Under the pieces are notes generated by a model that saw nothing but the letters and a program-made list of their open reading frames with translations, did no database searches and had not been told where the DNA came from. A stretch of 64,000 nt of DNA from an uncultured Desulfobacterales bacterium (GTDB taxonomy: Bacteria > Desulfobacterota > Dissulfuribacteria > Dissulfuribacterales > QOAL01), in the NCBI GenBank assembly GCA_964638145.1, contig CAZXAK010000040.1, positions 3,852 through 67,851 on the forward strand. Reading direction: 5' to 3'. The position numbers and the translations under genes were made by a program. Below are positions 1-64,000 of the stretch, piece after piece (position 1 is the stretch's first letter; every line of letters starts with the position of its first letter).

Positions 1-193
1 ACAGACGGATTTAAAAGTACACCTGCACACAGGTAACCGGTAACCCTGGGGAAACTGAATGCATTGGCGGCCTTGCCTCCCCAATAACTGAAAAACAGTA
101 ACAGCCCCGTGCTTAGAACAACATTGGTAATCATCTATGAAACTTTCATTTTCACGGTTCCGGTTACATTGACCTTTGAACAACTTGCTCATG

Positions 194-365
194 CCTGAGT
201 TGAGCGATTCCCAAATCTGCCTCAGGTGCAGGGCAGAGGGTACGCAGACGTAATGTTGTATTTCAAGTATCCTACAGACAAGCGAAGAGTCGGACGCAAC
301 AGATCATGCAAAATTGGGAATAAAGACAAAACAAAATTCTACATGATTTGAAACGCTCATTTAGG
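194..365 (+). mobile_element. Family-A MITE-like inverted-repeat element, copy A1 (172 bp; modules L+M1+M2+R)
   Basis: Termini CCTGAGTTGAGCG...CGCTCATTTAGG are inverted repeats and match the copies at 5353, 12680, 20725, 27227 and 47482. The internal block GGTACGCAGACGTAATGTTGTATTTCAAGTATCC is shared with A5 and A6. Confidence 0.8.
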
Positions 366-444
366 TTACATAAAATCCGGCAACAGCAAGATTTAGCATA
401 AAAAAAGTTTAATGGAATTTTTGAGGTTTGAATAGTGGGACATG

Positions 445-475
445 AAAAAAAACAGGGGTCGTTTGATACGACCCC
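445..475 (-). terminator. Rho-independent terminator downstream of the CBS/ACT gene
   Basis: On the minus strand: GGGGTCG-tatcaaa-CGACCCC, then tg and a T8 run, about 30 nt after the stop at 507. Confidence 0.75.
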
Positions 476-506
476 GGAATGGAAAACACTTATGAAAAAA
501 TCTTGA

Positions 507-1205
507 CTAAACCTCAGAAGGCTTAGGAGTCTTTCTTGGTATATTGGATAGGTCCTCTCTGATGACGTAAAGGACCTTGAACTTTTTCTTTAGATCTTCG
601 ACCATCTCCTCAAGTTCATTATCCTCCATATTCTGAAGCCTAACATATACCTCACGTCTCCCTGCCGGCATATGATCATCGCTGGTCAATACACTCACCA
701 CCCTGGCACCACAGTCCCTTAATGCCTTGATCAGGGCATGAAGGGAACCAGGTTTATCCTCCATATCAAAGGCAACCTGTATAGGACTTCTGTAAGCCCC
801 GGAAATACTGATCATCACCTTGAAGATATCAGTCTGTGTAAGGAGGCCAACCACCTTGCCTTCCTTATCAACAACCGGCATGCCGGAGATGCGATTCTCA
901 AGCATTATAACAGCAGCCTTTTCCACTGAATCGTTTTCATCCAGGGTAATGGGATCAGGCGTCATGATATCCTTGACCTTGATCTCCGAAAGCAGATAGT
1001 AGAGTTCATGCACATCAAGCGACGTTGCCTTGGAGGGTGCAGCTTCCTTTACATCCCTGTCACTGATTATCCCCACAATCCGTTTGTCACGCACCACTGG
1101 TATCCGTCTTATCCCATGCTCTTTCATGAGCTGGGTTGCCTTCATTATCGAGGTATTCTCGTCTATTACGATGGGATCTACTGCCATCCACTCTTTAGCT
1201 AACAT
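507..1205 (-). CDS. CBS-pair plus ACT-like domain protein (AcuB-type)
   Basis: 232-aa ORF with two CBS-like repeats (MKEHGIRRIPVV..., MLENRISGMPVVD...) and a C-terminal ACT-like region. Confidence 0.8.
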   Translation of the reverse strand: MLAKEWMAVDPIVIDENTSIMKATQLMKEHGIRRIPVVRDKRIVGIISDRDVKEAAPSKATSLDVHELYYLLSEIKVKDIMTPDPITLDENDSVEKAAVIMLENRISGMPVVDKEGKVVGLLTQTDIFKVMISISGAYRSPIQVAFDMEDKPGSLHALIKALRDCGARVVSVLTSDDHMPAGRREVYVRLQNMEDNELEEMVEDLKKKFKVLYVIREDLSNIPRKTPKPSEV

Positions 1206-1670
1206 GCATGTCCTCCTAAAAGAATTATATGGCCAGCATCAAAAAAGCTGCTGACACCCAACACTGATATCTATCATTTCATTCGGCGGGCCTGCAAAAG
1301 TTGTTAAAGGATTTTGCCCAAAGCGGCAGGCTCAAGCTATTATATTATTTTCGTTTCAACAAAGAAATACCTAAATGTAACCACCAACAGGGTAACTTAT
1401 AAAAAATTATTACTACTAATAATTCTTTGCTGCCATAATCCCCCATGGCCTCCCCATGACCCGCCCAATGGAGATATGATGAGAGATCGGACATAAATCC
1501 CGCTTCCGATCCCTTCCAAAATCGTTCTTTCAGTATTAAAGTAACAACTACCCTCAATTCTGAACCATGTAATAAGACACTTCTCTCATGTCAAGAGAAA
1601 CCGGAAACGGCCTGCAGCAAACCATATCCCTTGGTAGTAAACAGGTCAGATCCCATCATAAACACCACAA

Positions 1671-2630
1671 ATGGACATACATGAATTAAAGATAGCCGTG
1701 GTAGGACCTGGAGCAGTGGGCTGTCTGCTGGCACACGGCCTGAGCCTGTGTGGCGGCAATGTAACTTTGATAGACCACAGGCCGGGAAGGGCACAACGTC
1801 TTTCATCCACAGGAATCACTGTTATTACCCCTGAGGGCCATGAACAATCAGGGCCACTCTGTCTTGCTGATACCAACAGGGCAGGTGTTCAGGATGCAGT
1901 AATATTTGCCGTAAAGGCCTATCAAACCAGAGAAGCTGCGGCAAATGCCGCACCTATGGTAGGGCCAAACACCCTGGTGGTTACCCTGCAAAACGGTATG
2001 GGATATGAAAACCATCTCAAGGCGATTGCTGCCAAGGGTTATCTGGTAACAGGTATTACAGCGCTTGGAGCCACACTTATACAGGAAGGCACGGTACGCC
2101 TTGCAGGAACTGGCAAGACAATAGCGGGCTTTACGCACCGGCCTGATGAAAAGGGCCAGCAGATATTCGACCTCCTTGGAAACGCCTTTCTAAAGGCGGG
2201 ATGGGAATTTGAGCAGGTTGAAGATCCAGAACCGGCACGCTGGCAAAAACTCATGGTAAATGTGGGTATAAACGCCATAACCGCCATTACATGCATAAAA
2301 AACGGGGATATCCTCCATTACCAGCATGCCCTTGACTTGCAGGACTCTGCCGTACAGGAGGCATTCTCTGTAATGCAACATCACTGTGGCAAGGCATCTC
2401 ACAATCTGGACTCCATGATAAAAAATGTTAGGGATGTATGCAGACGCACCGCTAACAACGTATCTTCCATGCTTCAGGACAGGCTCAAACATGGTGTGAC
2501 CGAAATTGATTACATCAACGGCTTCATATGCAGGACAGGGGATGCATGTGGAGTTGAAACGCCTGTTAACAGAACCCTTTGCAGACTCATAAGGATACTT
2601 GAAGCCTCAGGCTGGAAAACAGCACCTTGA
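1671..2630 (+). CDS. panE: 2-dehydropantoate 2-reductase (ketopantoate reductase, PanE/ApbA family)
   Basis: N-terminal Rossmann motif KIAVVGPGAVGCLLA. C-terminal SSMLQDRLKHGVTEIDYINGF is typical of ApbA_C. Confidence 0.8.
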   Translation: MDIHELKIAVVGPGAVGCLLAHGLSLCGGNVTLIDHRPGRAQRLSSTGITVITPEGHEQSGPLCLADTNRAGVQDAVIFAVKAYQTREAAANAAPMVGPNTLVVTLQNGMGYENHLKAIAAKGYLVTGITALGATLIQEGTVRLAGTGKTIAGFTHRPDEKGQQIFDLLGNAFLKAGWEFEQVEDPEPARWQKLMVNVGINAITAITCIKNGDILHYQHALDLQDSAVQEAFSVMQHHCGKASHNLDSMIKNVRDVCRRTANNVSSMLQDRLKHGVTEIDYINGFICRTGDACGVETPVNRTLCRLIRILEASGWKTAP

Positions 2631-3128
2631 TGAAGGGGCCATATACTTTTCCAGCAAAAAAATGTTGACAACTCGTATAGTAAAAGGCTATATGACAACA
2701 TCCTGAGGCTGTATCTTGTGGATGCCTATTCAGAAACGGCCAGGTTCTGGTCAATTTCCTGTTTCTGCAAGTCAAAATATCAGATCAGAATCCGCGTGAG
2801 GACGCATTTTATCTAAAGTTTATTACTCCGACTGACGAATAAAAAATCATCACCCTGGTGCAGGACTGGCGCAGTAAGGCATGCCATTACATCCGGCATG
2901 AGCATAACTGTCTGTGCTCGGATGTATCTATAACATTACGGGGGCAGGCTGTGCCCTGCACGTGTACAGGGAATGACTCGCCTTGGGAGGGGAGAGGCAC
3001 TGTGCATGCAGGTCCTGTCTGGACAGATCAAATTTCATAAATGGTTCTGTTCTTCACCACTATTTCAGTGCCACAGGGTGGCAACATTTTAACCATTATC
3101 TAAATCCTACGATTGTCAAATTTGCCAA

Positions 3129-3183
3129 AGATGCAAGATATAAGGCACGCAGAGACGTATCCGTGAACTTCATTAGGTACAGG
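3129..3183. repeat. Diverged copy of the M1 block of family-A elements, abutting B1
   Basis: AGATGCAAG..ACGCAGAGACGTA..ACTTCA..ACAGG aligns in blocks (roughly 60%) with GAGATGCAAGGCAGAGGATACGCAGACGTACTG..ACTTCAA..ACAGGTAAG of A5/A6. Confidence 0.4.
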
Positions 3184-3184
3184 A

Positions 3185-3361
3185 CATGCTGCACGACATC
3201 TGAGATGCATAAGCAATTGGCAAAGGCAGATGGTGCTTTTTCTCATGGTTTTGACCACGGACAAATATATCATTCACAAGTCACTGCAACTAATGAGCTT
3301 TAAAACATGATAAAAGCGCCATAGCCTGTACAGGTATCATTAGGTGTCATATCGTGTACAT
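3185..3361 (+). mobile_element. Family-B MITE-like element, copy B1 (degenerate ends)
   Basis: Left end CATGCTGCACGAC. The core GATGGTGCTTTTTCTCATGGTTTTGACC...GAGCTTTAAAACATGATAAAAGCGCCAT is collinear with B2-B4. The right end GTCATATCGTGTACAT is degraded and no TSD is visible. Confidence 0.7.
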
Positions 3362-3549
3362 CCATCACTTTCATGTTATTCCGCTATCACAGACAGATAC
3401 CCCAGGACATGGAAACATTGCGATATGGTATGTACGCATTTTAGGCTTTAATACAAACTTTTGCCAGGTGCGGCACCTGGCCATGTACCCCATGAGGTAC
3501 GCAGGTAAAATGCCGCTATTTTCATTCATGTGAGGAGTTGAGGTGCCAG

Positions 3550-4875
3550 ATGGCAAGAAAAACCAAGAACAACAGGGAACAGGGAGGGGAGCCTGCGGCT
3601 GTTAACGGTAATCCTGTAAAGATCATGAATCTCAATGATCTCAAGAAACAACCGGTAACAGAACTTTACCACCTTGCCTCAGAGCTGGGCATTGAATCTG
3701 CCAGGGGCAAGAGAAAGCAGGAACTGATTTTCGCAATACTCAAGGCCCAGATGTCGAGAAGTGGCACGGTCTATGCCCAGGGGGTCCTTGAAATACTTCA
3801 GGACGGCTTTGGCTTCCTGCGAAGTCCTGACTATAATTACTTGCCTGGTCCTGACGATATCTACGTTTCTCCATCCCAGATAAGACGCTTTAATCTGAAC
3901 ACAGGAGATACAGTCTCCGGTCAGATACGTCCGCCCAAGGAGGGGGAGCGTTACTTTGCCCTGCTAAAGGTCGAGTCCCTAAATTTCGATCCGCCTGAAA
4001 GTGCCTTTGACAAGATACTTTTTGACAATCTCACGCCCCTCTATCCTCAGGAACACCTCAAGCTTGAGACCACGCCTGACAATATCGGGGCCAGGATCAT
4101 GGATCTCATAACCCCTATTGGCAAGGGGCAGAGGGGGCTGATAGTGGCACCGCCAAGGACAGGCAAGACCATGCTCCTAAAGAGTATTGCCAACAGTATC
4201 TCTGCAAACCATCCTGAAGTCATCATGATCGTGCTGCTCATAGACGAGAGACCTGAAGAGGTTACAGACATGCAGCGCTCGGTCAATGCAGAGGTGATCA
4301 GCTCCACCTTTGACGAGCCGGCCCAGCGCCATGTACAGGTCTCGGAGATGGTGATTGAAAAGGCCAAGAGGTTGGTTGAGCACAAAAAAGATGTAGTGAT
4401 CCTGCTGGACAGCATCACCAGACTCGCCAGGGCCTACAACACAGTGGTACCTCCAAGCGGCAAGATCCTGTCAGGTGGTGTTGACTCAAACGCCCTGCAA
4501 CGACCCAAGAGGTTCTTTGGTGCGGCCCGGAATATCGAGGAGGGAGGAAGCCTCACCATCATTGCCACTGCCCTGATCGACACGGGCAGCCGTATGGATG
4601 AGGTAATATTTGAAGAATTCAAGGGCACAGGCAACATGGAAATAGTCCTTGACCGTAAACTTACGGAAAAACGTATATTCCCCTCCATTGATATCAACCG
4701 TTCAGGCACCAGGAAGGAAGACCTTCTCCTGCCACCTGAAGTACTTAACAGGGTATGGATACTTAGAAAGCTCCTTTCACCCCTAAATCCCGTTGACAGT
4801 ATGGAATTCCTCATGGACAAGATGGCCAGTACCAAGAGCAATGCAGAATTCTTGGACTCCATGAACAAGGGCTGA
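3550..4875 (+). CDS. rho: Transcription termination factor Rho
   Basis: Rho N-terminal and RNA-binding region ([10 protein letters not shown]..., [14 protein letters not shown]) and Walker [11 protein letters not shown] at 3550 preceded by GAGGTG; the track ORF starts at TTG 3538. Confidence 0.95.
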
Positions 4876-5109
4876 TGCACAAGGACTGAATATGCAGTAA
4901 CTGTTCACAGGGGTTTTTGCGGAGGTATTATTACTTCAAATGCCTGACAGGCAGACGAAGCCCCATAGGCAGTAGATGGGGGACCCTATGTGCAGATACA
5001 ATATGCCTGTCTATGTGCTCGCTGATGTTGACTAAAGGCTCAAATGGTAGTTTTTTATGGCCTGCTGCCCGTAGGCAGTAAAATAGACAAACAATCAGGA
5101 GAAAATATA

Positions 5110-5322
5110 ATGAAGGAAGGAATACATCCCAAATATTACAAGGCAACTGCACGCTGTGCATGTGGCAACGAGTTTGAGGTCGGCTCAACCATAGAAGAAA
5201 TCAAGGTTGAAATATGTGCCAAGTGCCACCCATTCTTTACAGGCAAACAGAAATTGGTTGACACTGCAGGACGTATTGAAAAATTCCGCAAAAAGTATGG
5301 GGATACTGCAGTAAAAAAATAA
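5110..5322 (+). CDS. rpmE: 50S ribosomal protein L31 (Cys-containing form)
   Basis: [10 protein letters not shown]...CACGNEF...[18 protein letters not shown] lies 8 nt upstream of ATG 5110; the track ORF is over-extended to 5044. Confidence 0.95.
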
Positions 5323-5352
5323 ACGCCTGTACAGACACCAACCTTACCTATG

Positions 5353-5461
5353 CCTAAATTGAGCGATTCCCAAGTTTGCATGAGATGCAAGGCAACAGCA
5401 ACAATCCACTGCCATTAAAGACAAAACAAAATTCCACATGATTTGAAACGCTCAATTTAGG
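5353..5461 (+). mobile_element. Family-A element, copy A2 (109 bp)
   Basis: CCTAAATTGAGCGATTCCCAAGTTTGCATGAGATGCAAGG...TTCCACATGATTTGAAACGCTCAATTTAGG. Flanks are CTATG / TTATG. Confidence 0.85.
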
Positions 5462-5734
5462 TTATGATTTGACCGGGATAAAGGAAGCTGCCTTTCCCGG
5501 TCTTCAATCTTTTGGTATCAGGTATTTCAGACGTGGTTCAACTATTCTTCACACCTTTTGCAAGGCGCACGGCATGTATGTCTGAGTGAAGGTCCTCTCA
5601 GTAGGGATATACATACAGTACCACAACTATCTGTAACAATAGGGCATTGTAACCCCTGTTCACCAAAGAGGGGGCATTCATGTTCGTCTCGCATTATGTT
5701 TGACGTGCAGCATCGCACCTCTTTACACATGTCC

Positions 5735-5888
5735 CATGCTACAGGACACGTTAAGGGCAGATGGTACCTTTATCACGTTTTTTTAGAGCGCATCAGTTGC
5801 GAACAGCTATTTATGAATTTTGCCAGCGGTTAAAACCGTGAAAAAAGGCACCACACACCCCTGTCATTCAGCTTCGTCCCGTGGCATG
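5735..5888 (-). mobile_element. Family-B element, copy B4 (154 bp)
   Basis: Ends CATGCTACAGGAC ... GTCCCGTGGCATG are inverted (10/13). Flanking 9-mers CACATGTCC / CGCATGACC match 7/9. The core is collinear with B2 in reverse orientation. Confidence 0.75.
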
Positions 5889-5922
5889 CGCATGACCCGA
5901 AGGTTTTTAAATTTGGAGGAGT

Positions 5923-7002
5923 ATGGATCTTACAGCAAAGCTGACAGAGCTTGAGGAACGCTACAATCAGCTTGAAAAAGAGCTGAGCAACCCTGACGTG
6001 TTCAAGGACCAGAAAAAATACCAGGCCCTTGCCAAGGAACACTCCGATCTGGGCTCTGTGGTACGGGTCTACAGGGAATTTCTTGACGTCAATCAGGAAA
6101 TATCCGAAAATAGGGAGTTGCTCAATGATCCGGATCCTGACATGAGAGAGCTGGCGCAGGGTGAGCTTGAGGAGCTTGAGGCACGATCCGGAAAGCTCGA
6201 GGCCGAACTTAAAAAACTGCTACTGCCCAAGGACCCGCTTGACGACAAGAACGTACTGCTTGAAATAAGGGCAGGGACAGGCGGGGATGAGGCAGCACTC
6301 TTTGCCGCTGACCTGTTCCGCATGTACTGCAGATACGCGGAAGAGAAGGACTGGAAGGTGGAGATACTAAGTGAACATCCCACAGGCATAGGGGGGTACA
6401 AGGAGGTTATTGCAATGATCTCCGGTGATCGTGTTTACAGCCACCTCAAATATGAAAGCGGGACCCACAGGGTTCAGCGTGTCCCTGATACAGAGACCCA
6501 GGGCAGGATACACACCTCTGCAGTGACAGTTGCCGTGCTGCCAGAGGCAGATGAGGTGGATGTCCAGATTGATCCCTCAGAGTTGCGTATAGACGTGTAC
6601 CGTGCGTCAGGAGCTGGTGGACAGCACGTCAACAAGACAGAGTCGGCAGTACGTATCACCCACATACCCACAGGCCTGGTCGTTCAGTGTCAGGACGAAC
6701 GCTCCCAGCACAAGAACAGGGCCAAGGCAATGAAGGTACTTGCAGCAAGGCTTCTTGACCTCAAAAAACGGGAACAGCACGACCAGCTCAGCGCAGAGAG
6801 GAAACAGATGGTGGGCTCTGGAGACAGGAGTGAACGCATCAGGACCTACAACTTTCCCCAGGGCAGAGTTACTGATCACAGAATCGGCCTGACTCTCTAC
6901 CGCTTGGAGGCAATCATGCAGGGGGACCTGGACGAACTCCTTGAGGCCATCGGGACCTACTTCCAGGCGCAGGCACTTGCTGCAGGAAGTGAAGGTCAAT
7001 AA
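5923..7002 (+). CDS. prfA: Peptide chain release factor 1
   Basis: GGQ motif ([11 protein letters not shown]) and PxT-type region ([17 protein letters not shown]). 359 aa. Confidence 0.95.
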
Positions 7003-7065
7003 TCTGCCCACGCAGGGTACAGGGCCACAAACCCTGTTCACAAACCACTCCCATAAATCCCCAAA

Positions 7066-8067
7066 ATGTCTCCTGCCCAAGATGCAGACATGCAAACACC
7101 TGCCGAAGAGTCACAGGTCACTGTTGGCCACGCGCTTTCAGTTATTGTCAACCGACTGAAAAGGGCAGATAGATGTTCTGATATTCTTGATCCAATCTTG
7201 GAGGCCGAGCTACTGTTGGCCCATGTGCTTGGCATGGAACGATGGCAAATCCGCATCCGCCAGGACTGTCTGCTTGACGGCCTTCAGTACGAAAAACTCC
7301 TTGAGTTTGCTGACAGGCGTGTTGCAGGGGAACCCAGTGCATACATCCTGGGCAGCAAGGAGTTCTGGTCCAGGAAATTTCTGGTTACAAACCACACTCT
7401 GATACCTCGTCCGGAAACCGAACTGCTTGTGGAAACTGCTCTGGAACTTGTATCAGCAGGAAAATTCAACTCGTTGCCCCCACACCCTTCATCATGCAGG
7501 GCCATCCATGAAAGGGATCAGGACATGGGTGACAAGGACTCTTCCCTGTTCATACTGGATGCTGGTACCGGATGCGGCATAATTGCCATAACCCTTGCCC
7601 TTGAAATTCCAGGCTGCTCTGTGGTGGCTACCGACATCTCCATGCCAGCGTTAGAAACTGCGCAGAAAAACATACGTGCCCACCACCTGTGTGGCAAAGA
7701 CAGTGCCACGGCACAGATATCCCTGGTCAACGCAAACTGGCTCAGCTGTTTCAGGACCGGCCAGCTTTTTCATATCGTGGTATCCAATCCTCCCTACATA
7801 GGTGAATCCGAGCCCCTGTCACCACAGGTAGCCCACTATGAACCAGACCAGGCCCTGTTTGCAGGAAAGGATGGGCTTGAGGCAATCAGAAAATTGATAT
7901 GCACAGTGCCATCTGTACTCAAACCAGGGGGATGGTTCCTGTGTGAAATCGGATTTATGCAGGGAGAAATAGCCAAAAAACTGGCCCGCAGGTATTTTGA
8001 CAGGGTTGAGATAAGAAAGGACCTGTCAGGAAAGGACAGGCTGCTCACCGCACGCATTGCGCCCTGA
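7066..8067 (+). CDS. prmC: Release-factor glutamine N5-methyltransferase PrmC/HemK
   Basis: SAM motif LDAGTGCG and catalytic VVSNPPYI. Immediately downstream of prfA. Confidence 0.9.
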   Translation: MSPAQDADMQTPAEESQVTVGHALSVIVNRLKRADRCSDILDPILEAELLLAHVLGMERWQIRIRQDCLLDGLQYEKLLEFADRRVAGEPSAYILGSKEFWSRKFLVTNHTLIPRPETELLVETALELVSAGKFNSLPPHPSSCRAIHERDQDMGDKDSSLFILDAGTGCGIIAITLALEIPGCSVVATDISMPALETAQKNIRAHHLCGKDSATAQISLVNANWLSCFRTGQLFHIVVSNPPYIGESEPLSPQVAHYEPDQALFAGKDGLEAIRKLICTVPSVLKPGGWFLCEIGFMQGEIAKKLARRYFDRVEIRKDLSGKDRLLTARIAP

Positions 8068-8196
8068 TGTGTATACATATCTTACATATCAAGTGCCCGG
8101 AACTTTCATGCCATCCCGATTAATACATGCCCTTGGAATATAAAATGCTATCGTAACGGTGTGTATTTTCATGGTAAAAGGGGGGAGTGACAGGAC

Positions 8197-8231
8197 AAAA
8201 AAAGGGGGCCAGCCTTATGGGCTGTCCCCCC
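8197..8231 (-). terminator. Rho-independent terminator about 190 nt downstream of rpsU
   Basis: Minus strand: GGGGGGACAGCC-cataa-GGCTGGCCCCC followed by TTTTTTT. Confidence 0.8.
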
Positions 8232-8416
8232 TGACCATGTCTTTTTGAGACACCTAAAACTAAAAGTTATCCCTAAACAGGTAACACCCCCCTGAGATAA
8301 ACTGATAAGCCATGCACACGGTATTCATCTGAACCTGGCTTTCCCATCCGGCTTTCCGTCAACCCAAATCCATGCTGGGCCAGATCCACCTCAACCGTGT
8401 GCATCTCTGAAACAGG
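8232..8416 (-). ncRNA. Candidate structured 3'UTR or small RNA between the rpsU stop and its terminator
   Basis: No ORF. An 11-bp perfect long-range stem (ATGCACACGGT / ACCGTGTGCAT) encloses about 70 nt with further pairings (CTGGC/GCCAG). It ends at a strong terminator. Confidence 0.3.
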
Positions 8417-8611
8417 CTATCTTCTGCGCCTGCGGCGTGCCTTACGGCGTCTTCTTTCGGCTTCCTGCATCTTGCGACGCCGCTTTACACTTGGTTTTTC
8501 GTAAAAACGGCGATTCTTAAGCTCCCTCTGGAGACCGTCAAGCTGCATCTTCTTCTTGAGAACTCGGAGAGCCTTTTCCAGATTGTCCTGGACTTCGACT
8601 ACAATCGCCAA
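8417..8611 (-). CDS. rpsU: 30S ribosomal protein S21
   Basis: [45 protein letters not shown] with a basic tail. Probable TTG start at 8611 preceded by AAGGAAAGGGGGG; the track ORF extends to 8686. Confidence 0.85.
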
Positions 8612-8876
8612 GGGAATCCCCCCTTTCCTTTTGAGAATTTTGGAAATATAGCAGTTTGTGTCTGTATAGGCAATAGAAAATTTCATTATTGACCTAAATC
8701 TTGCAACCTAAGCACAGGACCTTATGTAAGATGCAGATTGCGAATTTACACAAACAACGCCGTGAACTGCACCCAAGGGATCAGGTACTCAAAGTTGATG
8801 CCCAATCAATAGCAAAACTCGACTATACCACCAAATAGGTGTAAAATCTCAGGAAGAATTATACTTGGAGGAATCA

Positions 8877-9944
8877 ATGTCAGATATAAACATAAAGGAC
8901 AAGACCCGCGCGGTTGATGCCGCCATCAGCCAGATACAGAAACAGTTCGGCAAGGGTGCTGTAATGAGACTTGGGGACAAGGGAGGGGTGGAAGATGTAT
9001 CCGTGATTCCCACAGGTTCCATTGCAGTGGATATTGCAACTGGTGTCGGTGGAGTTCCCCGTGGCAGGATCGTTGAAATATTCGGCCCTGAATCCTCTGG
9101 AAAGACCACCCTGGCCCTGCACCTCATTGCGGAGGCCCAGAAGATGGGTGGCATCGCTGCCTTTATAGATGCGGAACATGCCATGGATCCCGTGTACGCA
9201 TCAAAGCTCGGGGTCAATACTGAAGATCTGCTCATATCACAGCCTGATTATGGGGAACAGGCCCTTGAGATAGCAGACTCCCTGGTCAGAAGCGGTGCGT
9301 TGGACATAATAGTCATTGACTCAGTGGCTGCCCTTGTGCCAAAGGCCGAGATCGAAGGGGATATGGGAGATACCCACGTAGGGCTTCAGGCCCGGCTCAT
9401 GTCCCAGGCGCTTCGCAAACTCACTGCCAACCTCAACAAGACCAATACTGTCCTTATATTCATCAACCAGATACGGATGAAGATCGGGGTCATGTTCGGC
9501 AACCCGGAGACAACCACAGGCGGCAATGCCCTGAAGTTCTACTCCACCATGCGCCTTGACATACGCCGCACAGCCTCCCTGAAGGAAGGGGCGGATATCA
9601 TAGGAAACCGCACAAAAGTAAAGGTGGTAAAGAACAAGATAGCCCCCCCGTTCAAACAGGCTGAATTCGATATCTACTATGGAGAGGGCATCTCCAGGGA
9701 GAGTTCCCTGCTTGATCTCGGCGTGGCAGTGGACATCATAGAGAAGAGTGGTGCCTGGTACTCCTACAATGGAGAACGCATGGGACAGGGCAGGGAGAAT
9801 GTACGAAACTTCATGAAGGAGAATCCTGAAATTACCGCAGAGATAGAGCAGAGGGTGAGAGAGGCCTACGGGCTTCCGCCCCTGCCCGGTAGCCCCGAAG
9901 AGACTGGGGGCCAGGGAACAAAGGGCGAAGCCGCAGAGGCATAA
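8877..9944 (+). CDS. recA: Recombinase RecA
   Basis: Walker [13 protein letters not shown], and FIDAEHA. ATG 8877 is preceded by TGGAGGA. Confidence 0.97.
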
Positions 9945-10025
9945 CGCCGCGGCCATTCTCCTTTTTCAAACCAATCACGACAGAGATAGATTTTATCGTT
10001 AAAATACATTTTATTCGGAACTTAT

Positions 10026-12662
10026 ATGAAAAACTTAAAAGGCTCTGAAATACGCCGACTATTTCTTGAATATTTTGAAAAACATGGTCACCAGGTTGTG
10101 AAGAGCTCCTCCCTGGTCCCTGCAGATGACCCTTCTCTTCTCTTTACCAACGCAGGCATGGTCCAGTTCAAGAAGGTATTTCTCGGAGAAGAGACCCGCC
10201 CGTACAAACGCGCCACCACCAGCCAGAAATGCGTAAGGGCAGGAGGAAAGCACAACGACCTTGAAAACGTGGGATACACTGCAAGACATCACACCTTCTT
10301 CGAGATGCTTGGAAACTTCTCCTTTGGTGACTACTTCAAAAAGGAGGCCATTGCCTTTGCCTGGGAGTTCCTGACAGAACATCTGGAACTTCCAAAGGAA
10401 AAACTCTGGGTAACGGTGTTTGAGGATGACGATGAGGCCGCAGTCATGTGGCCAGAGATAACCGGCATCTCCCCTGACAGGGTGGTAAGGCTTGGAGAGG
10501 AGGACAACTTCTGGGCTATGGGTGATACCGGGCCGTGCGGGCCGTGCTCAGAGATACTCATTGACCAGGGTGAGGAGATCGGATGCGGAAGGCCCGACTG
10601 CAAGGTTGGGTGTGATTGTGACCGATTCCTTGAGATTTGGAACTTGGTGTTCATGCAATTTTTCAGGGACGAGAGTGGGAACATGACGCCACTTCCTGAC
10701 CCATGCATTGATACGGGCATGGGGCTCGAACGTATTGCGGCAGTGTGTCAGGGCAAGATCAACAACTTTGATACCGACCTGTTTGCTGCCATCATGCGCC
10801 ACCAGGAACAGATTTCCGGCAAGGAGTACGGCTCATCCCCTGGCGTTGACATTGCCATGCGCGTGATTGCTGACCACTCAAGGGCCTCTGCCTTCCTGAT
10901 AGCAGACGGTGTCATACCCTCAAACGAAGGGCGTGGTTACGTGCTAAGGCGCATAATCAGGCGGGCAGTACGCTATGGGAGGGTACTGGGCCTTACAGAC
11001 CCGTTCATGGCATCAGTCGCCTCTGTTGTATGTGACGAGATGGGGGACGTATATCCGGAGCTTGAGGGTTCCAGGCAGTTCATGGAACAGGTGCTGCATA
11101 ACGAGGAGACACGCTTTGCCGAGACCCTTGAAACAGGCCTTAAAATACTGGATGAACGCATACGTGAACTAAAGGAGAAAGACGAGAAGCAGCTTCCTGG
11201 TGACTTTGTCTTCAAGCTCTATGACACCTATGGCCTTCCAATTGATATCGTCCAGGATGTAGTAAAGGAACAGGGTGCTGACCTGGACAAAGAGGGGTAC
11301 AGACGGGCCAGGGAAGAACAGCGGAAACGGTCCAAAAGCGCGCACAGGACCACTGTCACTGAAAAACTCCCTGATATTTACAGGCAACTTCTGTCAAGAG
11401 GGGAGGGCACAGCATTCTGTGGCTATGAAACCATAGAGGCTGAATCCGCCATACTGGCACTGGTAAAGGATAACGAGGCGTTTGAATCGGTTCAGAAGGG
11501 CTGGGAAGGCGAACTTGTGGCCGAGCGTACCCCTTTCTATGCTGAATCCGGGGGCCAGAAGGGGGATACAGGCGTAATAACAACAGAGTCCGGCAGTGCG
11601 GAAGTGACTGACACAATCAAGAGAGGTGATCTGATAGTCCACCTCATAAAGGTCACTGATGGCCATCTGAACCAGCATGACAGGGCCAGCTTCAGAGTGA
11701 GGGAAGGCAGGCGCATGGACATTGCCCGCAACCACACTGTTACACACCTGCTTCACGCAGCCCTCAGGCAGGTCCTTGGCGATCATGTCAAACAGTCAGG
11801 CTCCCTTGTGGCCCCTGACCACCTCCGCTTTGACTTTACCCACTTCTCCAGCCTGTCCCAAACAGAACTTCAGCAGGTGGAGGACGTGGTCAACGAGAAG
11901 ATCAGGGCAGACCTGCCAGTGGTCACAGAGGTCCTGTCAATAGAGCAGGCCCTTGAAAGGGGGGCCACCGCGCTGTTTGGGGAAAAATATGGGGATGAGG
12001 TCCGGGTGGTAAACATCCCTGACTTCAGCATGGAACTCTGTGGCGGTACACACCTTGAACGCACCGGTCAGGCAGGACTTTTCAAGATAACCTCTGAATC
12101 CAGTGTATCAGCAGGGCTGAGAAGGATCGAGGCCTGTACCGGTCGCAGGGCCATTGCCCTTGTCCACGAGATGGAACAGACCATACGCGAGATTGCCGCC
12201 TGTCTCAAATGCCCTGTCACTGCGGTCAGGGACAAGGTAGATGCCCTGTCAGGCAGGGTAAAGCAGCTTGAAAAGGAACTGCAGGCAGCTCTCTCCAGCA
12301 GGGCTGCCGAAGGTATTGATCAGATGGTTGAAGGGGCAAGGGAGATAAACGGCATAAAGGTGGTGGCCTCCGTGGTGGATGTGCCTGACGCAAAGGCACT
12401 TAGAGAGCTCGGAGACAGGCTCAGGGACAGGCTCAGGAGCGGTGTGGTGGTGCTTGGAGCCAGCAACGGCAGCAAGGCCCTGCTCCTCTGCGTTGTAACA
12501 AAGGACATAGCGGGAAAGAGGTGCCACGCAGGCAACATAATCAAAAAGGTCGCTGCCATTGTAGGGGGTGGGGGCGGCGGACGCCCGGACATGGCCCAGG
12601 CAGGTGGCAGCCGGCCAGAAAAGATAGAGCAGGCGGTACAGGCAGTGTATGAACTGATCTGA
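10026..12662 (+). CDS. alaS: Alanine--tRNA ligase
   Basis: 878 aa. Class II motifs (FTNAGMVQFK, FEMLGNFSFGDYFK), editing-domain HxxxH (HTVTHLLH) and C-terminal DHHA1 (GGGGGGRPDMAQAGG). Confidence 0.97.
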   Translation: MKNLKGSEIRRLFLEYFEKHGHQVVKSSSLVPADDPSLLFTNAGMVQFKKVFLGEETRPYKRATTSQKCVRAGGKHNDLENVGYTARHHTFFEMLGNFSFGDYFKKEAIAFAWEFLTEHLELPKEKLWVTVFEDDDEAAVMWPEITGISPDRVVRLGEEDNFWAMGDTGPCGPCSEILIDQGEEIGCGRPDCKVGCDCDRFLEIWNLVFMQFFRDESGNMTPLPDPCIDTGMGLERIAAVCQGKINNFDTDLFAAIMRHQEQISGKEYGSSPGVDIAMRVIADHSRASAFLIADGVIPSNEGRGYVLRRIIRRAVRYGRVLGLTDPFMASVASVVCDEMGDVYPELEGSRQFMEQVLHNEETRFAETLETGLKILDERIRELKEKDEKQLPGDFVFKLYDTYGLPIDIVQDVVKEQGADLDKEGYRRAREEQRKRSKSAHRTTVTEKLPDIYRQLLSRGEGTAFCGYETIEAESAILALVKDNEAFESVQKGWEGELVAERTPFYAESGGQKGDTGVITTESGSAEVTDTIKRGDLIVHLIKVTDGHLNQHDRASFRVREGRRMDIARNHTVTHLLHAALRQVLGDHVKQSGSLVAPDHLRFDFTHFSSLSQTELQQVEDVVNEKIRADLPVVTEVLSIEQALERGATALFGEKYGDEVRVVNIPDFSMELCGGTHLERTGQAGLFKITSESSVSAGLRRIEACTGRRAIALVHEMEQTIREIAACLKCPVTAVRDKVDALSGRVKQLEKELQAALSSRAAEGIDQMVEGAREINGIKVVASVVDVPDAKALRELGDRLRDRLRSGVVVLGASNGSKALLLCVVTKDIAGKRCHAGNIIKKVAAIVGGGGGGRPDMAQAGGSRPEKIEQAVQAVYELI

Positions 12663-12679
12663 TCCAGACCTGCCGAATA

Positions 12680-12760
12680 CCTGAATTGAGCGATTCCCAT
12701 CAATTGCATGCAATTACAGATGAAATAAAATTTCACATGATTTGAAACGCTCAATTCAGG
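12680..12760 (+). mobile_element. Family-A element, copy A3 (81 bp)
   Basis: CCTGAATTGAGCGATTCCCATCAATTGCATG...TTTCACATGATTTGAAACGCTCAATTCAGG. It lies between the alaS stop and the rsbR Shine-Dalgarno. Confidence 0.85.
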
Positions 12761-12789
12761 TGAATACAGATCATAGGAGGATACACCGC

Positions 12790-13671
12790 ATGAACGAACT
12801 AAAGGATTATCAGAACGATGAGGGTTTCCTGTTTGAAATAGTAAATGCGGTGCCCTCCGGTATCTTTGTCACAGACCTGGAGCACAACATCCTTATCATA
12901 AACAAGGCCGCATCTGAAATGGTGGGCCTCAGGCCAGGGCAGTGTTTTGACAGGAAGTGCCATGAGATATTCAACACCCCCATGTGTGGCACCAACCAGT
13001 GCACCTGTCATGTGGCAATGGAGCAGAACCGTGTAAACCAGGGCCAGACCACCCTTCACACGGAAAAGGGTGAAATCGCCATTGAGTACGCCAGCCGTCC
13101 CCTGAAAAACCATGAGGGCAAGATCATTGGCTGCGTGGAGCACTTCATCGACATATCCGAACGTGTGGCCCAGGAGGAACTGATGCTGCAGCAGCAGGAG
13201 GAGCTGCTCCGCAAACGCGAGGAGGACATAAGGCACCTGCAGGAAGAGATTCTGGAACTCTCCACACCTGTAGTGGAGGTATGGGAAGGCGTGCTTGCCC
13301 TGCCACTCATAGGCACCCTTGACAGCCACCGCGCACGAAGCGCCATGGAACTACTGCTCGATGCCATTGAGAAGACCCGCTCCCCGTTTGTCATCATTGA
13401 TATTACAGGTGTCCCCACTGTTGACACAGAGGTGGCAAACCATCTGCTACAGACTGTTGATGCAGTCCGTCTCATGGGAAGCGAGGCCATACTTACCGGG
13501 GTCTCCACCCACATTGCCCTTACGATGGCCCATCTCGGGGTGGAGCTTGGTACCATAAAGGTGAGGAGCCGTATGGCAGATGCGCTCCATCTGGCCATAA
13601 GGGAACTGCACAGGCGCAAGCAGGACACCCCTTTGACAGAACTGATTCTCCGGGACGCTGTGAAAAACTGA
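12790..13671 (+). CDS. rsbR: RsbR-like stressosome sensor: N-terminal Cys-rich PAS domain plus C-terminal STAS domain
   Basis: The STAS region LSTPVVEVWEGVLALPLIGTLDSHRA...FVIIDITGVPTVDTEVANHL is the RsbR signature. PAS has C-x8-C-x4-C-x-CH. ATG 12790 lies 9 nt after AGGAGG; the track start at 12742 lies inside MITE A3. Confidence 0.85.
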   Translation: MNELKDYQNDEGFLFEIVNAVPSGIFVTDLEHNILIINKAASEMVGLRPGQCFDRKCHEIFNTPMCGTNQCTCHVAMEQNRVNQGQTTLHTEKGEIAIEYASRPLKNHEGKIIGCVEHFIDISERVAQEELMLQQQEELLRKREEDIRHLQEEILELSTPVVEVWEGVLALPLIGTLDSHRARSAMELLLDAIEKTRSPFVIIDITGVPTVDTEVANHLLQTVDAVRLMGSEAILTGVSTHIALTMAHLGVELGTIKVRSRMADALHLAIRELHRRKQDTPLTELILRDAVKN

Positions 13672-13684
13672 GGCAATACGACTC

Positions 13685-14122
13685 ATGATCCCCTTCTCCA
13701 TCTTTCCCATGCGGGATGTGATCATGGTCTCCATCCAGGAGGAGATTGATGACCGGCACGTCTCAAGGCTGGTAAAGGAACTCAGTAACCGGGTGAAGTC
13801 CAGCCATGTACGATACGTCATCATTGATCTCCACGACGTGGAGGCAGTAGACACCTTTCTTGCAGGAGAAATAGAGAAGCTTGCCGCAATGCTCTACTTC
13901 CTGCGGGCCTCCACCATTGTGGTTGGCCTGTCTGTACCTGTGGTGCTGACCCTGCTGGATTTTGGCATAAAGTTCCAGGGCGTGGAATTTGCTTTGGATG
14001 TCGAGCAGGCGTTATCAAGGATAGGTGGGCCACAACCCTTTGAAGAAGACCTGCCCCCTTCCTCTGAGGACAGCAACGAGGAGGAGATCTCTCCCGGTCC
14101 CCACCGGGACCCCCAGGTCTGA
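13685..14122 (+). CDS. rsbS: RsbS-like single-STAS stressosome scaffold protein
   Basis: VIMVSIQEEIDDRHVSRL...VIIDLHDVEAVDTFLAGEI...VVGLSVPVVLTL. Acidic C-terminal tail. Confidence 0.8.
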   Translation: MIPFSIFPMRDVIMVSIQEEIDDRHVSRLVKELSNRVKSSHVRYVIIDLHDVEAVDTFLAGEIEKLAAMLYFLRASTIVVGLSVPVVLTLLDFGIKFQGVEFALDVEQALSRIGGPQPFEEDLPPSSEDSNEEEISPGPHRDPQV

Positions 14123-14136
14123 ACAGGGCCTATCCC

Positions 14137-14547
14137 ATGACAGTTGACAGATCACGATACTGTGCTCCTGTAAACGCAGATACCGGGCTTGCACCTGTCC
14201 GGTCCATGGCCATCTCCCACTTCAGGCGGCTTGGCATACGTGCGGTTGACAGATCCGAGATGCTCGTACTGATAAACGAGCTTGCCACCAACATCATCAG
14301 ACACGGCGGCAATGGGGAGATATGCCTGTTCCCGCTGTCAGTGAAAGGGCATTCAGGCTTCCTGATCAGGGCAATTGACTCAGGCCCAGGGATCAAGGAC
14401 CTTAAAAAGGCACTTGAGCCAGGCGGGTCTGAAGATCATGGGTTGGGCCTTGGCCTCAACGCAATAAGGAACCTATCTGACGATGTCAGGATATCGAGCA
14501 GGATCCAGGGGGGGACCCAGATCGAGGTCTGGAAATGGCTAAACTGA
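14137..14547 (+). CDS. rsbT: RsbT-like serine kinase / switch protein (GHKL ATPase)
   Basis: N-box ELATNIIRH, G1 DSGPGI, G2 GLGLGLNAI. 136 aa. Follows the rsbR-rsbS pair. Confidence 0.8.
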   Translation: MTVDRSRYCAPVNADTGLAPVRSMAISHFRRLGIRAVDRSEMLVLINELATNIIRHGGNGEICLFPLSVKGHSGFLIRAIDSGPGIKDLKKALEPGGSEDHGLGLGLNAIRNLSDDVRISSRIQGGTQIEVWKWLN

Positions 14548-15614
14548 ACAGACAGCCAGTCTGGAGACAGTTTCCTGTCTCTTCACCAGCCGATGTGCTG
14601 CTTGTACGATACGCAGTTGACCAACTGGCAAACAGTCTTGACTTTTCTCCACAGAGACGGGCAGAGGCTGTACTCGTTGCGAGTGAACTTGCCCAGAATC
14701 ACGTGAACTGCCGCACATCAGATGGAAACATCACCATGGGAGGCGTGCATTGCGGACAGTCGGCCCTGCTTACCCTGTTCTCAGTTGATAATGGCCCTGG
14801 CATAGAGGATGTAAAAAAGGCCTTGATGGACGGGGTTACCACAGGCAATAGCTTTGGAAACGGCCTTGGTACGGTGCGGCGACTTGCCGACGATTTTGCC
14901 ATATGCTCGGACAGGGACGGAAACGCACCTTGCAGCTTTACAGACCTCCACTATGCCACCCGGATTCCAGGTACAATGATAGGTGCCTCGTTCTGGTGGC
15001 CTATGGAACCCTGCATCCCGCCTGACAACATAAGACTCTCCGCCATTGTCTCTCCCATGCCAGGTGAGAGATTCTGCGGTGACGGCGTACACGTCATAGC
15101 CAACGACCACATCACGAGAATCGTCCTTATGGATGCGCTGGGTCATGGAAGTGCTGCTGCAGAATCCATTATAGCGGCCCAGCAGGTACTTGACCTGTGT
15201 CCTGCCGATGAGGCCTTAGACATGGTGGTGCCCCAGCTCGATCGGGCACTTACACACCATCGGGGCATGGCAGCCCTGTTCATCAAGCTTCACGAAAAAA
15301 CAGGCAGGGTGGAGACATGTGGCATAGGCAACATTTACGGCTGTTTCAACGATGGCCACAGGGAATTTCCTGTCACCTCCCTGTCCGGAGTCATTGGGCA
15401 GAACTTCAACTGTCGCAGGCTTATGGTGCAGGAATTCTGTTTCAGCAAAGAGGTCTCATGTGTCATGTTGTCAGACGGCCTGGATGAATCGGCATTAATG
15501 ACAGGTTGCCCCAACGACATACCTCCACTGTTTTCAAGCTATCTTACCTTTGTCAATGCGTTATCCGGGCAGGATGACGCTGCAATTATCGTGTGGAAAT
15601 GGCAGAAAAAATAA
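14535..15614 (+). CDS. Fusion of an RsbT-like GHKL domain and a PP2C/SpoIIE-type phosphatase (RsbX-position gene)
   Basis: N-terminal half has ELAQNHV, DNGPGI and GNGLGTV. C-terminal half has FCGDGV...VLMDALGHGSAAA, typical of PP2C/SpoIIE. It overlaps rsbT by 13 nt. Confidence 0.75.
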   Translation: MAKLNRQPVWRQFPVSSPADVLLVRYAVDQLANSLDFSPQRRAEAVLVASELAQNHVNCRTSDGNITMGGVHCGQSALLTLFSVDNGPGIEDVKKALMDGVTTGNSFGNGLGTVRRLADDFAICSDRDGNAPCSFTDLHYATRIPGTMIGASFWWPMEPCIPPDNIRLSAIVSPMPGERFCGDGVHVIANDHITRIVLMDALGHGSAAAESIIAAQQVLDLCPADEALDMVVPQLDRALTHHRGMAALFIKLHEKTGRVETCGIGNIYGCFNDGHREFPVTSLSGVIGQNFNCRRLMVQEFCFSKEVSCVMLSDGLDESALMTGCPNDIPPLFSSYLTFVNALSGQDDAAIIVWKWQKK

Positions 15615-16945
15615 GAAACCGGCTCCATATTCTTACGCTGGTAATAAAAAATCGCAGAGACATCCCACTTGTCCGCTCCAAGGCCAAACACCTTGGAGAG
15701 CTGTGCGGTATGGACCGTGTTGACAGGGTAAGGCTTGCGGTTTCCGCATCCGAGATGTCGCGCTATATGCTTGAGCACTCTGGCGGGGGCACCGCGTCAT
15801 TCCTTCTGGTGTGCTGCAATACCGATTGCAACACTGATAAAGAGTGTGCAGGAATCATGCTCGAATTCAAGGGGAGGCATGTGTCCAAACAGACCGACAT
15901 CAAGGATTGTAACGGTCATGGGGTCCCCACCATCTACACATCCCCCCCTATTGACACGAGGATGCCATTTGCAGGCATAAACAGGGCCATGGACAGTGTT
16001 ACCATTGTCAGCAGAGGGATAAGGACCCCTCTGAACGTGGAGATGATCAAATGGGGAATTCACAAGACCTGGAAAGAACTGGCCAAGTCAAATGAGTTCC
16101 TCAAAAAGAGGTTGTTCCGTAACGCCGAGGAGTCCTTTGTTGCCAACCTCAGAGCAAAACATGAGGAGGTCCTGAAACTGCTGGAGGAGCTATCCAGGAA
16201 AAACAGGGAACTGGACAAGGCAAACAACGAACTGATGCAGCTAAGCAATGATCTCGAGACCCTGACTCACGAAAGGACAATGTCAGAGATCGCACTGAAG
16301 GTGGCAGACAGGATCAGGAATCCTGCCACTGCAATTGGCGGCCTGGCCCGGGTACTCTTGAAAAAAACACCAAAAAACGCTGGAATACGAAAAAAACTTG
16401 AAGCCATTTTTCATGAGGCCAAACGACTTGAAAAGATAGTCCAGGACTTTGATTCCCTTGCAAACGTAAAGGGCAGGGCCTTTGAAAAGACAGACCTCAG
16501 AGACATTGTAAACAGCGTGATAGATACCCTGGCACCAAGTTTCGAACAGAAGGGCATAACGACCCGCATCAAGATGACAGACGACCCTGTAATAGCCCTT
16601 ATCAACCCCCAGACCATAAAGGTGGCACTGCTTCACATCCTCAGAAACGCCATAGAGGCATCTGCACGAAGCGGGATCATAGAGGTCAGTGTCTGGCGGA
16701 GGGATGGCCAGCCGTTCATCTCGGTAAGGGACTTTGGCCCTGGCATAGACGGTGAGGTCATGGACAAGCTCTTCAGGACATCAGTTACAACCAAGGCAAC
16801 AGGAACCGGCATGGGACTCATAACCGTAAAGCAGATAATGGACGAACACAAAGGAAGTATTGAGATAAGAAGCGGCAAGGACCACGGCCCGGGTACAGAA
16901 GTAATCCTTCTCTTTCCTGTACGGTGGAAAGAACTGGATTCCTGA
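15593..16945 (+). CDS. Histidine-kinase-like protein lacking the phospho-acceptor His (degenerate RsbT-like N-domain, coiled coil, DHp-like, HATPase_c)
   Basis: The H-box position reads VADRIRNPATAIGG, with Asp (codon 16307-16309) where the HExRNP-type boxes I recall carry His. N-box LHILRNAIEA, G1 DFGPGI and G2 GTGMGL are intact. It overlaps the upstream gene by 22 nt. Confidence 0.75.
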   Translation: MEMAEKIRNRLHILTLVIKNRRDIPLVRSKAKHLGELCGMDRVDRVRLAVSASEMSRYMLEHSGGGTASFLLVCCNTDCNTDKECAGIMLEFKGRHVSKQTDIKDCNGHGVPTIYTSPPIDTRMPFAGINRAMDSVTIVSRGIRTPLNVEMIKWGIHKTWKELAKSNEFLKKRLFRNAEESFVANLRAKHEEVLKLLEELSRKNRELDKANNELMQLSNDLETLTHERTMSEIALKVADRIRNPATAIGGLARVLLKKTPKNAGIRKKLEAIFHEAKRLEKIVQDFDSLANVKGRAFEKTDLRDIVNSVIDTLAPSFEQKGITTRIKMTDDPVIALINPQTIKVALLHILRNAIEASARSGIIEVSVWRRDGQPFISVRDFGPGIDGEVMDKLFRTSVTTKATGTGMGLITVKQIMDEHKGSIEIRSGKDHGPGTEVILLFPVRWKELDS

Positions 16946-17001
16946 CAACAGCCATATCGCAGGTGCCAGACACGCAAACGCCCATTTTCTTTCCCTATTT
17001 T

Positions 17002-17850
17002 CTACTGCCGAAGCAGTGATATGATCCTCTCAAGCTCTTCTGGTGTGTCGTAACGTATCTCCAGCCGTCCTCCCCGTTTACCCTGGCTTATCCTCACAGG
17101 GGATCCGATCGCATGCGTAAGTTCCTCGCACAGCCTCTGTATGTTTGGATCTTCCTGCTGAGGCTGTCTTGGTGGTTTATCCCCCTCATTCTCCAGTTTT
17201 CTTGCCAGGGCCTCTGCCTTTCGCACTGACAGTTTCTTGCTGATTATAGTATCCCTGAGCTGGCGTTGAAGCTCCGGAGCACTCACCATGAGTATGGCCT
17301 TGGCATGGCCCATGGTAAATCTCTCCTCAAGGAGATCCTCCCTGGCATAGTCAGGAAGCTGCAGCAGGCGCAAGAAATTTGCGACAGTGGCCCTGTCACG
17401 CCCCACACGTTTGGATACCTCTGCCTGGGTGAGGCCAAGGTCCTCAATGAGACGCTGATATGCCATGGCCTCTTCTATGGGATTCAGATCCTGTCGCTGG
17501 ATATTCTCAATGAGTGCCAGCTCCAGCAGCTCATCCGGGCTAACGTCTTTTATTACCACAGGAACTGTCCTGAGCCCCGCCTTCTGTGAGGCCCGCCACC
17601 TGCGTTCTCCGGCCACAAGCTCGTAACCATCCTCCACAGGACGGACCACAAGGGGCTGCAAAACTCCCTTGTCCCTTATTGAGTCTGCCAGTTTGGCAAG
17701 AGAGTCAGGATCAACTCTCTTTCTTGGTTGTTGAGGATTTGCTCTGATCTTTTCAATGGGACACAGGAAAAAACCCGGACTTCCTGCCTCATATATCTCC
17801 TCTGATGAGAGCAGGGCCCCAAGCCCCTTTCCCAGACCTCCCTTCATCAT
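17002..17850 (-). CDS. parB: Chromosome partitioning protein ParB/Spo0J
   Basis: GLGKGLGALL, the ParB box LQPLVVRP...YELVAGERRWRA, and an HTH region. ATG 17850 lies 9 nt after AAGGAG. Confidence 0.92.
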   Translation of the reverse strand: MMKGGLGKGLGALLSSEEIYEAGSPGFFLCPIEKIRANPQQPRKRVDPDSLAKLADSIRDKGVLQPLVVRPVEDGYELVAGERRWRASQKAGLRTVPVVIKDVSPDELLELALIENIQRQDLNPIEEAMAYQRLIEDLGLTQAEVSKRVGRDRATVANFLRLLQLPDYAREDLLEERFTMGHAKAILMVSAPELQRQLRDTIISKKLSVRKAEALARKLENEGDKPPRQPQQEDPNIQRLCEELTHAIGSPVRISQGKRGGRLEIRYDTPEELERIISLLRQ

Positions 17851-18084
17851 GCCGGAACTCTCCTTAGATAATCCTGTTTCCTTTTCCAAAAATCATAATA
17901 CCGCAGTTTTACATCCTTCCATTTTTACCCCTGACCTGCAGGTTGTAAACACCCTGTCTCTTCTCAATTAACGTCCCAAGTTTACCATGAAAGCCAGAAC
18001 TTCGACCACAACACATTCATAATCAAGGTTCTTGCCCTGATAAGGTAGGGCACAATATAAAAAGTTGGTCAGGATGCAGGATTG

Positions 18085-18861
18085 CTAACTCTTCCTCTGA
18101 CGACTGAGAAACTCCCTGGCCAGGGCCATATATGCCTCAGCTCCCTTTGACCTTGGATCATAGGCAAAGATGGGTTTGCCATGACTGGGGCTTTCACTCA
18201 ACCGTACATTTCTCGGAATTGTTGTGCGATAGACTATATCACGGAAATGTGTCCGCACCTCTCTTGCCACCTGGAAGGTAAGCCTCATGCGGCTGTCGTA
18301 CATGGTGAGCAGCAACCCCTCGATATGTAACTGAGGGTTGAAGTTGTGCTTTACAAGCCTTATTGTCTGGACAAGCTGACTGAGTCCTTCAAGGGCATAG
18401 TATTCACATTGCAGGGGAATTATCACTGAATCAGCAGCAGTAAAGGCGTTTATGGTCATTAGGCCAAGAGAGGGGGGACAGTCCAGGATGCAGTACTGAT
18501 AGCCTTCTATCTGTTTGAGCGTATTTTTCAGTACGCTCTCTCTATCTTCAACGCCAGCAAGTTCCATCTCTATACCAACCAGGTCACGGTTGGAAGGAAG
18601 CACTGACAGGCTGTTGAACGGCGTAATACATACAGCCTCTGCAGGGTTTATTTCGCCAAGGAGTGCGTGGTAGAGATGGACCCCAAGTTCCTGTGTGGCA
18701 ATGCCTGTTCCGCTGGATGCATTGCCCTGGGCATCACAGTCCACCAGCAGGACCCGTTTCCCCTGCATGGAGAGGGCAGCCGCAAGGTTAACAGCAGTGG
18801 TGGTCTTGCCCACACCACCCTTCTGATTTGCTATGCATATTATTTTTGTTCGGGCCGTCAT
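18085..18861 (-). CDS. parA: Chromosome partitioning ATPase ParA/Soj
   Basis: Deviant Walker A NQKGGVGKTTT. 258 aa. Upstream of parB. Confidence 0.93.
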   Translation of the reverse strand: MTARTKIICIANQKGGVGKTTTAVNLAAALSMQGKRVLLVDCDAQGNASSGTGIATQELGVHLYHALLGEINPAEAVCITPFNSLSVLPSNRDLVGIEMELAGVEDRESVLKNTLKQIEGYQYCILDCPPSLGLMTINAFTAADSVIIPLQCEYYALEGLSQLVQTIRLVKHNFNPQLHIEGLLLTMYDSRMRLTFQVAREVRTHFRDIVYRTTIPRNVRLSESPSHGKPIFAYDPRSKGAEAYMALAREFLSRQRKS

Positions 18862-18987
18862 TTGCTACAGTTGCTTGCCTCGTAACTGAAGAGAATATTA
18901 GATTGTATTTACTTGCTCCGCCCTTCCCTGACTCGCAGGTCTCAGGGTATAGAATAATTCATTTCATTACAAGAGAGGTTTTTAAAA

Positions 18988-20628
18988 ATAGCAAAAATAT
19001 ACGGAAGCATCAAAGGTCTTTCACCAGCCCAGCGCAAGGACCTGGAACGGCTCTACAGGCGCAGGCTCCACAGGCAGAGCCTGCTCACCAGTGAGCTGGC
19101 GCGGGAACTTGCTGCAAAATCAGACCGGATTAATCGTCAAATTGCAGTCCTGATTGACAGAAAGGGCACCCTCACCCATGTAATAGCAGGGGACTTCCAC
19201 TCCATAACCATACCTGACATCAGCCGGTTCAGAAGGGGAGATGGCAGGCTCAAAGGGTTGAGATGCATTCACACCCACCTGGGAGCTGATCAGGGCCTCT
19301 CAACAGAAGACCTCACTGATATGGCACTTCTGCGCCTTGATGCCATGGTTGCCATTGAAGTGACTGACAGTCTGCCAGGCAGGATACATCTTGCCCATCT
19401 GCTGCCCCCGAATCCTTCAGGCAAGAGGTGGCATATTGAATCATACCGCCATGCCTCCCGGATAGATATCCCGTTTGAAGACTTCATCCTTGACCTGGAA
19501 CAGGAAATTGAACAGAAAAGCAGGGAGCGCAGCACAGGACATGCCAGGGAACGCGCCATGCTTGTGCATGCAGGCCCGGAACCGGTGGAAGAGGCGGAAC
19601 GCTGTCTGGCAGAACTGAAAGAACTTGCCCGATCTGCTGGTGTCGAAGTGGTGGAGGTCATGAGGCAACGTGTCATGCGTTACAACCCTGGCCATCTCAT
19701 GGGCAAGGGCAAACTCAGGGACATCCTCATGCAGGGCCTGTACCTCGGGGCCACCATGATTATATTCGACCAGGAACTCTCTCCGGTTCAGGTAAACAAC
19801 ATTGCCCGAATGGTGGACCTGAAAGTCATTGACAGGACCCAGCTCATACTGGACATCTTTGCAAGACGGGCAAGGAGCAGGGGCGGAAAACTCCAGGTGG
19901 AACTAGCCCAGTTGCGATATCTCCTGCCAAGGCTCGTGGGACGGGGCACTGCCATGTCAAGGCTCATGGGTGGAATAGGCGGCAGAGGACCGGGAGAGAC
20001 CAAACTCGAGGTGGACAGGCGCAGGGTAAAACAGCGTATCTCTTCACTTGAACGTGAACTTAAAGGCCTGCGGAAGGGACGCAGGCAGCGGCGCAAGAAA
20101 CGGGGCAGGGCAGGGATCCCTATAATATCCATCATAGGGTATACAAACGCTGGCAAATCCACTCTGCTAAACAGACTCACTGGCAGTGATGTCACAGCAG
20201 AGAACCGGTTGTTTGCCACTCTTGACCCCACTACCCGAAAGATACGGCTTGACAGCGGCAGAAAAGTGCTGCTTGCAGACACAGTAGGTTTCATCAGAAA
20301 CATGCCTTCAGACATAAAGACAGCCTTCAGGAGCACCCTTGAAGAATTGGAAGATGCATGGCTGTTCCTTCATGTAGTGGATGCGGCCAGTGACTACCGG
20401 CGGGAGGAAATAAGGGCAGTGGAAGAAATACTTGAAGATATGGATCTGGCCCACGTACCACGAATACTGCTCTTCAACAAGGCAGACCTGGTCAGCAACG
20501 CAATCCCTGCGGTTAGAGGCGTAGTAAAGAGTATGGAGATATCTGCCCTCAGGGGTACGGGAATGGTAGAGCTGAAACAGGCAATAGACAGATTGCTTGA
20601 CAATTTTTTTGGAAACCAGAAAAAGTAA
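18988..20628 (+). CDS. hflX: GTPase HflX with an N-terminal extension; start codon uncertain and non-canonical
   Basis: G1 GYTNAGKST, G3 DTVGF, G4 NKAD. The frame is open from 18958 with no in-frame ATG/GTG/TTG before 19258. ATA 18988 follows GAGAGG by 9 nt. Confidence 0.8.
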   Translation: MAKIYGSIKGLSPAQRKDLERLYRRRLHRQSLLTSELARELAAKSDRINRQIAVLIDRKGTLTHVIAGDFHSITIPDISRFRRGDGRLKGLRCIHTHLGADQGLSTEDLTDMALLRLDAMVAIEVTDSLPGRIHLAHLLPPNPSGKRWHIESYRHASRIDIPFEDFILDLEQEIEQKSRERSTGHARERAMLVHAGPEPVEEAERCLAELKELARSAGVEVVEVMRQRVMRYNPGHLMGKGKLRDILMQGLYLGATMIIFDQELSPVQVNNIARMVDLKVIDRTQLILDIFARRARSRGGKLQVELAQLRYLLPRLVGRGTAMSRLMGGIGGRGPGETKLEVDRRRVKQRISSLERELKGLRKGRRQRRKKRGRAGIPIISIIGYTNAGKSTLLNRLTGSDVTAENRLFATLDPTTRKIRLDSGRKVLLADTVGFIRNMPSDIKTAFRSTLEELEDAWLFLHVVDAASDYRREEIRAVEEILEDMDLAHVPRILLFNKADLVSNAIPAVRGVVKSMEISALRGTGMVELKQAIDRLLDNFFGNQKK

Positions 20629-20670
20629 CTGATTAATGGAGTCCTCCCCCAAATGTCCTGCTTCAGTTGG

Positions 20671-20695
20671 CCGCCATCTGCTGGCGCTTTTTTGG
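20671..20695 (+). terminator. Probable intrinsic terminator after hflX
   Basis: CGCCA-tctgc-TGGCG followed by CTTTTTTGG, 43 nt after the stop. Confidence 0.5.
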
Positions 20696-20724
20696 CGGCA
20701 GTTTAGCTCTGACAATATCTTTAA

Positions 20725-20776
20725 CCTGAATTGAGCATTTCAAATCATGTAAAATTTGGAAATCGCTCAATTCAGG
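20725..20776 (-). mobile_element. Family-A element, minimal copy A4 (52 bp; only the two end arms)
   Basis: CCTGAATTGAGCATTTCAAATCATGTAAAATTTGGAAATCGCTCAATTCAGG, flanked on both sides by TTTAA (20720-20724 and 20777-20781). Orientation is inverted relative to the other copies. Confidence 0.85.
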
Positions 20777-20837
20777 TTTAAATTGCATTACTGATTTCTA
20801 TCCAAACAGAAGTCTCTGCCATAATTAGACAGGTACC

Positions 20838-22289
20838 TCAAACAGAATCCTGCCACTCCTTTTTCTCAAGTTCCCTCTGCAGAGGCAGGATGAAGTAGAA
20901 GTTGTTACCCATCTTCACAGGCTCATACCCCACAACACCGCCGTGCACCTCTATTACCTTGCGCACGAAGTGAAGCCCGTGTCCTGTGCCAGGGCTGGAC
21001 CCCGCAGTCTCGCTGGAACGGAAGCCCTCCTCAAATATGAGATCCACCTCTTCAGGTGGGATGTGCCTGCCTGTTGAGAACACGTTGAACTTTATACCGT
21101 CAGAACCATCAGGGAAGTAGTTGGGCAGGATCTCCTCGCCAAACGCCACGAACTTTACCATGTTACCCGAGTCATCAGGGACGGCACTACAGTATTTTTC
21201 CACATTCGAGAAGAGATTCGCATACACCTGGGAGATGAGCCCCACGTCCACGGCAAGCGGAATGTTTTCGTCTTTTACACCTCCGAGACGGTTGTCTATA
21301 CGTATGCCCGCCCTGTGAAACCTCTGTATGTATCGTTCAAGCTGGGGCTCGATGATCTCCTTGACAAACCTGCACATGCGCTTTCTGATAACCAGTTCAC
21401 CCTTTTCAAAGTGCTCACGCCTCATGAGGCTCTCGAGAAAGAGACTGGTATTCTCAAAATGCTTCTCCAGGTCTGCGTAGATCACCTCGAGATCACGTAT
21501 AAAGGTCTCGACCTCATGATGAAGTCTTGCGATCTCCTCAGAACCACCACATCCGTTTTCAAGACAGTTCTGGATATGGGGTTCATAGGCCTTTGAAAGC
21601 TCCTCAAGCTTGCTGAGTTTCTTCTTGATGCCATTAAGGAAGACCTTGTATTTCATGTTGGGCACAATGACATTGTGCTCAATATCGGCGGCAAGGTTGT
21701 TGATAAATTTTATATGCTCGACATTCTGGATATAGATGAGTTTGTAATGGAGATTGTAGCCTATGCGGTTGGCATATTTCTCAAAAAAGAGGTCGTCATT
21801 ATCCTCGAAGTGGGACCGGGGAAACACCTCGAACACGCCAATGATCTCGTCCTGGGTCCCGAGGGCGTGCCTGTGGAACAGGCGCCTGTTTCCCCGTATG
21901 GGATAGACACGGGAATCCCCCATGGTGTAGGGCTCTGGAGAGAGATGTATCCCCTCAGGCGGTTTCACGCCACATATGGACAGCCCGCTCAGCGAGTCAC
22001 AGGCGACTGTCAGCTCCTGACTGTCCTCGTCAAGCAGATACAGACAGGAGTCAAAACCCATGAACTCCTTTGGCACAAAAACACATATCCTGTAGAAGTT
22101 CTCAAGGGTCTCAAGCTCCTGAGCAAGGTCAAAGAAGGCCCTGAGTGTCCTGCCCTGATTTTGATTAAAACCGTACCTTTCGTAATCTTCCTTTTTTTGA
22201 CGAATCCTCGAAAGAACTGCTGTAAACTCGGGTGGAGATTTGGGACAGTATATAGACATCAGCGCCTCGCTCCCACAAACAACAGGCAA
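20838..22289 (-). CDS. Sensor histidine kinase-like protein (N-terminal sensor region, C-terminal HATPase_c)
   Basis: C-terminus has FEEGFRS...GTGHGLHFVRKVIEVHGG (G2 region). A candidate H-box is ADIEHNVIVPNM. The N-terminal 200 aa may be GAF-like; I could not confirm that. Confidence 0.65.
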   Translation of the reverse strand: MPVVCGSEALMSIYCPKSPPEFTAVLSRIRQKKEDYERYGFNQNQGRTLRAFFDLAQELETLENFYRICVFVPKEFMGFDSCLYLLDEDSQELTVACDSLSGLSICGVKPPEGIHLSPEPYTMGDSRVYPIRGNRRLFHRHALGTQDEIIGVFEVFPRSHFEDNDDLFFEKYANRIGYNLHYKLIYIQNVEHIKFINNLAADIEHNVIVPNMKYKVFLNGIKKKLSKLEELSKAYEPHIQNCLENGCGGSEEIARLHHEVETFIRDLEVIYADLEKHFENTSLFLESLMRREHFEKGELVIRKRMCRFVKEIIEPQLERYIQRFHRAGIRIDNRLGGVKDENIPLAVDVGLISQVYANLFSNVEKYCSAVPDDSGNMVKFVAFGEEILPNYFPDGSDGIKFNVFSTGRHIPPEEVDLIFEEGFRSSETAGSSPGTGHGLHFVRKVIEVHGGVVGYEPVKMGNNFYFILPLQRELEKKEWQDSV

Positions 22290-22316
22290 ACCTACGATGG
22301 ACAGACAGGAGCAACT

Positions 22317-23852
22317 TTAAGCGATTTTCTCCCTGAAATACGCCTCAATTGCATCAACCATATCTTTTATGGTAGATTTTTTTGGTTGAATGTCAATAGA
22401 CAGGCCCTGTTTCCGCGCAGTTTTTGCTGTCACAGGCCCAATACACGCTATCTTTGCCCTGGACAGGATACGGTCCCTGAGCTTTTCCGGAACCATTCGA
22501 AAAAAATTCTTCACTGTAGATGAACTGGTAAACGTCAGCACATCCACATCCTCGTCCTGGAGTATCTCAACCACGTCACGCCGCAGCTCTGGTGTCACTG
22601 TTTCATAGGCGGTTGCAACCGTAACCTTGGCACCCATTGCCTCAAGCCCCTTTGGCAGGACCTCTCTTGCCTTCTTGGCACGCGGGATAAGTACGTGTTT
22701 ACCCTTCATATCCAGCTTTCCGAACTCCTCTACAAGGCCTTCGGCACGGAAGTTTGCAGGCACAAGATCAACATTCAGGTGATACTCCTGGATACAGTCT
22801 GCTGTACTCGAGCCCACACAGGCGATCCTGGCATTACCAAGGACCCTTATGTCGTGTCCCAGATGGAACACACGATCAAGAAAATATTTCACGGCATTGG
22901 GGCTACTGAAGATGATCCAGTCAAAATCTTTCAGGTTATCAATTGCGTTATCGAGCGGCCTTAGGTCATCCGGACGCCTCACCTCTATTGCAGGACACTC
23001 CACACATCCTGCCCCGCGTCTTTCGAGCAGCCGCACCAGCTCGCTGGACTGGGCCCTGGTCCTGGTAACCAGTATGCGTCTGCCAAGAAGGGGCAGCCTT
23101 TCAAACCAGTTGAGCTGTTCCCGTAGAGCCACCACCGTGCCTATAACAATGATAGCAGGCGGCTTGAATCCCTTTTCCTTTACTATGTCAGCAATGTTGG
23201 ACAGCTTGCCTGTAATGGACTTGTGAAATGGGGTAGTACCCCACCTGATCACTGCCACAGGGGTTTCAGGGTCACGGCCATGTTCAATGAGTTTCTCGCA
23301 TATATGGGCAAGGTTGGTCATTCCCATGAGGAACACCAGGGTCCCCACCCCCTTGGCAAGCCCATCCCACTGGACAGGGGCCTCTTTGGAGTCGAACCGC
23401 CTGTGACCTGTGATAAAGGCCACTGACGCGGTGTGTTCCCTGTGGGTCAAGGGGATACCGGCATATGCAGGCACTGCTATGGCTGAGGTTACCCCCGGAA
23501 CGATTTCAAAATCAATTCCTGCCCTGGCCATGACCTGGGCCTCCTCGCCCCCGCGACCAAATATGAAGGGGTCTCCTCCCTTGAGGCGCACCACAGTCTT
23601 GCCTTCCCTGGCCTTCTTGACGATGTAGTCATTGATCTCGTCCTGATTTGCAACGTGTCTGCCCACACGCTTTCCAACATAGATAAACTCCACGTCAGGC
23701 GAGGCAAATGCAAGAAGCCTTGGACTTGCCAGCCTGTCGTAGATTATCACATCGGCCTGCTCTATGAGCCGCCTGCCCCTGAGCGTCAAAAGGCCTGGAT
23801 CTCCAGGCCCTGCTCCTACCAGATATACCTTTCCGTTCTTGTTAGTCTCCAC
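22317..23852 (-). CDS. Bifunctional uroporphyrinogen-III C-methyltransferase / uroporphyrinogen-III synthase (CobA-HemD fusion)
   Basis: N-terminus VYLVGAGPGDPGLLTLRG...VVRLKGGDP (SUMT). C-terminal half RILVTRTRAQSSELVRLLERRGA is HemD-like. Confidence 0.88.
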   Translation of the reverse strand: METNKNGKVYLVGAGPGDPGLLTLRGRRLIEQADVIIYDRLASPRLLAFASPDVEFIYVGKRVGRHVANQDEINDYIVKKAREGKTVVRLKGGDPFIFGRGGEEAQVMARAGIDFEIVPGVTSAIAVPAYAGIPLTHREHTASVAFITGHRRFDSKEAPVQWDGLAKGVGTLVFLMGMTNLAHICEKLIEHGRDPETPVAVIRWGTTPFHKSITGKLSNIADIVKEKGFKPPAIIVIGTVVALREQLNWFERLPLLGRRILVTRTRAQSSELVRLLERRGAGCVECPAIEVRRPDDLRPLDNAIDNLKDFDWIIFSSPNAVKYFLDRVFHLGHDIRVLGNARIACVGSSTADCIQEYHLNVDLVPANFRAEGLVEEFGKLDMKGKHVLIPRAKKAREVLPKGLEAMGAKVTVATAYETVTPELRRDVVEILQDEDVDVLTFTSSSTVKNFFRMVPEKLRDRILSRAKIACIGPVTAKTARKQGLSIDIQPKKSTIKDMVDAIEAYFREKIA

Positions 23853-23854
23853 GG

Positions 23855-24796
23855 TTATCCTGCGTTCTCCCTTTCATTGTAAACCTTCTCAAGTATCTCT
23901 CTCCCCCCGGCCCCAAGTATCTCATCGGCAAGGGCCGTACCGAGCTGCTCCGGCTGATCAGAAGGACCTGACCTCTGCCTTCGGATCACCTGCTGTCCCT
24001 CCTCGTCTGCAACAAGCCCTTGGATGGTGAGATGATCGCCTGAAAGCACTGCATGGGCACCGATGGGCACCTGGCATCCACCCTCGAGACGCAGAAGAAA
24101 GGCGCGTTCCGCCCTGACACAAATAGCGGTCTCCTCATGATGAATAGAGGCAAGTATCTCCCTCATGCGGACGTCATCACTCCTGAACTCGATACCAAGA
24201 CACCCCTGACCTATGGCAGGCAGCATCGTCTCTGTATCGAGATGCTGGGTTATCCTGTGCCCAAGCCCAAGCCTGTTCAGACCGGCAGAGGCAAGGATGA
24301 TGGCGTCATAAAGCCCCTCATCAAGCTTTCTGAGCCGGGTATCCAGATTGCCGCGAAGGGATTCAATCACGAGGTCAGGTCTGATCTTTCTGAGCTGTGA
24401 TAGCCTTCTCAGACTGCTGGTTCCCACCTTTGCGCCACCGGGAAGCTGATCCAGCCCTTTGCCATCACGGGATATAAAGGCATCCCGCGGATCTTCCCTT
24501 ACAGGAAAGACCGATACCTCCAGGCCTTCAGGCAGCTCGGTAGGACAGTCCTTCAGGCTGTGTACAGCGAGATCAGCGTCTCCCCTCAGCAGCGAATCCT
24601 CTATCTCCTTTACAAACAGGCCCTTTCCACCCACCTTTGCAAGCGGAACGTCAAGTATCTTGTCCCCCCTTGTAACTACCTTGAGGAGTTCTATCTCAAC
24701 ACCAGGCCACCTCTTTTCGATTTCAGATTTTACCCACTCAGACTGGGTAAGGGCCAACAGGCTCTTGCGTGTGGCCAGCACGAATTTTTCAGGCAT
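23855..24796 (-). CDS. hemC: Porphobilinogen deaminase (hydroxymethylbilane synthase)
   Basis: ATRKSLLALTQSEWV...VVTRGDKILD...GGKGLFVKEIE...GNLDTRLRKL. Confidence 0.93.
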   Translation of the reverse strand: MPEKFVLATRKSLLALTQSEWVKSEIEKRWPGVEIELLKVVTRGDKILDVPLAKVGGKGLFVKEIEDSLLRGDADLAVHSLKDCPTELPEGLEVSVFPVREDPRDAFISRDGKGLDQLPGGAKVGTSSLRRLSQLRKIRPDLVIESLRGNLDTRLRKLDEGLYDAIILASAGLNRLGLGHRITQHLDTETMLPAIGQGCLGIEFRSDDVRMREILASIHHEETAICVRAERAFLLRLEGGCQVPIGAHAVLSGDHLTIQGLVADEEGQQVIRRQRSGPSDQPEQLGTALADEILGAGGREILEKVYNERENAG

Positions 24797-24974
24797 AGTG
24801 CCAACAAATCCTTTCCCTGTTTAAACCTGTGACAGGCTCAGGCAATACATGGTTAATCCCGCCAAAATGACATGGCCTCCATAAAAACACTATCAACTGC
24901 GCATATTTCAGGGGTATTACCTGTTGGTCCACACCCTGTACAACTGCCGCATCTGCAGGCCATCTGCAAGGAGT

Positions 24975-25202
24975 TCAGCTACCACACGAACTGCAGTTGG
25001 TGCTGGTGCATCCACTACATGCACTTGACGACTTGGACCCCGTAGCCTTGAAGCTGCTTCCTGTCTTGAACGCGCATGCAGACATCTTCTTCTTGGTATC
25101 CTTGGATCCGCACTTGGGACACTGGACCACTACGCCAGACCCAAGGATGAGCTGCTCAAAATCCTCGCCACACTGTCCGCATTCAAATTCGTATATAGGC
25201 AT
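24975..25202 (-). CDS. FmdB-family zinc-ribbon protein with a Cys/Ser-rich tail
   Basis: MPIYEFECGQCGEDFEQL...CPKCGS. Tail is SSSACSGCTSTNCSSCGS. Confidence 0.8.
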   Translation of the reverse strand: MPIYEFECGQCGEDFEQLILGSGVVVQCPKCGSKDTKKKMSACAFKTGSSFKATGSKSSSACSGCTSTNCSSCGS

Positions 25203-25336
25203 TTCTCAACTCCTTAATAATATTAATGATGTAAAAAAAACAGGCCCCAGACCTGGTATAAAAAACGGCATGTCCAACAGGCATGCCTGAAGACCATGCC
25301 ACACAGGCCCGCACAGGCCCATGGCATGCTCCAATG

Positions 25337-25505
25337 CATACTACACGACCCCTGAAATGCAGAAGCAATTGGCAAAGGCGGCGGATGGTGCTTTTTCTCA
25401 TGGTTTTGACCGCGAGCCAATATATCATCACCAAGTCATTGCAACTGATGAGCTTTAAAAGCATGATAAAAAGCACCATCCGTCGTATAGGTGTCGTGTA
25501 GTATG
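25337..25505 (+). mobile_element. Family-B MITE, reference copy B2 (169 bp) with perfect TIR and TSD
   Basis: Perfect 13-bp terminal inverted repeats CATACTACACGAC / GTCGTGTAGTATG. Perfect 9-bp direct repeat GCTCCAATG at 25328-25336 and 25506-25514. Internal 19/21 stem GGATGGTGCTTTTTCTCATGG / GCATGATAAAAAGCACCATCC. Confidence 0.9.
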
Positions 25506-25624
25506 GCTCCAATGTACATGAAAGAAGCAACAAGGCCCCTCACACACAGAGAAGAGACTATCTGTCCCCCAGTCAATTGGCCATGATATTATGAAAGCTG
25601 AAACGGCAAGAGGAGATATTACCC

Positions 25625-26572
25625 CTATTCCTCAAGGGCTTCAAGGATGGCTGCTGCAAGAAGTGGTATCATTATCTCATGATGACCAGTTATGTTGAAA
25701 CCTGCTCCTCCCTCCATGGTAGGCCTTGCAACAACATTGGTCATGGGACGGTACTGACGTATGAAATCAAAATTTGCAGTTGTAATGCTGGTTACCGCAT
25801 GCCCAAGGTTTCGCACCAGTGTGAGGGCCTTTAGAAAGACCTCTGGCATTATCACCGCTGACCCAATATTCAGGAACACCCCCTTGTCCAGCTCCCTTAC
25901 CAGGGAGGCGAACAGCCTGAAGTCATGATGACTTGCCTTTCCTATGGCAGCACCATCTGCTGAAGGATGTATATGAATTATGTCAGTACCAACTGCCACA
26001 TGCACGGTAACAGGTATTCGGAGACGGGCCGCCTGGGCAAGAATGCTTACACTGTTATAGGCAAAGGACTCTTTTAGAAGCATGCGCCCGACGCTCTCTC
26101 CAAGCCCCATCCCAGTATCTGCTGCCTGTATTATGGCCGCATTGAGGAACTCTCCGGTCTCGCGGGCCGCTCCAAAACGGCCATCCCCAAGCACTGCGCC
26201 AACCTCCTCTGAGGTCTTTCCGGCCATTGCGATCTCTGTGTCATGTATTATGCAGGCACCATTCATTGCAATGGCAGAGATGATGCCCCTTTCCATGAGG
26301 TCGATTAGCACCGGACTCAGTCCAACCTTGATCACATGGGCACCCATAGCCACGATCACCAGCCTTTTGTCCTGCACGGCCCCTGCCACTGATAAAGCCA
26401 CACGCCTGAGGTCCTCTGCCGCAAGCTGGCGGGGCAGATATTTGAAAAATCGTGCCAAGGACAGGCCCGGGGAAATCGGATGGGCAAAGTCAGCCACAGT
26501 CACCTTGCTCGGCCTTTCAAAGAGAGAATAGGTGTTGAGGCGGGAGAGGTCTATGGGAACAGGATAATCCAT
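25625..26572 (-). CDS. Conserved protein, possibly deoxyhypusine-synthase-like family (uncertain)
   Basis: VIVAMGAHVIKVGLSPVLIDLMERGIISAIAMNGACIIHDTE resembles the DHS-type Rossmann core as I recall it. ATG 26572 shares one base with the upstream stop (TGATG), and the track ORF is over-extended to 26662. Confidence 0.4.
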   Translation of the reverse strand: MDYPVPIDLSRLNTYSLFERPSKVTVADFAHPISPGLSLARFFKYLPRQLAAEDLRRVALSVAGAVQDKRLVIVAMGAHVIKVGLSPVLIDLMERGIISAIAMNGACIIHDTEIAMAGKTSEEVGAVLGDGRFGAARETGEFLNAAIIQAADTGMGLGESVGRMLLKESFAYNSVSILAQAARLRIPVTVHVAVGTDIIHIHPSADGAAIGKASHHDFRLFASLVRELDKGVFLNIGSAVIMPEVFLKALTLVRNLGHAVTSITTANFDFIRQYRPMTNVVARPTMEGGAGFNITGHHEIMIPLLAAAILEALEE

Positions 26573-27165
26573 CAGGTTCTGAACAGTTCTCTTTCCACCA
26601 GATCGCACAGGCAATGCGCAAGGAATATGTGCGATTCCTGAATCCTTGGCGTGTCCGAACACGCCACATTAACCACTATATCGCACAGAGGTCCCATGGC
26701 TCCGGGGTTGTTGCCGGTGAATCCGACTGTTATCGCCCCCCTATCGCGTGCAGCCTCAAGCCCCTTGACCACGTTGGGGGAATTCCCGCTGGTGCTGATA
26801 CCTATGACCACATCACCGGTTGAGGCAAGGGCCAGGACCTGCTTGGAAAATACCTGGTCATATGAGAAGTCATTGGATATGGATGTGAGCACAGAGGTAT
26901 CAGTAGTGAGAGCTATTGCAGCAAGAGGTTCTCTGTCAATACGGAAACGGTTTACGAACTCTGCCGCTATGTGCTGTGCATCTGCAGCGCTGCCGCCGTT
27001 TCCAAAGAGCAGGACCTTGCCTCCCTGTCCAAGCGACCTCACCACCTCTCCTGCAAGCATTGAAATGGCGTTGCCGCACTGCTCCACGCTGAGCCTTAAT
27101 GCTGAAACCGTATCATCAAGAGATCTTCCAAGAAGTCTGTGCGCGCTTTCTATCTGCATGGTCAT
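26572..27165 (-). CDS. gmhA: SIS-domain protein, phosphoheptose isomerase (GmhA/DiaA-like)
   Basis: LLFGNGGSAADAQHIAAEF...VVIGISTSGNSPNVV...ITVGFTG. Confidence 0.8.
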   Translation of the reverse strand: MTMQIESAHRLLGRSLDDTVSALRLSVEQCGNAISMLAGEVVRSLGQGGKVLLFGNGGSAADAQHIAAEFVNRFRIDREPLAAIALTTDTSVLTSISNDFSYDQVFSKQVLALASTGDVVIGISTSGNSPNVVKGLEAARDRGAITVGFTGNNPGAMGPLCDIVVNVACSDTPRIQESHIFLAHCLCDLVERELFRT

Positions 27166-27226
27166 GAAGAAAATAGAAAAGGATTACTGTGTCAAGACAC
27201 ATACTGCGGAACACCTGAAATACAGA

Positions 27227-27492
27227 CATGAATTGAGCGATTCCCAGGTTTGCATGAGATCCAAGGCGGAGGATACGCAGACGTACTGTTGTACTTCAAG
27301 TATCCCACAGGTAAGCGAAGACTCCGAGGCAGCAGATCATGCGAAATTGGGAATCCCGTAGCGGTTTCAAATTATGTAGAAAGCAAAACAGTTACAGCAA
27401 ACCCGTTGGGTGACGGATAATTTTAGCAGCATTAATTTATTGTAATTAAAGGCAAAATAATATTTCACATGATTTGAAACGCTCAATTCAGG
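27227..27492 (+). mobile_element. Family-A element, full-length composite copy A5 (266 bp; L+M1+M2+M3+M4+R)
   Basis: Ends CATGAATTGAGCG / CGCTCAATTCAGG. Arm 27239-27262 pairs with 27332-27355 (18/24). Arm 27361-27382 pairs with 27462-27482 (about 17/20). Contains every module seen in the shorter copies. Confidence 0.85.
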
Positions 27493-27520
27493 TGGAATTT
27501 TGTTTTATCTGTAACCCGCC

Positions 27521-28126
27521 CTATCTCTCCAGTGCCGTGAAACCGGACAGGTCAGTGCCCTTTGCCAGCCTTTCACCAAGTTCTTTCATGTGGTCCATGG
27601 CTTGAACATTTCGTTTTATGGCACCCTTTGCCTCTGTATTCCTATAAAGAAGCGCACCTTCATAGTCTGCATCAACAGCATCAAAGAAATATCTCATCAC
27701 CCTGACCACACCATCGAATAACATCTTGCCCTTGGTGGCGCCCACAGAGATGAAGATACCCTTTCTGCGCCTTCCGCCCCATGGCCCCTGTTTGAGCAGA
27801 TACTTCCGTACCCAGCACGCCTGAGACCTCTCCACCATTGCCTGAGTTATGGACGTGATATTGTAAAAGAAGATAGGTGAGGCAACCACCAGCACGTGAG
27901 CATCTGCTATCTTGTCAAAGAGCTCATTGCCATCATCCTTCAATATGCATCTGCCGGTCTCATCGCATCCGCCACATTCAAGACAGGGTTTCAGCTCAAG
28001 CTTCACCAGCCGGACCTTTTCTGCAGAGGCCCCGTGTTCCAGGGCTGATTCAAGGAGGGTGTCTGTTAGGATATCCGTATTCCCATCCTTACGCGGAGAA
28101 CCGTTTACAATGAGTATATCTGCCAT
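27521..28126 (-). CDS. Iron-sulfur flavoprotein (Isf-like, NADPH-dependent FMN reductase fold)
   Basis: ILIVNGSPRKDGNT and the compact Cys motif CLECGGCDETGRC (C-x2-C-x2-C-x5-C). ATG 28126 lies 7 nt after GGAGAGAGG; the track start 28162 lies inside MITE B3. Confidence 0.8.
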   Translation of the reverse strand: MADILIVNGSPRKDGNTDILTDTLLESALEHGASAEKVRLVKLELKPCLECGGCDETGRCILKDDGNELFDKIADAHVLVVASPIFFYNITSITQAMVERSQACWVRKYLLKQGPWGGRRRKGIFISVGATKGKMLFDGVVRVMRYFFDAVDADYEGALLYRNTEAKGAIKRNVQAMDHMKELGERLAKGTDLSGFTALER

Positions 28127-28147
28127 AAAACGACCTCTCTCCTGATC

Positions 28148-28310
28148 CATACTACCGGACACATATACGGCCGATGGTGTTTTTTTCTGTTTTTAAAGCT
28201 CATCAAGTTACAATGATCTGTTGATGATATGTTTGCCCGCGGTCAAAACCGTGCAAAAAGCACCATCGGCCTTGCCAGTTGCTTCTGCATTTCAGGTGTC
28301 CAGTAGTATG
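28148..28310 (-). mobile_element. Family-B element, copy B3 (163 bp)
   Basis: Ends CATACTACCGGAC ... GTCCAGTAGTATG (12/13 inverted). Flanking 9-mers CTCCTGATC / CCCCTGGTC match 7/9. Confidence 0.85.
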
Positions 28311-28479
28311 CCCCTGGTCCATAACTTTGCAACCGGGGATATTAGGGGTGAAGATATGAAAGTACGTGACCAAACCGAGTGTTCAGTTTATTATGGGCGG
28401 CACACTTTTTAAAGTAAAATCTGCCATGTGACCCGTTGGTCCATGCAGAAATTTTCATTTCAGATCCGTAGGAGGAAAG

Positions 28480-29703
<1,224 letters not shown>

Positions 29704-29760
29704 CCCTCCATTCGGGTATGAGACATGCTCGCGCGTGTCACCTTGTAAGAGGGACGCGGT

Positions 29761-29785
29761 TGCCAGGGGGGGGATCCCCCTGGCA
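29761..29785 (+). other. GC-rich 10-bp stem-loop in the icd-comF spacer
   Basis: TGCCAGGGGG-gggat-CCCCCTGGCA, followed by an A-run rather than a T-run, 8 nt before the comF ATG. Confidence 0.5.
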
Positions 29786-29792
29786 AAAAAAC

Positions 29793-30551
29793 ATGAAACG
29801 CCTCTTGGAAAATCTTCTCGGCCTGCTCTTTCCACCTGTATGCGCAGCTTGCAGGCTCCCTCTTCCCACCATGGGGAAATTCCTGTGCGCAGAGTGCCTA
29901 TCAGGGGTGAAACAGTTAGAATCCCCAAAATGCAGCATATGCGGCCTACCTTTTGAATCACGCTCCGGTCCTGATCACATCTGCGGTAAATGCATGAAGA
30001 GGCGGCCAAGCTTCAAACAGGCTGTTTCCTGCTTTATCTATAAGGGTCCAGTACGAAAACTTATTCACAGGATAAAGTTCAATGGGGATGCATATGCCTC
30101 AAGAGCACTCTGCAGCCTGTCAGCAGAGGTTATCAGGGCCTCCATTCTGCAGGAAATGTCCATAACAAATATCATCAGAGGCGCAGGGGTCATGGTTGTA
30201 CCAATCCCGCTTCACATCGCCCGCCTGCGGAGGCGGGGATTCAACCAGGCTGCAACAATGGCAGCAAGTCTCTTTCCAAAAGATAAGGTGTATGTGGACA
30301 TACTACAGAGGACAAGGGATACCAGGCCACAGATGCAGCTATCGGAAAGACAGAGGCATGACAACCTGCGGGGTGCATTCAGGCTCAGGCATAACAGGCA
30401 GGGAGTGGTAAAAGGGGCAAACATCATCCTGTTTGATGATATACTCACTACTGGTGCCACCATGGAAAACGCTGCCTGTGAGCTTGTTAGGGCAGGGGCA
30501 TCCAGTGTTTGCGTCCTGACCCTGTCACGGGCAGTAACAGTAAAAGTGTAG
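29793..30551 (+). CDS. comF: ComF-family phosphoribosyltransferase-like protein
   Basis: N-terminal double CxxC (CAACRLPL...CAECL; CSICGLPF...CGKC). PRTase motif IILFDDILTTGATM. ATG 29793; the track is over-extended to 29700. Confidence 0.85.
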   Translation: MKRLLENLLGLLFPPVCAACRLPLPTMGKFLCAECLSGVKQLESPKCSICGLPFESRSGPDHICGKCMKRRPSFKQAVSCFIYKGPVRKLIHRIKFNGDAYASRALCSLSAEVIRASILQEMSITNIIRGAGVMVVPIPLHIARLRRRGFNQAATMAASLFPKDKVYVDILQRTRDTRPQMQLSERQRHDNLRGAFRLRHNRQGVVKGANIILFDDILTTGATMENAACELVRAGASSVCVLTLSRAVTVKV

Positions 30552-30573
30552 TGGTTTACGGGGTACTTGTCTT

Positions 30574-32226
30574 ATGCTGACCAAACTTGTTGAGACTGAC
30601 CAAAAGAAGGTCTTGAGATTCCGGTTGATCATGTCGGTTCTCGGCGTGGTGATAATCATTGCTGTGATACTGGTATCTGTCCAGTTCTATCAGACCAGAC
30701 ACAACAAGAAACAGTTCTCGGCGTTCGTCGTAAAGAGTGTTGCAGGAATCGAAAAGAAGAAACTGGAAGGACTCATTGACGAAATCGAGGGAACCCTCAA
30801 GGTCTTTCGTGACTGGGGAGAATCAGGCCTCATTGATATAAGCGCCCCAGGCAACCTAAATGCCAAACTCTTTCCCATATTCAAACAGCATCCCCTGATA
30901 CAGGCCCTTGTAATCGCAGACAGCAGGGGGACAGAATACATGATATTCCGGGAGCAGAGAGGGTTCAGGACCTTTTTTATCAAGACATCCGGCAAGCAGG
31001 GCCGCGTCGTATATGTACAGGAGTGTACAGCCCCTGACAGATGCCAGAAGAGCGATGACACCACTGCAGCCGCAGCGGCCATAATCAGGCAGAAGATCAT
31101 CACCGAAGGCTACGACTCGTCTGACATGAATGAGATTCAGTGGTCGGCCCCTGTGCTCACCGACGTTGAACAGGGTCCTGCCGTTGGCGCAACCCTCCAT
31201 TACCAGCACAAGAGAGATCCGAAAGAACACGGCCTGGTCAGCATCATAGTAAACCTCGACGATATATTCGGCACTGTCCAGGCAGGCAGGACCACCTCGG
31301 TGGGCATACCATTTCTGCTGGAGACAGACGACTGGCATGTGCTTGTGAAACATCAGGAATTTTCCGGCTGCCATACCCCGGAAGGACAGGAACAGAAGAT
31401 AGACTCCCTCGACGTGCTGAAGCATGTGGTGGCAGAATGGAAACAGAAGGGAGACATCCCGCACGGGCCGTTCAGCTTTAGCTGGATGGGCCGCAAGTGG
31501 TGGATAGCCATATCGCCGCTTGGGAAGGAGACTAAGGGATCGGATCGCAGGATGTGGGTAGGTACCCTTATTCCGGAAAGAGACATGAGAGAGGTGGTAA
31601 GCTCATCGGCCAGTACCCCCGTGGCGTTCTATCTCGTCGTGCTCCTTGCCGGTGCAGGCCTGATTGCCTGGCTCATGTGGAAACATGGCAGCGCGCTGTC
31701 AGGGACAAGACATGGGCAGGACTCAGGCAGTAGCATCACTCCAGATGATATCATCAGGGTCATAAGGCAGGGAGAAGGGGACCAGGTAGAATTCAAGTCC
31801 ACCATGAGGAAAAACCTCCATACCGGCAAGTTTGGAAAGGAGATAGAGCTGGCCTGGCTCAAGGCCGTGGTATCCTTCATGAACTCCAAAGGGGGCATAC
31901 TTCTCATCGGGGTTGACGACAAGGGCAATGTGATTGGCATTGAAGACGATGAATTTGAAAACGACGACAGATGCGGCCTTCACTTCAAGAACCTCATAAA
32001 TCAGCATGTAGGGGCAGAGTTCTTCCCCTTCATAGATTTTGCCATCTGTGAGATAGATGGCAAAAAGGTAGTGGCAGTACGGGTGCGAAGCTCTGACAGA
32101 CCGGTATTTCTCACTGTGGGAAAGGAGGAGGCATTCTGGGTCCGCTCAGGGCCATCAAACATGAAGCTGTCAGTGAGCAAGGCCCTTCATTATATTGAGA
32201 CCAGAAAAAAACAGGGAAAAAAGTGA
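30574..32226 (+). CDS. Two-TM membrane protein: periplasmic sensor-like domain (about 310 aa) plus cytoplasmic AlbA_2 (Schlafen-like) domain
   Basis: TM1 about aa 17-39, TM2 about aa 349-369. C-terminal EGDQVEFKSTMRKNL...LKAVVSFMNSKGGILLIGVDDKGNVIGI matches the AlbA_2 signature (E..EFK ... GG.l.iGv.D.G...G). Confidence 0.7.
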   Translation: MLTKLVETDQKKVLRFRLIMSVLGVVIIIAVILVSVQFYQTRHNKKQFSAFVVKSVAGIEKKKLEGLIDEIEGTLKVFRDWGESGLIDISAPGNLNAKLFPIFKQHPLIQALVIADSRGTEYMIFREQRGFRTFFIKTSGKQGRVVYVQECTAPDRCQKSDDTTAAAAAIIRQKIITEGYDSSDMNEIQWSAPVLTDVEQGPAVGATLHYQHKRDPKEHGLVSIIVNLDDIFGTVQAGRTTSVGIPFLLETDDWHVLVKHQEFSGCHTPEGQEQKIDSLDVLKHVVAEWKQKGDIPHGPFSFSWMGRKWWIAISPLGKETKGSDRRMWVGTLIPERDMREVVSSSASTPVAFYLVVLLAGAGLIAWLMWKHGSALSGTRHGQDSGSSITPDDIIRVIRQGEGDQVEFKSTMRKNLHTGKFGKEIELAWLKAVVSFMNSKGGILLIGVDDKGNVIGIEDDEFENDDRCGLHFKNLINQHVGAEFFPFIDFAICEIDGKKVVAVRVRSSDRPVFLTVGKEEAFWVRSGPSNMKLSVSKALHYIETRKKQGKK

Positions 32227-32612
32227 ATGGATATTCAGCGTCATGATTGACAGCGGCCCTGAATTTTGTATTTTGTAGGGTCAGGCATGAGCATCAGGCA
32301 AGGATAATGTCCCATCAGTGATCACGGGAGAGGGAAAATCAGTTAACCATTCACAAGTGAGGCGGCTAATGATCCTGGTATACAGCAACCGTACACCTAA
32401 TGTCAGTTCATCCATCCGCCACAATTCCAATAATGGAATGACTGATGCAGCTTACTTGCGCACCTCAGTTCACTATACCCTGTGGTATTGGAATAACAGG
32501 GTATGTACGACCTACTTACCGTAAGTAATGCATGCTGAACGGGCACACCTCTTTCACACAGGGAGTGGCTGCATGCAAAAACAGCGTAACATGAAAGTTT
32601 GAGGAGGGAAAA

Positions 32613-33530
32613 ATGAAAAGAGTTTCTTTAATCCTGCTAACCATCTGCTGTTTCTTCTTTTTAACCGTCTTTTCCGCAGTGGGAGAGGAAAAGGCAGCAC
32701 CAGCAGCAGAAAAACCGGCAAAGACAGAGACCAAGCAGGCGGCTCAACCCGAGGCCAAGAAGGGTGATGAGCAAAAAAGTGAGGCACAGGCAGCCTCCGA
32801 CCAGGAGAATGCAGGTATCGCGTTAACCGATGCCGACTGTGTCAAGTGTCACCGCAAGGAAGTGATGGATGTTGATGAAAACGGAGCATCCCACAAGGAC
32901 GTAGGCTGTACAGAGTGCCACCTTGAGCATCCGCCAGCAGGGAAGAACTGCATTCCTCAGTGCTCAATGTGTCACATGCCTGAAGACAACGAGCACTTCA
33001 AGGTGCAGGGATGTGTGGTATGCCACTATCCACACCATCCACTCAAGATCGATTTCACAAAGGCAAATCCTGCAAAGCCTGCCTGTATAGCCTGTCATGC
33101 CGAGCAGGATGCCGAGATGAAACTCCATCCCAGCGCACACTCAGAACAGGATTGCAACAACTGTCACTACTCTCATGGGCTTGGTGAGGGCCAGTACAAC
33201 ACATGTGTTGACTGTCACGAAGGCCATTCAGACGACATGACAGTTTCTGACTGCCTCAAGTGTCACAAGCCTCACAGCCCCACAGATGTAACTTATGGAG
33301 ACGACGTAGCCCCCAAGCTGTGCGCAGCATGTCACGATACGGAAGCAGGACTCCTTGCAGCATCCAAGACAGCTCACCATGACCTGGCCTGTGTTGAGTG
33401 TCACCCCGAACACCACAAGAACATAATGCAGTGTGAAGAGTGCCACGATCAGCCTCATGATGAGTACATACACAACAAGTTCCCCAAATGCCTTGACTGT
33501 CACAGGGATCCGCATAACCTTGCGAAGTGA
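32613..33530 (+). CDS. Dodecahaem cytochrome c (12 CxxCH; three tetrahaem modules A-B-C), secreted
   Basis: Signal peptide MKRVSLILLTICCFFFLTVFSA and a Lys/Glu/Ala-rich linker. 12 CxxCH counted by hand: CVKCH, CTECH, CSMCH, CVVCH, CIACH, CNNCH, CVDCH, CLKCH, CAACH, CVECH, CEECH, CLDCH. Confidence 0.92.
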   Translation: MKRVSLILLTICCFFFLTVFSAVGEEKAAPAAEKPAKTETKQAAQPEAKKGDEQKSEAQAASDQENAGIALTDADCVKCHRKEVMDVDENGASHKDVGCTECHLEHPPAGKNCIPQCSMCHMPEDNEHFKVQGCVVCHYPHHPLKIDFTKANPAKPACIACHAEQDAEMKLHPSAHSEQDCNNCHYSHGLGEGQYNTCVDCHEGHSDDMTVSDCLKCHKPHSPTDVTYGDDVAPKLCAACHDTEAGLLAASKTAHHDLACVECHPEHHKNIMQCEECHDQPHDEYIHNKFPKCLDCHRDPHNLAK

Positions 33531-33538
33531 TCCTGTTT

Positions 33539-33560
33539 GGCCCGCTCTATAGAGCGGGCC
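33539..33560 (+). other. Intercistronic perfect 9-bp stem-loop between cytochrome genes 1 and 2
   Basis: GGCCCGCTC-tata-GAGCGGGCC, 9 nt after the stop. No T-run follows. Confidence 0.55.
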
Positions 33561-33586
33561 TCATAAAAAGGGAAAAGGTGGTGAGG

Positions 33587-34861
33587 ATGAAAGCTCTTTT
33601 CAGTTACGGCTGGTTGTGGTCTCTGATCTTCCTGCTCTGTGCCTCTGGTGTAAGGGCCGAGGTCAAAGAGCCGGTACTGTCAGACAATGACTGCATAAAG
33701 TGTCATGATGATATTGTCTCAATGGTAAAAGGGCAGAAGTCAGCCCACAGGGACAAGATCGGGTGCCTTGACTGTCACAAGGGACACCCGCCTGCAGGCA
33801 AGGTAATCATTCCTAAGTGCAGTATGTGCCATGACCCTGCGGACAAGAAACACTTCACCCTCAAAGACTGCAAGAGATGCCACAATCCTCATGCACCAAT
33901 TATTACAGACTTTGCCAAACTCAAAAATGTCGCACCAGGCTGCATTACCTGTCATCCGCAGCCTGGTGAAGACCTGAAGAAATTTCCAAGTGCCCACTCC
34001 AAACAGGACTGCAACAACTGTCATACAGGCCATGGACTGAAAAAGGGCAGGTACCACACCTGTACTGACTGCCACAAGAAGCACGCTGACAACCTTACAA
34101 TCAAGGACTGCCTAGCATGTCACAGCCCGCACAAACCGGCTGTTTACATCTGGACAAAGCAGGCCACGGCTGACAGATGCGCTGCGTGCCATAAAGATAT
34201 AGTCAAAACCTTTAAGAAAAGCGGTGGTGCTCACCTTGAAAACCTCCAGTGCATAGAGTGCCATGAGAAACATCCACCTCACAAGGAGGGGGTTATTCCC
34301 AAGTGCCAGTCATGCCACAACCCTGATGAGAACAGACACTTTACAGCGGCTGACTGTACGAAATGCCACGATCCGCATGCACCTATGGAATTCGACCTGT
34401 CAAAGGTCAAGGACGTAAAACCCGCATGTGCCACCTGTCACGAAGGGCCGGTCAAGGAGATGAAACTCCATCCGAGTGCCCATGCCAAACTTGATTGCAA
34501 TGCATGCCACAGGGTTCACGGCCAGTTCCTCAAGTGTACGGAGTGTCATGATCCGCACAGCCCTGACATGAAGTATGAGGACTGCCTCAAGTGCCACCAG
34601 CCGCACGCCCCGACACTCCTGGAGTATGGTTCCAGTATCAAGCCAGCCCTGTGCGGTGCATGTCACCAGCAGGAGGCTGCAGAACTTGAGACAAATACCA
34701 CCAAGCATCATGAGTTGAACTGCGCGTTCTGTCACAGGAGAAGACACAAGTCTATTCTGACGTGTGTGGAGTGTCACGGAGAGCCACACAGAAAATCCGT
34801 GCACAAGCAGTATACTGACTGCCACACCTGTCATGGCAGTCCTCATGCGCTTCAGAAATAA
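33587..34861 (+). CDS. Icosahaem cytochrome c (20 CxxCH; modules A-B-A-B-C), secreted
   Basis: ATG 33587 after GGTGGTGAGG. Signal peptide MKALFSYGWLWSLIFLLCASGVRA. 20 CxxCH counted by hand. Confidence 0.92.
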   Translation: MKALFSYGWLWSLIFLLCASGVRAEVKEPVLSDNDCIKCHDDIVSMVKGQKSAHRDKIGCLDCHKGHPPAGKVIIPKCSMCHDPADKKHFTLKDCKRCHNPHAPIITDFAKLKNVAPGCITCHPQPGEDLKKFPSAHSKQDCNNCHTGHGLKKGRYHTCTDCHKKHADNLTIKDCLACHSPHKPAVYIWTKQATADRCAACHKDIVKTFKKSGGAHLENLQCIECHEKHPPHKEGVIPKCQSCHNPDENRHFTAADCTKCHDPHAPMEFDLSKVKDVKPACATCHEGPVKEMKLHPSAHAKLDCNACHRVHGQFLKCTECHDPHSPDMKYEDCLKCHQPHAPTLLEYGSSIKPALCGACHQQEAAELETNTTKHHELNCAFCHRRRHKSILTCVECHGEPHRKSVHKQYTDCHTCHGSPHALQK

Positions 34862-34920
34862 TCCCTGATACGCCTTTTTCGGAGTGGAGATTGAAAAAAC
34901 AGGGATTGACAATTGGTTCT

Positions 34921-34955
34921 GCAGGCCCTTCTATCAACACCATGAAGGGGCCTGC
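34921..34955 (+). terminator. Stem-loop (possible attenuator or partial terminator) between cytochrome genes 2 and 3
   Basis: GCAGGCCCTTC / GAAGGGGCCTGC: 11 bp with one bulge and a 12-nt loop, followed by AATTTGTAT. Confidence 0.4.
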
Positions 34956-35113
34956 AATTTGTATATCATGGTAGAGACCTTTGTTTTGTCGTACCATCGT
35001 GCAGAAAATGTACCTTTGCAATACCACATGCCCTGAAACACTCTATTAATCCACTTTTTCACAATCACGCTTTCAGAGCATGGCAATAAGCAGGGGGAGG
35101 AGAGCAGGGTAAG

Positions 35114-36097
35114 ATGAAAAAAGACAACCGGAGAAAACAGTTCAGCCTCTTAGCATGTTGCTGTCTTATCTCTTTCATTTTTCTTATGTCTCATGGGGTG
35201 TATGCCTCTGAGAAGAGTGCCACTGAGACAAAAGAAAAGGCAACCCGGCAACAGGAAGAAACTGTCACCAAGGCAACGGGGAAAGAGGGCAGCAAAAAGG
35301 TCGTCAAGGAAAAGACTCCACCTGCAAAGAAAGCCGGGGGGGAGGATATCTACAGTGAGGATATCAAGCCTCTGACCTCAAGGGAGTGCGCCAGGTGTCA
35401 CTACACGGTATATCTTGCAATAAAACAGGGTAAGGGTGCACACAAGAAGGCCTGTACATTCTGCCACAAGACCTATCACAACTTCCAGCGCGGACTAACG
35501 TGGGACCAGCGTGTACCTCACTGCGTAAACTGCCACAAGCTCCCTCATGGAGATTCCAATGGCATGAGACAGTGCCTCAAGTGTCACACCAATGCACATG
35601 CGCCGCTTGCCAGCATCAAGATGAAGGTCATAGAGCCCATGTGCTCCACCTGTCATGCCAAACAGGCCAAGGAACTTAAGGACTATCCAAGCGGTCACTC
35701 TGCAGTCAACTGCGCTGTCTGCCACCATGATACCCACGGTTTCAGGCCGGCATGTACCGAGTGTCATGAAAAACCCCATACCGCCTACAAGGACAATGCA
35801 GGGTGTATGGCCTGTCACAAGCCACACATGCCCAAGAACATAACCTATGGCCCTGATGTCCCCAACACCATATGTGCCGGATGCCACAAGGGTCCGGTGG
35901 AGAGGATGAAATCAACTACCTCTGCCCACGGCCAGCTGAAGTGTGTGTTCTGTCACGCCCAAAAGCATGGAAACATACCAAAATGCCAGCTCTGTCACTC
36001 TATTCCACATGCAAAAAAGATGATTGAAAAGTTCGGGGACTGCAGCAAGTGCCACGGCAACCCCCACGACCTCAACATGAAAAAGACCAAGAAATAG
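35114..36097 (+). CDS. Dodecahaem cytochrome c (12 CxxCH; modules A'-B-C), secreted
   Basis: Signal peptide and a Lys/Glu-rich linker. 12 CxxCH: CARCH, CTFCH, CVNCH, CLKCH, CSTCH, CAVCH, CTECH, CMACH, CAGCH, CVFCH, CQLCH, CSKCH. Confidence 0.92.
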   Translation: MKKDNRRKQFSLLACCCLISFIFLMSHGVYASEKSATETKEKATRQQEETVTKATGKEGSKKVVKEKTPPAKKAGGEDIYSEDIKPLTSRECARCHYTVYLAIKQGKGAHKKACTFCHKTYHNFQRGLTWDQRVPHCVNCHKLPHGDSNGMRQCLKCHTNAHAPLASIKMKVIEPMCSTCHAKQAKELKDYPSGHSAVNCAVCHHDTHGFRPACTECHEKPHTAYKDNAGCMACHKPHMPKNITYGPDVPNTICAGCHKGPVERMKSTTSAHGQLKCVFCHAQKHGNIPKCQLCHSIPHAKKMIEKFGDCSKCHGNPHDLNMKKTKK

Positions 36098-36146
36098 GGT
36101 GGGCTGAGACAGGGGCCGGTCCGGTACCAACAGGAGGGATCAGAAG

Positions 36147-37292
36147 ATGCAAAACAATGTCAAGGGACTGATAATATTCCTGGTCTGCCTGGCAGGTATG
36201 GCAGGGGCGGCATTCATCATGAAGGCCGTACATCATGATGAGTGCTGGTTCTGTAGCAGCGAGGAGTTCTATGAACGGGGAATCGAGTTGGCCTGCAGTG
36301 AAGACAGTACCAAGAGACAAAAGGGGCTGTCATTCATTGAAAAAGCGGCATCTGAGGGGTATGCCCCTGCTGCCCTGCTGCTATCAGAACTTTATGCCAA
36401 AGGCCAGCCAAAGGGTATCCCGCCTGCAGATAGTCCGGATTCCAAGGTATTGAAGTGCCTTGCAGGCGATGTAAAACCTGACGGGGCAACAGCGCGCAAA
36501 TATCTTGACCAGGCTGCAGAACTCTACCATGCCATGGCAGGAGATTCAGAGAAGGTGGAGCCAGCTCTTGCATATCAACTTGCAGTGATGTACATGTCTC
36601 CACCCTTTTCCAAGCATGATGACGTCTCGTCCTACAAGGCCGCTGAGGTTGCAAAAAGGCTGCTCGGTGTTGCAGCAAAGGGCGGTGTTGTGGATGCCAT
36701 GCTGAAACTTGCCGCTGATGCAGATGCAAAGGGCAATGCTGCCGAGGCACTCAAGTGGTACTCAATGGCCGCAGAGAAAAAACCCAACCAGAAACTCTGT
36801 CTGAAACTGGGCGACCTGTATCTCTATGGCAAGGGTACACCTGTAAACCACAAAGAGGCCCTGAAATGGTACAAGAAGGCACAGACTGAGACAGAAAAAG
36901 CCTGCAAGGATATGCCACCGGAGAAACGGGAACATATGCTTGACATACCGGCAGTGCGCATAGAGATAGCCAAGAGAAAGATGAAACAGGCCGGTGGGGG
37001 AAACCCCATTACTGTAAGCTATGTACTTGAGGGAGATGCCTTTCGCTATGTGATCAAGGTCAGGCAAGAGAGTGGCAAGGAAAAGAAACTGGTCACAGTG
37101 GGAGAGGTGATCAGGACAGACAAGGGGATCAAGGCCCAGGTAGCACCTGGCATCAAGCTGGCAAAGGATGCGCAACGTGAAAAAGACGGTTTTGCATCCA
37201 TGAACCAGGGCATGGAGTGGGTGCTCCGCCAGTGGGCTGCAGCCAGGTTCGGTGCATCTAAGCAGTTCATGTTCAAGCTGGAAAACAGATAG
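36147..37292 (+). CDS. Membrane-anchored Sel1-like (SLR/TPR) repeat protein
   Basis: N-terminal TM LIIFLVCLAGMAGAAFIM. SLR-type repeats (AASEGYAPAALLLSELYAKG; ALKWYSMAAEK...LGDLYLYGKGTPVNHKEALKWYKKA). Confidence 0.75.
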   Translation: MQNNVKGLIIFLVCLAGMAGAAFIMKAVHHDECWFCSSEEFYERGIELACSEDSTKRQKGLSFIEKAASEGYAPAALLLSELYAKGQPKGIPPADSPDSKVLKCLAGDVKPDGATARKYLDQAAELYHAMAGDSEKVEPALAYQLAVMYMSPPFSKHDDVSSYKAAEVAKRLLGVAAKGGVVDAMLKLAADADAKGNAAEALKWYSMAAEKKPNQKLCLKLGDLYLYGKGTPVNHKEALKWYKKAQTETEKACKDMPPEKREHMLDIPAVRIEIAKRKMKQAGGGNPITVSYVLEGDAFRYVIKVRQESGKEKKLVTVGEVIRTDKGIKAQVAPGIKLAKDAQREKDGFASMNQGMEWVLRQWAAARFGASKQFMFKLENR

Positions 37293-37323
37293 TTCATCCT
37301 TCTATTACGCAGCAAACATTAAA

Positions 37324-37347
37324 GGGGCCTGAAGGCCCCTTTTTTTT
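37324..37347 (+). terminator. Rho-independent terminator after the Sel1-repeat gene (overlaps the glgP stop)
   Basis: GGGGCC-tgaa-GGCCCC followed by T8. Confidence 0.85.
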
Positions 37348-39904
37348 ACTCCCACCAGGTTAGCAGGCCCAGTTCAAACTTGTGGCCAAGCTCCTTTCTG
37401 AAAGGATAACACCTTACGGAAAAACCGATCATACCACTTGAGAGGCAGAGCAGGGTACCCTGAAACAGGAACAACCCATCCTGCTGCTCTCCTGTGGGAA
37501 GCAGTGGCAGCGGATGGCCCTCTGGTATCTCGCCGCTGTCATCAAGATAACCTATGTAGGCATCCACGCGAACCTCGTCAGGACTCATGCCGTTGAGGTC
37601 GATCCATGCCTTGATGGGCACCCTGTCACCAACCTTGGGAGACTCCTTGATGGGAAGCTCCACCCTGCGGATATCCACCTTGTGCCAATCCTGGAGCACA
37701 CGTTTTTTCCATGCGGTAAGCTTGCGTACCTCCTCCCAGTCATTTCTGCTCAGCACGTCCCACTTGGCGATATTGGGCAGATAGAACCGTGTGCTGTACT
37801 CCTCCACCATACGGTTGGTGTTGAAGTATGGACACACTGTCTGGATGGAATTCTTCATGATCTCAACCCATCCAAGCGGGATATCATGCTTTGACCTCTC
37901 ATAGAACAGGGGCACCACTGTATTTTCCAAAAGCTCGTACAGGAGTCTGCTCTCCACCTCATCCTGATAGTCCGGATCAGTATAGTCCTCGCCTGCGCCA
38001 ATGGCCCAGCCATTTTCACCGTTGTAGCCCTCACACCACCAGCCGTCCAGTATGCTCAGGTTGATTCCGCCGTTTGCCGGTACCTTCATGCCGCTGGTGC
38101 CGCTTGCCTCCATGGGACGTCTCGGTGTATTGAGCCATACGTCAACACCCTGGGTGAGGTATCTGGCGACCTCGATATCATAGTTCTCAATGAACACTAT
38201 ATGCATTCTGAGCTCAGGAAGATTGGCCATTTGTACAATCTTGTGTATAAGTTCCTTGCCAAACTTGTCCTTGGGGTGTGCCTTGCCGCTGAAGATGAGC
38301 TGTACCGGCCTCTCTTCATTAGTCAGAAGTTTCGTGAGGCGATCAAGGTCACTGAACAGCAGGGTGGCCCGTTTATAGGTGGCAAATCGTCTCGCAAAGC
38401 CAATGGTCAGGGCCTCAGGGTCAAGCACCTCCTCTGCCTGCTTGAGCTTGTACTTGGCAGCCCCCTTCAGGGTGAGCTGCCTGCGGAGCCTCTCCCTTGC
38501 AAAGGCTATGAGGCGCTCCCTGAGTCGCTCCCTGCTACGCCAAAGCTCAAACGCCGGCACATGCTCGATCCTCTTCCATATTGCGTGATTTGTTGGCTCG
38601 TCCCGCCATCTTGACCCAAGATAACGCTCATACAACCTGGACATCTCACCGGATAACCAGCCCAGGGTGTGAATTCCGTTGGTGACATGGGTAATGGGCA
38701 CCTCATGCCTTGGGATCTGGGGCCAGATATCTCCCCACATCTTTCTGGAGACCTCCCCATGGAGCTTGCTGACCCCGTTTGTCTGAGACGCCATCTTGAT
38801 TGCGAGCACGGCCATGCAGAACTCTTCGGCATGGTTTCCTGCCTGTATCCTGCCAAGGTCAAGGAATCGGTCTATACCAATGCCCAGCCTGTCGGCAATA
38901 CCAGTAAAGTAACGCCGCATCAGGTCCTCCGGAAACCGGTCAATGCCAGCGGGCACTGGGGTATGTGTGGTGAATATACTGGTGGCCCGGACCGCCTCCA
39001 ATGCCTCATCAAAATTCATGTTCTCTTCCTGTACCAGGTCAAGGAGCCGTTCAACCGCCATGAACGCAGAATGCCCCTCATTCATGTGACACACAGTAGG
39101 AGGTTTCCCGAGTTTTTTCAGCATACGGATACCACCCATGCCAAGCACGATCTCCTGCTGGAGCCGCGTCTCGATGCTTCCACCATAGAGGTGTGAGGTA
39201 ATCTGCCTGTCGTGCGGTGAATTAGAAGGCACATCCGTATCCAGCATATATATCTTTATCCTGCCCACCGAGATGCTCCATATCCTGGCAGCGATCTCCC
39301 TGTCACAGAGCGGGACCTGGATGGTTACCGGCTGCCCGTCTTCACCCTTGAGCAGGGTAAGGGACATGTTGTAAACATCGTTTGACGGATAGGTCTCCAT
39401 CTGCCAACCATCAGGGTTGAGGTACTGTTTGAAGTAGCCGTGTTTATACAGAAGTCCCACCCCCACGAGTGGCAGGCCAAGATCACTTGCCGACTTCATG
39501 TGGTCGCCTGCAAGGATGCCGAGGCCACCGGAGTAGAGAGGAAGGCTCTCGTGAAGGCCGAACTCAGCGGAAAAATAGGCTATACAACCCTCATTTTCCT
39601 CTATATTTGCCTTCTGATACCAGGTGCTTGCATTGAGATAGCGCTCCAGCTCACGGTAAACCTTCTCCATCCTTGCCAGAAAGACCTCGTCGCGCTCCAG
39701 CTCTTCAAGCCTCGGCTGCTCAATGGTACCGAGCATGGCAACCGGATTGTGTCCGGTCTTTTCCCAGATATCCCTGTCCATGTCCTGAAACAGGTAAATG
39801 GCATCCGGTGTCCAGCTCCACCACAGATTCTTTGCTATGGTCATGAGGGGTTCAAGCTTTTCCGGAAGGTTGGGCACTATTGTTACTGTCTGGATATTGG
39901 GCAT
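37346..39904 (-). CDS. glgP: Alpha-glucan (glycogen/maltodextrin) phosphorylase, GT35
   Basis: 852 aa. PLP-lysine region EASGTSGMKVPANGGINLSILDGWW, and YSGGLGILAGDH. Confidence 0.92.
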   Translation of the reverse strand: MPNIQTVTIVPNLPEKLEPLMTIAKNLWWSWTPDAIYLFQDMDRDIWEKTGHNPVAMLGTIEQPRLEELERDEVFLARMEKVYRELERYLNASTWYQKANIEENEGCIAYFSAEFGLHESLPLYSGGLGILAGDHMKSASDLGLPLVGVGLLYKHGYFKQYLNPDGWQMETYPSNDVYNMSLTLLKGEDGQPVTIQVPLCDREIAARIWSISVGRIKIYMLDTDVPSNSPHDRQITSHLYGGSIETRLQQEIVLGMGGIRMLKKLGKPPTVCHMNEGHSAFMAVERLLDLVQEENMNFDEALEAVRATSIFTTHTPVPAGIDRFPEDLMRRYFTGIADRLGIGIDRFLDLGRIQAGNHAEEFCMAVLAIKMASQTNGVSKLHGEVSRKMWGDIWPQIPRHEVPITHVTNGIHTLGWLSGEMSRLYERYLGSRWRDEPTNHAIWKRIEHVPAFELWRSRERLRERLIAFARERLRRQLTLKGAAKYKLKQAEEVLDPEALTIGFARRFATYKRATLLFSDLDRLTKLLTNEERPVQLIFSGKAHPKDKFGKELIHKIVQMANLPELRMHIVFIENYDIEVARYLTQGVDVWLNTPRRPMEASGTSGMKVPANGGINLSILDGWWCEGYNGENGWAIGAGEDYTDPDYQDEVESRLLYELLENTVVPLFYERSKHDIPLGWVEIMKNSIQTVCPYFNTNRMVEEYSTRFYLPNIAKWDVLSRNDWEEVRKLTAWKKRVLQDWHKVDIRRVELPIKESPKVGDRVPIKAWIDLNGMSPDEVRVDAYIGYLDDSGEIPEGHPLPLLPTGEQQDGLFLFQGTLLCLSSGMIGFSVRCYPFRKELGHKFELGLLTWWE

Positions 39905-40108
39905 ATTTTCAGTCTCCTGAAATCATGAATTTTATTGGAAGGGCAGACGGAAGAGGGATTGTACGATGCCTGGATTGATTTGACAATATGAACAAAGAGG
40001 CAACACTCCCGCACATAGAGATCACAATGGACATTGGCGCACAACAGGGGCACCTCAGGACTGTATGATACACTGCGTATGGCTCAGGAAGGATAAAAAG
40101 GATTACGC

Positions 40109-42406
40109 CTATTCAAAATCTATAAGTATCTCATCATCCCTTACAGAAACAGTGGCACTCTTTCCCTTTCTGAGTCCCTTAAAGAGTATGGCATCAGAGA
40201 GGGGATCCTTTACCTTTTCCTGAAGAAGCCTTCCAAGCGGACGGGCCCCAAAAGCTGGATCATATCCTCTTCTGGCAAACCAGGCACGGGCCTCAGTGGT
40301 AAGTTCGACAGATATCCCCTTTGACGCCAACTGGTGCCTTATCTCATCCATCATCTTCTCCACTATCCTCTCCATGACGGACTGGTTCAGGCGGTCGAAG
40401 GGGATAATTGCATCAAGCCGGTTTCGGAACTCGGGTGAGAACATCTTGTTCACTGCGTCCTTGCCGCGTCTTGACTTTTCTCCTCTGGCGCTGGTGAATC
40501 CAATGGTGTTGGCCTCTATCTCGCGGGCCCCTGCATTGGAAGTCATAACCAGGATCACGTGCCGGAAGTCTGCCTTCCTGCCATTGTTATCGGTAAGTGT
40601 GGCGTAATCCATTATCTGAAGCAGGATGTTGAACACATCCGGATGGGCCTTTTCAATCTCGTCAAGCAGTAACACACACCACGGATGTTTGCGTACAGCA
40701 TCGGTAAGAAGGCCTCCCTGATCAAACCCAACGTAGCCAGGAGGCGCGCCTATCAGCCGCGCCACCGAGTGCTTTTCCATATATTCGCTCATGTCAAAAC
40801 GCTGGAAATGTACATCAAGAATTGCAGCAGCCTGGCGGGCAAGTTCTGTCTTGCCAACACCTGTAGGACCGGTAAACAGGAATGAGCCAATGGGCCTGTC
40901 AGGATGGGACAGGCCGGCCCTGGCCCTCTTGATGGAAGAGGCGAGGAGGCTGACGGCCCTGTCCTGACCAAATACCACGGCACGCAGGTCCTTTTCAAAG
41001 TGTTCCAGCCTGGCAAGGTCAGATCGGCTCACATTGCGGGCCGGGATATTTGCCATACCGGCAATCACATTCTCTATGTGGCGCACTGTTATAACAGGGG
41101 GGCGGCTGCTACTGTTACGTGCCTTGCCGGACAGCCTCAGCAGGGCAGCGGCCTCGTCTATCACATCTATGGCCTTGTCTGGCAGATACCGGTCAGTGAT
41201 ATAACGGTCTGAAAGTTCCACAGCGGCCTTTAGTGCTGTTTCTGCATATCTTACGTTGTGGTGCTCCTGATAATAGCTCTTTAGCCCCTTGAGTATGGAC
41301 ACTGTCTCGCTGACCGATGGCTCAGGTATCTCTATCTTCTGAAAACGGCGGGCAAGGGCACGGTCCTTCTCAAAAAAATTCTTGTACTCTTCATAGGTGG
41401 TGGCCCCGATACAGCGCAACCTGCCTGCGGCAAGGGCAGGCTTCAGGATATTGGAGGCATCCATGGCACCTCCACTCGTGGCACCAGCACCCACCAGGGT
41501 ATGGATCTCGTCAATGAAAAGAATGGCACGTTCACGCCCGCTCAACTCACCTATTACCTTCTTGAGCCTGGCCTCAAACTCACCACGGTACTTGGTACCG
41601 GCAAGCAGGGCACCCAGGTCAAGGGCGAATATATCAGTATCCCGGAGCGGGGCAGGGACCTCTCCCTGATAAATCTTCAGGGCAAGCCCCTCTGCAAGGG
41701 CCGTCTTGCCAACCCCAGGCTCACCCACGAAAACAGGATTGTTTTTCCGTCTCCTGCAAAGGACCTGCATGGTACGCTGCAGCTCTGCTTCACGTCCTAC
41801 AAGAGGATCAATACCTCCTTCTGAAGCCCGCCTTACGAGATTCACAGTAAACTGTTCCAGAATGGCAGGGGAAGCAACTGCATCACCGCAGGCACAACCT
41901 GTCTGGCCAGCCTGCTCCGAAGAGTGCTGATCATGCGGATCCATGGCACCATCTTCAAAGACCGCCCCCTCAGGGACCTTCCTGATCCCGTGCGCAATGT
42001 AATTCAGGATATCAAGCCTTGTGATGCCGGCCTGTTTCAGAAAGAAAGCCGCATACGAATCGGTTTCCGTCATTATGGAACTCAAGAGATCACCTATGTC
42101 AGCCTCTGACTTGCCAGAAGACTGTACATGGAGGATGGTCCGCTGGAGCACCCTCTGAAGGGCATTGGTAGGTTGCGGTGTCTCTGGCAGGGCCTCCTCC
42201 AGTCTTTCAAGATGAGTATCAAAAAACAGCTCAAGTTTTTGCTTCAGATCAGAAGGACTGCCACCGCACGCCCTGATTATTTCCTCACCCTCACTGTGAT
42301 GGAGCAGGGCGTAAAGCAGATGTTCCAGGGAGAGATATTCGTGCTGCCTCACATGAGCTTCACGGGCAGCGGCCCCCAGCATGAGTTCAACATCTTTGCT
42401 AATCAT
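40109..42406 (-). CDS. clpA: ATP-dependent Clp protease ATP-binding subunit ClpA
   Basis: Two AAA+ modules (GEPGVGKTA; GPTGVGKTE). N-domain [17 protein letters not shown]...[10 protein letters not shown] prefer ATG 42406 over the track GTG 42448 because it aligns with typical ClpA N-termini. Confidence 0.93.
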
Positions 42407-42478
42407 TTTTTCTGTCAAGTCCTCAGATATCAGCGGCCAGGATACCACCTGTCACTGATTATGGCCTGTTTGGCCTGA

Positions 42479-42790
42479 TTATTCCTTTTCCATACTTGCC
42501 TTAAGGGGAAAGCCTGCCTCAACAGCAAGGGAATGAACCGCATCAATCTTGGTCTCTGCTATCTCGGCAGGATAAATACCACATACACCGATACCGTTCC
42601 TGTGTACGTTAAGCATGATGCGGGTTGCCTCGGAAGGATTCTTGTGAAACACCTTCTCAAGTACCATTACCACAAAATCCATAGTGGTGTAATCATCATT
42701 GTGAAGCAGAACCTTGTAAAGAGGCGGCTCATCAATCCCATCTCTTGTCCAGGTATCTATTTCCGGAATATCGTAAGGTTGATGCGGCAT
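42479..42790 (-). CDS. clpS: ClpS adaptor protein
   Basis: LYKVLLHNDDYTTMDFVVMVLEKVF...ATRIMLNVHRNG. Confidence 0.95.
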   Translation of the reverse strand: MPHQPYDIPEIDTWTRDGIDEPPLYKVLLHNDDYTTMDFVVMVLEKVFHKNPSEATRIMLNVHRNGIGVCGIYPAEIAETKIDAVHSLAVEAGFPLKASMEKE

Positions 42791-42853
42791 TTTGCAAACC
42801 GTACTTCACTCTCTCTGTTGATTTAGCTGTTATTAATACCCATGACACAGCAC

Positions 42854-43594
42854 CTATGGTAGCTCAAGCAGGGCGAGAAATTCAACATTTCCCTTGGCGC
42901 CCCGGATTGGAGACCGGATCACACCTGCAGTATTTATCCCTATCTCCCTGAAGAACCCTTTCAGGTCCCTGATCACCTGGCGGTGCAAAGCCGGGTCCCG
43001 AACCACGCCGTTCTTTCCCACATTCTGCCTGCCAACTTCGAACTGGGGTTTGACAAGGGCCACAACCTGTGCATTGGAACGAAAAAATTTCTGCACAGCC
43101 GGGATTACCAAACGCAATGATATGAAAGAGGTATCCACAGTACCAAAGTCAACAGGCTCAGGGATATGGTCCCTGCTCATGTACCGTATGTTGGTCCTTT
43201 CTATATTAATTACTCTTTTATCATTCCGCAGCTTCCAGTCAAGCTGCCCATATCCTACATCAATGGCATACACCCTTTTGGCCCCATTTTGCAACATGCA
43301 ATCGGTAAACCCACCGGTAGAGGCCCCTGTATCCATACACACCCGACCATTTACATCTATTTTAAAGGTCTTGAGGGCATGGGCAAGCTTCAGACCGCCA
43401 CGACTCACAAACGGATTGTCATCACCTGTAATCTCAATGGAACATTCAGGAGGATAGCGATGTCCCGCCTTGTCTTCAAGCTTTCCGTTTACCAGTACGC
43501 GGCCTGCCCCGATCAGTGCCTGGGCCCTGGTCCTTGAAGATACAAGGGACTTTTCCACCATAAGGAGGTCGAGCCGACATAATTTCTTTGCCAT
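42854..43594 (-). CDS. tlyA: TlyA-family rRNA 2'-O-methyltransferase (S4 plus FtsJ domains)
   Basis: RLDLLMVEKSLVSSRTRAQALIGAGRVLVNG...DTGASTGGFTDC. Confidence 0.9.
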   Translation of the reverse strand: MAKKLCRLDLLMVEKSLVSSRTRAQALIGAGRVLVNGKLEDKAGHRYPPECSIEITGDDNPFVSRGGLKLAHALKTFKIDVNGRVCMDTGASTGGFTDCMLQNGAKRVYAIDVGYGQLDWKLRNDKRVINIERTNIRYMSRDHIPEPVDFGTVDTSFISLRLVIPAVQKFFRSNAQVVALVKPQFEVGRQNVGKNGVVRDPALHRQVIRDLKGFFREIGINTAGVIRSPIRGAKGNVEFLALLELP

Positions 43595-43823
43595 ATTAAT
43601 GAAAAATGTGATAAAGTTGATTTAATATCATATCTTGAAAAATAGCAGGAACTTATTTTTTTATCTGTACGTTTACCATTGTCCTCCACAACCGTGACTG
43701 ATATTCACCAGCAGCGGAATACCACATCCATGTATAATTGCAATGGTCAATGTATGTATTACATTACAATCTTTTTCAAGAAATATTTTCACAATATTAT
43801 ATGCACGATAGAGAGGGAGGAAA

Positions 43824-44882
43824 GTGAGCATTACAAAAGAAACCGTGCTTGAAGCACTGAAAGATATCAAGGACCCTGAACTGAACAGGGGTATCGTTGA
43901 ACTTGGAATGATACAGAACGTAGAGATTGCCGGGTCTGCAGTCCGTGTAACTGTAGCACTTACCATGGCAGGATGCCCCTTCAAGGACCAGATCAAGGAG
44001 GAGGTAAGGTCTGCATTACTATCCATTCCAGGCATTGAGGAGGCCAGGGTCATCATAACCACCATGACATCTGAACAACGTGCCAAGGTGTTTGGCAATG
44101 CACCTTCCGAGATGGAGGGCATGAAAGATGTCAAGAACGTAGTGGCTGTAGCAAGTGGAAAAGGGGGAGTTGGCAAGAGCACAGTGTCTGTGAACCTTGC
44201 GTTAACACTGTCCAAAAAGGGGTACAAGACAGGCATACTTGATGCCGACATGCATGGTCCGGACATACCGGTGATGATGGGAACCAAGGAAAGGCCGGTT
44301 GGGTCAAGAGGAATGCTCATGCCGCTTGAAAAATACGGGGTCAAGCTCATGTCAACAGCTACCCTTGCAGGCGAAGGGACCCCTGTGATCTGGCGTGGAC
44401 CTCTTGTCAACAAGGCCATCAAGGAATTTCTTGGACATGTGGAGTGGGGAGAACTCGACTTTCTTGTGGTAGATCTGCCACCAGGCACTGGGGATGCGCC
44501 TCTTACCGTTGCATCAACAATACCCATCTCAGGTGTGGTGGTGGTAACTACTCCGCAGCGGGTTGCCTTGGAGGACGTAAGGCGCTCAATCGCGCTGTTC
44601 AAGACACATGACGTGCCTGTTACTGGCATAGTGGAAAACATGTCTTATCTTAAACTTCCAGGAAGTGACAACGAAGTCATGGAGGTATTTGGCAGTGGGG
44701 GAGGGGAGAAGATAGCCAAGGCATTCAAACTGCCTCTGCTCGGCAAAATTCCCCTTGACCCTGCCATAAGAGAGGGGGGTGACAAGGGACGACCTGTGGC
44801 CCTTGATGACAACAGCGATGCGGCCAGGGCCTTTGAAGAGATAACTGACAATTTTCTCGCTGCATTACAGCAGAAGGACTGA
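43824..44882 (+). CDS. apbC: Fe-S cluster carrier ATPase Mrp/ApbC with N-terminal DUF59-like domain
   Basis: VAVASGKGGVGKSTVSVNLA, with N-terminal ALKDIKDPELNRGIVELGMI. GTG start at 43824. Confidence 0.9.
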   Translation: MSITKETVLEALKDIKDPELNRGIVELGMIQNVEIAGSAVRVTVALTMAGCPFKDQIKEEVRSALLSIPGIEEARVIITTMTSEQRAKVFGNAPSEMEGMKDVKNVVAVASGKGGVGKSTVSVNLALTLSKKGYKTGILDADMHGPDIPVMMGTKERPVGSRGMLMPLEKYGVKLMSTATLAGEGTPVIWRGPLVNKAIKEFLGHVEWGELDFLVVDLPPGTGDAPLTVASTIPISGVVVVTTPQRVALEDVRRSIALFKTHDVPVTGIVENMSYLKLPGSDNEVMEVFGSGGGEKIAKAFKLPLLGKIPLDPAIREGGDKGRPVALDDNSDAARAFEEITDNFLAALQQKD

Positions 44883-44978
44883 GTGTAGAGGATACCTGTG
44901 CCGGCAGCTCCTTTGGACCATAGAGGGGCTGCTTTCAGCGCAGCACGGCCTATGGAGTAAAATATCAGGCGGCAGAAA

Positions 44979-46118
44979 ATGGAAAATGCAAGCAACATAG
45001 ATAAGAGAGACGGTTGCGGAATATTCAAACTCGTCTTGGACAGTCTTCCTGTAGGACTGATAGTCTTTGATCAGACAGGCCGTATAATAGAGGTAAACCC
45101 TGCTGCTGAAGAACTGTCCGGCTACAGCAGGGATGAACTTGTAGGCAAACGTCTGGACGAGATGGATGTCATATTTGACATCATAGCACCTTCGGAAGAC
45201 AATGCGTATTCAGGCAGCGACACCATTGATGCCTCTGTACGCGAGGCAGTGCTTGTGAGAAAGGACGGTGAGAGGGTACCGGTCCTGTACTTTGATGCCG
45301 CCCTCAAGGAACCCAACGACCATATCTGTGGACTGGTCAAGATGTTCAGGAACATATCTGCCGAAAAGAGGGTACGGAAAAAACACAAGATCCTCATATC
45401 CATGTTTGCCCACGACCTGAAGGCCCCTGTGGCAATAGCCGGTGGCTTTATATCCAGACTACTCATGGGCAAGGCAGGGGAGCTCAATGAGAAACAGCGT
45501 AACTATCTCGTGGTGATCGAGAACGAACTCAAGAAGTTGGATAATCACATCCACTCCTTCCTGGACATCTTGCGCATGGAGGCAGGAGAGATCAAACTCT
45601 CTCTGGAAAAATGCAGCATAGAGAAGATCATCTATGACATAGTAAAGGAGTTTGAAGACAGGGCAGCATCCAAAAACATAGAACTCACTGTAAATACCCC
45701 AGAACAGAATGTCCTTCTCATGGTGGACAAGGAACAGATACAGCGGGTGCTGGTAAACCTCGTTGACAACGCAATAAAGTACTCGCCGGCCCATACTACC
45801 GTTAAGATAGTTGTGGAAGACCACGGCAGATTTGTGGTTTGCAGAGTCATTGACCAGGGACCAGGAATACCTGAAGAGGACCTTCCATACATCTTTGATC
45901 CGTTCTACCGGGCCTCATCTCCTGTAACGTCAGGAGAGACCAGCGATGGGACAGGAATAGGCCTGGCAGTGGTCAAAAGTATCGTAGAGGCCCATAACGG
46001 CAAGGTATGGGTGAAAAGCAGGGTAGGTGAAGGTACTACCTTTGCCTTTTCCATCCCCAAAGTCAACGAAGGTTGCCTGCAGGAAACAACAAAAAGGTCA
46101 CATGACAGTTCAGGATAG
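44979..46118 (+). CDS. PAS-domain sensor histidine kinase
   Basis: PAS (GLIVFDQTGRIIEVNPAAEELSGYSRDELVG), H-box FAHDLKAPVA, N-box LVNLVDNAIKYS, G2 GTGIGLAVVKSIV. Confidence 0.88.
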   Translation: MENASNIDKRDGCGIFKLVLDSLPVGLIVFDQTGRIIEVNPAAEELSGYSRDELVGKRLDEMDVIFDIIAPSEDNAYSGSDTIDASVREAVLVRKDGERVPVLYFDAALKEPNDHICGLVKMFRNISAEKRVRKKHKILISMFAHDLKAPVAIAGGFISRLLMGKAGELNEKQRNYLVVIENELKKLDNHIHSFLDILRMEAGEIKLSLEKCSIEKIIYDIVKEFEDRAASKNIELTVNTPEQNVLLMVDKEQIQRVLVNLVDNAIKYSPAHTTVKIVVEDHGRFVVCRVIDQGPGIPEEDLPYIFDPFYRASSPVTSGETSDGTGIGLAVVKSIVEAHNGKVWVKSRVGEGTTFAFSIPKVNEGCLQETTKRSHDSSG

Positions 46119-46158
46119 ATAGTGTACACATGAAAGTCTGCACAGGAGATTACAGTGG

Positions 46159-47253
46159 ATGATGCCTTATAAAAAGAACAACGCTGAAATAAAGAGCAGG
46201 GAAGCCTTCTTTGATGAACTGTCCAGAGAAATTGCAAGGATAAGACGCTACGGACACCGCATAACACTGCTCCTCATTGAGCCACAGGAAAAACTTGAAG
46301 GGGCACTGTTGAAGGAATTTGAAAATGAACTCCTGAATCAGTTACGCACAAGTGACGGTGCATTCAAATTTGAAGAGAATCAGTTTACTGTGATACTGCC
46401 AAACACCCACGAGGCAGGGGGAGAGGCAGCGGCACTGCGGATAAAACGGCTCATATGCACTGCAATGAACAAGAAACATGGTGCATCCATTGCCCTTTCC
46501 ATCGGTGTCATCAGCCTTGACTCCGGGGTATCCCAGGACGTTGATGACGTGGTAAAAGACCTGGTAAAGGATTTACAGAGGGACAAGAGATGTCAGTCAG
46601 TTGATCTGAAAAAGGCCAACAGAGGATCCATGCCTTGCGGACAGATGCTCTTCACTGGCACTGACGCCGATTTTATCAATGAGATTGAAAACCTCTCAGG
46701 GGACAAATTCAAGGGAACAGGTGTGGATTCAGATACCATATTGAATATACTGTCTCACATGGAAGAACGTCCTGTAGTTATCCTTGGACCGCACACCGAA
46801 TTTAAAGACAAGGAGGAAATTACACAAAAAATACGTTTTAACAGAGCATTAAATGACACATATATCATTTGGCTTCAAAATGGGATAGAGTTGGATCAAG
46901 TGGAATCTTCTGTCTCATGTGATCTGCTACTTCCTGAAAAGACACTGCCTGAAATATTATGGCCTGTAATAAGACAGGGCTTTCAGGTAAGGGCACTCAA
47001 AAAAGGCTGTGAGGAAACAGGGCATTTCAAGGGCATTCTAAGCTCCATAAGTTCGGCTACACATCAGCTCAACCAGCCACTTCAGATAATCCTTGGCCGT
47101 CTTGAACTGCTTATGCTCAACATGGATGATACGGAAGACAAGGAGACCGTTGATGATATCAAGACCATGCGGGATCAGGCGCTTCTTGCTGCAGACATCA
47201 ACAAAAAAATAGGACGGCTTGCCAAATACGACACCAACCAGCAGACAGATTAA
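46159..47253 (+). CDS. Degenerate GGDEF-like domain protein with a C-terminal DHp-like (HisKA-type) helix and no ATPase domain
   Basis: The GGDEF position reads KFEENQFTVILPNT. The C-terminus SSATHQLNQPLQIILGRLELL resembles an H-box, and nothing follows it. Confidence 0.55.
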   Translation: MMPYKKNNAEIKSREAFFDELSREIARIRRYGHRITLLLIEPQEKLEGALLKEFENELLNQLRTSDGAFKFEENQFTVILPNTHEAGGEAAALRIKRLICTAMNKKHGASIALSIGVISLDSGVSQDVDDVVKDLVKDLQRDKRCQSVDLKKANRGSMPCGQMLFTGTDADFINEIENLSGDKFKGTGVDSDTILNILSHMEERPVVILGPHTEFKDKEEITQKIRFNRALNDTYIIWLQNGIELDQVESSVSCDLLLPEKTLPEILWPVIRQGFQVRALKKGCEETGHFKGILSSISSATHQLNQPLQIILGRLELLMLNMDDTEDKETVDDIKTMRDQALLAADINKKIGRLAKYDTNQQTD

Positions 47254-47481
47254 CCATTCATCTCCTTTGCACACGACCAGGTTCAACTACGCCTGAGTGC
47301 AAAGCCTGTCTTTTTAAATTTTTCTTCTAATTTCAAATCATTATCTATCATAGCTCCCCATATTTTTAACTTATTGTATTTTACATAATGTATATTATGC
47401 GACATTTTGAATACGTGGCCACAAGCCCTATTGATAAACGATCTTGTTGGGACCAGCGTAAATACAACAGACATATTCTGA

Positions 47482-47696
47482 CCTGAATTGAACAATTCCC
47501 AAGTTTGCATGAGATGCAAGGCAGAGGATACGCAGACGTACTGTTATACTTCAATTATCCGACAGGTAAGCGAAGACTCCGGGACAGTTACATCAAACCC
47601 GTTGAGTGACGGGTAATTTTACAAAAAAAACAGCATTAATTTACTGTAATTAAAGATAAAACAAGATTTCACATGATTTGAAGCGCTCAATTCAGC
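47482..47696 (+). mobile_element. Family-A element, copy A6 (215 bp; L+M1+M4+R)
   Basis: CCTGAATTGAACAATTCCCAAGTTTGCATGAGATGCAAGGCAGAGGATACGCAGACG...TTTCACATGATTTGAAGCGCTCAATTCAGC. Flanks are TCTGA / TTTGA. Confidence 0.85.
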
Positions 47697-47702
47697 TTTG
47701 AT

Positions 47703-47744
47703 AAAAAAAGAGGGATTTACCCACAGATGCTGGTAAATCCCTCT
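47703..47744 (-). terminator. Rho-independent terminator of the flgM operon
   Basis: 13-bp perfect stem AGAGGGATTTACC / GGTAAATCCCTCT, followed on the minus strand by a 6-7 nt T-run. Confidence 0.85.
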
Positions 47745-47813
47745 TTATGGGGAGGAGAGGAGGAGTACTATGAAGTGCTTATTCCAAAGAGAATATCTTA
47801 AAGGCTGCCAAGC

Positions 47814-48134
47814 CTAACCCAAATTCTTTATCATGTCGTTGAGCATACTCTCTGCGATCTTCTCTGGTTTTATCTCATAGGTGCCATTTTGTACCTGTTC
47901 CTTGAGCATGTCTACCTTTTCGGCACGCCCCGGTTCCTCTGTACGCATGGCACTGTTAACCTTCTGAAGCATACGGGAGCCGGCTGACAGCTCCACACGG
48001 TCACCCCGGGCCGGCTGGCTACCTCTCGCAGCCACATCCCGGCTATTATCCTGATTCTGCTGACTCTGTGCCTGAGCTGTATTCTTTATATACGCATCCA
48101 TCTGTACTTTTTGGCTGCTGTAATCAATTTTCAT
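47814..48134 (-). CDS. flgM: Anti-sigma-28 factor FlgM
   Basis: 106 aa. C-terminal VDMLKEQVQNGTYEIKPEKIAESMLN is the FlgM signature. Confidence 0.85.
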   Translation of the reverse strand: MKIDYSSQKVQMDAYIKNTAQAQSQQNQDNSRDVAARGSQPARGDRVELSAGSRMLQKVNSAMRTEEPGRAEKVDMLKEQVQNGTYEIKPEKIAESMLNDMIKNLG

Positions 48135-48145
48135 CTTTATATCTC

Positions 48146-48580
48146 CTATGTGTCTTTTGGGGTGGACATTACCTCATCATTATCTACCATATCATACAAC
48201 CGTTCAACAACCTTTGTAATGTCCTCAGGGCTTAACTCCTTAACAACTTCCCCTTTTTCGTCATTTATGACACGAAATTTAAAATTTTTTCCCTTTTCCC
48301 TACTTGAAATTATATCAATAGTGCCGCCAAACTCATTTCCAAGGCGTTCAACTACCTGCTCACTCACCTTGGCGCTTACATCCTTTCCGGCTCGAGAAAG
48401 TATATCAGAGGTGATCTTCTGGGTTATCTGTTTTTGCCTCGCCTCTGAAGATATGGATATGGAATCAGGACCGCGTGGAACAGGCTGTGAGGCAGCTTTG
48501 AGCCGCGCAAGACTACGCCTTTCCACCCTCTGGCCATAGGCCCTGATTACATTCTGTATGTGATGAGACGAAATATTCAT
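48146..48580 (-). CDS. Hypothetical protein co-transcribed upstream of flgM (FlgM-associated, Desulfovibrio-type)
   Basis: 144-aa ORF, 11 nt upstream of flgM and behind a sigma-28-type promoter. I could not assign a motif. Confidence 0.5.
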   Translation of the reverse strand: MNISSHHIQNVIRAYGQRVERRSLARLKAASQPVPRGPDSISISSEARQKQITQKITSDILSRAGKDVSAKVSEQVVERLGNEFGGTIDIISSREKGKNFKFRVINDEKGEVVKELSPEDITKVVERLYDMVDNDEVMSTPKDT

Positions 48581-48615
48581 TTATTCACACCGTTTTTTCC
48601 TATATCTTATTCATA

Positions 48616-48642
48616 TTATCGGTGCGCCCAAAAATAAACTTA
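48616..48642 (-). promoter_or_regulatory. Sigma-28 (FliA)-type promoter for the flgM operon
   Basis: Minus strand TAAG-N15-ACCGATAA, against the consensus TAAA-N15-GCCGATAA. The -10 element ends 36 nt before ATG 48580. Confidence 0.65.
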
Positions 48643-48701
48643 AATTTTCACAATGAAATTTTAAGATTTTTTCCCCTTTTTTCAAATGGATCGGAACCTC
48701 C

Positions 48702-50051
48702 ATGCAGAAACGTCAAAAATTAGAGAAAAGCAGGAAATCCACACAAGTGACTGGCTCACGCCCAGCTCTCATGAATTCCATATGGTTCTTCCTGATAATG
48801 TCTTCGATACTCACAGCAGCCTGGATAGGAGATCCTCAGAAACTCACTGATGTATCTTTCAAGGCTGCCCAAAATGCAGTAAACCTTGCCATAGGACTCA
48901 CAGGGGCCATGGCCCTGTGGCTGGGACTGATGAAAATCGCCGAATCAGGCGGCCTCATGACCATACTTGCCCGGATAATCAGGCCTGTAATGACCCGCCT
49001 CTTTCCAGACGTGCCGCCTGAACACCCTGCCATGTCAGCCATGGTCCTCAACATGGCAGCAAACGCGCTTGGGCTTGGCAATGCGGCTACCCCGTTGGGC
49101 ATAAAGGCAATGATGGCCCTGAACAGGTTGAACCCCTTTCCAGGCACAGCCACAGATGCAATGTGTCTGTTTCTTGCCATAAATACATCCAATGTCACCA
49201 TCCTTCCTCTTGGAACAATTGCAGTCAGGGCAGCCGCAGGGGCTTCCCAACCTGCCGCAATACTCCTGCCATCAATACTTGCCACATCATGTTCCACCAT
49301 GGTTGCAATAGCCGCTGCCAAATCTCTAAAGAAACTGTATCCACTGCCCCATAACGAACCGGTATCTCCCCTGCCCTTTTCAGACATAGATGACCGGCAA
49401 GAGGAACAGGACGAAACAGTAAAGCCTGCTCCCATCCCTGCGACACACCCCGCAAAACAGATCGTATTTGCAGGACTGGGTATCTGCCTGATAGGGGCAA
49501 TCACATGGCAGATCTATACAGGGCGTATCGATATATCAGGCATAACCGGTTGGATTGTCCCTGTCCTGATATTCGGGCTGGTAGGTTTTGGGTACATGAA
49601 AGGGGTTCCGGTATACGAACAGGGTGTGGAAGGGGCAAAAGATGGCTTCAAGGTGGCCATACGACTGATACCTTTTCTGGTAATGATCCTGGTTGCAGTG
49701 GGACTCTTCAGGGAATCAGGTGCCTTCAGGATACTGGCTCATGTGCTGGAGCCTGTTACATCACTCTTCGGCATCCCCGCAGAGGTAATTCCCATGGCCC
49801 TCCTGCGCCCCCTGTCAGGATCAGGCGCCTTTGGTCTCATGAGTGAGATTACCGCAAACGCGCCTGACAGCTATGCGGCATTCCTTGCCGGAACGATACA
49901 GGGTTCCACAGAGACCACCTTTTATGTCCTTGCCGTCTACTTCGGTGCTGCTGGCATCAGAAAGACACGATATGCAGTAACTGCGGCCCTTGCTGCTGAC
50001 CTGGCCGGATTCATAGCCTCGGTCTTCTTCTGCTCCATGTTCAGACCATAA
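48702..50051 (+). CDS. Nucleoside-recognition-domain membrane protein (SpmA/SpmB-like fusion)
   Basis: Polytopic membrane protein. ALWLGLMKIAESGGL and NMAANALGLGNAATPLGIKAM are typical of the family. An alternative start is ATG 48771. Confidence 0.7.
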   Translation: MQKRQKLEKSRKSTQVTGSRPALMNSIWFFLIMSSILTAAWIGDPQKLTDVSFKAAQNAVNLAIGLTGAMALWLGLMKIAESGGLMTILARIIRPVMTRLFPDVPPEHPAMSAMVLNMAANALGLGNAATPLGIKAMMALNRLNPFPGTATDAMCLFLAINTSNVTILPLGTIAVRAAAGASQPAAILLPSILATSCSTMVAIAAAKSLKKLYPLPHNEPVSPLPFSDIDDRQEEQDETVKPAPIPATHPAKQIVFAGLGICLIGAITWQIYTGRIDISGITGWIVPVLIFGLVGFGYMKGVPVYEQGVEGAKDGFKVAIRLIPFLVMILVAVGLFRESGAFRILAHVLEPVTSLFGIPAEVIPMALLRPLSGSGAFGLMSEITANAPDSYAAFLAGTIQGSTETTFYVLAVYFGAAGIRKTRYAVTAALAADLAGFIASVFFCSMFRP

Positions 50052-50074
50052 AAAAAGCCCGCACTTTGACGGGC
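50050..50074 (-). terminator. Rho-independent terminator after hup
   Basis: Minus strand GCCCG-tcaaagtg-CGGGC followed by T7. Confidence 0.7.
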
Positions 50075-50131
50075 CTCACCTGCGACTATTTCAAACAACC
50101 CTCTCACTTCAAGGGCCAAGGGCAGTCTATT

Positions 50132-50404
50132 TCATGAAGCACTCTCTGTCAGCCTGCTCCCGGGCTTGAACTTTACAACCTTCCTTGCAGGAATCTCAAT
50201 GGCCTCCCCCGTCTTTGGATGGCGTCCTGTTCGTGCCTTTCTTTCCGAAACGTAGAACGAACCAAAACCTACAAGAGTAACCTTTTCACCATTTCCCATT
50301 GCCTCTTCAACCGCCTCTATGAAACCATTCAGGGCCTTCTCGGCTGCACTCTTTGAAATTCCTGCTGCTTTGGCCATGTGATCTACAAGTTGTCCCTTGT
50401 TCAT
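50132..50404 (-). CDS. hup: DNA-binding protein HU
   Basis: MNKGQLVDHMAKAAGISKSAAEKALNGFIEAV...RKARTGRHPKTGEAIEIPARKVVKFKPG. Confidence 0.95.
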   Translation of the reverse strand: MNKGQLVDHMAKAAGISKSAAEKALNGFIEAVEEAMGNGEKVTLVGFGSFYVSERKARTGRHPKTGEAIEIPARKVVKFKPGSRLTESAS

Positions 50405-50439
50405 TTAAACCCTCCGTAATTATTGCATAAGCAAAATTG

Positions 50440-51204
50440 TCATAAGCACTCAACTGTTATTTCCATGGAGCCTATACCTAACCCTGCAACAACAGTTTTT
50501 ACTTTATTCAACAGTGCCTCACGCTCAACATTTCCAGTCTCAGGAACAGTAAGGACTGCCTTCCCACAACAGATCCTGAACCTGCTCCCTTCTACCCCCC
50601 AGTCTGAAAGCATGGACTCTATCTTTCCTACAAACAGCAGGGTCTGAGCCTCCAGAGGCTTGCCTGTCTCAATCCTTGTAGCAAGGCATGACTGGCTTCT
50701 GAGCCCCCATGATTCCAGTGATTTCAATAAGCTTAAATGTCTTATATCCCGCTTGTCAAGACCAAATCGGCTAAGCGGGGTAATTATCCCCAGCTCCTCT
50801 ATTGCCGCAAGGCCGGGCCTGTGAGCAGCCAGATCATCCTTCTGGGTGCCATCCATCAGATAGGATATGCCAAGTCTGTCACACACCCCGAGCATTTTCT
50901 TGTACATATAATATTTGCAATAGTAACAACGAAGGGCATCGTTACGGACAATCTCGGGGTAAAAAAGCGGGTCCCAATCAACAGTGACAAACCGTGCGGC
51001 TATGACATCAGCCATCACGGAAATGGCGTTACGGTCATCGGGATGTACAAACAGGGAATCTGCCGTAAGCGCGTAGACCGGATATCTGCAGCAGGTGACA
51101 GACGCATGGAGAAGGAAGCTGCTGTCTATCCCGCCGGACCAGGCTACAGCCACACTACCCTGCAACCCATGCAAAAAATCTTTCAGTTTGTTATATTTTT
51201 GCAC
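50440..51204 (-). CDS. PP-loop ATP pyrophosphatase, LarE-like sulfur transferase (three-Cys type)
   Basis: PP-loop AVAWSGGIDSS, CxxC (CYYCKYY) and SCLATR motif. Confidence 0.7.
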   Translation of the reverse strand: MQKYNKLKDFLHGLQGSVAVAWSGGIDSSFLLHASVTCCRYPVYALTADSLFVHPDDRNAISVMADVIAARFVTVDWDPLFYPEIVRNDALRCYYCKYYMYKKMLGVCDRLGISYLMDGTQKDDLAAHRPGLAAIEELGIITPLSRFGLDKRDIRHLSLLKSLESWGLRSQSCLATRIETGKPLEAQTLLFVGKIESMLSDWGVEGSRFRICCGKAVLTVPETGNVEREALLNKVKTVVAGLGIGSMEITVECL

Positions 51205-51270
51205 AACAGGGTTATAAACAGGGGCGTCCTATCTTCCACTTTTATCCTGCCCGTGGTGGGACCACAACTT

Positions 51271-52467
51271 CTATTCGTTCCCTGATGGAGCTGGCACTGA
51301 GGGACCAGGCAGGAGTTCCTGGGGTTCACCAAGCAGGAAACTGCCGCTTGATATCCAATCTTTAAGTATCTCGGCAATCTCTCTTGAACGGACGTAGCTT
51401 GACAGCGGGGCAGTCTTGACCTTTTTTCCATTGAGGGTGATGGTACCACTTCTGAGCTGGGCATATGTCACCTCTGCAAGACTCTCCCCCTTACCCTTGG
51501 GATAGGCCTCTCCATAATCAACTACCTGGGTAACAATCTCCTCATCGGATATCCCGGTCCTCATGGCTATCTCCTCATTGAGCACAGGAATGGGCACGCC
51601 AAGCCCCACTGCAAGTGAACAGCCGTATCCAAGCAGGCTAACACCTGCAAGAAATCTGGGGCTCATCTGTTTCATATCACCTGTTACCATGAGGGTACCT
51701 GCAGGACGTCTCGGGATTCCGTAATCCGTCCTGTCCACATCAGGGTTGTGCTGCGTACCTTCACATATCACATACCCCTGTGTCCCGCCCAGGAATATAC
51801 GGGTCCCCGTGCCAATGGTCTGATAGAGGGGATCATTGAACAGGGGACTCAACTGACCAGCAGTACAGTAGTTGGCATTGCCTGCATTGGGTCTCAACGT
51901 ACCCATATAGGTATAGACGGTCTTTTTTGTAAGATTTACAGCGCAGTTGTAATTTTGATAGGCGTTTCTTGGATTACAAAGCCGGGCATAGGGTAAATCA
52001 CTGAGTTTAAGCGTCTTTTCATACAACTTCCGTGGATAACAGTGGGTACCGTATGCCTCTGCCTTGAGCCTCACCGGCTTTCCGGCAACCAGGTCCTGAA
52101 TAACATGCCCTCCACCGTACAAAAACTCTCCAGGATAGATCACGTTGAGAGGATCACCCTCCACAGGTTCCGTAGCCCCGATATACAGATCAACCGCAGC
52201 AAGACCTGCGTAGCATGGCACACCGTTCAGCCATACCCTTGCTGCCTTGATCCCTGGAATACTGTGCCCGAAGTTTATGAAGGCCCCGGAAGAACACATG
52301 GGGGAAAACGTTCCAGTAGTTACTACATCCACTGTACGTGCGGCTTCCACCGCACCCTTGTTGCGTACTACCCCTATCATCTCTTCGGCAGTTACCACTA
52401 CTGCCCTGCCGGAACGAATTTTTTCGTTTATTTCCTGAAAAGTCTTGTTGACCTGAAAGTTAGGCAT
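51271..52467 (-). CDS. COG1900/DUF39 homocysteine-biosynthesis protein
   Basis: N-terminus KTFQEINEKIRSGRAVVVTAEEM and overall length fit the COG1900 family known from methanogens and sulfate reducers. Confidence 0.7.
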   Translation of the reverse strand: MPNFQVNKTFQEINEKIRSGRAVVVTAEEMIGVVRNKGAVEAARTVDVVTTGTFSPMCSSGAFINFGHSIPGIKAARVWLNGVPCYAGLAAVDLYIGATEPVEGDPLNVIYPGEFLYGGGHVIQDLVAGKPVRLKAEAYGTHCYPRKLYEKTLKLSDLPYARLCNPRNAYQNYNCAVNLTKKTVYTYMGTLRPNAGNANYCTAGQLSPLFNDPLYQTIGTGTRIFLGGTQGYVICEGTQHNPDVDRTDYGIPRRPAGTLMVTGDMKQMSPRFLAGVSLLGYGCSLAVGLGVPIPVLNEEIAMRTGISDEEIVTQVVDYGEAYPKGKGESLAEVTYAQLRSGTITLNGKKVKTAPLSSYVRSREIAEILKDWISSGSFLLGEPQELLPGPSVPAPSGNE

Positions 52468-52498
52468 TGATATTTATCCTGATATTTATTAGAGGCAC

Positions 52499-53101
52499 TC
52501 AGTCAAGAATGGAGACAATCCTGTGCCCCATATCCTCTACAGCCTGGATCATGGGCTTTATATCACATTTTTCCAATCTGATATAATGAACCTTTTTTCT
52601 CGAAGTCTGGGCATCCACCCCAACACTGACTATCCTGCCACCAAGTTCCCTTATGGCCCTTATGACATCGTCGATATTACCCTTTTTTTCATCAATAACA
52701 ACATCAAGCCTGGAACTATCTTCAAGAAGACCAAGAAACTCGATAAATGCCCCAAGGATATCAGTGATGGTGAGAATACCCACCAGTTTCCTCTTCTCCA
52801 TTACAGGAAGACCGCCAATCTTGTACTTGTGGATCAATCTTGCTGCAGAATCAATGCTGGCATTGGGATCCACTGTGATAGGATTGACAATCATCACGTC
52901 AGACATGGTCAGATCATCAACCATGGCCGGGAAAAAATACTGACGGAGATTGCTCTCTGTCACAAGTCCCTCCATGACATCTCCTTCCACCACAGGAATA
53001 TGCCTGATCGAGTGCTTGTGCATAAGCTCCACGGCCTCTCTCACAGAAGCTCCCGGTCCAATTGTTATAAGATCAGTGACCATCCAGTTCTTGACTTTCA
53101 T
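52499..53101 (-). CDS. CBS-pair plus ACT-like domain protein
   Basis: MHKHSIRHIPVVE and IHKYKIGGLPVME CBS repeats. It is a paralogue of the 507-1205 gene. Confidence 0.8.
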   Translation of the reverse strand: MKVKNWMVTDLITIGPGASVREAVELMHKHSIRHIPVVEGDVMEGLVTESNLRQYFFPAMVDDLTMSDVMIVNPITVDPNASIDSAARLIHKYKIGGLPVMEKRKLVGILTITDILGAFIEFLGLLEDSSRLDVVIDEKKGNIDDVIRAIRELGGRIVSVGVDAQTSRKKVHYIRLEKCDIKPMIQAVEDMGHRIVSILD

Positions 53102-53305
53102 TGTCTGACTCTCCCTGTATTTTTAACAAACACACCCCTATTCTCCCCTATTGCATATGTGCCACCACACCTCTCCCATCCTGATAAAGGGGAATATATG
53201 TTAAACAGGTCCCTGTTTCAAGGTGGTTAACTCTCCCGTGAAAATAGATACAGTTTTCCAGCAACTTTTCATGTTCCAAATGTATCTGCTTACAGGGTGC
53301 TACAG

Positions 53306-53367
53306 CAGATGCAAGGCGGTGGATACGCAGGCATACTCCCTGTCTTTATAAATGCCCCACAGGTAAG
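53306..53367. repeat. Solo copy of the M1 block of family-A elements
   Basis: CAGATGCAAGGCGGTGGATACGCAGGCATACT...CCCCACAGGTAAG against A5 GAGATCCAAGGCGGAGGATACGCAGACGTACT...TCCCACAGGTAAG. No family-A termini are nearby. Confidence 0.6.
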
Positions 53368-53371
53368 GCCA

Positions 53372-53869
53372 CTACAACTCATATAAGGTATCATCAACGG
53401 CAGGACGCATGTACCTCTTTCTGAATCCCCTGAGCACCTTTCCTTTACCAAGGCTCTTGAAAAGGTCATCGCTCTCAAGCACATCCCCCATCTCTTCCTC
53501 GATCTTATCCGGATCTTCTCCGGCCTCCATACGGCTGATGGCCTCTTCCATCGGCCCGCCTATATCAAGACCGGTTGCGGACATGAGCTTCCTCATCATG
53601 GCAGCAGCCTGCCTTGGATCATCCTCATCAATATTCTCTATCTCAGATGCCATGGACATCATGGCCTGCTCCAACTTACTCTCATCAATATCAGGCATGA
53701 TATCATCCTCTTCCTTGCGATTCTTGGATATCGCAAATATTGACACCTGTCTTTCAAGCCCCTTACGGTTACATTTGGGGCAGTCCGGCTGTTTTTCCGT
53801 ATTGATCCGCCTTGAGAAAAAATTAAATATCATATGACAGTCTGGACAGTAAAATTCATATACAGGCAT
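53372..53869 (-). CDS. FmdB-family zinc-ribbon protein with a long acidic C-terminal region
   Basis: MPVYEFYCPDCHMIFNFF...CPKCN, followed by an Asp/Glu/Met-rich tail. Confidence 0.75.
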   Translation of the reverse strand: MPVYEFYCPDCHMIFNFFSRRINTEKQPDCPKCNRKGLERQVSIFAISKNRKEEDDIMPDIDESKLEQAMMSMASEIENIDEDDPRQAAAMMRKLMSATGLDIGGPMEEAISRMEAGEDPDKIEEEMGDVLESDDLFKSLGKGKVLRGFRKRYMRPAVDDTLYEL

Positions 53870-54032
53870 GATGATACCTCCACTTATGCAATATTCTCCA
53901 CATACATAAAGATGTATGGATCGTACGCCTTCAGCTTACCTTGGACAAAATAAGTTCGAAATGAGATAATGTCCATAGCTACATGAAACAGTGCGCACAG
54001 GACCTCCATACTGCCATACCTGAAAGAGGAAA

Positions 54033-54314
54033 ATGCAAGTGACCTCCAAGTTGTCTCATACCGTATTTGCCACTATCCTTCTGACCTTTGCCCTTGGTGG
54101 ATGCATCCCGGGAGGTACAGGTGACATGCCAGCAAGAAAACTCATTGCCACCAGGTGCTCTTCGTGTCACAGCACAAAGAGGATATTCAAAAAGAAACGC
54201 AGCGGAGAGGCGTGGGATGAAATTGTTGACAGGATGGTGAGACATGGTGCCAGTCTGAACAGTAAAGAAAAAGGGATGATCGAGGATTATCTCTCTGCAG
54301 AGTATGGCACCTGA
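54033..54314 (+). CDS. Small lipoprotein with a single CxxCH haem-binding motif
   Basis: Lipobox LTFALGGC and one CSSCH, followed by RSGEAWDEIVDRMVRHGASL. Confidence 0.6.
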   Translation: MQVTSKLSHTVFATILLTFALGGCIPGGTGDMPARKLIATRCSSCHSTKRIFKKKRSGEAWDEIVDRMVRHGASLNSKEKGMIEDYLSAEYGT

Positions 54315-54376
54315 TAGACGGTACGCAGGGTCCTGTAGTATGTGGGCATAGTTTTATAGGTACAGGGACGGCCCTC

Positions 54377-55327
54377 CTAACGGACTCCCCCTCTTCGGAA
54401 TATACGTATGGCAAAGACCAACATTGATAGCAGTGGATGACGCCGCAGAAACGGGCTTACCTCAAGTGCCACACCAGAATGACGCTCAATCTTGTAAACA
54501 GCATAATCAACCCCTCCCCTGAAGGTAAAGGCCGCCTTCATAAGCCTCAGAACAGAGAGTATCTTGCCCTGCACACTTCTGACAAACCACCCCAGTCGGC
54601 ACATGTTGCGAGTACGTCCATCAATACTGGCTCGCCAGCAGGGCTCAACACCGTGCATGAATCTCAGGCCAAACGGTACGGCTTCAAGTGCAGGACCTGT
54701 AACAGCCATAAACCAGTGTGAACCTGCACTGAACAACGCCTCAACCCTGTCGGGCCGTTCCGGACGCAGTTCAGCACCGTACGCAAGCCCGAGACCATAC
54801 TGCCAGACCTGGCTTACCGTAAACTCGGGGGTAATACAGGGTATGGTCCTTGTGAGAAAGGTGATAACAGCACTGGCACACGCCTCCACCACATCATCTG
54901 CATCTGATCTGTCCTTAACATAGATAATGGCAGAAGGCTGACAGAAACGCCCCCAGAAGTATGAATGAAACCATCTCATGGAACACGCCTTTCTGAACTG
55001 GCTCAAAGAGATCACCGCATACTTTACCCTAATCGTCCTGTCTCTATACATACCCTCATAATAATAAACATTTGGGGGTAACAGACAATTTGCCAGAGCC
55101 GAAAGGTTCATGCCATGGGCATGCCCATAGCTGTCAACGAGCACATACAGGTCCACCAGGCCATCAAAGGGATTATCCCGCTGAAGACACGAGCCATAAA
55201 ACAGTACTGCCCGTACCGCACCCCTGTACTTCTCAACCAGGACCTCTGCCAAAAAATCAAGCTCAGGAGAGACCGGACGGATCATGCATTTCTTTATTTG
55301 GCTGAACAGTTGTGGTGGAATTGCCAT
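54377..55327 (-). CDS. Tam41/Mmp37-like nucleotidyltransferase (putative CdsA-independent CDP-diacylglycerol synthase homologue); start uncertain
   Basis: VLFYGSCLQ...VDLYVLVDSY...VKYAVISLSQFRKACSMRWFHSYFWGRFCQP parallels the Tam41 blocks YGSGV / iDfi..V.d / KYGVvs...L..DL..W..lYlAGRLqKP as I recall them. Candidate starts are 55402, 55327 and 55285. Confidence 0.5.
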   Translation of the reverse strand: MAIPPQLFSQIKKCMIRPVSPELDFLAEVLVEKYRGAVRAVLFYGSCLQRDNPFDGLVDLYVLVDSYGHAHGMNLSALANCLLPPNVYYYEGMYRDRTIRVKYAVISLSQFRKACSMRWFHSYFWGRFCQPSAIIYVKDRSDADDVVEACASAVITFLTRTIPCITPEFTVSQVWQYGLGLAYGAELRPERPDRVEALFSAGSHWFMAVTGPALEAVPFGLRFMHGVEPCWRASIDGRTRNMCRLGWFVRSVQGKILSVLRLMKAAFTFRGGVDYAVYKIERHSGVALEVSPFLRRHPLLSMLVFAIRIFRRGGVR

Positions 55328-55377
55328 TACAAGAAGGATAATCGGATACGGTTGGACCCTTTGAACGGGACATGAGA

Positions 55378-56283
55378 TCAGACAATGCCTATCCGCCTGC
55401 ATATGGGGAACAGGCTGGGATACTGGCGCAAAAATCCAAATATAATCCTGTGCATTGGGCCAAGATACTCATAGGCAATGGAATAGGCACGTTCCAAGAC
55501 ATCATTGTCATTATTGTTGCCAAAACTGCGGGCAATTGCTGACCTGGCCCTCTCCCTGAGAATGGCATCATAGGCAGCAAGGTCACTCACCTTGTTACGA
55601 TGGCGGAGAAAGGCGGTAAAACCATAGAACGCTGCAGAGGCACCATGGGCAGACAGCCCACCGGGACTGAACTTTCTGTAGGCCGATGTGGCCTCTGGAT
55701 CAAATACCCAGGGCCTGTCCTGTACTACGCGCAGCCAGAATTCAATATCGTGCCTGCGAAGCTGACTTTCAAGAAATCCTCCCACCTCCCGGACACGCTG
55801 GACATGAACCATACAGGCGGACATACCGACAAAATGGCCATAGCGACTGAACAGCTCAATGTAATCGTCAAGACCTGTGCCTATAACCTCTGACTTGACC
55901 TTGCTCTTGCGGACATGCAATCCGTCACTGCGTATGTGATCGTAATGATTTATATATCCTATGACACCTGTTCGGTTTATAACCTCAACCGCGCGTTTCA
56001 AATGATTGGGAAACCAGATATCATCCGCATCGAGAAATGCAATCCAATCGCCTGATGCGGCCTGTATCCCTGCGTTGCGGGCTCCAGCGCCGCCCCTTCT
56101 GTTGGTTTCAATTACCCTGACATTCATGCCTGACTGGCGCACCACATCCATACTGGAATCAGTGGAGCCATCGTCAACCACAATAACCTCATACGGGGGC
56201 CTACTCTGTGCAGCTACGGAATCAATACACTCCCCGATAAACTTTTCAGCATTATAACACGGTATGATTACAGATATATTCAT
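55378..56283 (-). CDS. Family-2 glycosyltransferase
   Basis: ISVIIPCYNAEKFIGECIDS...VIVVDDGSTD...FLDADD. ATG 56283. Confidence 0.88.
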   Translation of the reverse strand: MNISVIIPCYNAEKFIGECIDSVAAQSRPPYEVIVVDDGSTDSSMDVVRQSGMNVRVIETNRRGGAGARNAGIQAASGDWIAFLDADDIWFPNHLKRAVEVINRTGVIGYINHYDHIRSDGLHVRKSKVKSEVIGTGLDDYIELFSRYGHFVGMSACMVHVQRVREVGGFLESQLRRHDIEFWLRVVQDRPWVFDPEATSAYRKFSPGGLSAHGASAAFYGFTAFLRHRNKVSDLAAYDAILRERARSAIARSFGNNNDNDVLERAYSIAYEYLGPMHRIIFGFLRQYPSLFPICRRIGIV

Positions 56284-56305
56284 CAACTGCTCTCTGGTAT
56301 CTCCT

Positions 56306-57274
56306 TTACACCACAAGAAAGGTCTGTATGCCGCCACAGTCAATGATCACCGGACCTGAATCAGACGTTACATCGTACAGTTCGCCATCAACCGATACCT
56401 GGCCATCAAACTGCAACTCTATGCTTTCCGCACTGGTCAACCAGTAACCATACTGCCTGCCTTTACTGACAGACCTTCCGGCAAACAGCAGCGGGAGCCT
56501 GAACCACAGACCATGAGAGCCACTTGACAGGGCGGCAAAACGAAGGGGCCCCCTGCCCTGCCCCCTTGCAAACGGACGGAGCCCAAAGAGCAATCTGCCA
56601 AGCGTGGTGACCATGATGACGAGGAAGTCGTCATTAACAGGTGCGGAGTCGTCTAAAGTGACAGTGACAGTCCTTGCCCCTGCCCCCCTGCCCCTCTTTC
56701 CAGTAACAGACAGTGCGACATATCTTAAAAATGTAAGGACAATGCCAGGAACTCCCCAAAGTCCCTTACCATGAAATTTCTCACGATAGAAGGCCATGGC
56801 ATCACATATACCTGCGGTGGCCACAAACATGCCGTAATAGACCCCTGCACCAGGGACTGAAACCTGCAGGACATACCTGTTTATGATCCTGTATTTGTCC
56901 CTTCCGGTCACAGTGCCAATCCTCTCAAGCACAGAAGGAAGGGTTCCTCTCACCCCCACATCTGCAGCAGTCATGTTAGTTGTCCCCCCGGCAACCAACA
57001 GTAGGAGGGGTAAGACCGGAAAAGGTCTTTTTCTAAAAAGGGCAGTCATCACGGCCTGTACCGTGCCGTCTCCCCCACTTATAACAAGGAGATTGACCCC
57101 TGAATCACTTAGATCGCGCAGGGCCACTTCAACATCTGTTGGCGTGGTCACCTCCATCACAGGTATGGCAAAACGCGCAGCAATCTCGCTGGCATTCACC
57201 CCTATTTTACAATTCCCCCGGCTCAAGGGATTCAACAACACTCCAGGACGCAACTCTGCTGGCAGACATTTCAT
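56306..57274 (-). CDS. Diacylglycerol-kinase-catalytic-domain lipid kinase (YegS/BmrU/LCB5-like)
   Basis: LLVISGGDGTVQAV motif. Start probably ATG 57274; alternatives are 57286 and 57307. The track is over-extended to 57415. Confidence 0.75.
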   Translation of the reverse strand: MKCLPAELRPGVLLNPLSRGNCKIGVNASEIAARFAIPVMEVTTPTDVEVALRDLSDSGVNLLVISGGDGTVQAVMTALFRKRPFPVLPLLLLVAGGTTNMTAADVGVRGTLPSVLERIGTVTGRDKYRIINRYVLQVSVPGAGVYYGMFVATAGICDAMAFYREKFHGKGLWGVPGIVLTFLRYVALSVTGKRGRGAGARTVTVTLDDSAPVNDDFLVIMVTTLGRLLFGLRPFARGQGRGPLRFAALSSGSHGLWFRLPLLFAGRSVSKGRQYGYWLTSAESIELQFDGQVSVDGELYDVTSDSGPVIIDCGGIQTFLVV

Positions 57275-57296
57275 GTACGGCAGCATGCCGCATGGA

Positions 57297-58496
57297 TTAC
57301 CTGCCATCTTTTCTGGAAAACCACCGGACCGCAAGTGAATCCTGGGGCATGGAGTCAATAGTGCCAAACCATGATTCAAGCTCCTGCCCCCTGATGAACC
57401 GTAGCCAAACCGCAATTGCCAGCCTGATCAACAGAAAGATGGTGGTCAAAACCGTCCACCATGCCACTGCAACCAGGCCAACGTCTGGCCTTCCCAGCAA
57501 AAGCGATACAGTGAGAATAATCATACATGGGTTGCGGCGGGCAGTAACCAGTCTGAAGAAAGAATCAACCGGCCTCCAGCAAAATATTCCAAAACTGCCC
57601 AGTGTCCACTTGAATGTCCCCTCCACAAGGCGACCCACGATATATGCAAGAAAAATCCACCACATGACAGTGGACAGAGGGGTATCAACATCATATCTAC
57701 CAGCCTGCTGAAGCCCCATCCCCCACAGCAGATACCAGAACGGCGGATGCACCAGATCTATAACATGGTCAAAATAGTGACCAAACTTGCTTGAAGTAAC
57801 AGTAACCCTTGCAAGTTTGCCATCAACCGTATCAAGGAAGGTCATGAGCCAGCCTGCCAATAGACCAGCGTAGAAATGACCTGTATAAAAGAACCAGCCT
57901 GCTGCCAGCACAAGCAGAAAACCGAAGGCAGTGACATGGTTGGGTCTAAGCCCAAGCTGAACACATCTCTTTACCACCCTTCTTGCAGGAGCCGGCCAGA
58001 ACCACTTGGTTACCAGATCAGTCACCCCCTTGTATGACCAGTCGAAGATCCTCTTCTCAAGCATGTCCTCCTGGCCAGGCCTGACCTGAATCACAAACGG
58101 GGGTTCAAACTTCCTGAGCCGTTGGTTGAACGAGACAGGCAGCTCGTCTGTACCTCTCAGGACAGGGCCGGCAGGAGGCTTTGCGAAACAGGGATCTTTC
58201 ATGTACTTTACAGTTTGGGCCAAGATGGAGACAGGTACATGTGCCGCAAACGGTACTGCCTGCCCCCCATCCTGCTTCAGCACAATGAGGTCAGGGGTAA
58301 CGGAAAGATATTTCAACAACCTGTCATCTATCAGATAGTCACCCCTGACTACGATAACGCTGGCATCTTCCGGTATGTCCTCCATGCGAGTGACAGGCTG
58401 GACCATGTCACCGAGGATTCTACCTGTTCTCTCGCCTGGGGTAAGGCCCCAGACTTTGACACTGCTCCTATCTATTATATATAGATATAACTTCAT
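57297..58496 (-). CDS. CDP-alcohol phosphatidyltransferase with an N-terminal degenerate nucleotidyltransferase-like cytoplasmic domain
   Basis: Signature D-x2-DG-x2-AR-x8-G-x3-D-x3-D is present as DTVDGKLARVTVTSSKFGHYFDHVID. Multiple TM segments. The N-terminal domain (about 180 aa) lacks a GxGxR loop. Confidence 0.8.
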   Translation of the reverse strand: MKLYLYIIDRSSVKVWGLTPGERTGRILGDMVQPVTRMEDIPEDASVIVVRGDYLIDDRLLKYLSVTPDLIVLKQDGGQAVPFAAHVPVSILAQTVKYMKDPCFAKPPAGPVLRGTDELPVSFNQRLRKFEPPFVIQVRPGQEDMLEKRIFDWSYKGVTDLVTKWFWPAPARRVVKRCVQLGLRPNHVTAFGFLLVLAAGWFFYTGHFYAGLLAGWLMTFLDTVDGKLARVTVTSSKFGHYFDHVIDLVHPPFWYLLWGMGLQQAGRYDVDTPLSTVMWWIFLAYIVGRLVEGTFKWTLGSFGIFCWRPVDSFFRLVTARRNPCMIILTVSLLLGRPDVGLVAVAWWTVLTTIFLLIRLAIAVWLRFIRGQELESWFGTIDSMPQDSLAVRWFSRKDGR

Positions 58497-58554
58497 ACTT
58501 TATCTTTCCTGTGTTCCTTAATCCTTGACAAAATTTTAACGACCCGACCTGCGC

Positions 58555-59526
58555 ATGTCCGAGACTATATCCAACAATGCCCAAACCCGCCCATTCCGGC
58601 TGGCCCACCTTTCCGATCCACATCTTGCCTACACACACAATGTGTACCTGCATCAGATAATGAACAAGCGCATTCTTGGATATATACGCTGGAAACTTGG
58701 CAGACAGTCCCGTCAGGACTCAACCATAGCAGATCTGATGGTCAAGGACATTAAGGACCTGCGGGCTGACCATACAGTTATCACCGGAGATATCACCCAT
58801 CTCGGACTCCCAAGAGAATTCATTCATGTGAAAAAATGGCTCAGGAGACTAAACTCTTGCAGTAGGATTTCAATAGTGCCTGGGAACCACGACATCTACG
58901 TAAAAGAACCCTGGAGCAGGTCCTTTGAAAACTGGACAGAGTTTTTCCATCCTGCCCCGCAGACAGGGAAAAAGCCGCATAGAAGTCTGACAGACGTGTT
59001 TCCAACCCTGGAGATTACAGGCAGTATAGCCCTTATAGGCCTTTCATCAGCAGTACCGACTGCTCCCCATCTTGCCACAGGTTACATTGGTACTGAACAG
59101 CTCTCAAGGCTTGAGGCTATCCTGAAACAGCTCCAGGGTCAACGCATTTTCCGGATAATATTTCTGCATCACCCCCCTGTCCCAGGCATTGTGGGACAGA
59201 GAAAATGCCTGACAGATGCCCCTGATCTTAGAGACATTATAGCACAGTACGGATGCGAAATGGTCCTGCATGGCCATGCCCACAGATGCGTCTTGAGCTC
59301 GGTAAAGACCCCTGGCGGCATTGCACCAGTTTTCGGATCTCCCTCTGCCACATCAACAGGGGACAGTCTGGAAAAACGTGCGGGCTGGTTTCTTCACGAG
59401 ATAAGCACGCATTGCCCCCGTTGCAAAGGTTTTGTTCTGCGTAGCCGCAAACGTGTGTTCAGCACTACTGAAAGGGTCTTTAACTGGAGCACACAAAAGT
59501 ACGAAAAAACCATATATTACACATAA
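58555..59526 (+). CDS. Calcineurin-like metallophosphoesterase
   Basis: DPH, GDITHLG, GNHD, HHPP and GHAH motifs in the canonical order. Confidence 0.85.
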   Translation: MSETISNNAQTRPFRLAHLSDPHLAYTHNVYLHQIMNKRILGYIRWKLGRQSRQDSTIADLMVKDIKDLRADHTVITGDITHLGLPREFIHVKKWLRRLNSCSRISIVPGNHDIYVKEPWSRSFENWTEFFHPAPQTGKKPHRSLTDVFPTLEITGSIALIGLSSAVPTAPHLATGYIGTEQLSRLEAILKQLQGQRIFRIIFLHHPPVPGIVGQRKCLTDAPDLRDIIAQYGCEMVLHGHAHRCVLSSVKTPGGIAPVFGSPSATSTGDSLEKRAGWFLHEISTHCPRCKGFVLRSRKRVFSTTERVFNWSTQKYEKTIYYT

Positions 59527-59557
59527 TATTTCACATTATAGGTGAATGTTATGTTGC

Positions 59558-60622
59558 TCACAACACCCTTCTGAGTCTCAAAATGGCCATGGTCGCCACC
59601 ACCACTGTAGGCGTGAAAGCAATCACAAACGGGGGCAAATCAAAAAAGGTTCCAATGTCGGTTACCAATTGTTGTCCAAAGTAGAGTGCGATCCCCACAA
59701 ATGAACCTGCTGTCATTCTGAGCCCTGCTCCCATCTCCCGTACAGGTCCGAATACAAAGGTAAGGGACAGCAGGGCCATTGCCGCTGTGGTAAATGGCAA
59801 ACTAAACTTTTTCCACAGGGCAAGGGCGTAGTGTCTGGCACTCTGGCCACTCTTTTCAAGGGCACTGATATACTGGAGGAGCTCCAGGGTGGAAAGGGCA
59901 GTAGGAGGCAACTCCAGGGCGCTTACCTGTTCAGGATTCAGAAAACCGTTCAGGACAAGTGAATGCATGGCCTCGGCCCTGATCTTGTCCCCCTCCATGT
60001 GCTTTACTATCACATCTTCAAGGATCCATCTGTCTTTGAATATCCTGGCACTGTTGGCATGCACCACCTTCCTGAGTCTGTCCATCTCATCGTACTCAAA
60101 TATGTCAACTCCGGAGACGGTCCCGTTATCCCCCACGTTCTCCACATGGATGAACGAATCGTGGAATCTGGCCCAGAAACCATGCCTCACAGGTTTCACA
60201 GCGTTACCTGCAAAGGCCTGAAACCTCAAATTTCGCGCCTTCTGTTCAAGTCCGGGGACAACCGTCTCACCTGCCACCAAGGAAAAAAACATGATCACCA
60301 TACAGGAAGCCATTACAGGTGCGCTTATCCTCCGGATGGATATACCTGACGCCTGCATGGCAAGGAGCTCACTCCTGTCACTAAGGACACCCAGCGAGAT
60401 AATCCCACCGAGCAGAACGGTCATGGGCAAGAGGTCCTGCAACCTGCCCGGCAGTGTCAACAGGACAAATGCAAGTGCATCTTCAACACTGTACGTACCT
60501 TTCCCCACACTCTCGAGCTGGGAAACCAACTCAAAAAAACTGAACAGGATACCTGGAATAGCAAGGACAATAAAAAAAAACTTGAAAAAATACCTTGCGA
60601 TATAGAGATCGAGAATCTTCAT
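59558..60622 (-). CDS. lptG: LptG-like permease (YjgP/YjgQ family)
   Basis: MKILDLYIARYFFKFFF... ATG 60622 overlaps the lptF stop (ATGA). The track is over-extended to 60889. Confidence 0.8.
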   Translation of the reverse strand: MKILDLYIARYFFKFFFIVLAIPGILFSFFELVSQLESVGKGTYSVEDALAFVLLTLPGRLQDLLPMTVLLGGIISLGVLSDRSELLAMQASGISIRRISAPVMASCMVIMFFSLVAGETVVPGLEQKARNLRFQAFAGNAVKPVRHGFWARFHDSFIHVENVGDNGTVSGVDIFEYDEMDRLRKVVHANSARIFKDRWILEDVIVKHMEGDKIRAEAMHSLVLNGFLNPEQVSALELPPTALSTLELLQYISALEKSGQSARHYALALWKKFSLPFTTAAMALLSLTFVFGPVREMGAGLRMTAGSFVGIALYFGQQLVTDIGTFFDLPPFVIAFTPTVVVATMAILRLRRVL

Positions 60623-61686
60623 GATGGCCATGATAGAAGACCCGGATATCGCATGAACAGCAATATCAGCACGGCTATTGCTATCTGACTCCACCATATA
60701 CCGGGAAGAGGCAAAATTACGCCCTGAGCCACCCACTTTTTCAGCAGGGCAGCAAGGATATAATAGACCGCAAAGATCACGATAGCCACTGGAGCCGCTG
60801 CAGACCGCCCCTGACGGGTACCCGATCTGCCCAGAGGCACGCCGAGCAGCGCAAGAAGGACAGTTGATACTGGCGTAACCAGCCTCCACTGAAATTCTGC
60901 ACGCTCCTCAAGGTCACGGGGGTGGACAAGCTCAGATGTGGGTAACGCCTTCACCCTCTCCTGCCTTACAATACCCGCGGGTTCAATCACCATCTGGGAA
61001 CGTTCAAACTGCACCATGAACTCCCTGGGACCATCTGGCGAGTACTCATACTGATTACCGTTGAACAGGACAAGCACAGGCCGGCCAATCTTTTTGTCAT
61101 AAAACTGTCTGGCCTCTTGCGCGGCAATGACTTGGATGGAATCATCACGATAAGTATAGATGAACAGATTACGGGCAATATTTTTCCCCCTGTCCACCTC
61201 TACGGCAAAGATTACCCTCTTCCCATGCCACAACTCGTAAAAGGTGCCACCTTTCATGCGGGTAAGGTCAAAACTGGCCTTTGCCTCACTTTTGAGACGA
61301 AAAAACTGTTCCCAGGCCCAGGGCCGGATGTACAGGGAGAAACTGGATACCAGCAGTGCAGCAACAACAGAGAGCATGAAAACTGCCCTGACGATGCGCC
61401 CTGTGCCTATGCCGCATGCTGCCATGGCAGTAATCTCAGCGTTCCTGTAGAGACGATTGATGGCTGTTACCACGGAGAGATACAGGGTGGTGGGAATTAG
61501 GACTTCAAGGGAGATGGTGATGCGAAGCAGAATTAACAACATCACCGTAGTTGCAGGTAACTGCCCCTGAGCAGCATCTGCCCAGTACCTGGTGGCAATA
61601 TATGTCCCAAAGATAAAGACCAACAACAAACACGTAATTACTGCTGGTCTGACTATCTCCCGGATTATGTAGCGCTCAGCAATCAA
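60619..61686 (-). CDS. lptF: LptF-like permease (YjgP/YjgQ family)
   Basis: MIAERYIIREIVRPAVITCLLLVFIF... Six predicted TM segments with a central periplasmic domain. Confidence 0.8.
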   Translation of the reverse strand: MIAERYIIREIVRPAVITCLLLVFIFGTYIATRYWADAAQGQLPATTVMLLILLRITISLEVLIPTTLYLSVVTAINRLYRNAEITAMAACGIGTGRIVRAVFMLSVVAALLVSSFSLYIRPWAWEQFFRLKSEAKASFDLTRMKGGTFYELWHGKRVIFAVEVDRGKNIARNLFIYTYRDDSIQVIAAQEARQFYDKKIGRPVLVLFNGNQYEYSPDGPREFMVQFERSQMVIEPAGIVRQERVKALPTSELVHPRDLEERAEFQWRLVTPVSTVLLALLGVPLGRSGTRQGRSAAAPVAIVIFAVYYILAALLKKWVAQGVILPLPGIWWSQIAIAVLILLFMRYPGLLSWPS

Positions 61687-61722
61687 GGCATGCGCAGGCC
61701 AAGATACAGATCGCCATTGCCC

Positions 61723-62514
61723 TTATCTGTGTTCCTGAACGGTTCCATGCATACCACCGGTATGCATGGTCTCTTCAACACGAAAAAGGGCAGCAGATGC
61801 AGCCATTACACTGCCTGCATTGTACAGATCGTTTTGATAGTCAATCTCGCACCATGACAGGCCCGTGATGGAACAGGTCATCACTGCCATATGCCGGGCA
61901 AGGCTGTCTATCACGGACAGATACCATCTGCCGCTACTTTCAGGGTCCTGGACCGCATCTTCAAGGGCCTTGCTGAAGATGCCAGGCCCCTCACCGAGAA
62001 AACGGATCAAGCCAATGGACTCGCCATGGACCCTGCCAACAGGCAGATCCTTGCCAATGCGCACAAGACGCCTTTGATCAAGGATCACCTTCATGTCATC
62101 TTCATCATAGCTCTCTTTGGAGTTTATGGTTACGGTAATAGGGGTTACAGGTGAATCGAGAAGCTGTCTCACCACTTCAGTCTCAAACAGAGTATCTCCA
62201 TTGAGCAGCAAAAAGTCCTGGTCCATCTCATTGCGTGCCCAGTAACAGCTCACCAGGTTATCCGAGACCGAATACTGGGAATTGTACAGGGTTCTCACAC
62301 CCCTGTCTGCATAATGCCCTGCAATCAAGTTGTCTACCTTGGAGGCCCCATACCCTGTGACAACTACTATATCATCAACTCCTGCCTGATGAAGTGTATC
62401 CAACTGCCATTCCAGTATGGTCCTGCCTGCCACATCCAGCAGACACTTGGGGACAGAGGCGGTAAGGGGAAGGAGACGCTTGCCCTGACCTGCACTCAAT
62501 ATTATAGCCTTCAC
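61723..62514 (-). CDS. Nucleotidyltransferase (sugar-/alcohol-phosphate cytidylyl- or nucleotidyl-transferase family)
   Basis: MKAIILSAGQGKRLLPLTASVPKCLLDVAGRTILEWQL. The substrate cannot be inferred from the sequence. Confidence 0.75.
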   Translation of the reverse strand: MKAIILSAGQGKRLLPLTASVPKCLLDVAGRTILEWQLDTLHQAGVDDIVVVTGYGASKVDNLIAGHYADRGVRTLYNSQYSVSDNLVSCYWARNEMDQDFLLLNGDTLFETEVVRQLLDSPVTPITVTINSKESYDEDDMKVILDQRRLVRIGKDLPVGRVHGESIGLIRFLGEGPGIFSKALEDAVQDPESSGRWYLSVIDSLARHMAVMTCSITGLSWCEIDYQNDLYNAGSVMAASAALFRVEETMHTGGMHGTVQEHR

Positions 62515-62787
62515 TTAAATATGCTCCATTTGTAGTATTGCCGGCCCTTGCCATCAATCAGTATAGGTCCACCTTGGTTACTGCTGACATCTATCAATGA
62601 TATGAATCATTTTCTATTTCCAATGGACCTATCAGGCAGTAGACTGCCACCTCTGTACCTGCACTCAGGGCTTGACGCTACGGACAATATCCACCCTTGG
62701 GCCTGGCGGGGTTTAGGTATAATTTGTTTTTCCGGTTATGTCTACTTTAAGTACAAGGACAGACACTGTCCAGGGTGACATGGAACC

Positions 62788-63969
62788 ATGGATATGATGA
62801 TGGACAAAAACTCATTGAAACACCAGGATTACATTGAAATAAAAGGCTTTCCCAATCTGGAGGACAGAAGGACATGCAAAGAGTTCCTATCTGTTCCGTG
62901 GTCCATATATAAGGACGATGCCGCCTGGGTCCCTCCCTTGCACATAGAACGAAGGATGCACCTGTCCGCCTCCAATCCCTACTTCAAACACGCAAAATGC
63001 CGTTTCTGGATAGCCTACCGACAGGGAATTCCTGTAGGCAGGATAAGCGCCCAGATAGACAGCCTACATATTGACCGCTATCAAGACAGTACTGGTTTTT
63101 GGGGTATGCTTGAGGCCGAAAACCGGAAAGATACCGTTGAAGCCCTGCTCCATAAAGCAGAACAATGGCTCAGGGCACATGGCATTAAACAGGCACTGGG
63201 CCCATTCAACCTATCCATAAACCAGGAGTGCGGTCTGCTCGTGGATGGTTTCAACACTCCACCATCCATGATGATGGGACACGCACGGCCCTGGTACAAG
63301 ACACACATAGAGGCATGCGGCTACACCAAGGCAAAGGACCTCCTCGCATATACAATTGACAGGGATCAGGGTCAACCTTTAGCAATAAGGCGCCTTCTTG
63401 AAAAAAACTCCAGGGGGATGCGCACCAGAGGCATTGACAAATCAAGGCTTGAGCAGGAGATGGATACGATATTTGGCATATTTAACAATGCCTGGTCCAA
63501 CAACTGGGGATTTATTCCCTTTGAGAGGGATGAGTATCAGGAAATAGGCAACACCATGAGATACATAGCAGACAGCAGACTGATCCGCATTGCGGAGATA
63601 GATGATGAACCTGCAGGTTTCATCGTGGTGCTTCCCAACCTGAACGAGGCCATAAAGGACCTCAATGGCAGGCTCCTGCCCTTTGGCTGGTTGAAGATAA
63701 TATGGCGCATGAAGGTCAAGCGTCCGGAAACAGGCCGCGTCCTGTTGATGGGAGTAATCAAAAAATACAGGGATACCCTTGCCGGAGCAGCTATTACCTA
63801 CGGTCTATTCAGTGACATACAACAGGCAGTGCGCGAACTGGGCATGAAGAGGCTGGAACTTTCATGGATATTGGAAGACAATATGATAATGAGGCGCATT
63901 ATAGAGGCCCTTGGCGGCAAGGTATACAAGACCTACCGGATCTATGGGAGGAAGATTGGAGATACATGA
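62788..63969 (+). CDS. Conserved protein, probably a two-lobed GNAT-like acyltransferase (uncertain)
   Basis: 393 aa. WVPPLHIERRMHLSASNPYFKHAKCRFWIAYRQGIPVGRISAQID resembles a family I recall as annotated GNAT N-acetyltransferase. I recognised no catalytic motif. Confidence 0.35.
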   Translation: MDMMMDKNSLKHQDYIEIKGFPNLEDRRTCKEFLSVPWSIYKDDAAWVPPLHIERRMHLSASNPYFKHAKCRFWIAYRQGIPVGRISAQIDSLHIDRYQDSTGFWGMLEAENRKDTVEALLHKAEQWLRAHGIKQALGPFNLSINQECGLLVDGFNTPPSMMMGHARPWYKTHIEACGYTKAKDLLAYTIDRDQGQPLAIRRLLEKNSRGMRTRGIDKSRLEQEMDTIFGIFNNAWSNNWGFIPFERDEYQEIGNTMRYIADSRLIRIAEIDDEPAGFIVVLPNLNEAIKDLNGRLLPFGWLKIIWRMKVKRPETGRVLLMGVIKKYRDTLAGAAITYGLFSDIQQAVRELGMKRLELSWILEDNMIMRRIIEALGGKVYKTYRIYGRKIGDT

Positions 63970-64000
63970 CTCTCAAGTGCTGCACATAGAACAGGATTTG

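What the first reader, a model, noticed from the sequence alone, without database searches (positions are those of the whole stretch)
27227..27492. Family-A element: a 266-bp composite inverted-repeat unit with six intergenic copies forming a nested-deletion series
Six copies (194-365, 5353-5461, 12680-12760, 20725-20776, 27227-27492, 47482-47696) share the termini CCTGAATTGAGCG...CGCTCAATTCAGG. The longest copy predicts a Y-shaped fold. The 13-bp ends close it. Arm 27239-27262 pairs with 27332-27355 and is capped by block M1. Arm 27361-27382 pairs with 27462-27482 and is capped by block M4, which has its own hairpins ACCCGT/ACGGGT and TTAATT/AATTAA. Shorter copies are clean internal deletions of whole modules (L+M1+M2+R, L+M1+M4+R, L+R). 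No transposase is present, and six copies in 64 kb is a high density. That pattern fits a MITE, but the modular architecture would also fit a family of structured RNAs.
Basis: seen in the sequence. Interest (0 to 1): 0.6.

Follow-up and report, generated by a model that had tools for sequence, protein, structure and literature searches.

The report
Miniature transposon family with 5-bp duplications
The repeat is a family of small non-coding "hitch-hiker" transposons (MITEs) that recently multiplied between the genes of one uncultured sulfur-cycle bacterium; this is an ordinary kind of element, although this particular family appears undescribed.

Summary
All six copies, their CCTGAATTGAGCG termini and the Y-shaped fold are present, far beyond chance.

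The element is a MITE. Contigs of the same organism from a JGI metagenome, plus the window, gave 37 two-ended copies. Their 272-bp master consensus has 17 near-full-length copies at 89-98.5% identity.
- **Target-site duplications:** 17 of 37 copies have a perfect 5-bp A/T-rich duplication and 9 more match 4 of 5.
- **Empty sites:** the sites of window copies 2, 3 and 5 are empty in sister genomes. Copy 1 is shared with one of them.
- **Short copies:** they are single internal deletions of the master. Breakpoints are heterogeneous, not whole modules, and some deleted forms recur at several loci, so about 50 bp of termini suffice for mobility.

The structured-RNA alternative is not supported. 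There is no Rfam match and no covariation beyond controls. One-sided changes give as many A-C as G-U pairs, and copies lie in both orientations.

No transposase was found in the window or in 433 kb of held sequence. The 13-bp CCT... ends and 5-bp AT-rich duplications resemble ISEcp1 of the IS1380 family. That is a lead, not a demonstrated membership.

Module M1 is shared with a second repeat family, so the element is a mosaic. Verdict: new member of a known kind, modest interest.

The parts
27227..27492 (+). Focal copy 5: near-full-length MITE, 266 bp, 93.8% identical to the 272-bp family consensus. It has a 6-bp deletion in the A-run and no recognisable target-site duplication (ACAGA / TGGAA).
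   Evidence: The site lacks the element in sister MAG GCA_054039495.1 (L046) and in L047-L049.
27227..27239 (+). Left terminal inverted repeat, CATGAATTGAGCG (consensus CCTGAATTGAGCG).
27480..27492 (+). Right terminal inverted repeat, CGCTCAATTCAGG.
27240..27354 (+). Arm 1: a long imperfect hairpin. The stem is ATTCCCAGGTTTGCATGAG... pairing with ...CATGCGAAATTGGGAAT. It is capped by module M1 (about 27264-27335), which is shared with a second repeat family.
   Evidence: fold; M1 sharing
27364..27479 (+). Arm 2: a long imperfect hairpin. The stem is GGTTTCAAATTATGTAGAAA pairing with TTTCACATGATTTGAAAC. It carries inner hairpins CCGT/ACGG and TTAATT/AATTAA and a weak terminator-like stem at 27403-27416.
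194..365 (+). Copy 1: 172 bp, deletion of consensus 128-226, about 86% identity. This is an old copy and has no target-site duplication left.
   Evidence: An orthologous decayed copy lies at the same site in L040 4588-4668.
5353..5461 (+). Copy 2: 109 bp, deletion of consensus 42-204. Target-site duplication CTATG / TTATG (5348-5352 and 5462-5466). It lies between the rpmE stop codon and the rpmE terminator hairpin.
   Evidence: The site is empty in L040 and L041.
12680..12760 (+). Copy 3: 81 bp, essentially the two ends plus a short hairpin. GAATA is duplicated at 12675-12679 and 12762-12766, with one extra T at 12761. It lies 17 bp after the alaS stop codon and 29 bp before the next start codon.
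   Evidence: The empty site in L041 reads CTGCTGAATACAAACC.
20725..20776 (-). Copy 4: minimal 52-bp form with the ends only (deletion of consensus 22-241), in inverted orientation. It has a perfect target-site duplication, TTTAA at 20720-20724 and 20777-20781.
47482..47696 (+). Copy 6: 215 bp, deletion of consensus 103-161. Target-site duplication TCTGA / TTTGA (4 of 5 match).

Best explanation

**Anatomy.** The elements are non-coding and non-autonomous. The master form is 272 bp. It carries 13-bp terminal inverted repeats, CCTGAATTGAGCG...CGCTCAATTCAGG.

**Mechanism.** A DDE-type transposase encoded elsewhere in the genome moves the copies in trans. The enzyme binds the two ends. It inserts the element at staggered cuts 5 bp apart in A/T-rich intergenic DNA, with target preference T-W-A-N-A. 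Repair of the gaps leaves a 5-bp direct duplication on each side.

**History.** The family expanded recently and specifically in the lineage of the window, an uncultured member of Thermodesulfobacteriota (Desulfobacterota). Density in the window is about one copy per 10 kb.

**Internal structure.** The two long hairpin arms are inherited from the master copy and are not needed for movement. Internally deleted derivatives as short as 52-98 bp still carry perfect duplications. Some of them recur at several loci with the same deletion.

**What is shown.** The terminal repeats, the 5-bp duplications, the copy number and similarity, the empty sites in sister genomes, and the dispensability of the interior.

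**What is inferred.**
- Action of a transposase in trans.
- Its family. An IS1380-like enzyme is the best guess, from the short CCT... ends and the 5-bp AT-rich duplications. I put this at about 0.4.
- Copies lying inside transcription units (copy 2 before the rpmE terminator, copy 3 between alaS and the next start codon) put long hairpins into mRNAs. This could alter mRNA stability or termination as a side effect.
For: **Terminal repeats.** They are far above chance.

**Same organism sampled elsewhere.** 36 contigs of JGI metagenome Ga0256914 carry the element. L013 overlaps the window end at 99.98% identity.

**Copies and consensus.** There are 37 two-ended copies plus half copies. Seventeen copies of 266-274 bp are 89-98.5% identical to one 272-bp consensus.

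**5-bp duplications.** 17 of 37 are perfect and 9 of 37 match 4 of 5. No other length fits, and shifted controls give 0-2. Within the duplication, T is at position 1 in 13 of 17 and A at position 5 in 15 of 17.

**Empty sites.**
- The rpmE-prfA site is empty in L040 and L041.
- The alaS-PAS site is empty in L041.
- The focal FMN-reductase/SIS site lacks the element in L046-L049.
- Copy 1 is orthologous and decayed in L040.

**Lineage-specific burst.** About 100 kb from related MAGs holds only that one decayed copy.

**Deleted forms still move.** The 255-bp form (del 85-101) occurs at 5 loci and the 97/98-bp form at 2 loci.

**Other points.**
- A second MITE family is nested inside one copy.
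- Short-read contigs break at copies.
- All window copies are intergenic.

**IS1380 lead.** ISEcp1 has IRL CCTAGATTCTACGT, IRR reverse complement CCTAAATTCCACGT, and 5-bp AT-rich direct repeats (PMC6061673; sequence read).
Against: - No autonomous partner or any transposase was found. The window ORFs have none. No IS-sized pair of terminal repeats exists in the held DNA. There is no tblastn hit to the ISEcp1 transposase in 433 kb.
- Plasmid and viral collections gave nothing.
- 11 of 37 copies, including the focal copy, lack a recognisable duplication.
- The exact R-end 25-mer has only one hit among the representative genomes of 185,579 species, so the distribution is known from very few genomes.
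- There is a mild, non-significant excess of sense orientation between co-directional genes: 14 against 5, or 14 against 7 after adding window copies 1 and 5 by hand. My binomial p values are 0.06 and 0.19.
- Two adjacent compensatory pairs occur in the inner M1 hairpin between families A and C. These leave room for some structural constraint.
Confidence: 0.9

Rival explanations
1. Family A is primarily a family of structured RNAs, either cis-regulatory or small RNA. The Y-shaped fold would be the selected function and repetition would reflect gene duplication.
For: - The fold is very stable (z = -9).
- Copies 2 and 3 must be co-transcribed with flanking genes, judging from position.
- There is a mild excess of sense orientation.
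- Two compensatory pairs occur in the M1 inner hairpin between families A and C.
Against: - No Rfam family matches at gathering or at E <= 5.
- There is no covariation beyond controls: 94.7% against 94.5% paired, and the RNAalifold covariation term is about 0.
- One-sided changes are G-U 60 against A-C 52, so neither strand is favoured.
- Copies occur in both orientations and between convergent genes.
- Derivatives that lack almost the whole structure still spread with perfect duplications.
- The 5-bp duplications and empty sites are the signature of DNA transposition, not of gene duplication.
Confidence: 0.04
2. The copies are independently decayed remnants (solo ends joined by deletion) of full-length insertion sequences that once sat at each site. 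They would not be a non-autonomous unit that transposes as such.
For: - Heterogeneous internal deletions and half copies exist.
- A lone R end lies in a distant MAG.
Against: - 17 loci share the same 272-bp structure with the same internal junction. Sub-forms with identical deletions recur at 5 loci and at 2 loci. That requires amplification of the short unit itself.
- No copy retains any coding remnant.
- No IS-sized element was seen in 433 kb.
Confidence: 0.03
3. It is a REP/BIME-like palindromic repeat spread by a RAYT (Y1, IS200/IS605-like) enzyme or by recombination, not by a DDE transposase.
For: - The copies are intergenic and palindromic, with high density and a mosaic modular make-up with other repeat families.
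Against: - REP and RAYT systems do not make fixed-length target duplications (established knowledge). Here the 5-bp duplication is exact.
- The elements have true terminal inverted repeats and are 5-10 times longer than REPs.
- No Y1 transposase family appears in the window ORFs.
Confidence: 0.02

Closest known systems
ISEcp1 and other IS1380-family insertion sequences (candidate mobilising family)
   Same: - The terminal repeats are short (13-14 bp) and begin CCT. ISEcp1 has IRL CCTAGATTCTACGT and IRR reverse complement CCTAAATTCCACGT. The MITE has CCTGAATTGAGCG, with variant CCTAAATTGAGCG in copy 2.
- Both make 5-bp A/T-rich target duplications (PMC6061673; sequence read).
   Different: - The MITE has no transposase gene, and none of this family was detected in the held DNA.
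- The sequences diverge beyond the first 8 bases of the ends.
- ISEcp1 is 1.66 kb and comes from Enterobacterales.
- Membership is untested at the decisive point, a transposase-bearing element with the same ends.
Correia elements / NEMIS of Neisseria (bacterial MITEs)
   Same: - Size range of about 100-160 bp and upward, with terminal inverted repeats and a fixed target duplication.
- Hundreds of intergenic copies, internally deleted size classes, and co-transcription into hairpin-forming mRNA.
- These Correia properties are from established knowledge and were not tested here.
   Different: - Correia elements have 26-bp terminal repeats and a TA duplication, and they fold as a single hairpin.
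- This family has 13-bp repeats, a 5-bp duplication and a two-armed (Y-shaped) 272-bp master.
- There is no sequence similarity.
ERIC/IRU and BOX/RUP repeats (enterobacterial and pneumococcal intergenic repeats)
   Same: - Imperfect palindromes in intergenic or 3'-UTR positions.
- Size variants produced by internal deletions or insertions, and a modular make-up (BOX A-B-C).
   Different: - For ERIC and BOX, target duplications and terminal repeats are not the defining, demonstrable feature. Here they are explicit.
- Different phylum and no sequence similarity.
MITEAba12 of Acinetobacter (PMC6382973)
   Same: A bacterial non-autonomous IS-derived element recognised by terminal repeats plus target-site duplication, with copies spread over a lineage (title and abstract seen).
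   Different: The sequence, host and presumed parent IS differ. That paper was not read in detail.

Membership tests
MITE (non-autonomous DDE-type DNA transposon) | Terminal inverted repeats at both ends | tested here: met
   13-bp CCTGAATTGAGCG / CGCTCAATTCAGG lies at both ends of 37 copies.
MITE (non-autonomous DDE-type DNA transposon) | Target-site duplication of fixed length flanking the element | tested here: met
   The duplication is 5 bp. It is perfect in 17 of 37 copies and matches 4 of 5 in 9 more. Other lengths and offsets give 0-2.
MITE (non-autonomous DDE-type DNA transposon) | Small size and no coding capacity | tested here: met
   Copies are 52-274 bp, plus one 418-bp copy with a nested insert. 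This is too short for a transposase.
MITE (non-autonomous DDE-type DNA transposon) | Many similar copies at unrelated loci | tested here: met
   There are 6 copies in the 64-kb window and at least 37 two-ended copies in the held contigs of the organism. Full-length copies are 89-98.5% identical to the consensus.
MITE (non-autonomous DDE-type DNA transposon) | Insertion polymorphism (filled against empty orthologous sites) | tested here: met
   The sites of copies 2, 3 and 5 are empty in sister MAGs. The junctions of copies 2 and 3 are alignable to the base.
MITE (non-autonomous DDE-type DNA transposon) | An autonomous element with the same ends that supplies the transposase | tested here: inconclusive
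   None was found in the window or in 433 kb of held DNA.
IS1380-family derivative | Short terminal repeats starting CC, and a 4-5-bp (ISEcp1: 5-bp, AT-rich) duplication | tested here: met
   One search compared with PMC6061673 and the ISEcp1 sequence. The first 8 bases match at 7-8 of 8 with the ISEcp1 IRR.
IS1380-family derivative | An IS1380-type DDE transposase in the same genome, bounded by the same ends | tested here: inconclusive
   tblastn with the ISEcp1 transposase gave no hit at E <= 1 in 433 kb. The whole genome was not available.
Structured RNA family | Match to a curated RNA family | tested here: not met
   There were 0 hits at gathering thresholds in the window. At E <= 5 only chance miRNA and snoRNA hairpins appeared.
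Structured RNA family | Compensatory substitutions that preserve the helices, on one strand | tested here: not met
   Searches show no excess over controls, and one-sided changes are G-U 60 against A-C 52. Power is limited by about 95% identity between copies.
Structured RNA family | Consistent orientation with respect to transcription | tested here: not met
   All four arrangements occur: sense, antisense, divergent and convergent. The sense excess is not significant (crude ORF-based gene calls).
REP/BIME with RAYT | Short (20-40 bp) palindromes without target duplication, associated with a Y1 transposase | tested here: not met
   A 5-bp duplication is present, the element has a 272-bp master, and the window ORFs have no Y1 transposase.

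The most novel reading that the evidence does not exclude
Module M1 is the roughly 75-bp cap of arm 1, with conserved GTACTTCAAGT...CAGGTAAGCGAAGAC. It may be a functional structured unit in its own right, either an RNA motif or a protein-binding DNA hairpin, that is carried by two different repeat families.

It occurs at about 80% identity inside family A and inside a second hairpin repeat (family C) that has quite different closing stems. It is also present in sister genomes. Its inner helix shows two adjacent compensatory changes between the families: GGATAC/GTATCC against GGGCAC/GTGCCC.

If so, the MITE would be a vehicle that scatters a regulatory module through intergenic regions.
Probability: 0.1. 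Interest if true: 0.55.

Novelty: new member of a known kind. Interest (0 to 1): 0.3.

Why it matters
Bacterial MITEs are well known, so the class is not new. Three points are useful.

- **A clean example.** This is an apparently undescribed family in an uncultured Thermodesulfobacteriota lineage. It has explicit duplications, empty sites and a lineage-specific burst at about one copy per 10 kb.
- **A practical effect on assembly.** The element fragments short-read assemblies of this organism, because contigs end at copies. It also creates spurious ORF extensions, for example ORF 26651-27361, and TTG starts inside the right end.
- **An entry point to several questions.**
  - The deletion series defines the minimal cis-requirements for transposition, about 20 bp on the left and 30 bp on the right.
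  - The ends give a testable pointer to an IS1380-like transposase.
  - The long hairpins inserted into the rpmE 3' UTR and the alaS operon could be used to study MITE effects on mRNA in this phylum.

Tried and rejected
- **L006 pair of ends.** An apparent 2.9-kb pair of inverted R ends (L006 3131...6072) looked like a candidate autonomous IS. Its ORFs are a lytic transglycosylase/LysM protein and a methyltransferase-like gene, so it is two separate partial copies.
- **Terminal-repeat pairs.** A scan for the 13-mer with up to 1 mismatch found no IS-sized pairs in any held locus.
- **Plasmid collection.** blastn of the consensus gave only AT-rich chance hits.
- **Viral contigs.** Scans with the terminal repeat and with the M1 core both gave 0 hits.
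- **Representative genomes.** The scan found one lone 27-nt R end in a Desulfatiglandales MAG and no full copy.
- **Microhomology at deletion junctions.** The mean is 0.77 bp against 0.71 bp for random breakpoints, so there is no support for slippage between direct repeats.
- **Rfam at relaxed thresholds.** Chance hits only.
- **Promoter and terminator scan of the focal copy.** A weak terminator-like stem and two minus-strand promoter-like matches, not above what shuffles give. I did not build on them.
- **Organism name.** Cluster look-ups and a paper search on the sample accessions gave no names. Only phylum-level placement came from named RF-1 relatives at about 70-75% identity.
- **ISEcp1 transposase.** tblastn against all held DNA gave nothing.

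Full report
**Observation.** The 13-mer CCTGAATTGAGCG, allowing 2 mismatches, occurs 11 times in the window. Shuffles give 1.77 +/- 1.54, and none of 100 reaches 11. The twelfth end, the right end of copy 1, has a 1-bp deletion. The six copies align with one another. Copy 20725-20776 lies in the opposite orientation. A sensitive BLAST with the family consensus finds no further copy in the window.

- An 11-bp closing helix joins the two termini.
- Arm 1 spans 27240-27354 and arm 2 spans 27364-27479.
- The DNA z-score is -5.9.
- The 272-bp consensus gives z = -9.0 as RNA and -9.4 as DNA.

All six copies are intergenic among housekeeping genes: rho, rpmE, prfA, alaS, hflX, flgM and others. No long ORF of the window matches a transposase family.

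**Source and further copies.** The window is from an uncultured organism.
- It is 99.97% identical to an ENA metagenome contig, ERZ27262694 k141_289591.
- Named relatives of its RF-1, at about 70-75% identity, are Thermodesulfobacteriota/Desulfobacterota.
- A 25-mer of the right end has a single hit among the representative genomes of 185,579 species. That hit is a lone 27-nt end in a Desulfatiglandales MAG.
- A 22-mer pattern hits 36 contigs of one JGI metagenome, Ga0256914.
- One of those contigs, L013, overlaps the window end at 99.98% identity. They therefore sample the same organism.

From those contigs plus the window I extracted 37 copies with both ends. There are also half copies and two R'-R palindromic forms. 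Seventeen copies are 266-274 bp long and 89-98.5% identical to one 272-bp consensus. The focal copy is 93.8% identical to it.

**Transposition signature.** Seventeen of the 37 copies are flanked by a perfect 5-bp direct repeat. Examples are TTACA, CTAAA, TTATG, TGTCA, TTCCA, TAGCA and GTATA, and TTTAA around window copy 4. Nine more match at 4 of 5 positions, including window copies 2 and 6. The same comparison at other lengths or offsets gives 0-2 matches. The duplicated pentamers are A/T-rich. T is at position 1 in 13 of 17, and A is at position 5 in 15 of 17.

**Empty sites.** RF-1 and flavodoxin homologues led to syntenic contigs of sister MAGs.
- GCA_053991135.1 and GCA_054039495.1 have 97-98% protein identity to the window.
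- GCA_054035595.1 has about 87% identity, and there are further, more distant contigs.

Four window sites could be compared.
- **Copy 2 (rpmE-prfA spacer).** The window reads CACCAAC CTTACCTATG [copy 2] TTATG ATTTGACCGGG. L040 reads CACCAAC TATTTGACCGGG and L041 reads CACCAAC TATTTATAATTTGACCGGG.
- **Copy 3 (alaS-PAS spacer).** L041 reads CCTGCTGAATACAAACC where the window has CCTGCCGAATA [copy 3] TGAATACAGATC.
- **Copy 5 (focal, FMN-reductase/SIS spacer).** The spacer is 355 bp in the window. It is 80 bp in L046 and 67 bp in L047-L049, all without the element.
- **Copy 1.** It is shared with L040 in a decayed form at the same position, so it predates that split.

About 100 kb of relatives' DNA holds no other two-ended copy. 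The expansion is therefore specific to the window's lineage.

**Deletion series.** Each shorter copy aligns to the 272-bp consensus as essentially one internal deletion. The breakpoints differ from copy to copy, with no excess microhomology. The 'whole modules' idea does not generalise.

Identical deletions recur at different loci. The 255-bp form (del 85-101) occurs at five loci and the 97/98-bp form at two. Forms as short as 52 and 65 bp have perfect duplications. Only about 20 bp at the left end and 30 bp at the right end are therefore needed in cis, and the hairpin arms are dispensable for movement.

**Structured-RNA alternative.**
- Rfam gives nothing at gathering thresholds and only chance hairpin matches at E <= 5.
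- On a 24-copy alignment the Y-shaped structure is 94.7% paired, against 94.5% when 3' partners are shuffled within columns.
- Five pairs show double changes, against 2.7 +/- 1.4 in shuffles.
- The RNAalifold covariation term is about 0.
- One-sided changes give G-U 60 times and A-C 52 times. Neither strand is protected as an RNA.
- Substitution density is only slightly lower in paired columns (5.3%) than in unpaired columns (6.7%).
- With crude ORF-based gene calls, copies between co-directional genes are sense 14 and antisense 5. Adding window copies 1 and 5 by hand makes it 14 against 7. My binomial p values are 0.06 and 0.19.
- Five copies lie between divergent genes and two between convergent genes.

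The fold is thus a property inherited from the master copy. I found no evidence that it is maintained by selection. With copies about 95% identical, the power of this test is limited.

**Which transposase?** None was found.
- There is no IS-sized pair of terminal repeats in the held DNA.
- The one candidate pair, in L006, encloses ordinary genes.
- The plasmid and viral collections have nothing.

The combination of short ends beginning CCT with a 5-bp AT-rich duplication matches what is published for ISEcp1 of the IS1380 family. That element has IRL CCTAGATTCTACGT and 5-bp direct repeats such as TAATA and TAAGA (PMC6061673). Its other end read in reverse complement is CCTAAATTCCACGT. That is identical over the first 8 bases to the variant end CCTAAATTGAGCG of window copy 2. 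A tblastn with the ISEcp1 transposase finds nothing in 433 kb of held sequence. I treat IS1380 as a lead with probability about 0.4, not as an established membership.

**Mosaic nature.** Module M1, the cap of arm 1, also occurs at about 80% identity inside a different hairpin repeat, family C. Family C has the closing stem TATCTGCTTACAGGGT / ACCCTGTGAGCAGATA. It is found in the window at 4897-4998 and 53282-53370, in several Ga0256914 contigs, and in the sister MAG (L041). Chimeras with a family-A left end and a family-C right end exist, for example in L007.

The inner M1 helix differs between the families by two adjacent compensatory pairs. This could reflect a constraint on the hairpin or quasi-palindrome correction. 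The data cannot tell which.

A third family, B, has terminal repeats CATACTACACGAC...GTCGTGTAGTATG. It carries a 9-bp duplication, GCTCCAATG, at window 25337-25500 and has four copies in the window. It is nested inside a family-A copy in L026. The genome therefore carries several MITE-like families that insert into and recombine with one another.

**Likely consequences (inferred).** Copy 2 lies between the rpmE stop codon and the rpmE terminator hairpin. Copy 3 lies 17 bp after the alaS stop codon and 29 bp before the next start codon. Both should be transcribed within mRNAs and would add long hairpins to them. The same is known for Correia and ERIC elements (established knowledge, not tested here).

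**Verdict.** The RNA-family alternative is not supported. The family is a new member of a well-known kind, and interest is modest.

Noticed in passing
window 25337-25500; also 3185-3322, 28144-28310 (-), 5734-5853 (-); L026 about 440-600: A second MITE-like palindromic repeat, 'family B', about 165 bp, has terminal repeats CATACTACACGAC...GTCGTGTAGTATG. The copy at 25337-25500 is flanked by a 9-bp direct repeat, GCTCCAATG. One copy is nested inside a family-A element in L026.
   Followed up: partly
window 4897-4998 and 53282-53370; L008 3500-3660, L013 5850-5990, L006 5700-5870, L015 3760-3900, L041 12150-12400: A third repeat, 'family C', is a hairpin with stem TATCTGCTTACAGGGT / ACCCTGTGAGCAGATA. 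Its loop is about 80% identical to module M1 of family A. Chimeric A/C copies exist (L007 500-689). The inner M1 helix shows two adjacent compensatory pairs between the families.
   Followed up: partly
L001 1828-1855 (MAG Desulfatiglandales, JAWLEX010000065.1): A lone 27-nt exact right end of the element, plus weak similarity to the adjacent 25 nt, lies just upstream of a gene start in a distantly related MAG. There is no left end. It could be a remnant of horizontal spread or a mis-binned contig.
   Followed up: partly
L010 1-81 (start of contig Ga0256914_1002841): A terminus-like CCGGAATTGAGCG is joined to family-C-type sequence (GTCAGATATTCCGTAACTGTTCCCAGGG...) and runs off the contig start. 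It might be the end of a different element that uses the same terminal repeat.
   Followed up: no
L003 (starts at window 5432, inside copy 2); L050 (ends next to copy 4, about window 20830): Short-read contigs of run SRR8542060 break at MITE copies. This fits a high-copy repeat that fragments assemblies.
   Followed up: no
window 5467-5520: A terminator-like hairpin, CCGGGATAAAGG...CCTTTCCCGG followed by a T-rich run, lies immediately downstream of copy 2 and is conserved in L040 and L041. The MITE was therefore inserted between the rpmE stop codon and its terminator.
   Followed up: no
window 32613-36097: A cluster of multihaem c-type cytochrome genes carries repeated CxxCH-coding segments, which appear as direct repeat family D4.
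   Followed up: no
window 26651-27361 (+) and 12742-13671 (+): Mechanical ORFs run into or start inside the MITE. A 236-aa ORF with no Pfam hit overlaps the real SIS gene on the other strand and arm 1. A TTG 'start' also lies inside the right end. Both are likely annotation artefacts caused by the element.
   Followed up: partly
L043 16263-17130: In the more distant relative, a nucleotidyltransferase/HepT-like (MNT-HEPN) gene pair occupies the alaS-PAS spacer, where the window has MITE copy 3.
   Followed up: no
window 43673-44641 (-): A 322-aa ORF has no Pfam match at E <= 0.001.
   Followed up: no

Follow-up and report, generated by a model that had tools for sequence, protein, structure and literature searches.

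A minus-strand operon of an uncultured Desulfobacterales bacterium as a probable orthologue of Caulobacter cpgA-cpgB-cpgC within a sphingolipid locus

Four genes at positions 54377-58496 of the DNA analysed here (the window, 64,000 nucleotides from an uncultured Desulfobacterales bacterium) combine a CDP-alcohol phosphotransferase, a lipid kinase, a GT2 glycosyltransferase and a Tam41-like protein, and raise the question of what they make together. A first-pass annotation had taken them for a self-contained route to an unusual (glyco)phospholipid. Here we report that the locus points to a pathway of known kind, not a new one, with one extra sugar-transferase gene inserted. With a probability of about 0.8, the operon is the Desulfobacterota orthologue of cpgA-cpgB-cpgC of Caulobacter and forms the head-group part of a ~20 kb outer-membrane sphingolipid locus. 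By analogy, it most likely makes a lipid of the ceramide-phosphoglycerate type, which may be glycosylated; the head group is predicted to be glycerate or another alcohol.

The ORF check placed all four reading frames on the minus strand, co-directional and with short junctions, as first annotated, and the metallophosphoesterase noted 58 bp away was confirmed, starting divergently upstream of gene A:

57297..58496, minus strand: cpgA-like gene (gene A), CDP-alcohol phosphotransferase with an AF2299/IPCT-like N-terminal fusion, 399 aa
56306..57286, minus strand: cpgB-like gene (gene B), DAGK/LCB5-type lipid kinase, probable ceramide kinase, 326 aa
55378..56283, minus strand: GT2 glycosyltransferase (gene C), PF00535, between the cpgB-like and cpgC-like genes, 301 aa
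54377..55327, minus strand: cpgC-like gene (gene D), Tam41-fold nucleotidyltransferase-like protein, 316 aa
58555..59526, plus strand: metallophosphoesterase, CC_1158 orthologue, PF00149, divergent, 323 aa

The starts of genes B, C and D were set later than those of the longest ORFs (that of gene D reaches 55402), based on homologue lengths and gene calls, which gives junction gaps of approximately 10, 22 and 50 nt. Each gene has homologues in the thousands and all four are therefore genuine; the conserved unit is A-B-D, not the four genes together. Profile and structure-based annotation bore out the domains first assigned, with Pfam matches to PF01066 in gene A (37.9 bits, residues 185-290), PF00781 in gene B (43 bits, GGDGT motif present) and PF00535 in GT2 (133.6 bits), and with Tam41 recognised in gene D through its model. 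The phosphoesterase matched PF00149 (55 bits) and carries the DxH, GNHD and GHxH motifs.

The Caulobacter vibrioides locus retrieved with the published primer (L006) served as reference, and window proteins were compared with it by BLASTP. It ends before the counterparts of CpgD, ceramide synthase and LptFG, a primer search of metagenomes yielded nothing further, and the identities cover CpgA-C, CC_1158 and the ceramide genes. Gene A is 42% identical to CC_1159/CpgA over 356 aa (E=2e-82), nearly its full length, gene D 32% identical to CC_1161/CpgC over 282 aa (E=4e-36) and the phosphoesterase 37% identical to CC_1158 over 294 aa (E=1.7e-59), in the same divergent orientation. CpgA keeps 60 of the 73 residues invariant in its family, some of them near the active site, and CpgC 31 of 41. 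These direct matches confirm orthology to cpgABC and CC_1158, so that a gene combination first regarded as uncharacterised corresponds to a known one, at 28-42% identity and in the same order.

Caulobacter genetics has shown that cpgA-cpgB-cpgC and CC_1158 turn ceramide into two products, ceramide phosphoglycerate (CPG) and ceramide diphosphoglycerate (CPG2) (PMC9393093, PMC11324152). CpgA adds the second phosphoglycerate, for which CDP-glycerate from CpgD is the proposed donor (PMC9393093, PMC12275187). Deletion of cpgA removes the membrane lipid CPG2 and the mutant still makes CPG (PMC9393093); the CDP-alcohol transferase is therefore dispensable for the first head group. This conflicts with the step order first proposed, in which that enzyme attaches the head group. 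The broader idea of a lipid head-group pathway held for its kinase step, its cytidylyl chemistry and its ceramide-phosphate-type candidate. In Desulfobacterota, sphingolipids have been predicted from Spt genes in an environmental study, in which phosphoglycerate head groups are unmentioned (PMC11334938).

Gene A has six predicted membrane helices and a cytosolic N-terminal domain of approximately 170 aa to which Pfam assigned no family. Its signature is complete (D222-x2-DG-x2-AR-x8-G-x3-D-x3-D247), and it shares the motif DTVDGKLARVT-TSSK-G--FDH-ID with CpgA. The AF2 model (pLDDT 88) resembles AF2299 over its full length (4o6n; E=3e-10, TM 0.60/0.70). For the transferase domain, PIP and archaetidylinositol-phosphate synthases come closest in both NCBIfam and PDB.

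Gene D scores 20.3 bits against PF09139 (Tam41), under the Pfam cutoff of 24. Its family counts more than 4,000 members, typically 317 aa long, many of which carry this domain. The family profile matches Tam41 sequence (E=3e-4), and the top PDB matches of the AlphaFold (AF2) model (pLDDT 84) are Tam41 structures (6ig4, E=4e-11; 7ecd, TM 0.55/0.63). The Tam41/Mmp37 domain of CpgC was pointed out by the Caulobacter authors, who already raised the idea that it activates a phosphorylated lipid with CTP (PMC11324152).

Gene B is a probable ceramide kinase by sequence. It matches CC_1160/CpgB over 315 aa (28% identity, E=2.5e-17, BLASTP), a biochemically proven ceramide kinase whose in vitro activity on diacylglycerol is comparable (PMC10331486); kinase homology alone thus leaves the substrate unfixed. 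That gene B is only 28% identical to CpgB is a point against the main reading.

Synteny was surveyed in 80 metagenomic loci, each count being taken over assessable loci only. The kinase follows the cpgA-like gene in 36 of 45 loci and a cpgC-like gene lies downstream in 41/45. The phosphoesterase is divergently upstream of the cpgA-like gene in 38 of 51, lptF-lptG stand immediately upstream of this pair in 28/38, and ceramide genes are present in 13 of the 21 long loci. The A-B-D core and its neighbours thus recur, but GT2 was found in none of the 80.

Upstream of the phosphoesterase, the window holds further genes of the locus:

59558..60631, minus strand: lptG, TIGR04408 at 340.8 bits (cutoff 240)
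60619..61686, minus strand: lptF, TIGR04407 at 303.1 bits (cutoff 230)
61723..62514, minus strand: LicC-like nucleotidyltransferase in the CpgD position, PF12804 and PF00483, 263 aa
62788..63969, plus strand: GNAT-like protein in the CC_1154 position, a weak PF00583 match alone, 393 aa

LptF and LptG both exceed the canonical NCBIfam equivalog cutoffs and may be the cell's sole LptFG rather than dedicated paralogues; sphingolipid export involves LptF2/G2 (bioRxiv 10.64898/2026.04.12.717747). The LicC-like nucleotidyltransferase, conserved in the cluster, probably makes the CDP-alcohol donor. Its best PDB match is LicC, a CTP:phosphocholine cytidylyltransferase (1jyk, E=1e-15), and its G9/R13, N86, G106 and M141/K155 are consistent in spacing, rather than by direct alignment, with G12/R16, N90, G111 and M147/K161 of CpgD. 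CC_1152/CpgD itself was described as similar to CDP-choline synthase (PMC11324152) and is a CTP:phosphoglycerate cytidylyltransferase (PMC12275187, PMC13228409). A relative from another lineage (L093) has a TagD-like cytidylyltransferase in its place, which suggests that head groups vary among lineages. The GNAT-like gene is conserved in the cluster beside an NTP_transf_3 gene, and its product is 48% identical to the equivalent in L093. It is the probable bacterial ceramide synthase, by its position and as the sole ceramide-pathway gene otherwise missing. Beyond the window end, the same contig (L007) carries aasR-cerR-acpR-spt, an ABC exporter and a GT4; aasR, acpR, spt and cerR lie 2.4-7 kb past the end, and identities to Caulobacter are 52% for Spt (E=5e-143), 34% for CerR, 48% for AcpR and 42% for AasR. 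The operon is part of this ~20 kb sphingolipid locus and is not self-contained as first claimed, since the locus adds a donor cytidylyltransferase, a second nucleotidyltransferase, lptFG and the ceramide genes.

GT2 at the cpgB/cpgC junction is confined to the window and to its nearest relatives L005 and L009, and is absent from the locus in L001 and in L004, the latter from the cultured Desulfoprunum benzoelyticum. Because the 80 metagenomic relatives keep the cpgA-cpgB-cpgC core without it, GT2 is a lineage-specific insertion and not the core sugar-adding step first assigned to it. A GT4 comes after each of its homologues (42-59% identity), and this partner is conserved at 48% and 43% identity; in L093 the pair directly follows spt. 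A fatty-acid desaturase lies at the same junction in L054, so the site accepts lipid-tailoring genes. GT2 homologues in L091 and L092 belong to clusters of polysaccharide type in which no sphingolipid gene is seen, and GT2 could therefore act on something other than a sphingolipid.

In the proposed mechanism, AasR, AcpR, Spt, CerR and the GNAT-like probable ceramide synthase would form ceramide, which the CpgB-like kinase is predicted to phosphorylate to ceramide-1-phosphate, as proven for Caulobacter CpgB. The CpgC-like Tam41-fold protein would be needed for conversion to ceramide phosphoglycerate, by analogy with the need shown genetically in Caulobacter; judging by its fold, the most natural guess is that CTP is used to activate ceramide-1-phosphate. 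The CpgD-like (LicC-like) nucleotidyltransferase would make a CDP-alcohol, CDP-glycerate in Caulobacter, from which the CpgA-like membrane transferase would add the second phospho-alcohol unit, assisted by the CC_1158-like phosphoesterase and a CC_1153-like nucleotidyltransferase. The ABC flippase and cluster-encoded LptFG would export the anionic lipid. GT2 was inserted recently in this lineage and probably acts with the far-end GT4 to add sugar to ceramide or to the phosphosphingolipid.

Of the other readings we considered, a ceramide-phosphate-derived lipid with a different head group (phosphoglycerol, phosphoinositol or a sugar-phosphate), set by the cytidylyltransferase and GT2/GT4, is a real but minority possibility. 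It would fit LicC as the best solved relative of the upstream nucleotidyltransferase, a putative CpgD orthologue by position and spacing, the TagD-like enzyme at that position in L093, and the GT2 insertion with GT4 in the window lineage. Against it, Met and Lys stand at the spacing, by which alone they were judged, of the glycerate-contacting Met147 and Lys161 of CpgD, and the similarity of gene A to CpgA with its kept active-site residues argues for a similar donor.

A CdsA-independent glycerophospholipid route, in line with the first-pass annotation, appears improbable. In it the kinase would turn diacylglycerol into phosphatidic acid, the Tam41-like protein would make CDP-diacylglycerol, the CDP-alcohol transferase would add inositol-phosphate, glycerol-phosphate or a similar head group, and GT2 a sugar. 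The Tam41 CDP-DAG synthases matched by gene D, the PIP-synthase relatives of gene A and the activity of CpgB on diacylglycerol would suit it, but the core proteins are CpgA/CpgB/CpgC orthologues with their invariant residues largely kept, and it is sphingolipid species that disappear in Caulobacter mutants rather than phosphatidic acid or PG (PMC9393093, PMC10331486). Moreover, spt, cerR, acpR and aasR are physically linked to the locus here and in the 13 of 21 long relatives counted above, NCBIfam PIP-synthase-type scores for gene A (44-52 bits) are far under the cutoffs of 170-180, and no inositol-phosphate synthase domain was found among the window proteins scanned with Pfam. More improbable still is a pathway to a soluble compatible solute or a wall polymer, of IPCT/DIPPS or teichoic-acid type, in which two soluble phospho-alcohols would be joined and no lipid would act as acceptor: gene A resembles AF2299 and IPCT-DIPPS in architecture and a nearby nucleotidyltransferase is partly similar to the IPCT domain, but their scores against NF041135 (36.9 and 67.3 bits) are far below the cutoff of 580, a lipid kinase, Tam41-fold protein, lptFG, ABC flippase and full ceramide pathway are co-located, and loss of the gene A orthologue abolishes CPG2.

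Among known systems, AF2299 and IPCT-DIPPS of Archaeoglobus fulgidus (4o6n, 4mnd) share with gene A the cytosolic N-terminal domain, the six-helix transferase and the full signature, at just 12-17% identity; the N-terminal domain is weakly like IPCT (TM about 0.4), and the acceptor, inositol phosphate in IPCT-DIPPS, is here probably a sphingolipid. The mitochondrial CDP-diacylglycerol synthase Tam41/Mmp37 has the same nucleotidyltransferase, winged-helix/helical domain and C-terminal helices as gene D and shares the block K-Y...W..Y..GRF.QP with its family, yet identity is 15-19%. Genetics places the orthologue CpgC after ceramide-1-phosphate in its pathway rather than after phosphatidic acid (PMC9393093).

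For glycosylation, GT2 lies within the cpg operon here, whereas in Caulobacter the genes of Sgt1 and Sgt2, which we take to be CCNA_00792/00793, are distant from the sphingolipid locus. These two glycosyltransferases decorate ceramide (glycosphingolipid GSL-2; PMC6445935), as proposed for GT2 and GT4, a likeness that is conceptual and not drawn from sequence.

The closest system is Caulobacter crescentus cpgA-cpgB-cpgC (CCNA_01217-01219) with CC_1158, within CC_1152-CC_1168. The hosts differ, an anaerobic Desulfobacterota lineage known at this locus from genes alone and an aerobic alphaproteobacterium. Counterparts of LptC2, CC_1157 and CC_1167 were not seen at the window locus, which differs from that of Caulobacter in the GT2 that separates cpgB from cpgC and in the GT4 added after the ABC exporter. 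The ceramide genes are convergent and directly downstream of cpgC in L006, but on the other side here, beyond lptFG. Both loci share the three families in the same order, the divergent phosphoesterase, LicC-like and MobA-like nucleotidyltransferases, lptF/lptG, the GNAT-like gene, aasR-cerR-acpR-spt and the ABC flippase.

The operon consists of four co-directional open reading frames (ORFs) on the minus strand, read from gene A to gene D, with a metallophosphoesterase gene diverging from its upstream end. The longest ORFs and their Pfam matches are as follows.

57297-58496, minus strand: gene A, CDP-alcohol phosphotransferase (CDP-OH_P_transf, 37.9 bits, residues 185-290 of 399 aa)
56306-57415, minus strand: gene B, lipid kinase-like (DAGK_cat, 43 bits; 326 aa after start revision)
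55378-56343, minus strand: gene C, family 2 glycosyltransferase, GT2 (Glycos_transf_2, 133.6 bits; 301 aa after start revision)
54377-55402, minus strand: gene D, Tam41-like (Tam41_Mmp37, 20.3 bits, cutoff 24; 316 aa after start revision)
Start 58 bp upstream of gene A, plus strand: metallophosphoesterase (PF00149, 55 bits)

Judged by the lengths of homologues and by separate gene calls on an identical contig, genes B, C and D really start downstream of the longest-ORF starts, and with the revised starts the junction gaps are about 10, 22 and 50 nt. The signature of gene A is complete (D222-x2-DG-x2-AR-x8-G-x3-D-x3-D247), and GGDGT is kept in gene B and the DD/DxD acidic motifs in GT2. The gene arrangement and domain calls of the first-pass annotation were thus borne out by the ORFs, Pfam matches, motifs and structural models, as was the divergent metallophosphoesterase 58 bp away. 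NCBIfam returned partial matches for all four proteins, all of them sub-threshold. A promoter and terminator scan gave counts close to shuffle expectation, with terminator-like sites lying inside coding sequence.

No characterised pathway had been recognised in this gene combination by the first-pass annotation; it is, however, cpgABC, an already described system for sphingolipid head groups, here in a host from a further phylum and with a glycosyltransferase insertion peculiar to the lineage. Two relatives of 46-48% identity share a block of a nucleotidyltransferase, lptF, lptG, the divergent phosphoesterase, the CDP-alcohol transferase, the kinase and the Tam41-like gene, with GT2 absent from both blocks, and on a Desulfoprunum-like contig the block is followed by AMP-binding, SDR/epimerase, ACP and aminotransferase genes. 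Such a gene set is a signature of sphingolipid synthesis in bacteria, and the literature pointed to the Caulobacter crescentus locus CC_1152-CC_1168, the link being made through work on bacterial ceramide kinase. In Caulobacter, ceramide is converted to ceramide phosphoglycerate (CPG) and ceramide diphosphoglycerate (CPG2) via CCNA_01217-01219 (cpgA, cpgB and cpgC, CC_1159-1161; PMC9393093). CpgB is the ceramide kinase (PMC10331486); CpgC has a Tam41/Mmp37 InterPro domain and acts after ceramide-1-phosphate (PMC9393093; PMC11324152 and supplement); and CpgA, whose transferase domain is of the CDP-alcohol (PgsA) type, is required only for the step from CPG to CPG2 (PMC9393093, PMC11324152). CDP-glycerate is made by CC_1152/CpgD (PMC12275187, PMC13228409), CC_1158 is a phosphoesterase contributing to CPG2 formation, and LptG2/LptF2 are CC_1155/1156 (bioRxiv 10.64898/2026.04.12.717747).

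The Caulobacter vibrioides locus was fetched with the published cc_1160 cloning primer and compared by BLASTP; the cc_1159 and cc_1158 sequences were taken by ORF coordinates, as their primers had no exact match in the DSM 9893 strain. Gene A is 42% identical to CpgA over 356 aa including the N-terminal domain (E=2e-82), gene B 28% identical to CpgB over 315 aa (E=2.5e-17) and the only CpgB match within the window, gene D 32% identical to CpgC over 282 aa (E=4e-36), and the phosphoesterase 37% identical to CC_1158 over 294 aa (E=1.7e-59). Transferred by orthology, ceramide kinase activity would fall to gene B, gene D would be needed between ceramide-1-phosphate and CPG, a second phosphoglycerate would need CpgA and CpgD, to which CC_1153 and CC_1158 would contribute, and LptF2/G2 would take part in export. 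The proposed order of steps, in which the Tam41-like enzyme is followed by the CDP-alcohol transferase, does not fit the Caulobacter genetics, because CpgA is dispensable for CPG formation.

For gene A, 60 of the 73 residues invariant in the Desulfobacterota family are retained in Caulobacter CpgA, and the active-site motif is nearly identical. At least 7,800 proteins make up the CpgA-like family, for which PGP synthase is the usual annotation. The N-terminal domain of about 170 aa has no Pfam assignment. Full-length AF2299 (TM 0.60/0.70) and IPCT-DIPPS can both be superposed on the AlphaFold model (pLDDT 88), a result that upholds the earlier description of gene A as a fusion; the N-terminal domain alone has a weak likeness to the IPCT fold (TM about 0.4). 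An IPCT/DIPPS function in di-myo-inositol-phosphate synthesis was considered and rejected, since NF041135 matched the transferase domain alone, with 36.9 bits where its cutoff is 580. Assignments as PIP synthase or archaetidylinositol-phosphate synthase were dropped, with scores far under the curated NCBIfam cutoffs. Similarly, a YegS/DgkB-type lipid kinase was rejected for gene B, whose best NCBIfam score was 23.9 bits against a cutoff of 274. The features expected of a bacterial ceramide kinase, namely an LCB5/DAGK domain, a GGDG motif and no CxxxCxxC, are all seen in gene B; the last was established by reading the ORF translation directly, which has no such motif. This kinase probably acts on ceramide.

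A tblastn search with Caulobacter Spt gave no match in the window, at first apparent evidence against a sphingolipid role; spt lies about 6 kb past the window end, on a contig extension joined to the window by an identical GNAT-like gene. The order there is NTP_transf_3, a hypothetical gene, AMP-binding, epimerase/SDR, ACP, aminotransferase, ABC exporter and a family 4 glycosyltransferase (GT4). The aasR, cerR, acpR and spt orthologues, located 2.4-7 kb beyond the window end, are respectively 42%, 34%, 48% and 52% identical to Caulobacter AasR, CerR, AcpR and Spt (Spt E=5e-143). The operon thus belongs to a larger, complete sphingolipid locus that straddles the 3' end of the window, and is not the self-contained route that had been proposed. 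The joining GNAT-like protein (393 aa), conserved in the cluster with a weak Pfam GNAT match and no NCBIfam match, is probably the ceramide synthase (CC_1154). Within the interval between NTP_transf_3 and aasR, just past the window's 3' end (5092-5952 of the extension, minus strand), a conserved 286-aa protein is encoded; it has no Pfam match and no obvious Caulobacter counterpart among the genes compared, and is found again in many related loci.

At the place of CpgD, the window encodes a LicC-like nucleotidyltransferase (61723-62514), whose best PDB match is LicC (E=1e-15). Judged by spacing, Gly/Arg, Asn, Gly and Met/Lys residues of this protein correspond to CpgD G12/R16, N90, G111 and M147/K161. 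On this sequence evidence the protein would be the CpgD equivalent, of the CTP:phosphoglycerate cytidylyltransferase type, and the head group is probably phosphoglycerate. In L093, a locus from a separate lineage, a TagD-like cytidylyltransferase (252-695, minus strand; PF01467, 147 aa) stands next to lptF in place of the LicC-like gene. Head-group identity may thus differ between lineages, and the L093 arrangement points to another head group or to a variant that makes glyco-sphingolipid only.

A metagenome scan with a CpgA-like alignment yielded 80 loci at 39-56% identity in which the cpgA-cpgB-cpgC core recurs. Denominators are the loci whose contig reaches far enough, and loci of at least 15 kb for the ceramide and GNAT-like genes.

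Gene content of the metagenomic loci carrying a cpgA-like gene
cpgC-like gene downstream of cpgA-like: 41/45 assessable
Kinase between cpgA-like and cpgC-like: 36/45 assessable
Divergent phosphoesterase upstream: 38/51 assessable
lptF-lptG immediately upstream: 28/38 assessable
Ceramide genes, loci of at least 15 kb: 13/21
GNAT-like gene, loci of at least 15 kb: 15/21
GT2 homologue anywhere: 0/80

Six loci (L068, L071, L077, L078, L081 and L082) have a cpgA-like and then a cpgC-like gene with no kinase detected between them. In five of them cpgC-like follows straight after cpgA-like with a gap of only 83-158 nt, and the kinase is therefore elsewhere or absent. In the 74% relative (GCA_053991135.1; locus L009, 6828-8027, plus strand), gene calling splits the cpgA-like gene into ORFs of 154 and 182 aa, which reflects either a frameshift/pseudogene or a fault in the assembly.

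GT2 occurs in the window, in an identical Logan contig and in the 74% relative. It is missing from every more distant relative examined and is therefore a recent insertion at the cpgB/cpgC junction. It belongs to a distinct orthologous group (42-63% identity); a TuaG equivalog assignment was dropped, as the score was far under the curated NCBIfam cutoff. GT4 follows GT2 in all three contexts examined, two of which are polysaccharide-type clusters. In L093 a GT2-GT4 pair (8001-10128, plus strand) lies directly after aasR-cerR-acpR-spt, and the GT4 with which the window's own locus ends shares 48% identity with the GT4 of L093 and 43% with the GT4 of L091, a polysaccharide-type context. The GT4 identities together with the L093 arrangement indicate that a GT2+GT4 module joined sphingolipid loci in two different arrangements, which makes it plausible that GT2, with GT4, glycosylates ceramide or a phosphosphingolipid; GT2 itself may act on the lipid of the cpg locus. 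A metagenomic locus encodes a fatty-acid desaturase family protein (L054 12275-13429, plus strand; PF00487, 78 bits, three His boxes) between its cpgB-like and cpgC-like genes. GT2 in the window and this desaturase suggest that the cpgB/cpgC junction accepts lipid-tailoring genes.

The gene D family comprises more than 4,000 clustered sequences with a typical length of 317 aa, the named members being mostly Desulfobacterota; gene D itself falls under the PF09139 cutoff, yet PF09139 is annotated on many close family members. Caulobacter CpgC retains 31 of the 41 family-invariant residues, among them Y44-G45, D59-x-Y61, K102, W125-x-R127-F128-x-Q130, E186/R188/E190 and a C-terminal Lys/Arg cluster; D59, K102 and R127 are predicted active-site residues. 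The AlphaFold model was built from 54 homologues (pLDDT 84, pTM 0.84). Its five best PDB matches in Foldseek are Tam41 CDP-DAG synthases. Among them are 6ig4 and 6ig2 from S. pombe, with E as low as 4e-11, and 7ecd, a Firmicutes Tam41 in complex with CTP and Mg (TM 0.55/0.63); these top matches span E=4e-11 to 2e-8 and TM 0.52-0.63, and all other nucleotidyltransferase folds had TM below 0.35. As modelled, gene D carries the Tam41 fold, a nucleotidyltransferase with a winged helix, and a profile of its family finds a Tam41 sequence at E=3e-4 via a common K-Y...W..Y..GRF.QP block.

Nucleotide-dependent activation of ceramide-1-phosphate by the CpgC family is favoured by the predicted fold and the conserved nucleotidyltransferase-type residues. 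Such an activation had been raised in the first-pass annotation, and the Caulobacter authors speculate likewise. To our knowledge, CDP-ceramide has been described in no organism so far as an activated sphingolipid intermediate. We put forward, as a tentative and on balance unlikely composite, that the CpgC family is a CTP:ceramide-1-phosphate cytidylyltransferase making CDP-ceramide, and that in this lineage GT2 and GT4 then convert the anionic phosphosphingolipid to a hybrid glyco-phosphosphingolipid. Exported by the LptFG of the cluster, it would be an outer-leaflet lipid resembling LPS in anaerobic sulfate reducers.

The lptF and lptG genes adjoin the cpg genes in the window as well as in the relatives counted in the census. 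Those of the window (59558-61686, minus strand) are canonical LptF and LptG at 303 and 341 bits, over the equivalog cutoffs, and no second copy lies within the 64-kb window. Such canonical scores raise the question of whether one LptFG serves LPS and sphingolipid, or whether dedicated paralogues exist.

The other 50 kb of the window hold housekeeping genes (rho, prfA, recA, alaS, parAB, hemC/D and others) and homocysteine-biosynthesis genes; a Pfam-based scan found no further lipid-related genes there, and an Rfam scan of the window gave no match. Between the operon end and a zinc-ribbon gene lies a 93-aa ORF (54033-54314, plus strand) with a lipoprotein-type signal ending LGGC, a single CSSCH haem-binding motif and a weak PF09098 match, found at the same position in the identical contig and the 74% relative. 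Also on the plus strand are a tandem of three multihaem cytochrome c genes (305, 444 and 327 aa, with c7/c3-type motifs) and, next to it, a Sel1-repeat protein gene (32613-37292); a gene for a protein of 550 aa (30574-32226) that ends in a Schlafen/AlbA_2 domain (78 bits) and has no assignment for its N-terminal 400 aa; and a partner-switching-type regulatory set (12742-16945) of PAS-STAS, STAS, an anti-sigma-type kinase (HATPase_c_2), a SpoIIE-like phosphatase and a histidine kinase.

The interest of the locus lies mainly in how widely the family occurs among anaerobes, in the chemistry of CpgC and in the repeated association of lptFG with sphingolipid genes. Named homologues of the window's proteins belong to Desulfobulbaceae, Desulfobacterales, Desulfoprunum and Thermodesulfobacteriota. 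Sphingolipid-producing Desulfobacterota have been predicted in the Black Sea from Spt genes alone (PMC11334938). Most CpgC-like and CpgA-like members are annotated as hypothetical or PGP synthase, annotation that can now be corrected. Polar, hard-to-extract sphingolipids are predicted in sulfidic sediments and water columns, where standard extraction could miss such lipids; inefficient extraction of CPG2 is a hypothesis of Zik et al. Work on CpgC, the protein of the chief unsolved step in the pathway, can now draw on an alignment that is deep and diverse and on a Tam41-like model of good confidence. That lptFG recurs in the locus far beyond Alpha- and Gammaproteobacteria supports a role of the Lpt machinery in moving sphingolipids, as recently proposed. 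Caulobacter has been the only subject of studies on the cpg-type pathway to anionic sphingolipids, which is now placed in the large, environmentally abundant, anaerobic Desulfobacterota. Compared with the Caulobacter locus, the A-B-D gene order and the divergent phosphoesterase are alike, whereas the window has GT2 inserted between cpgB and cpgC.
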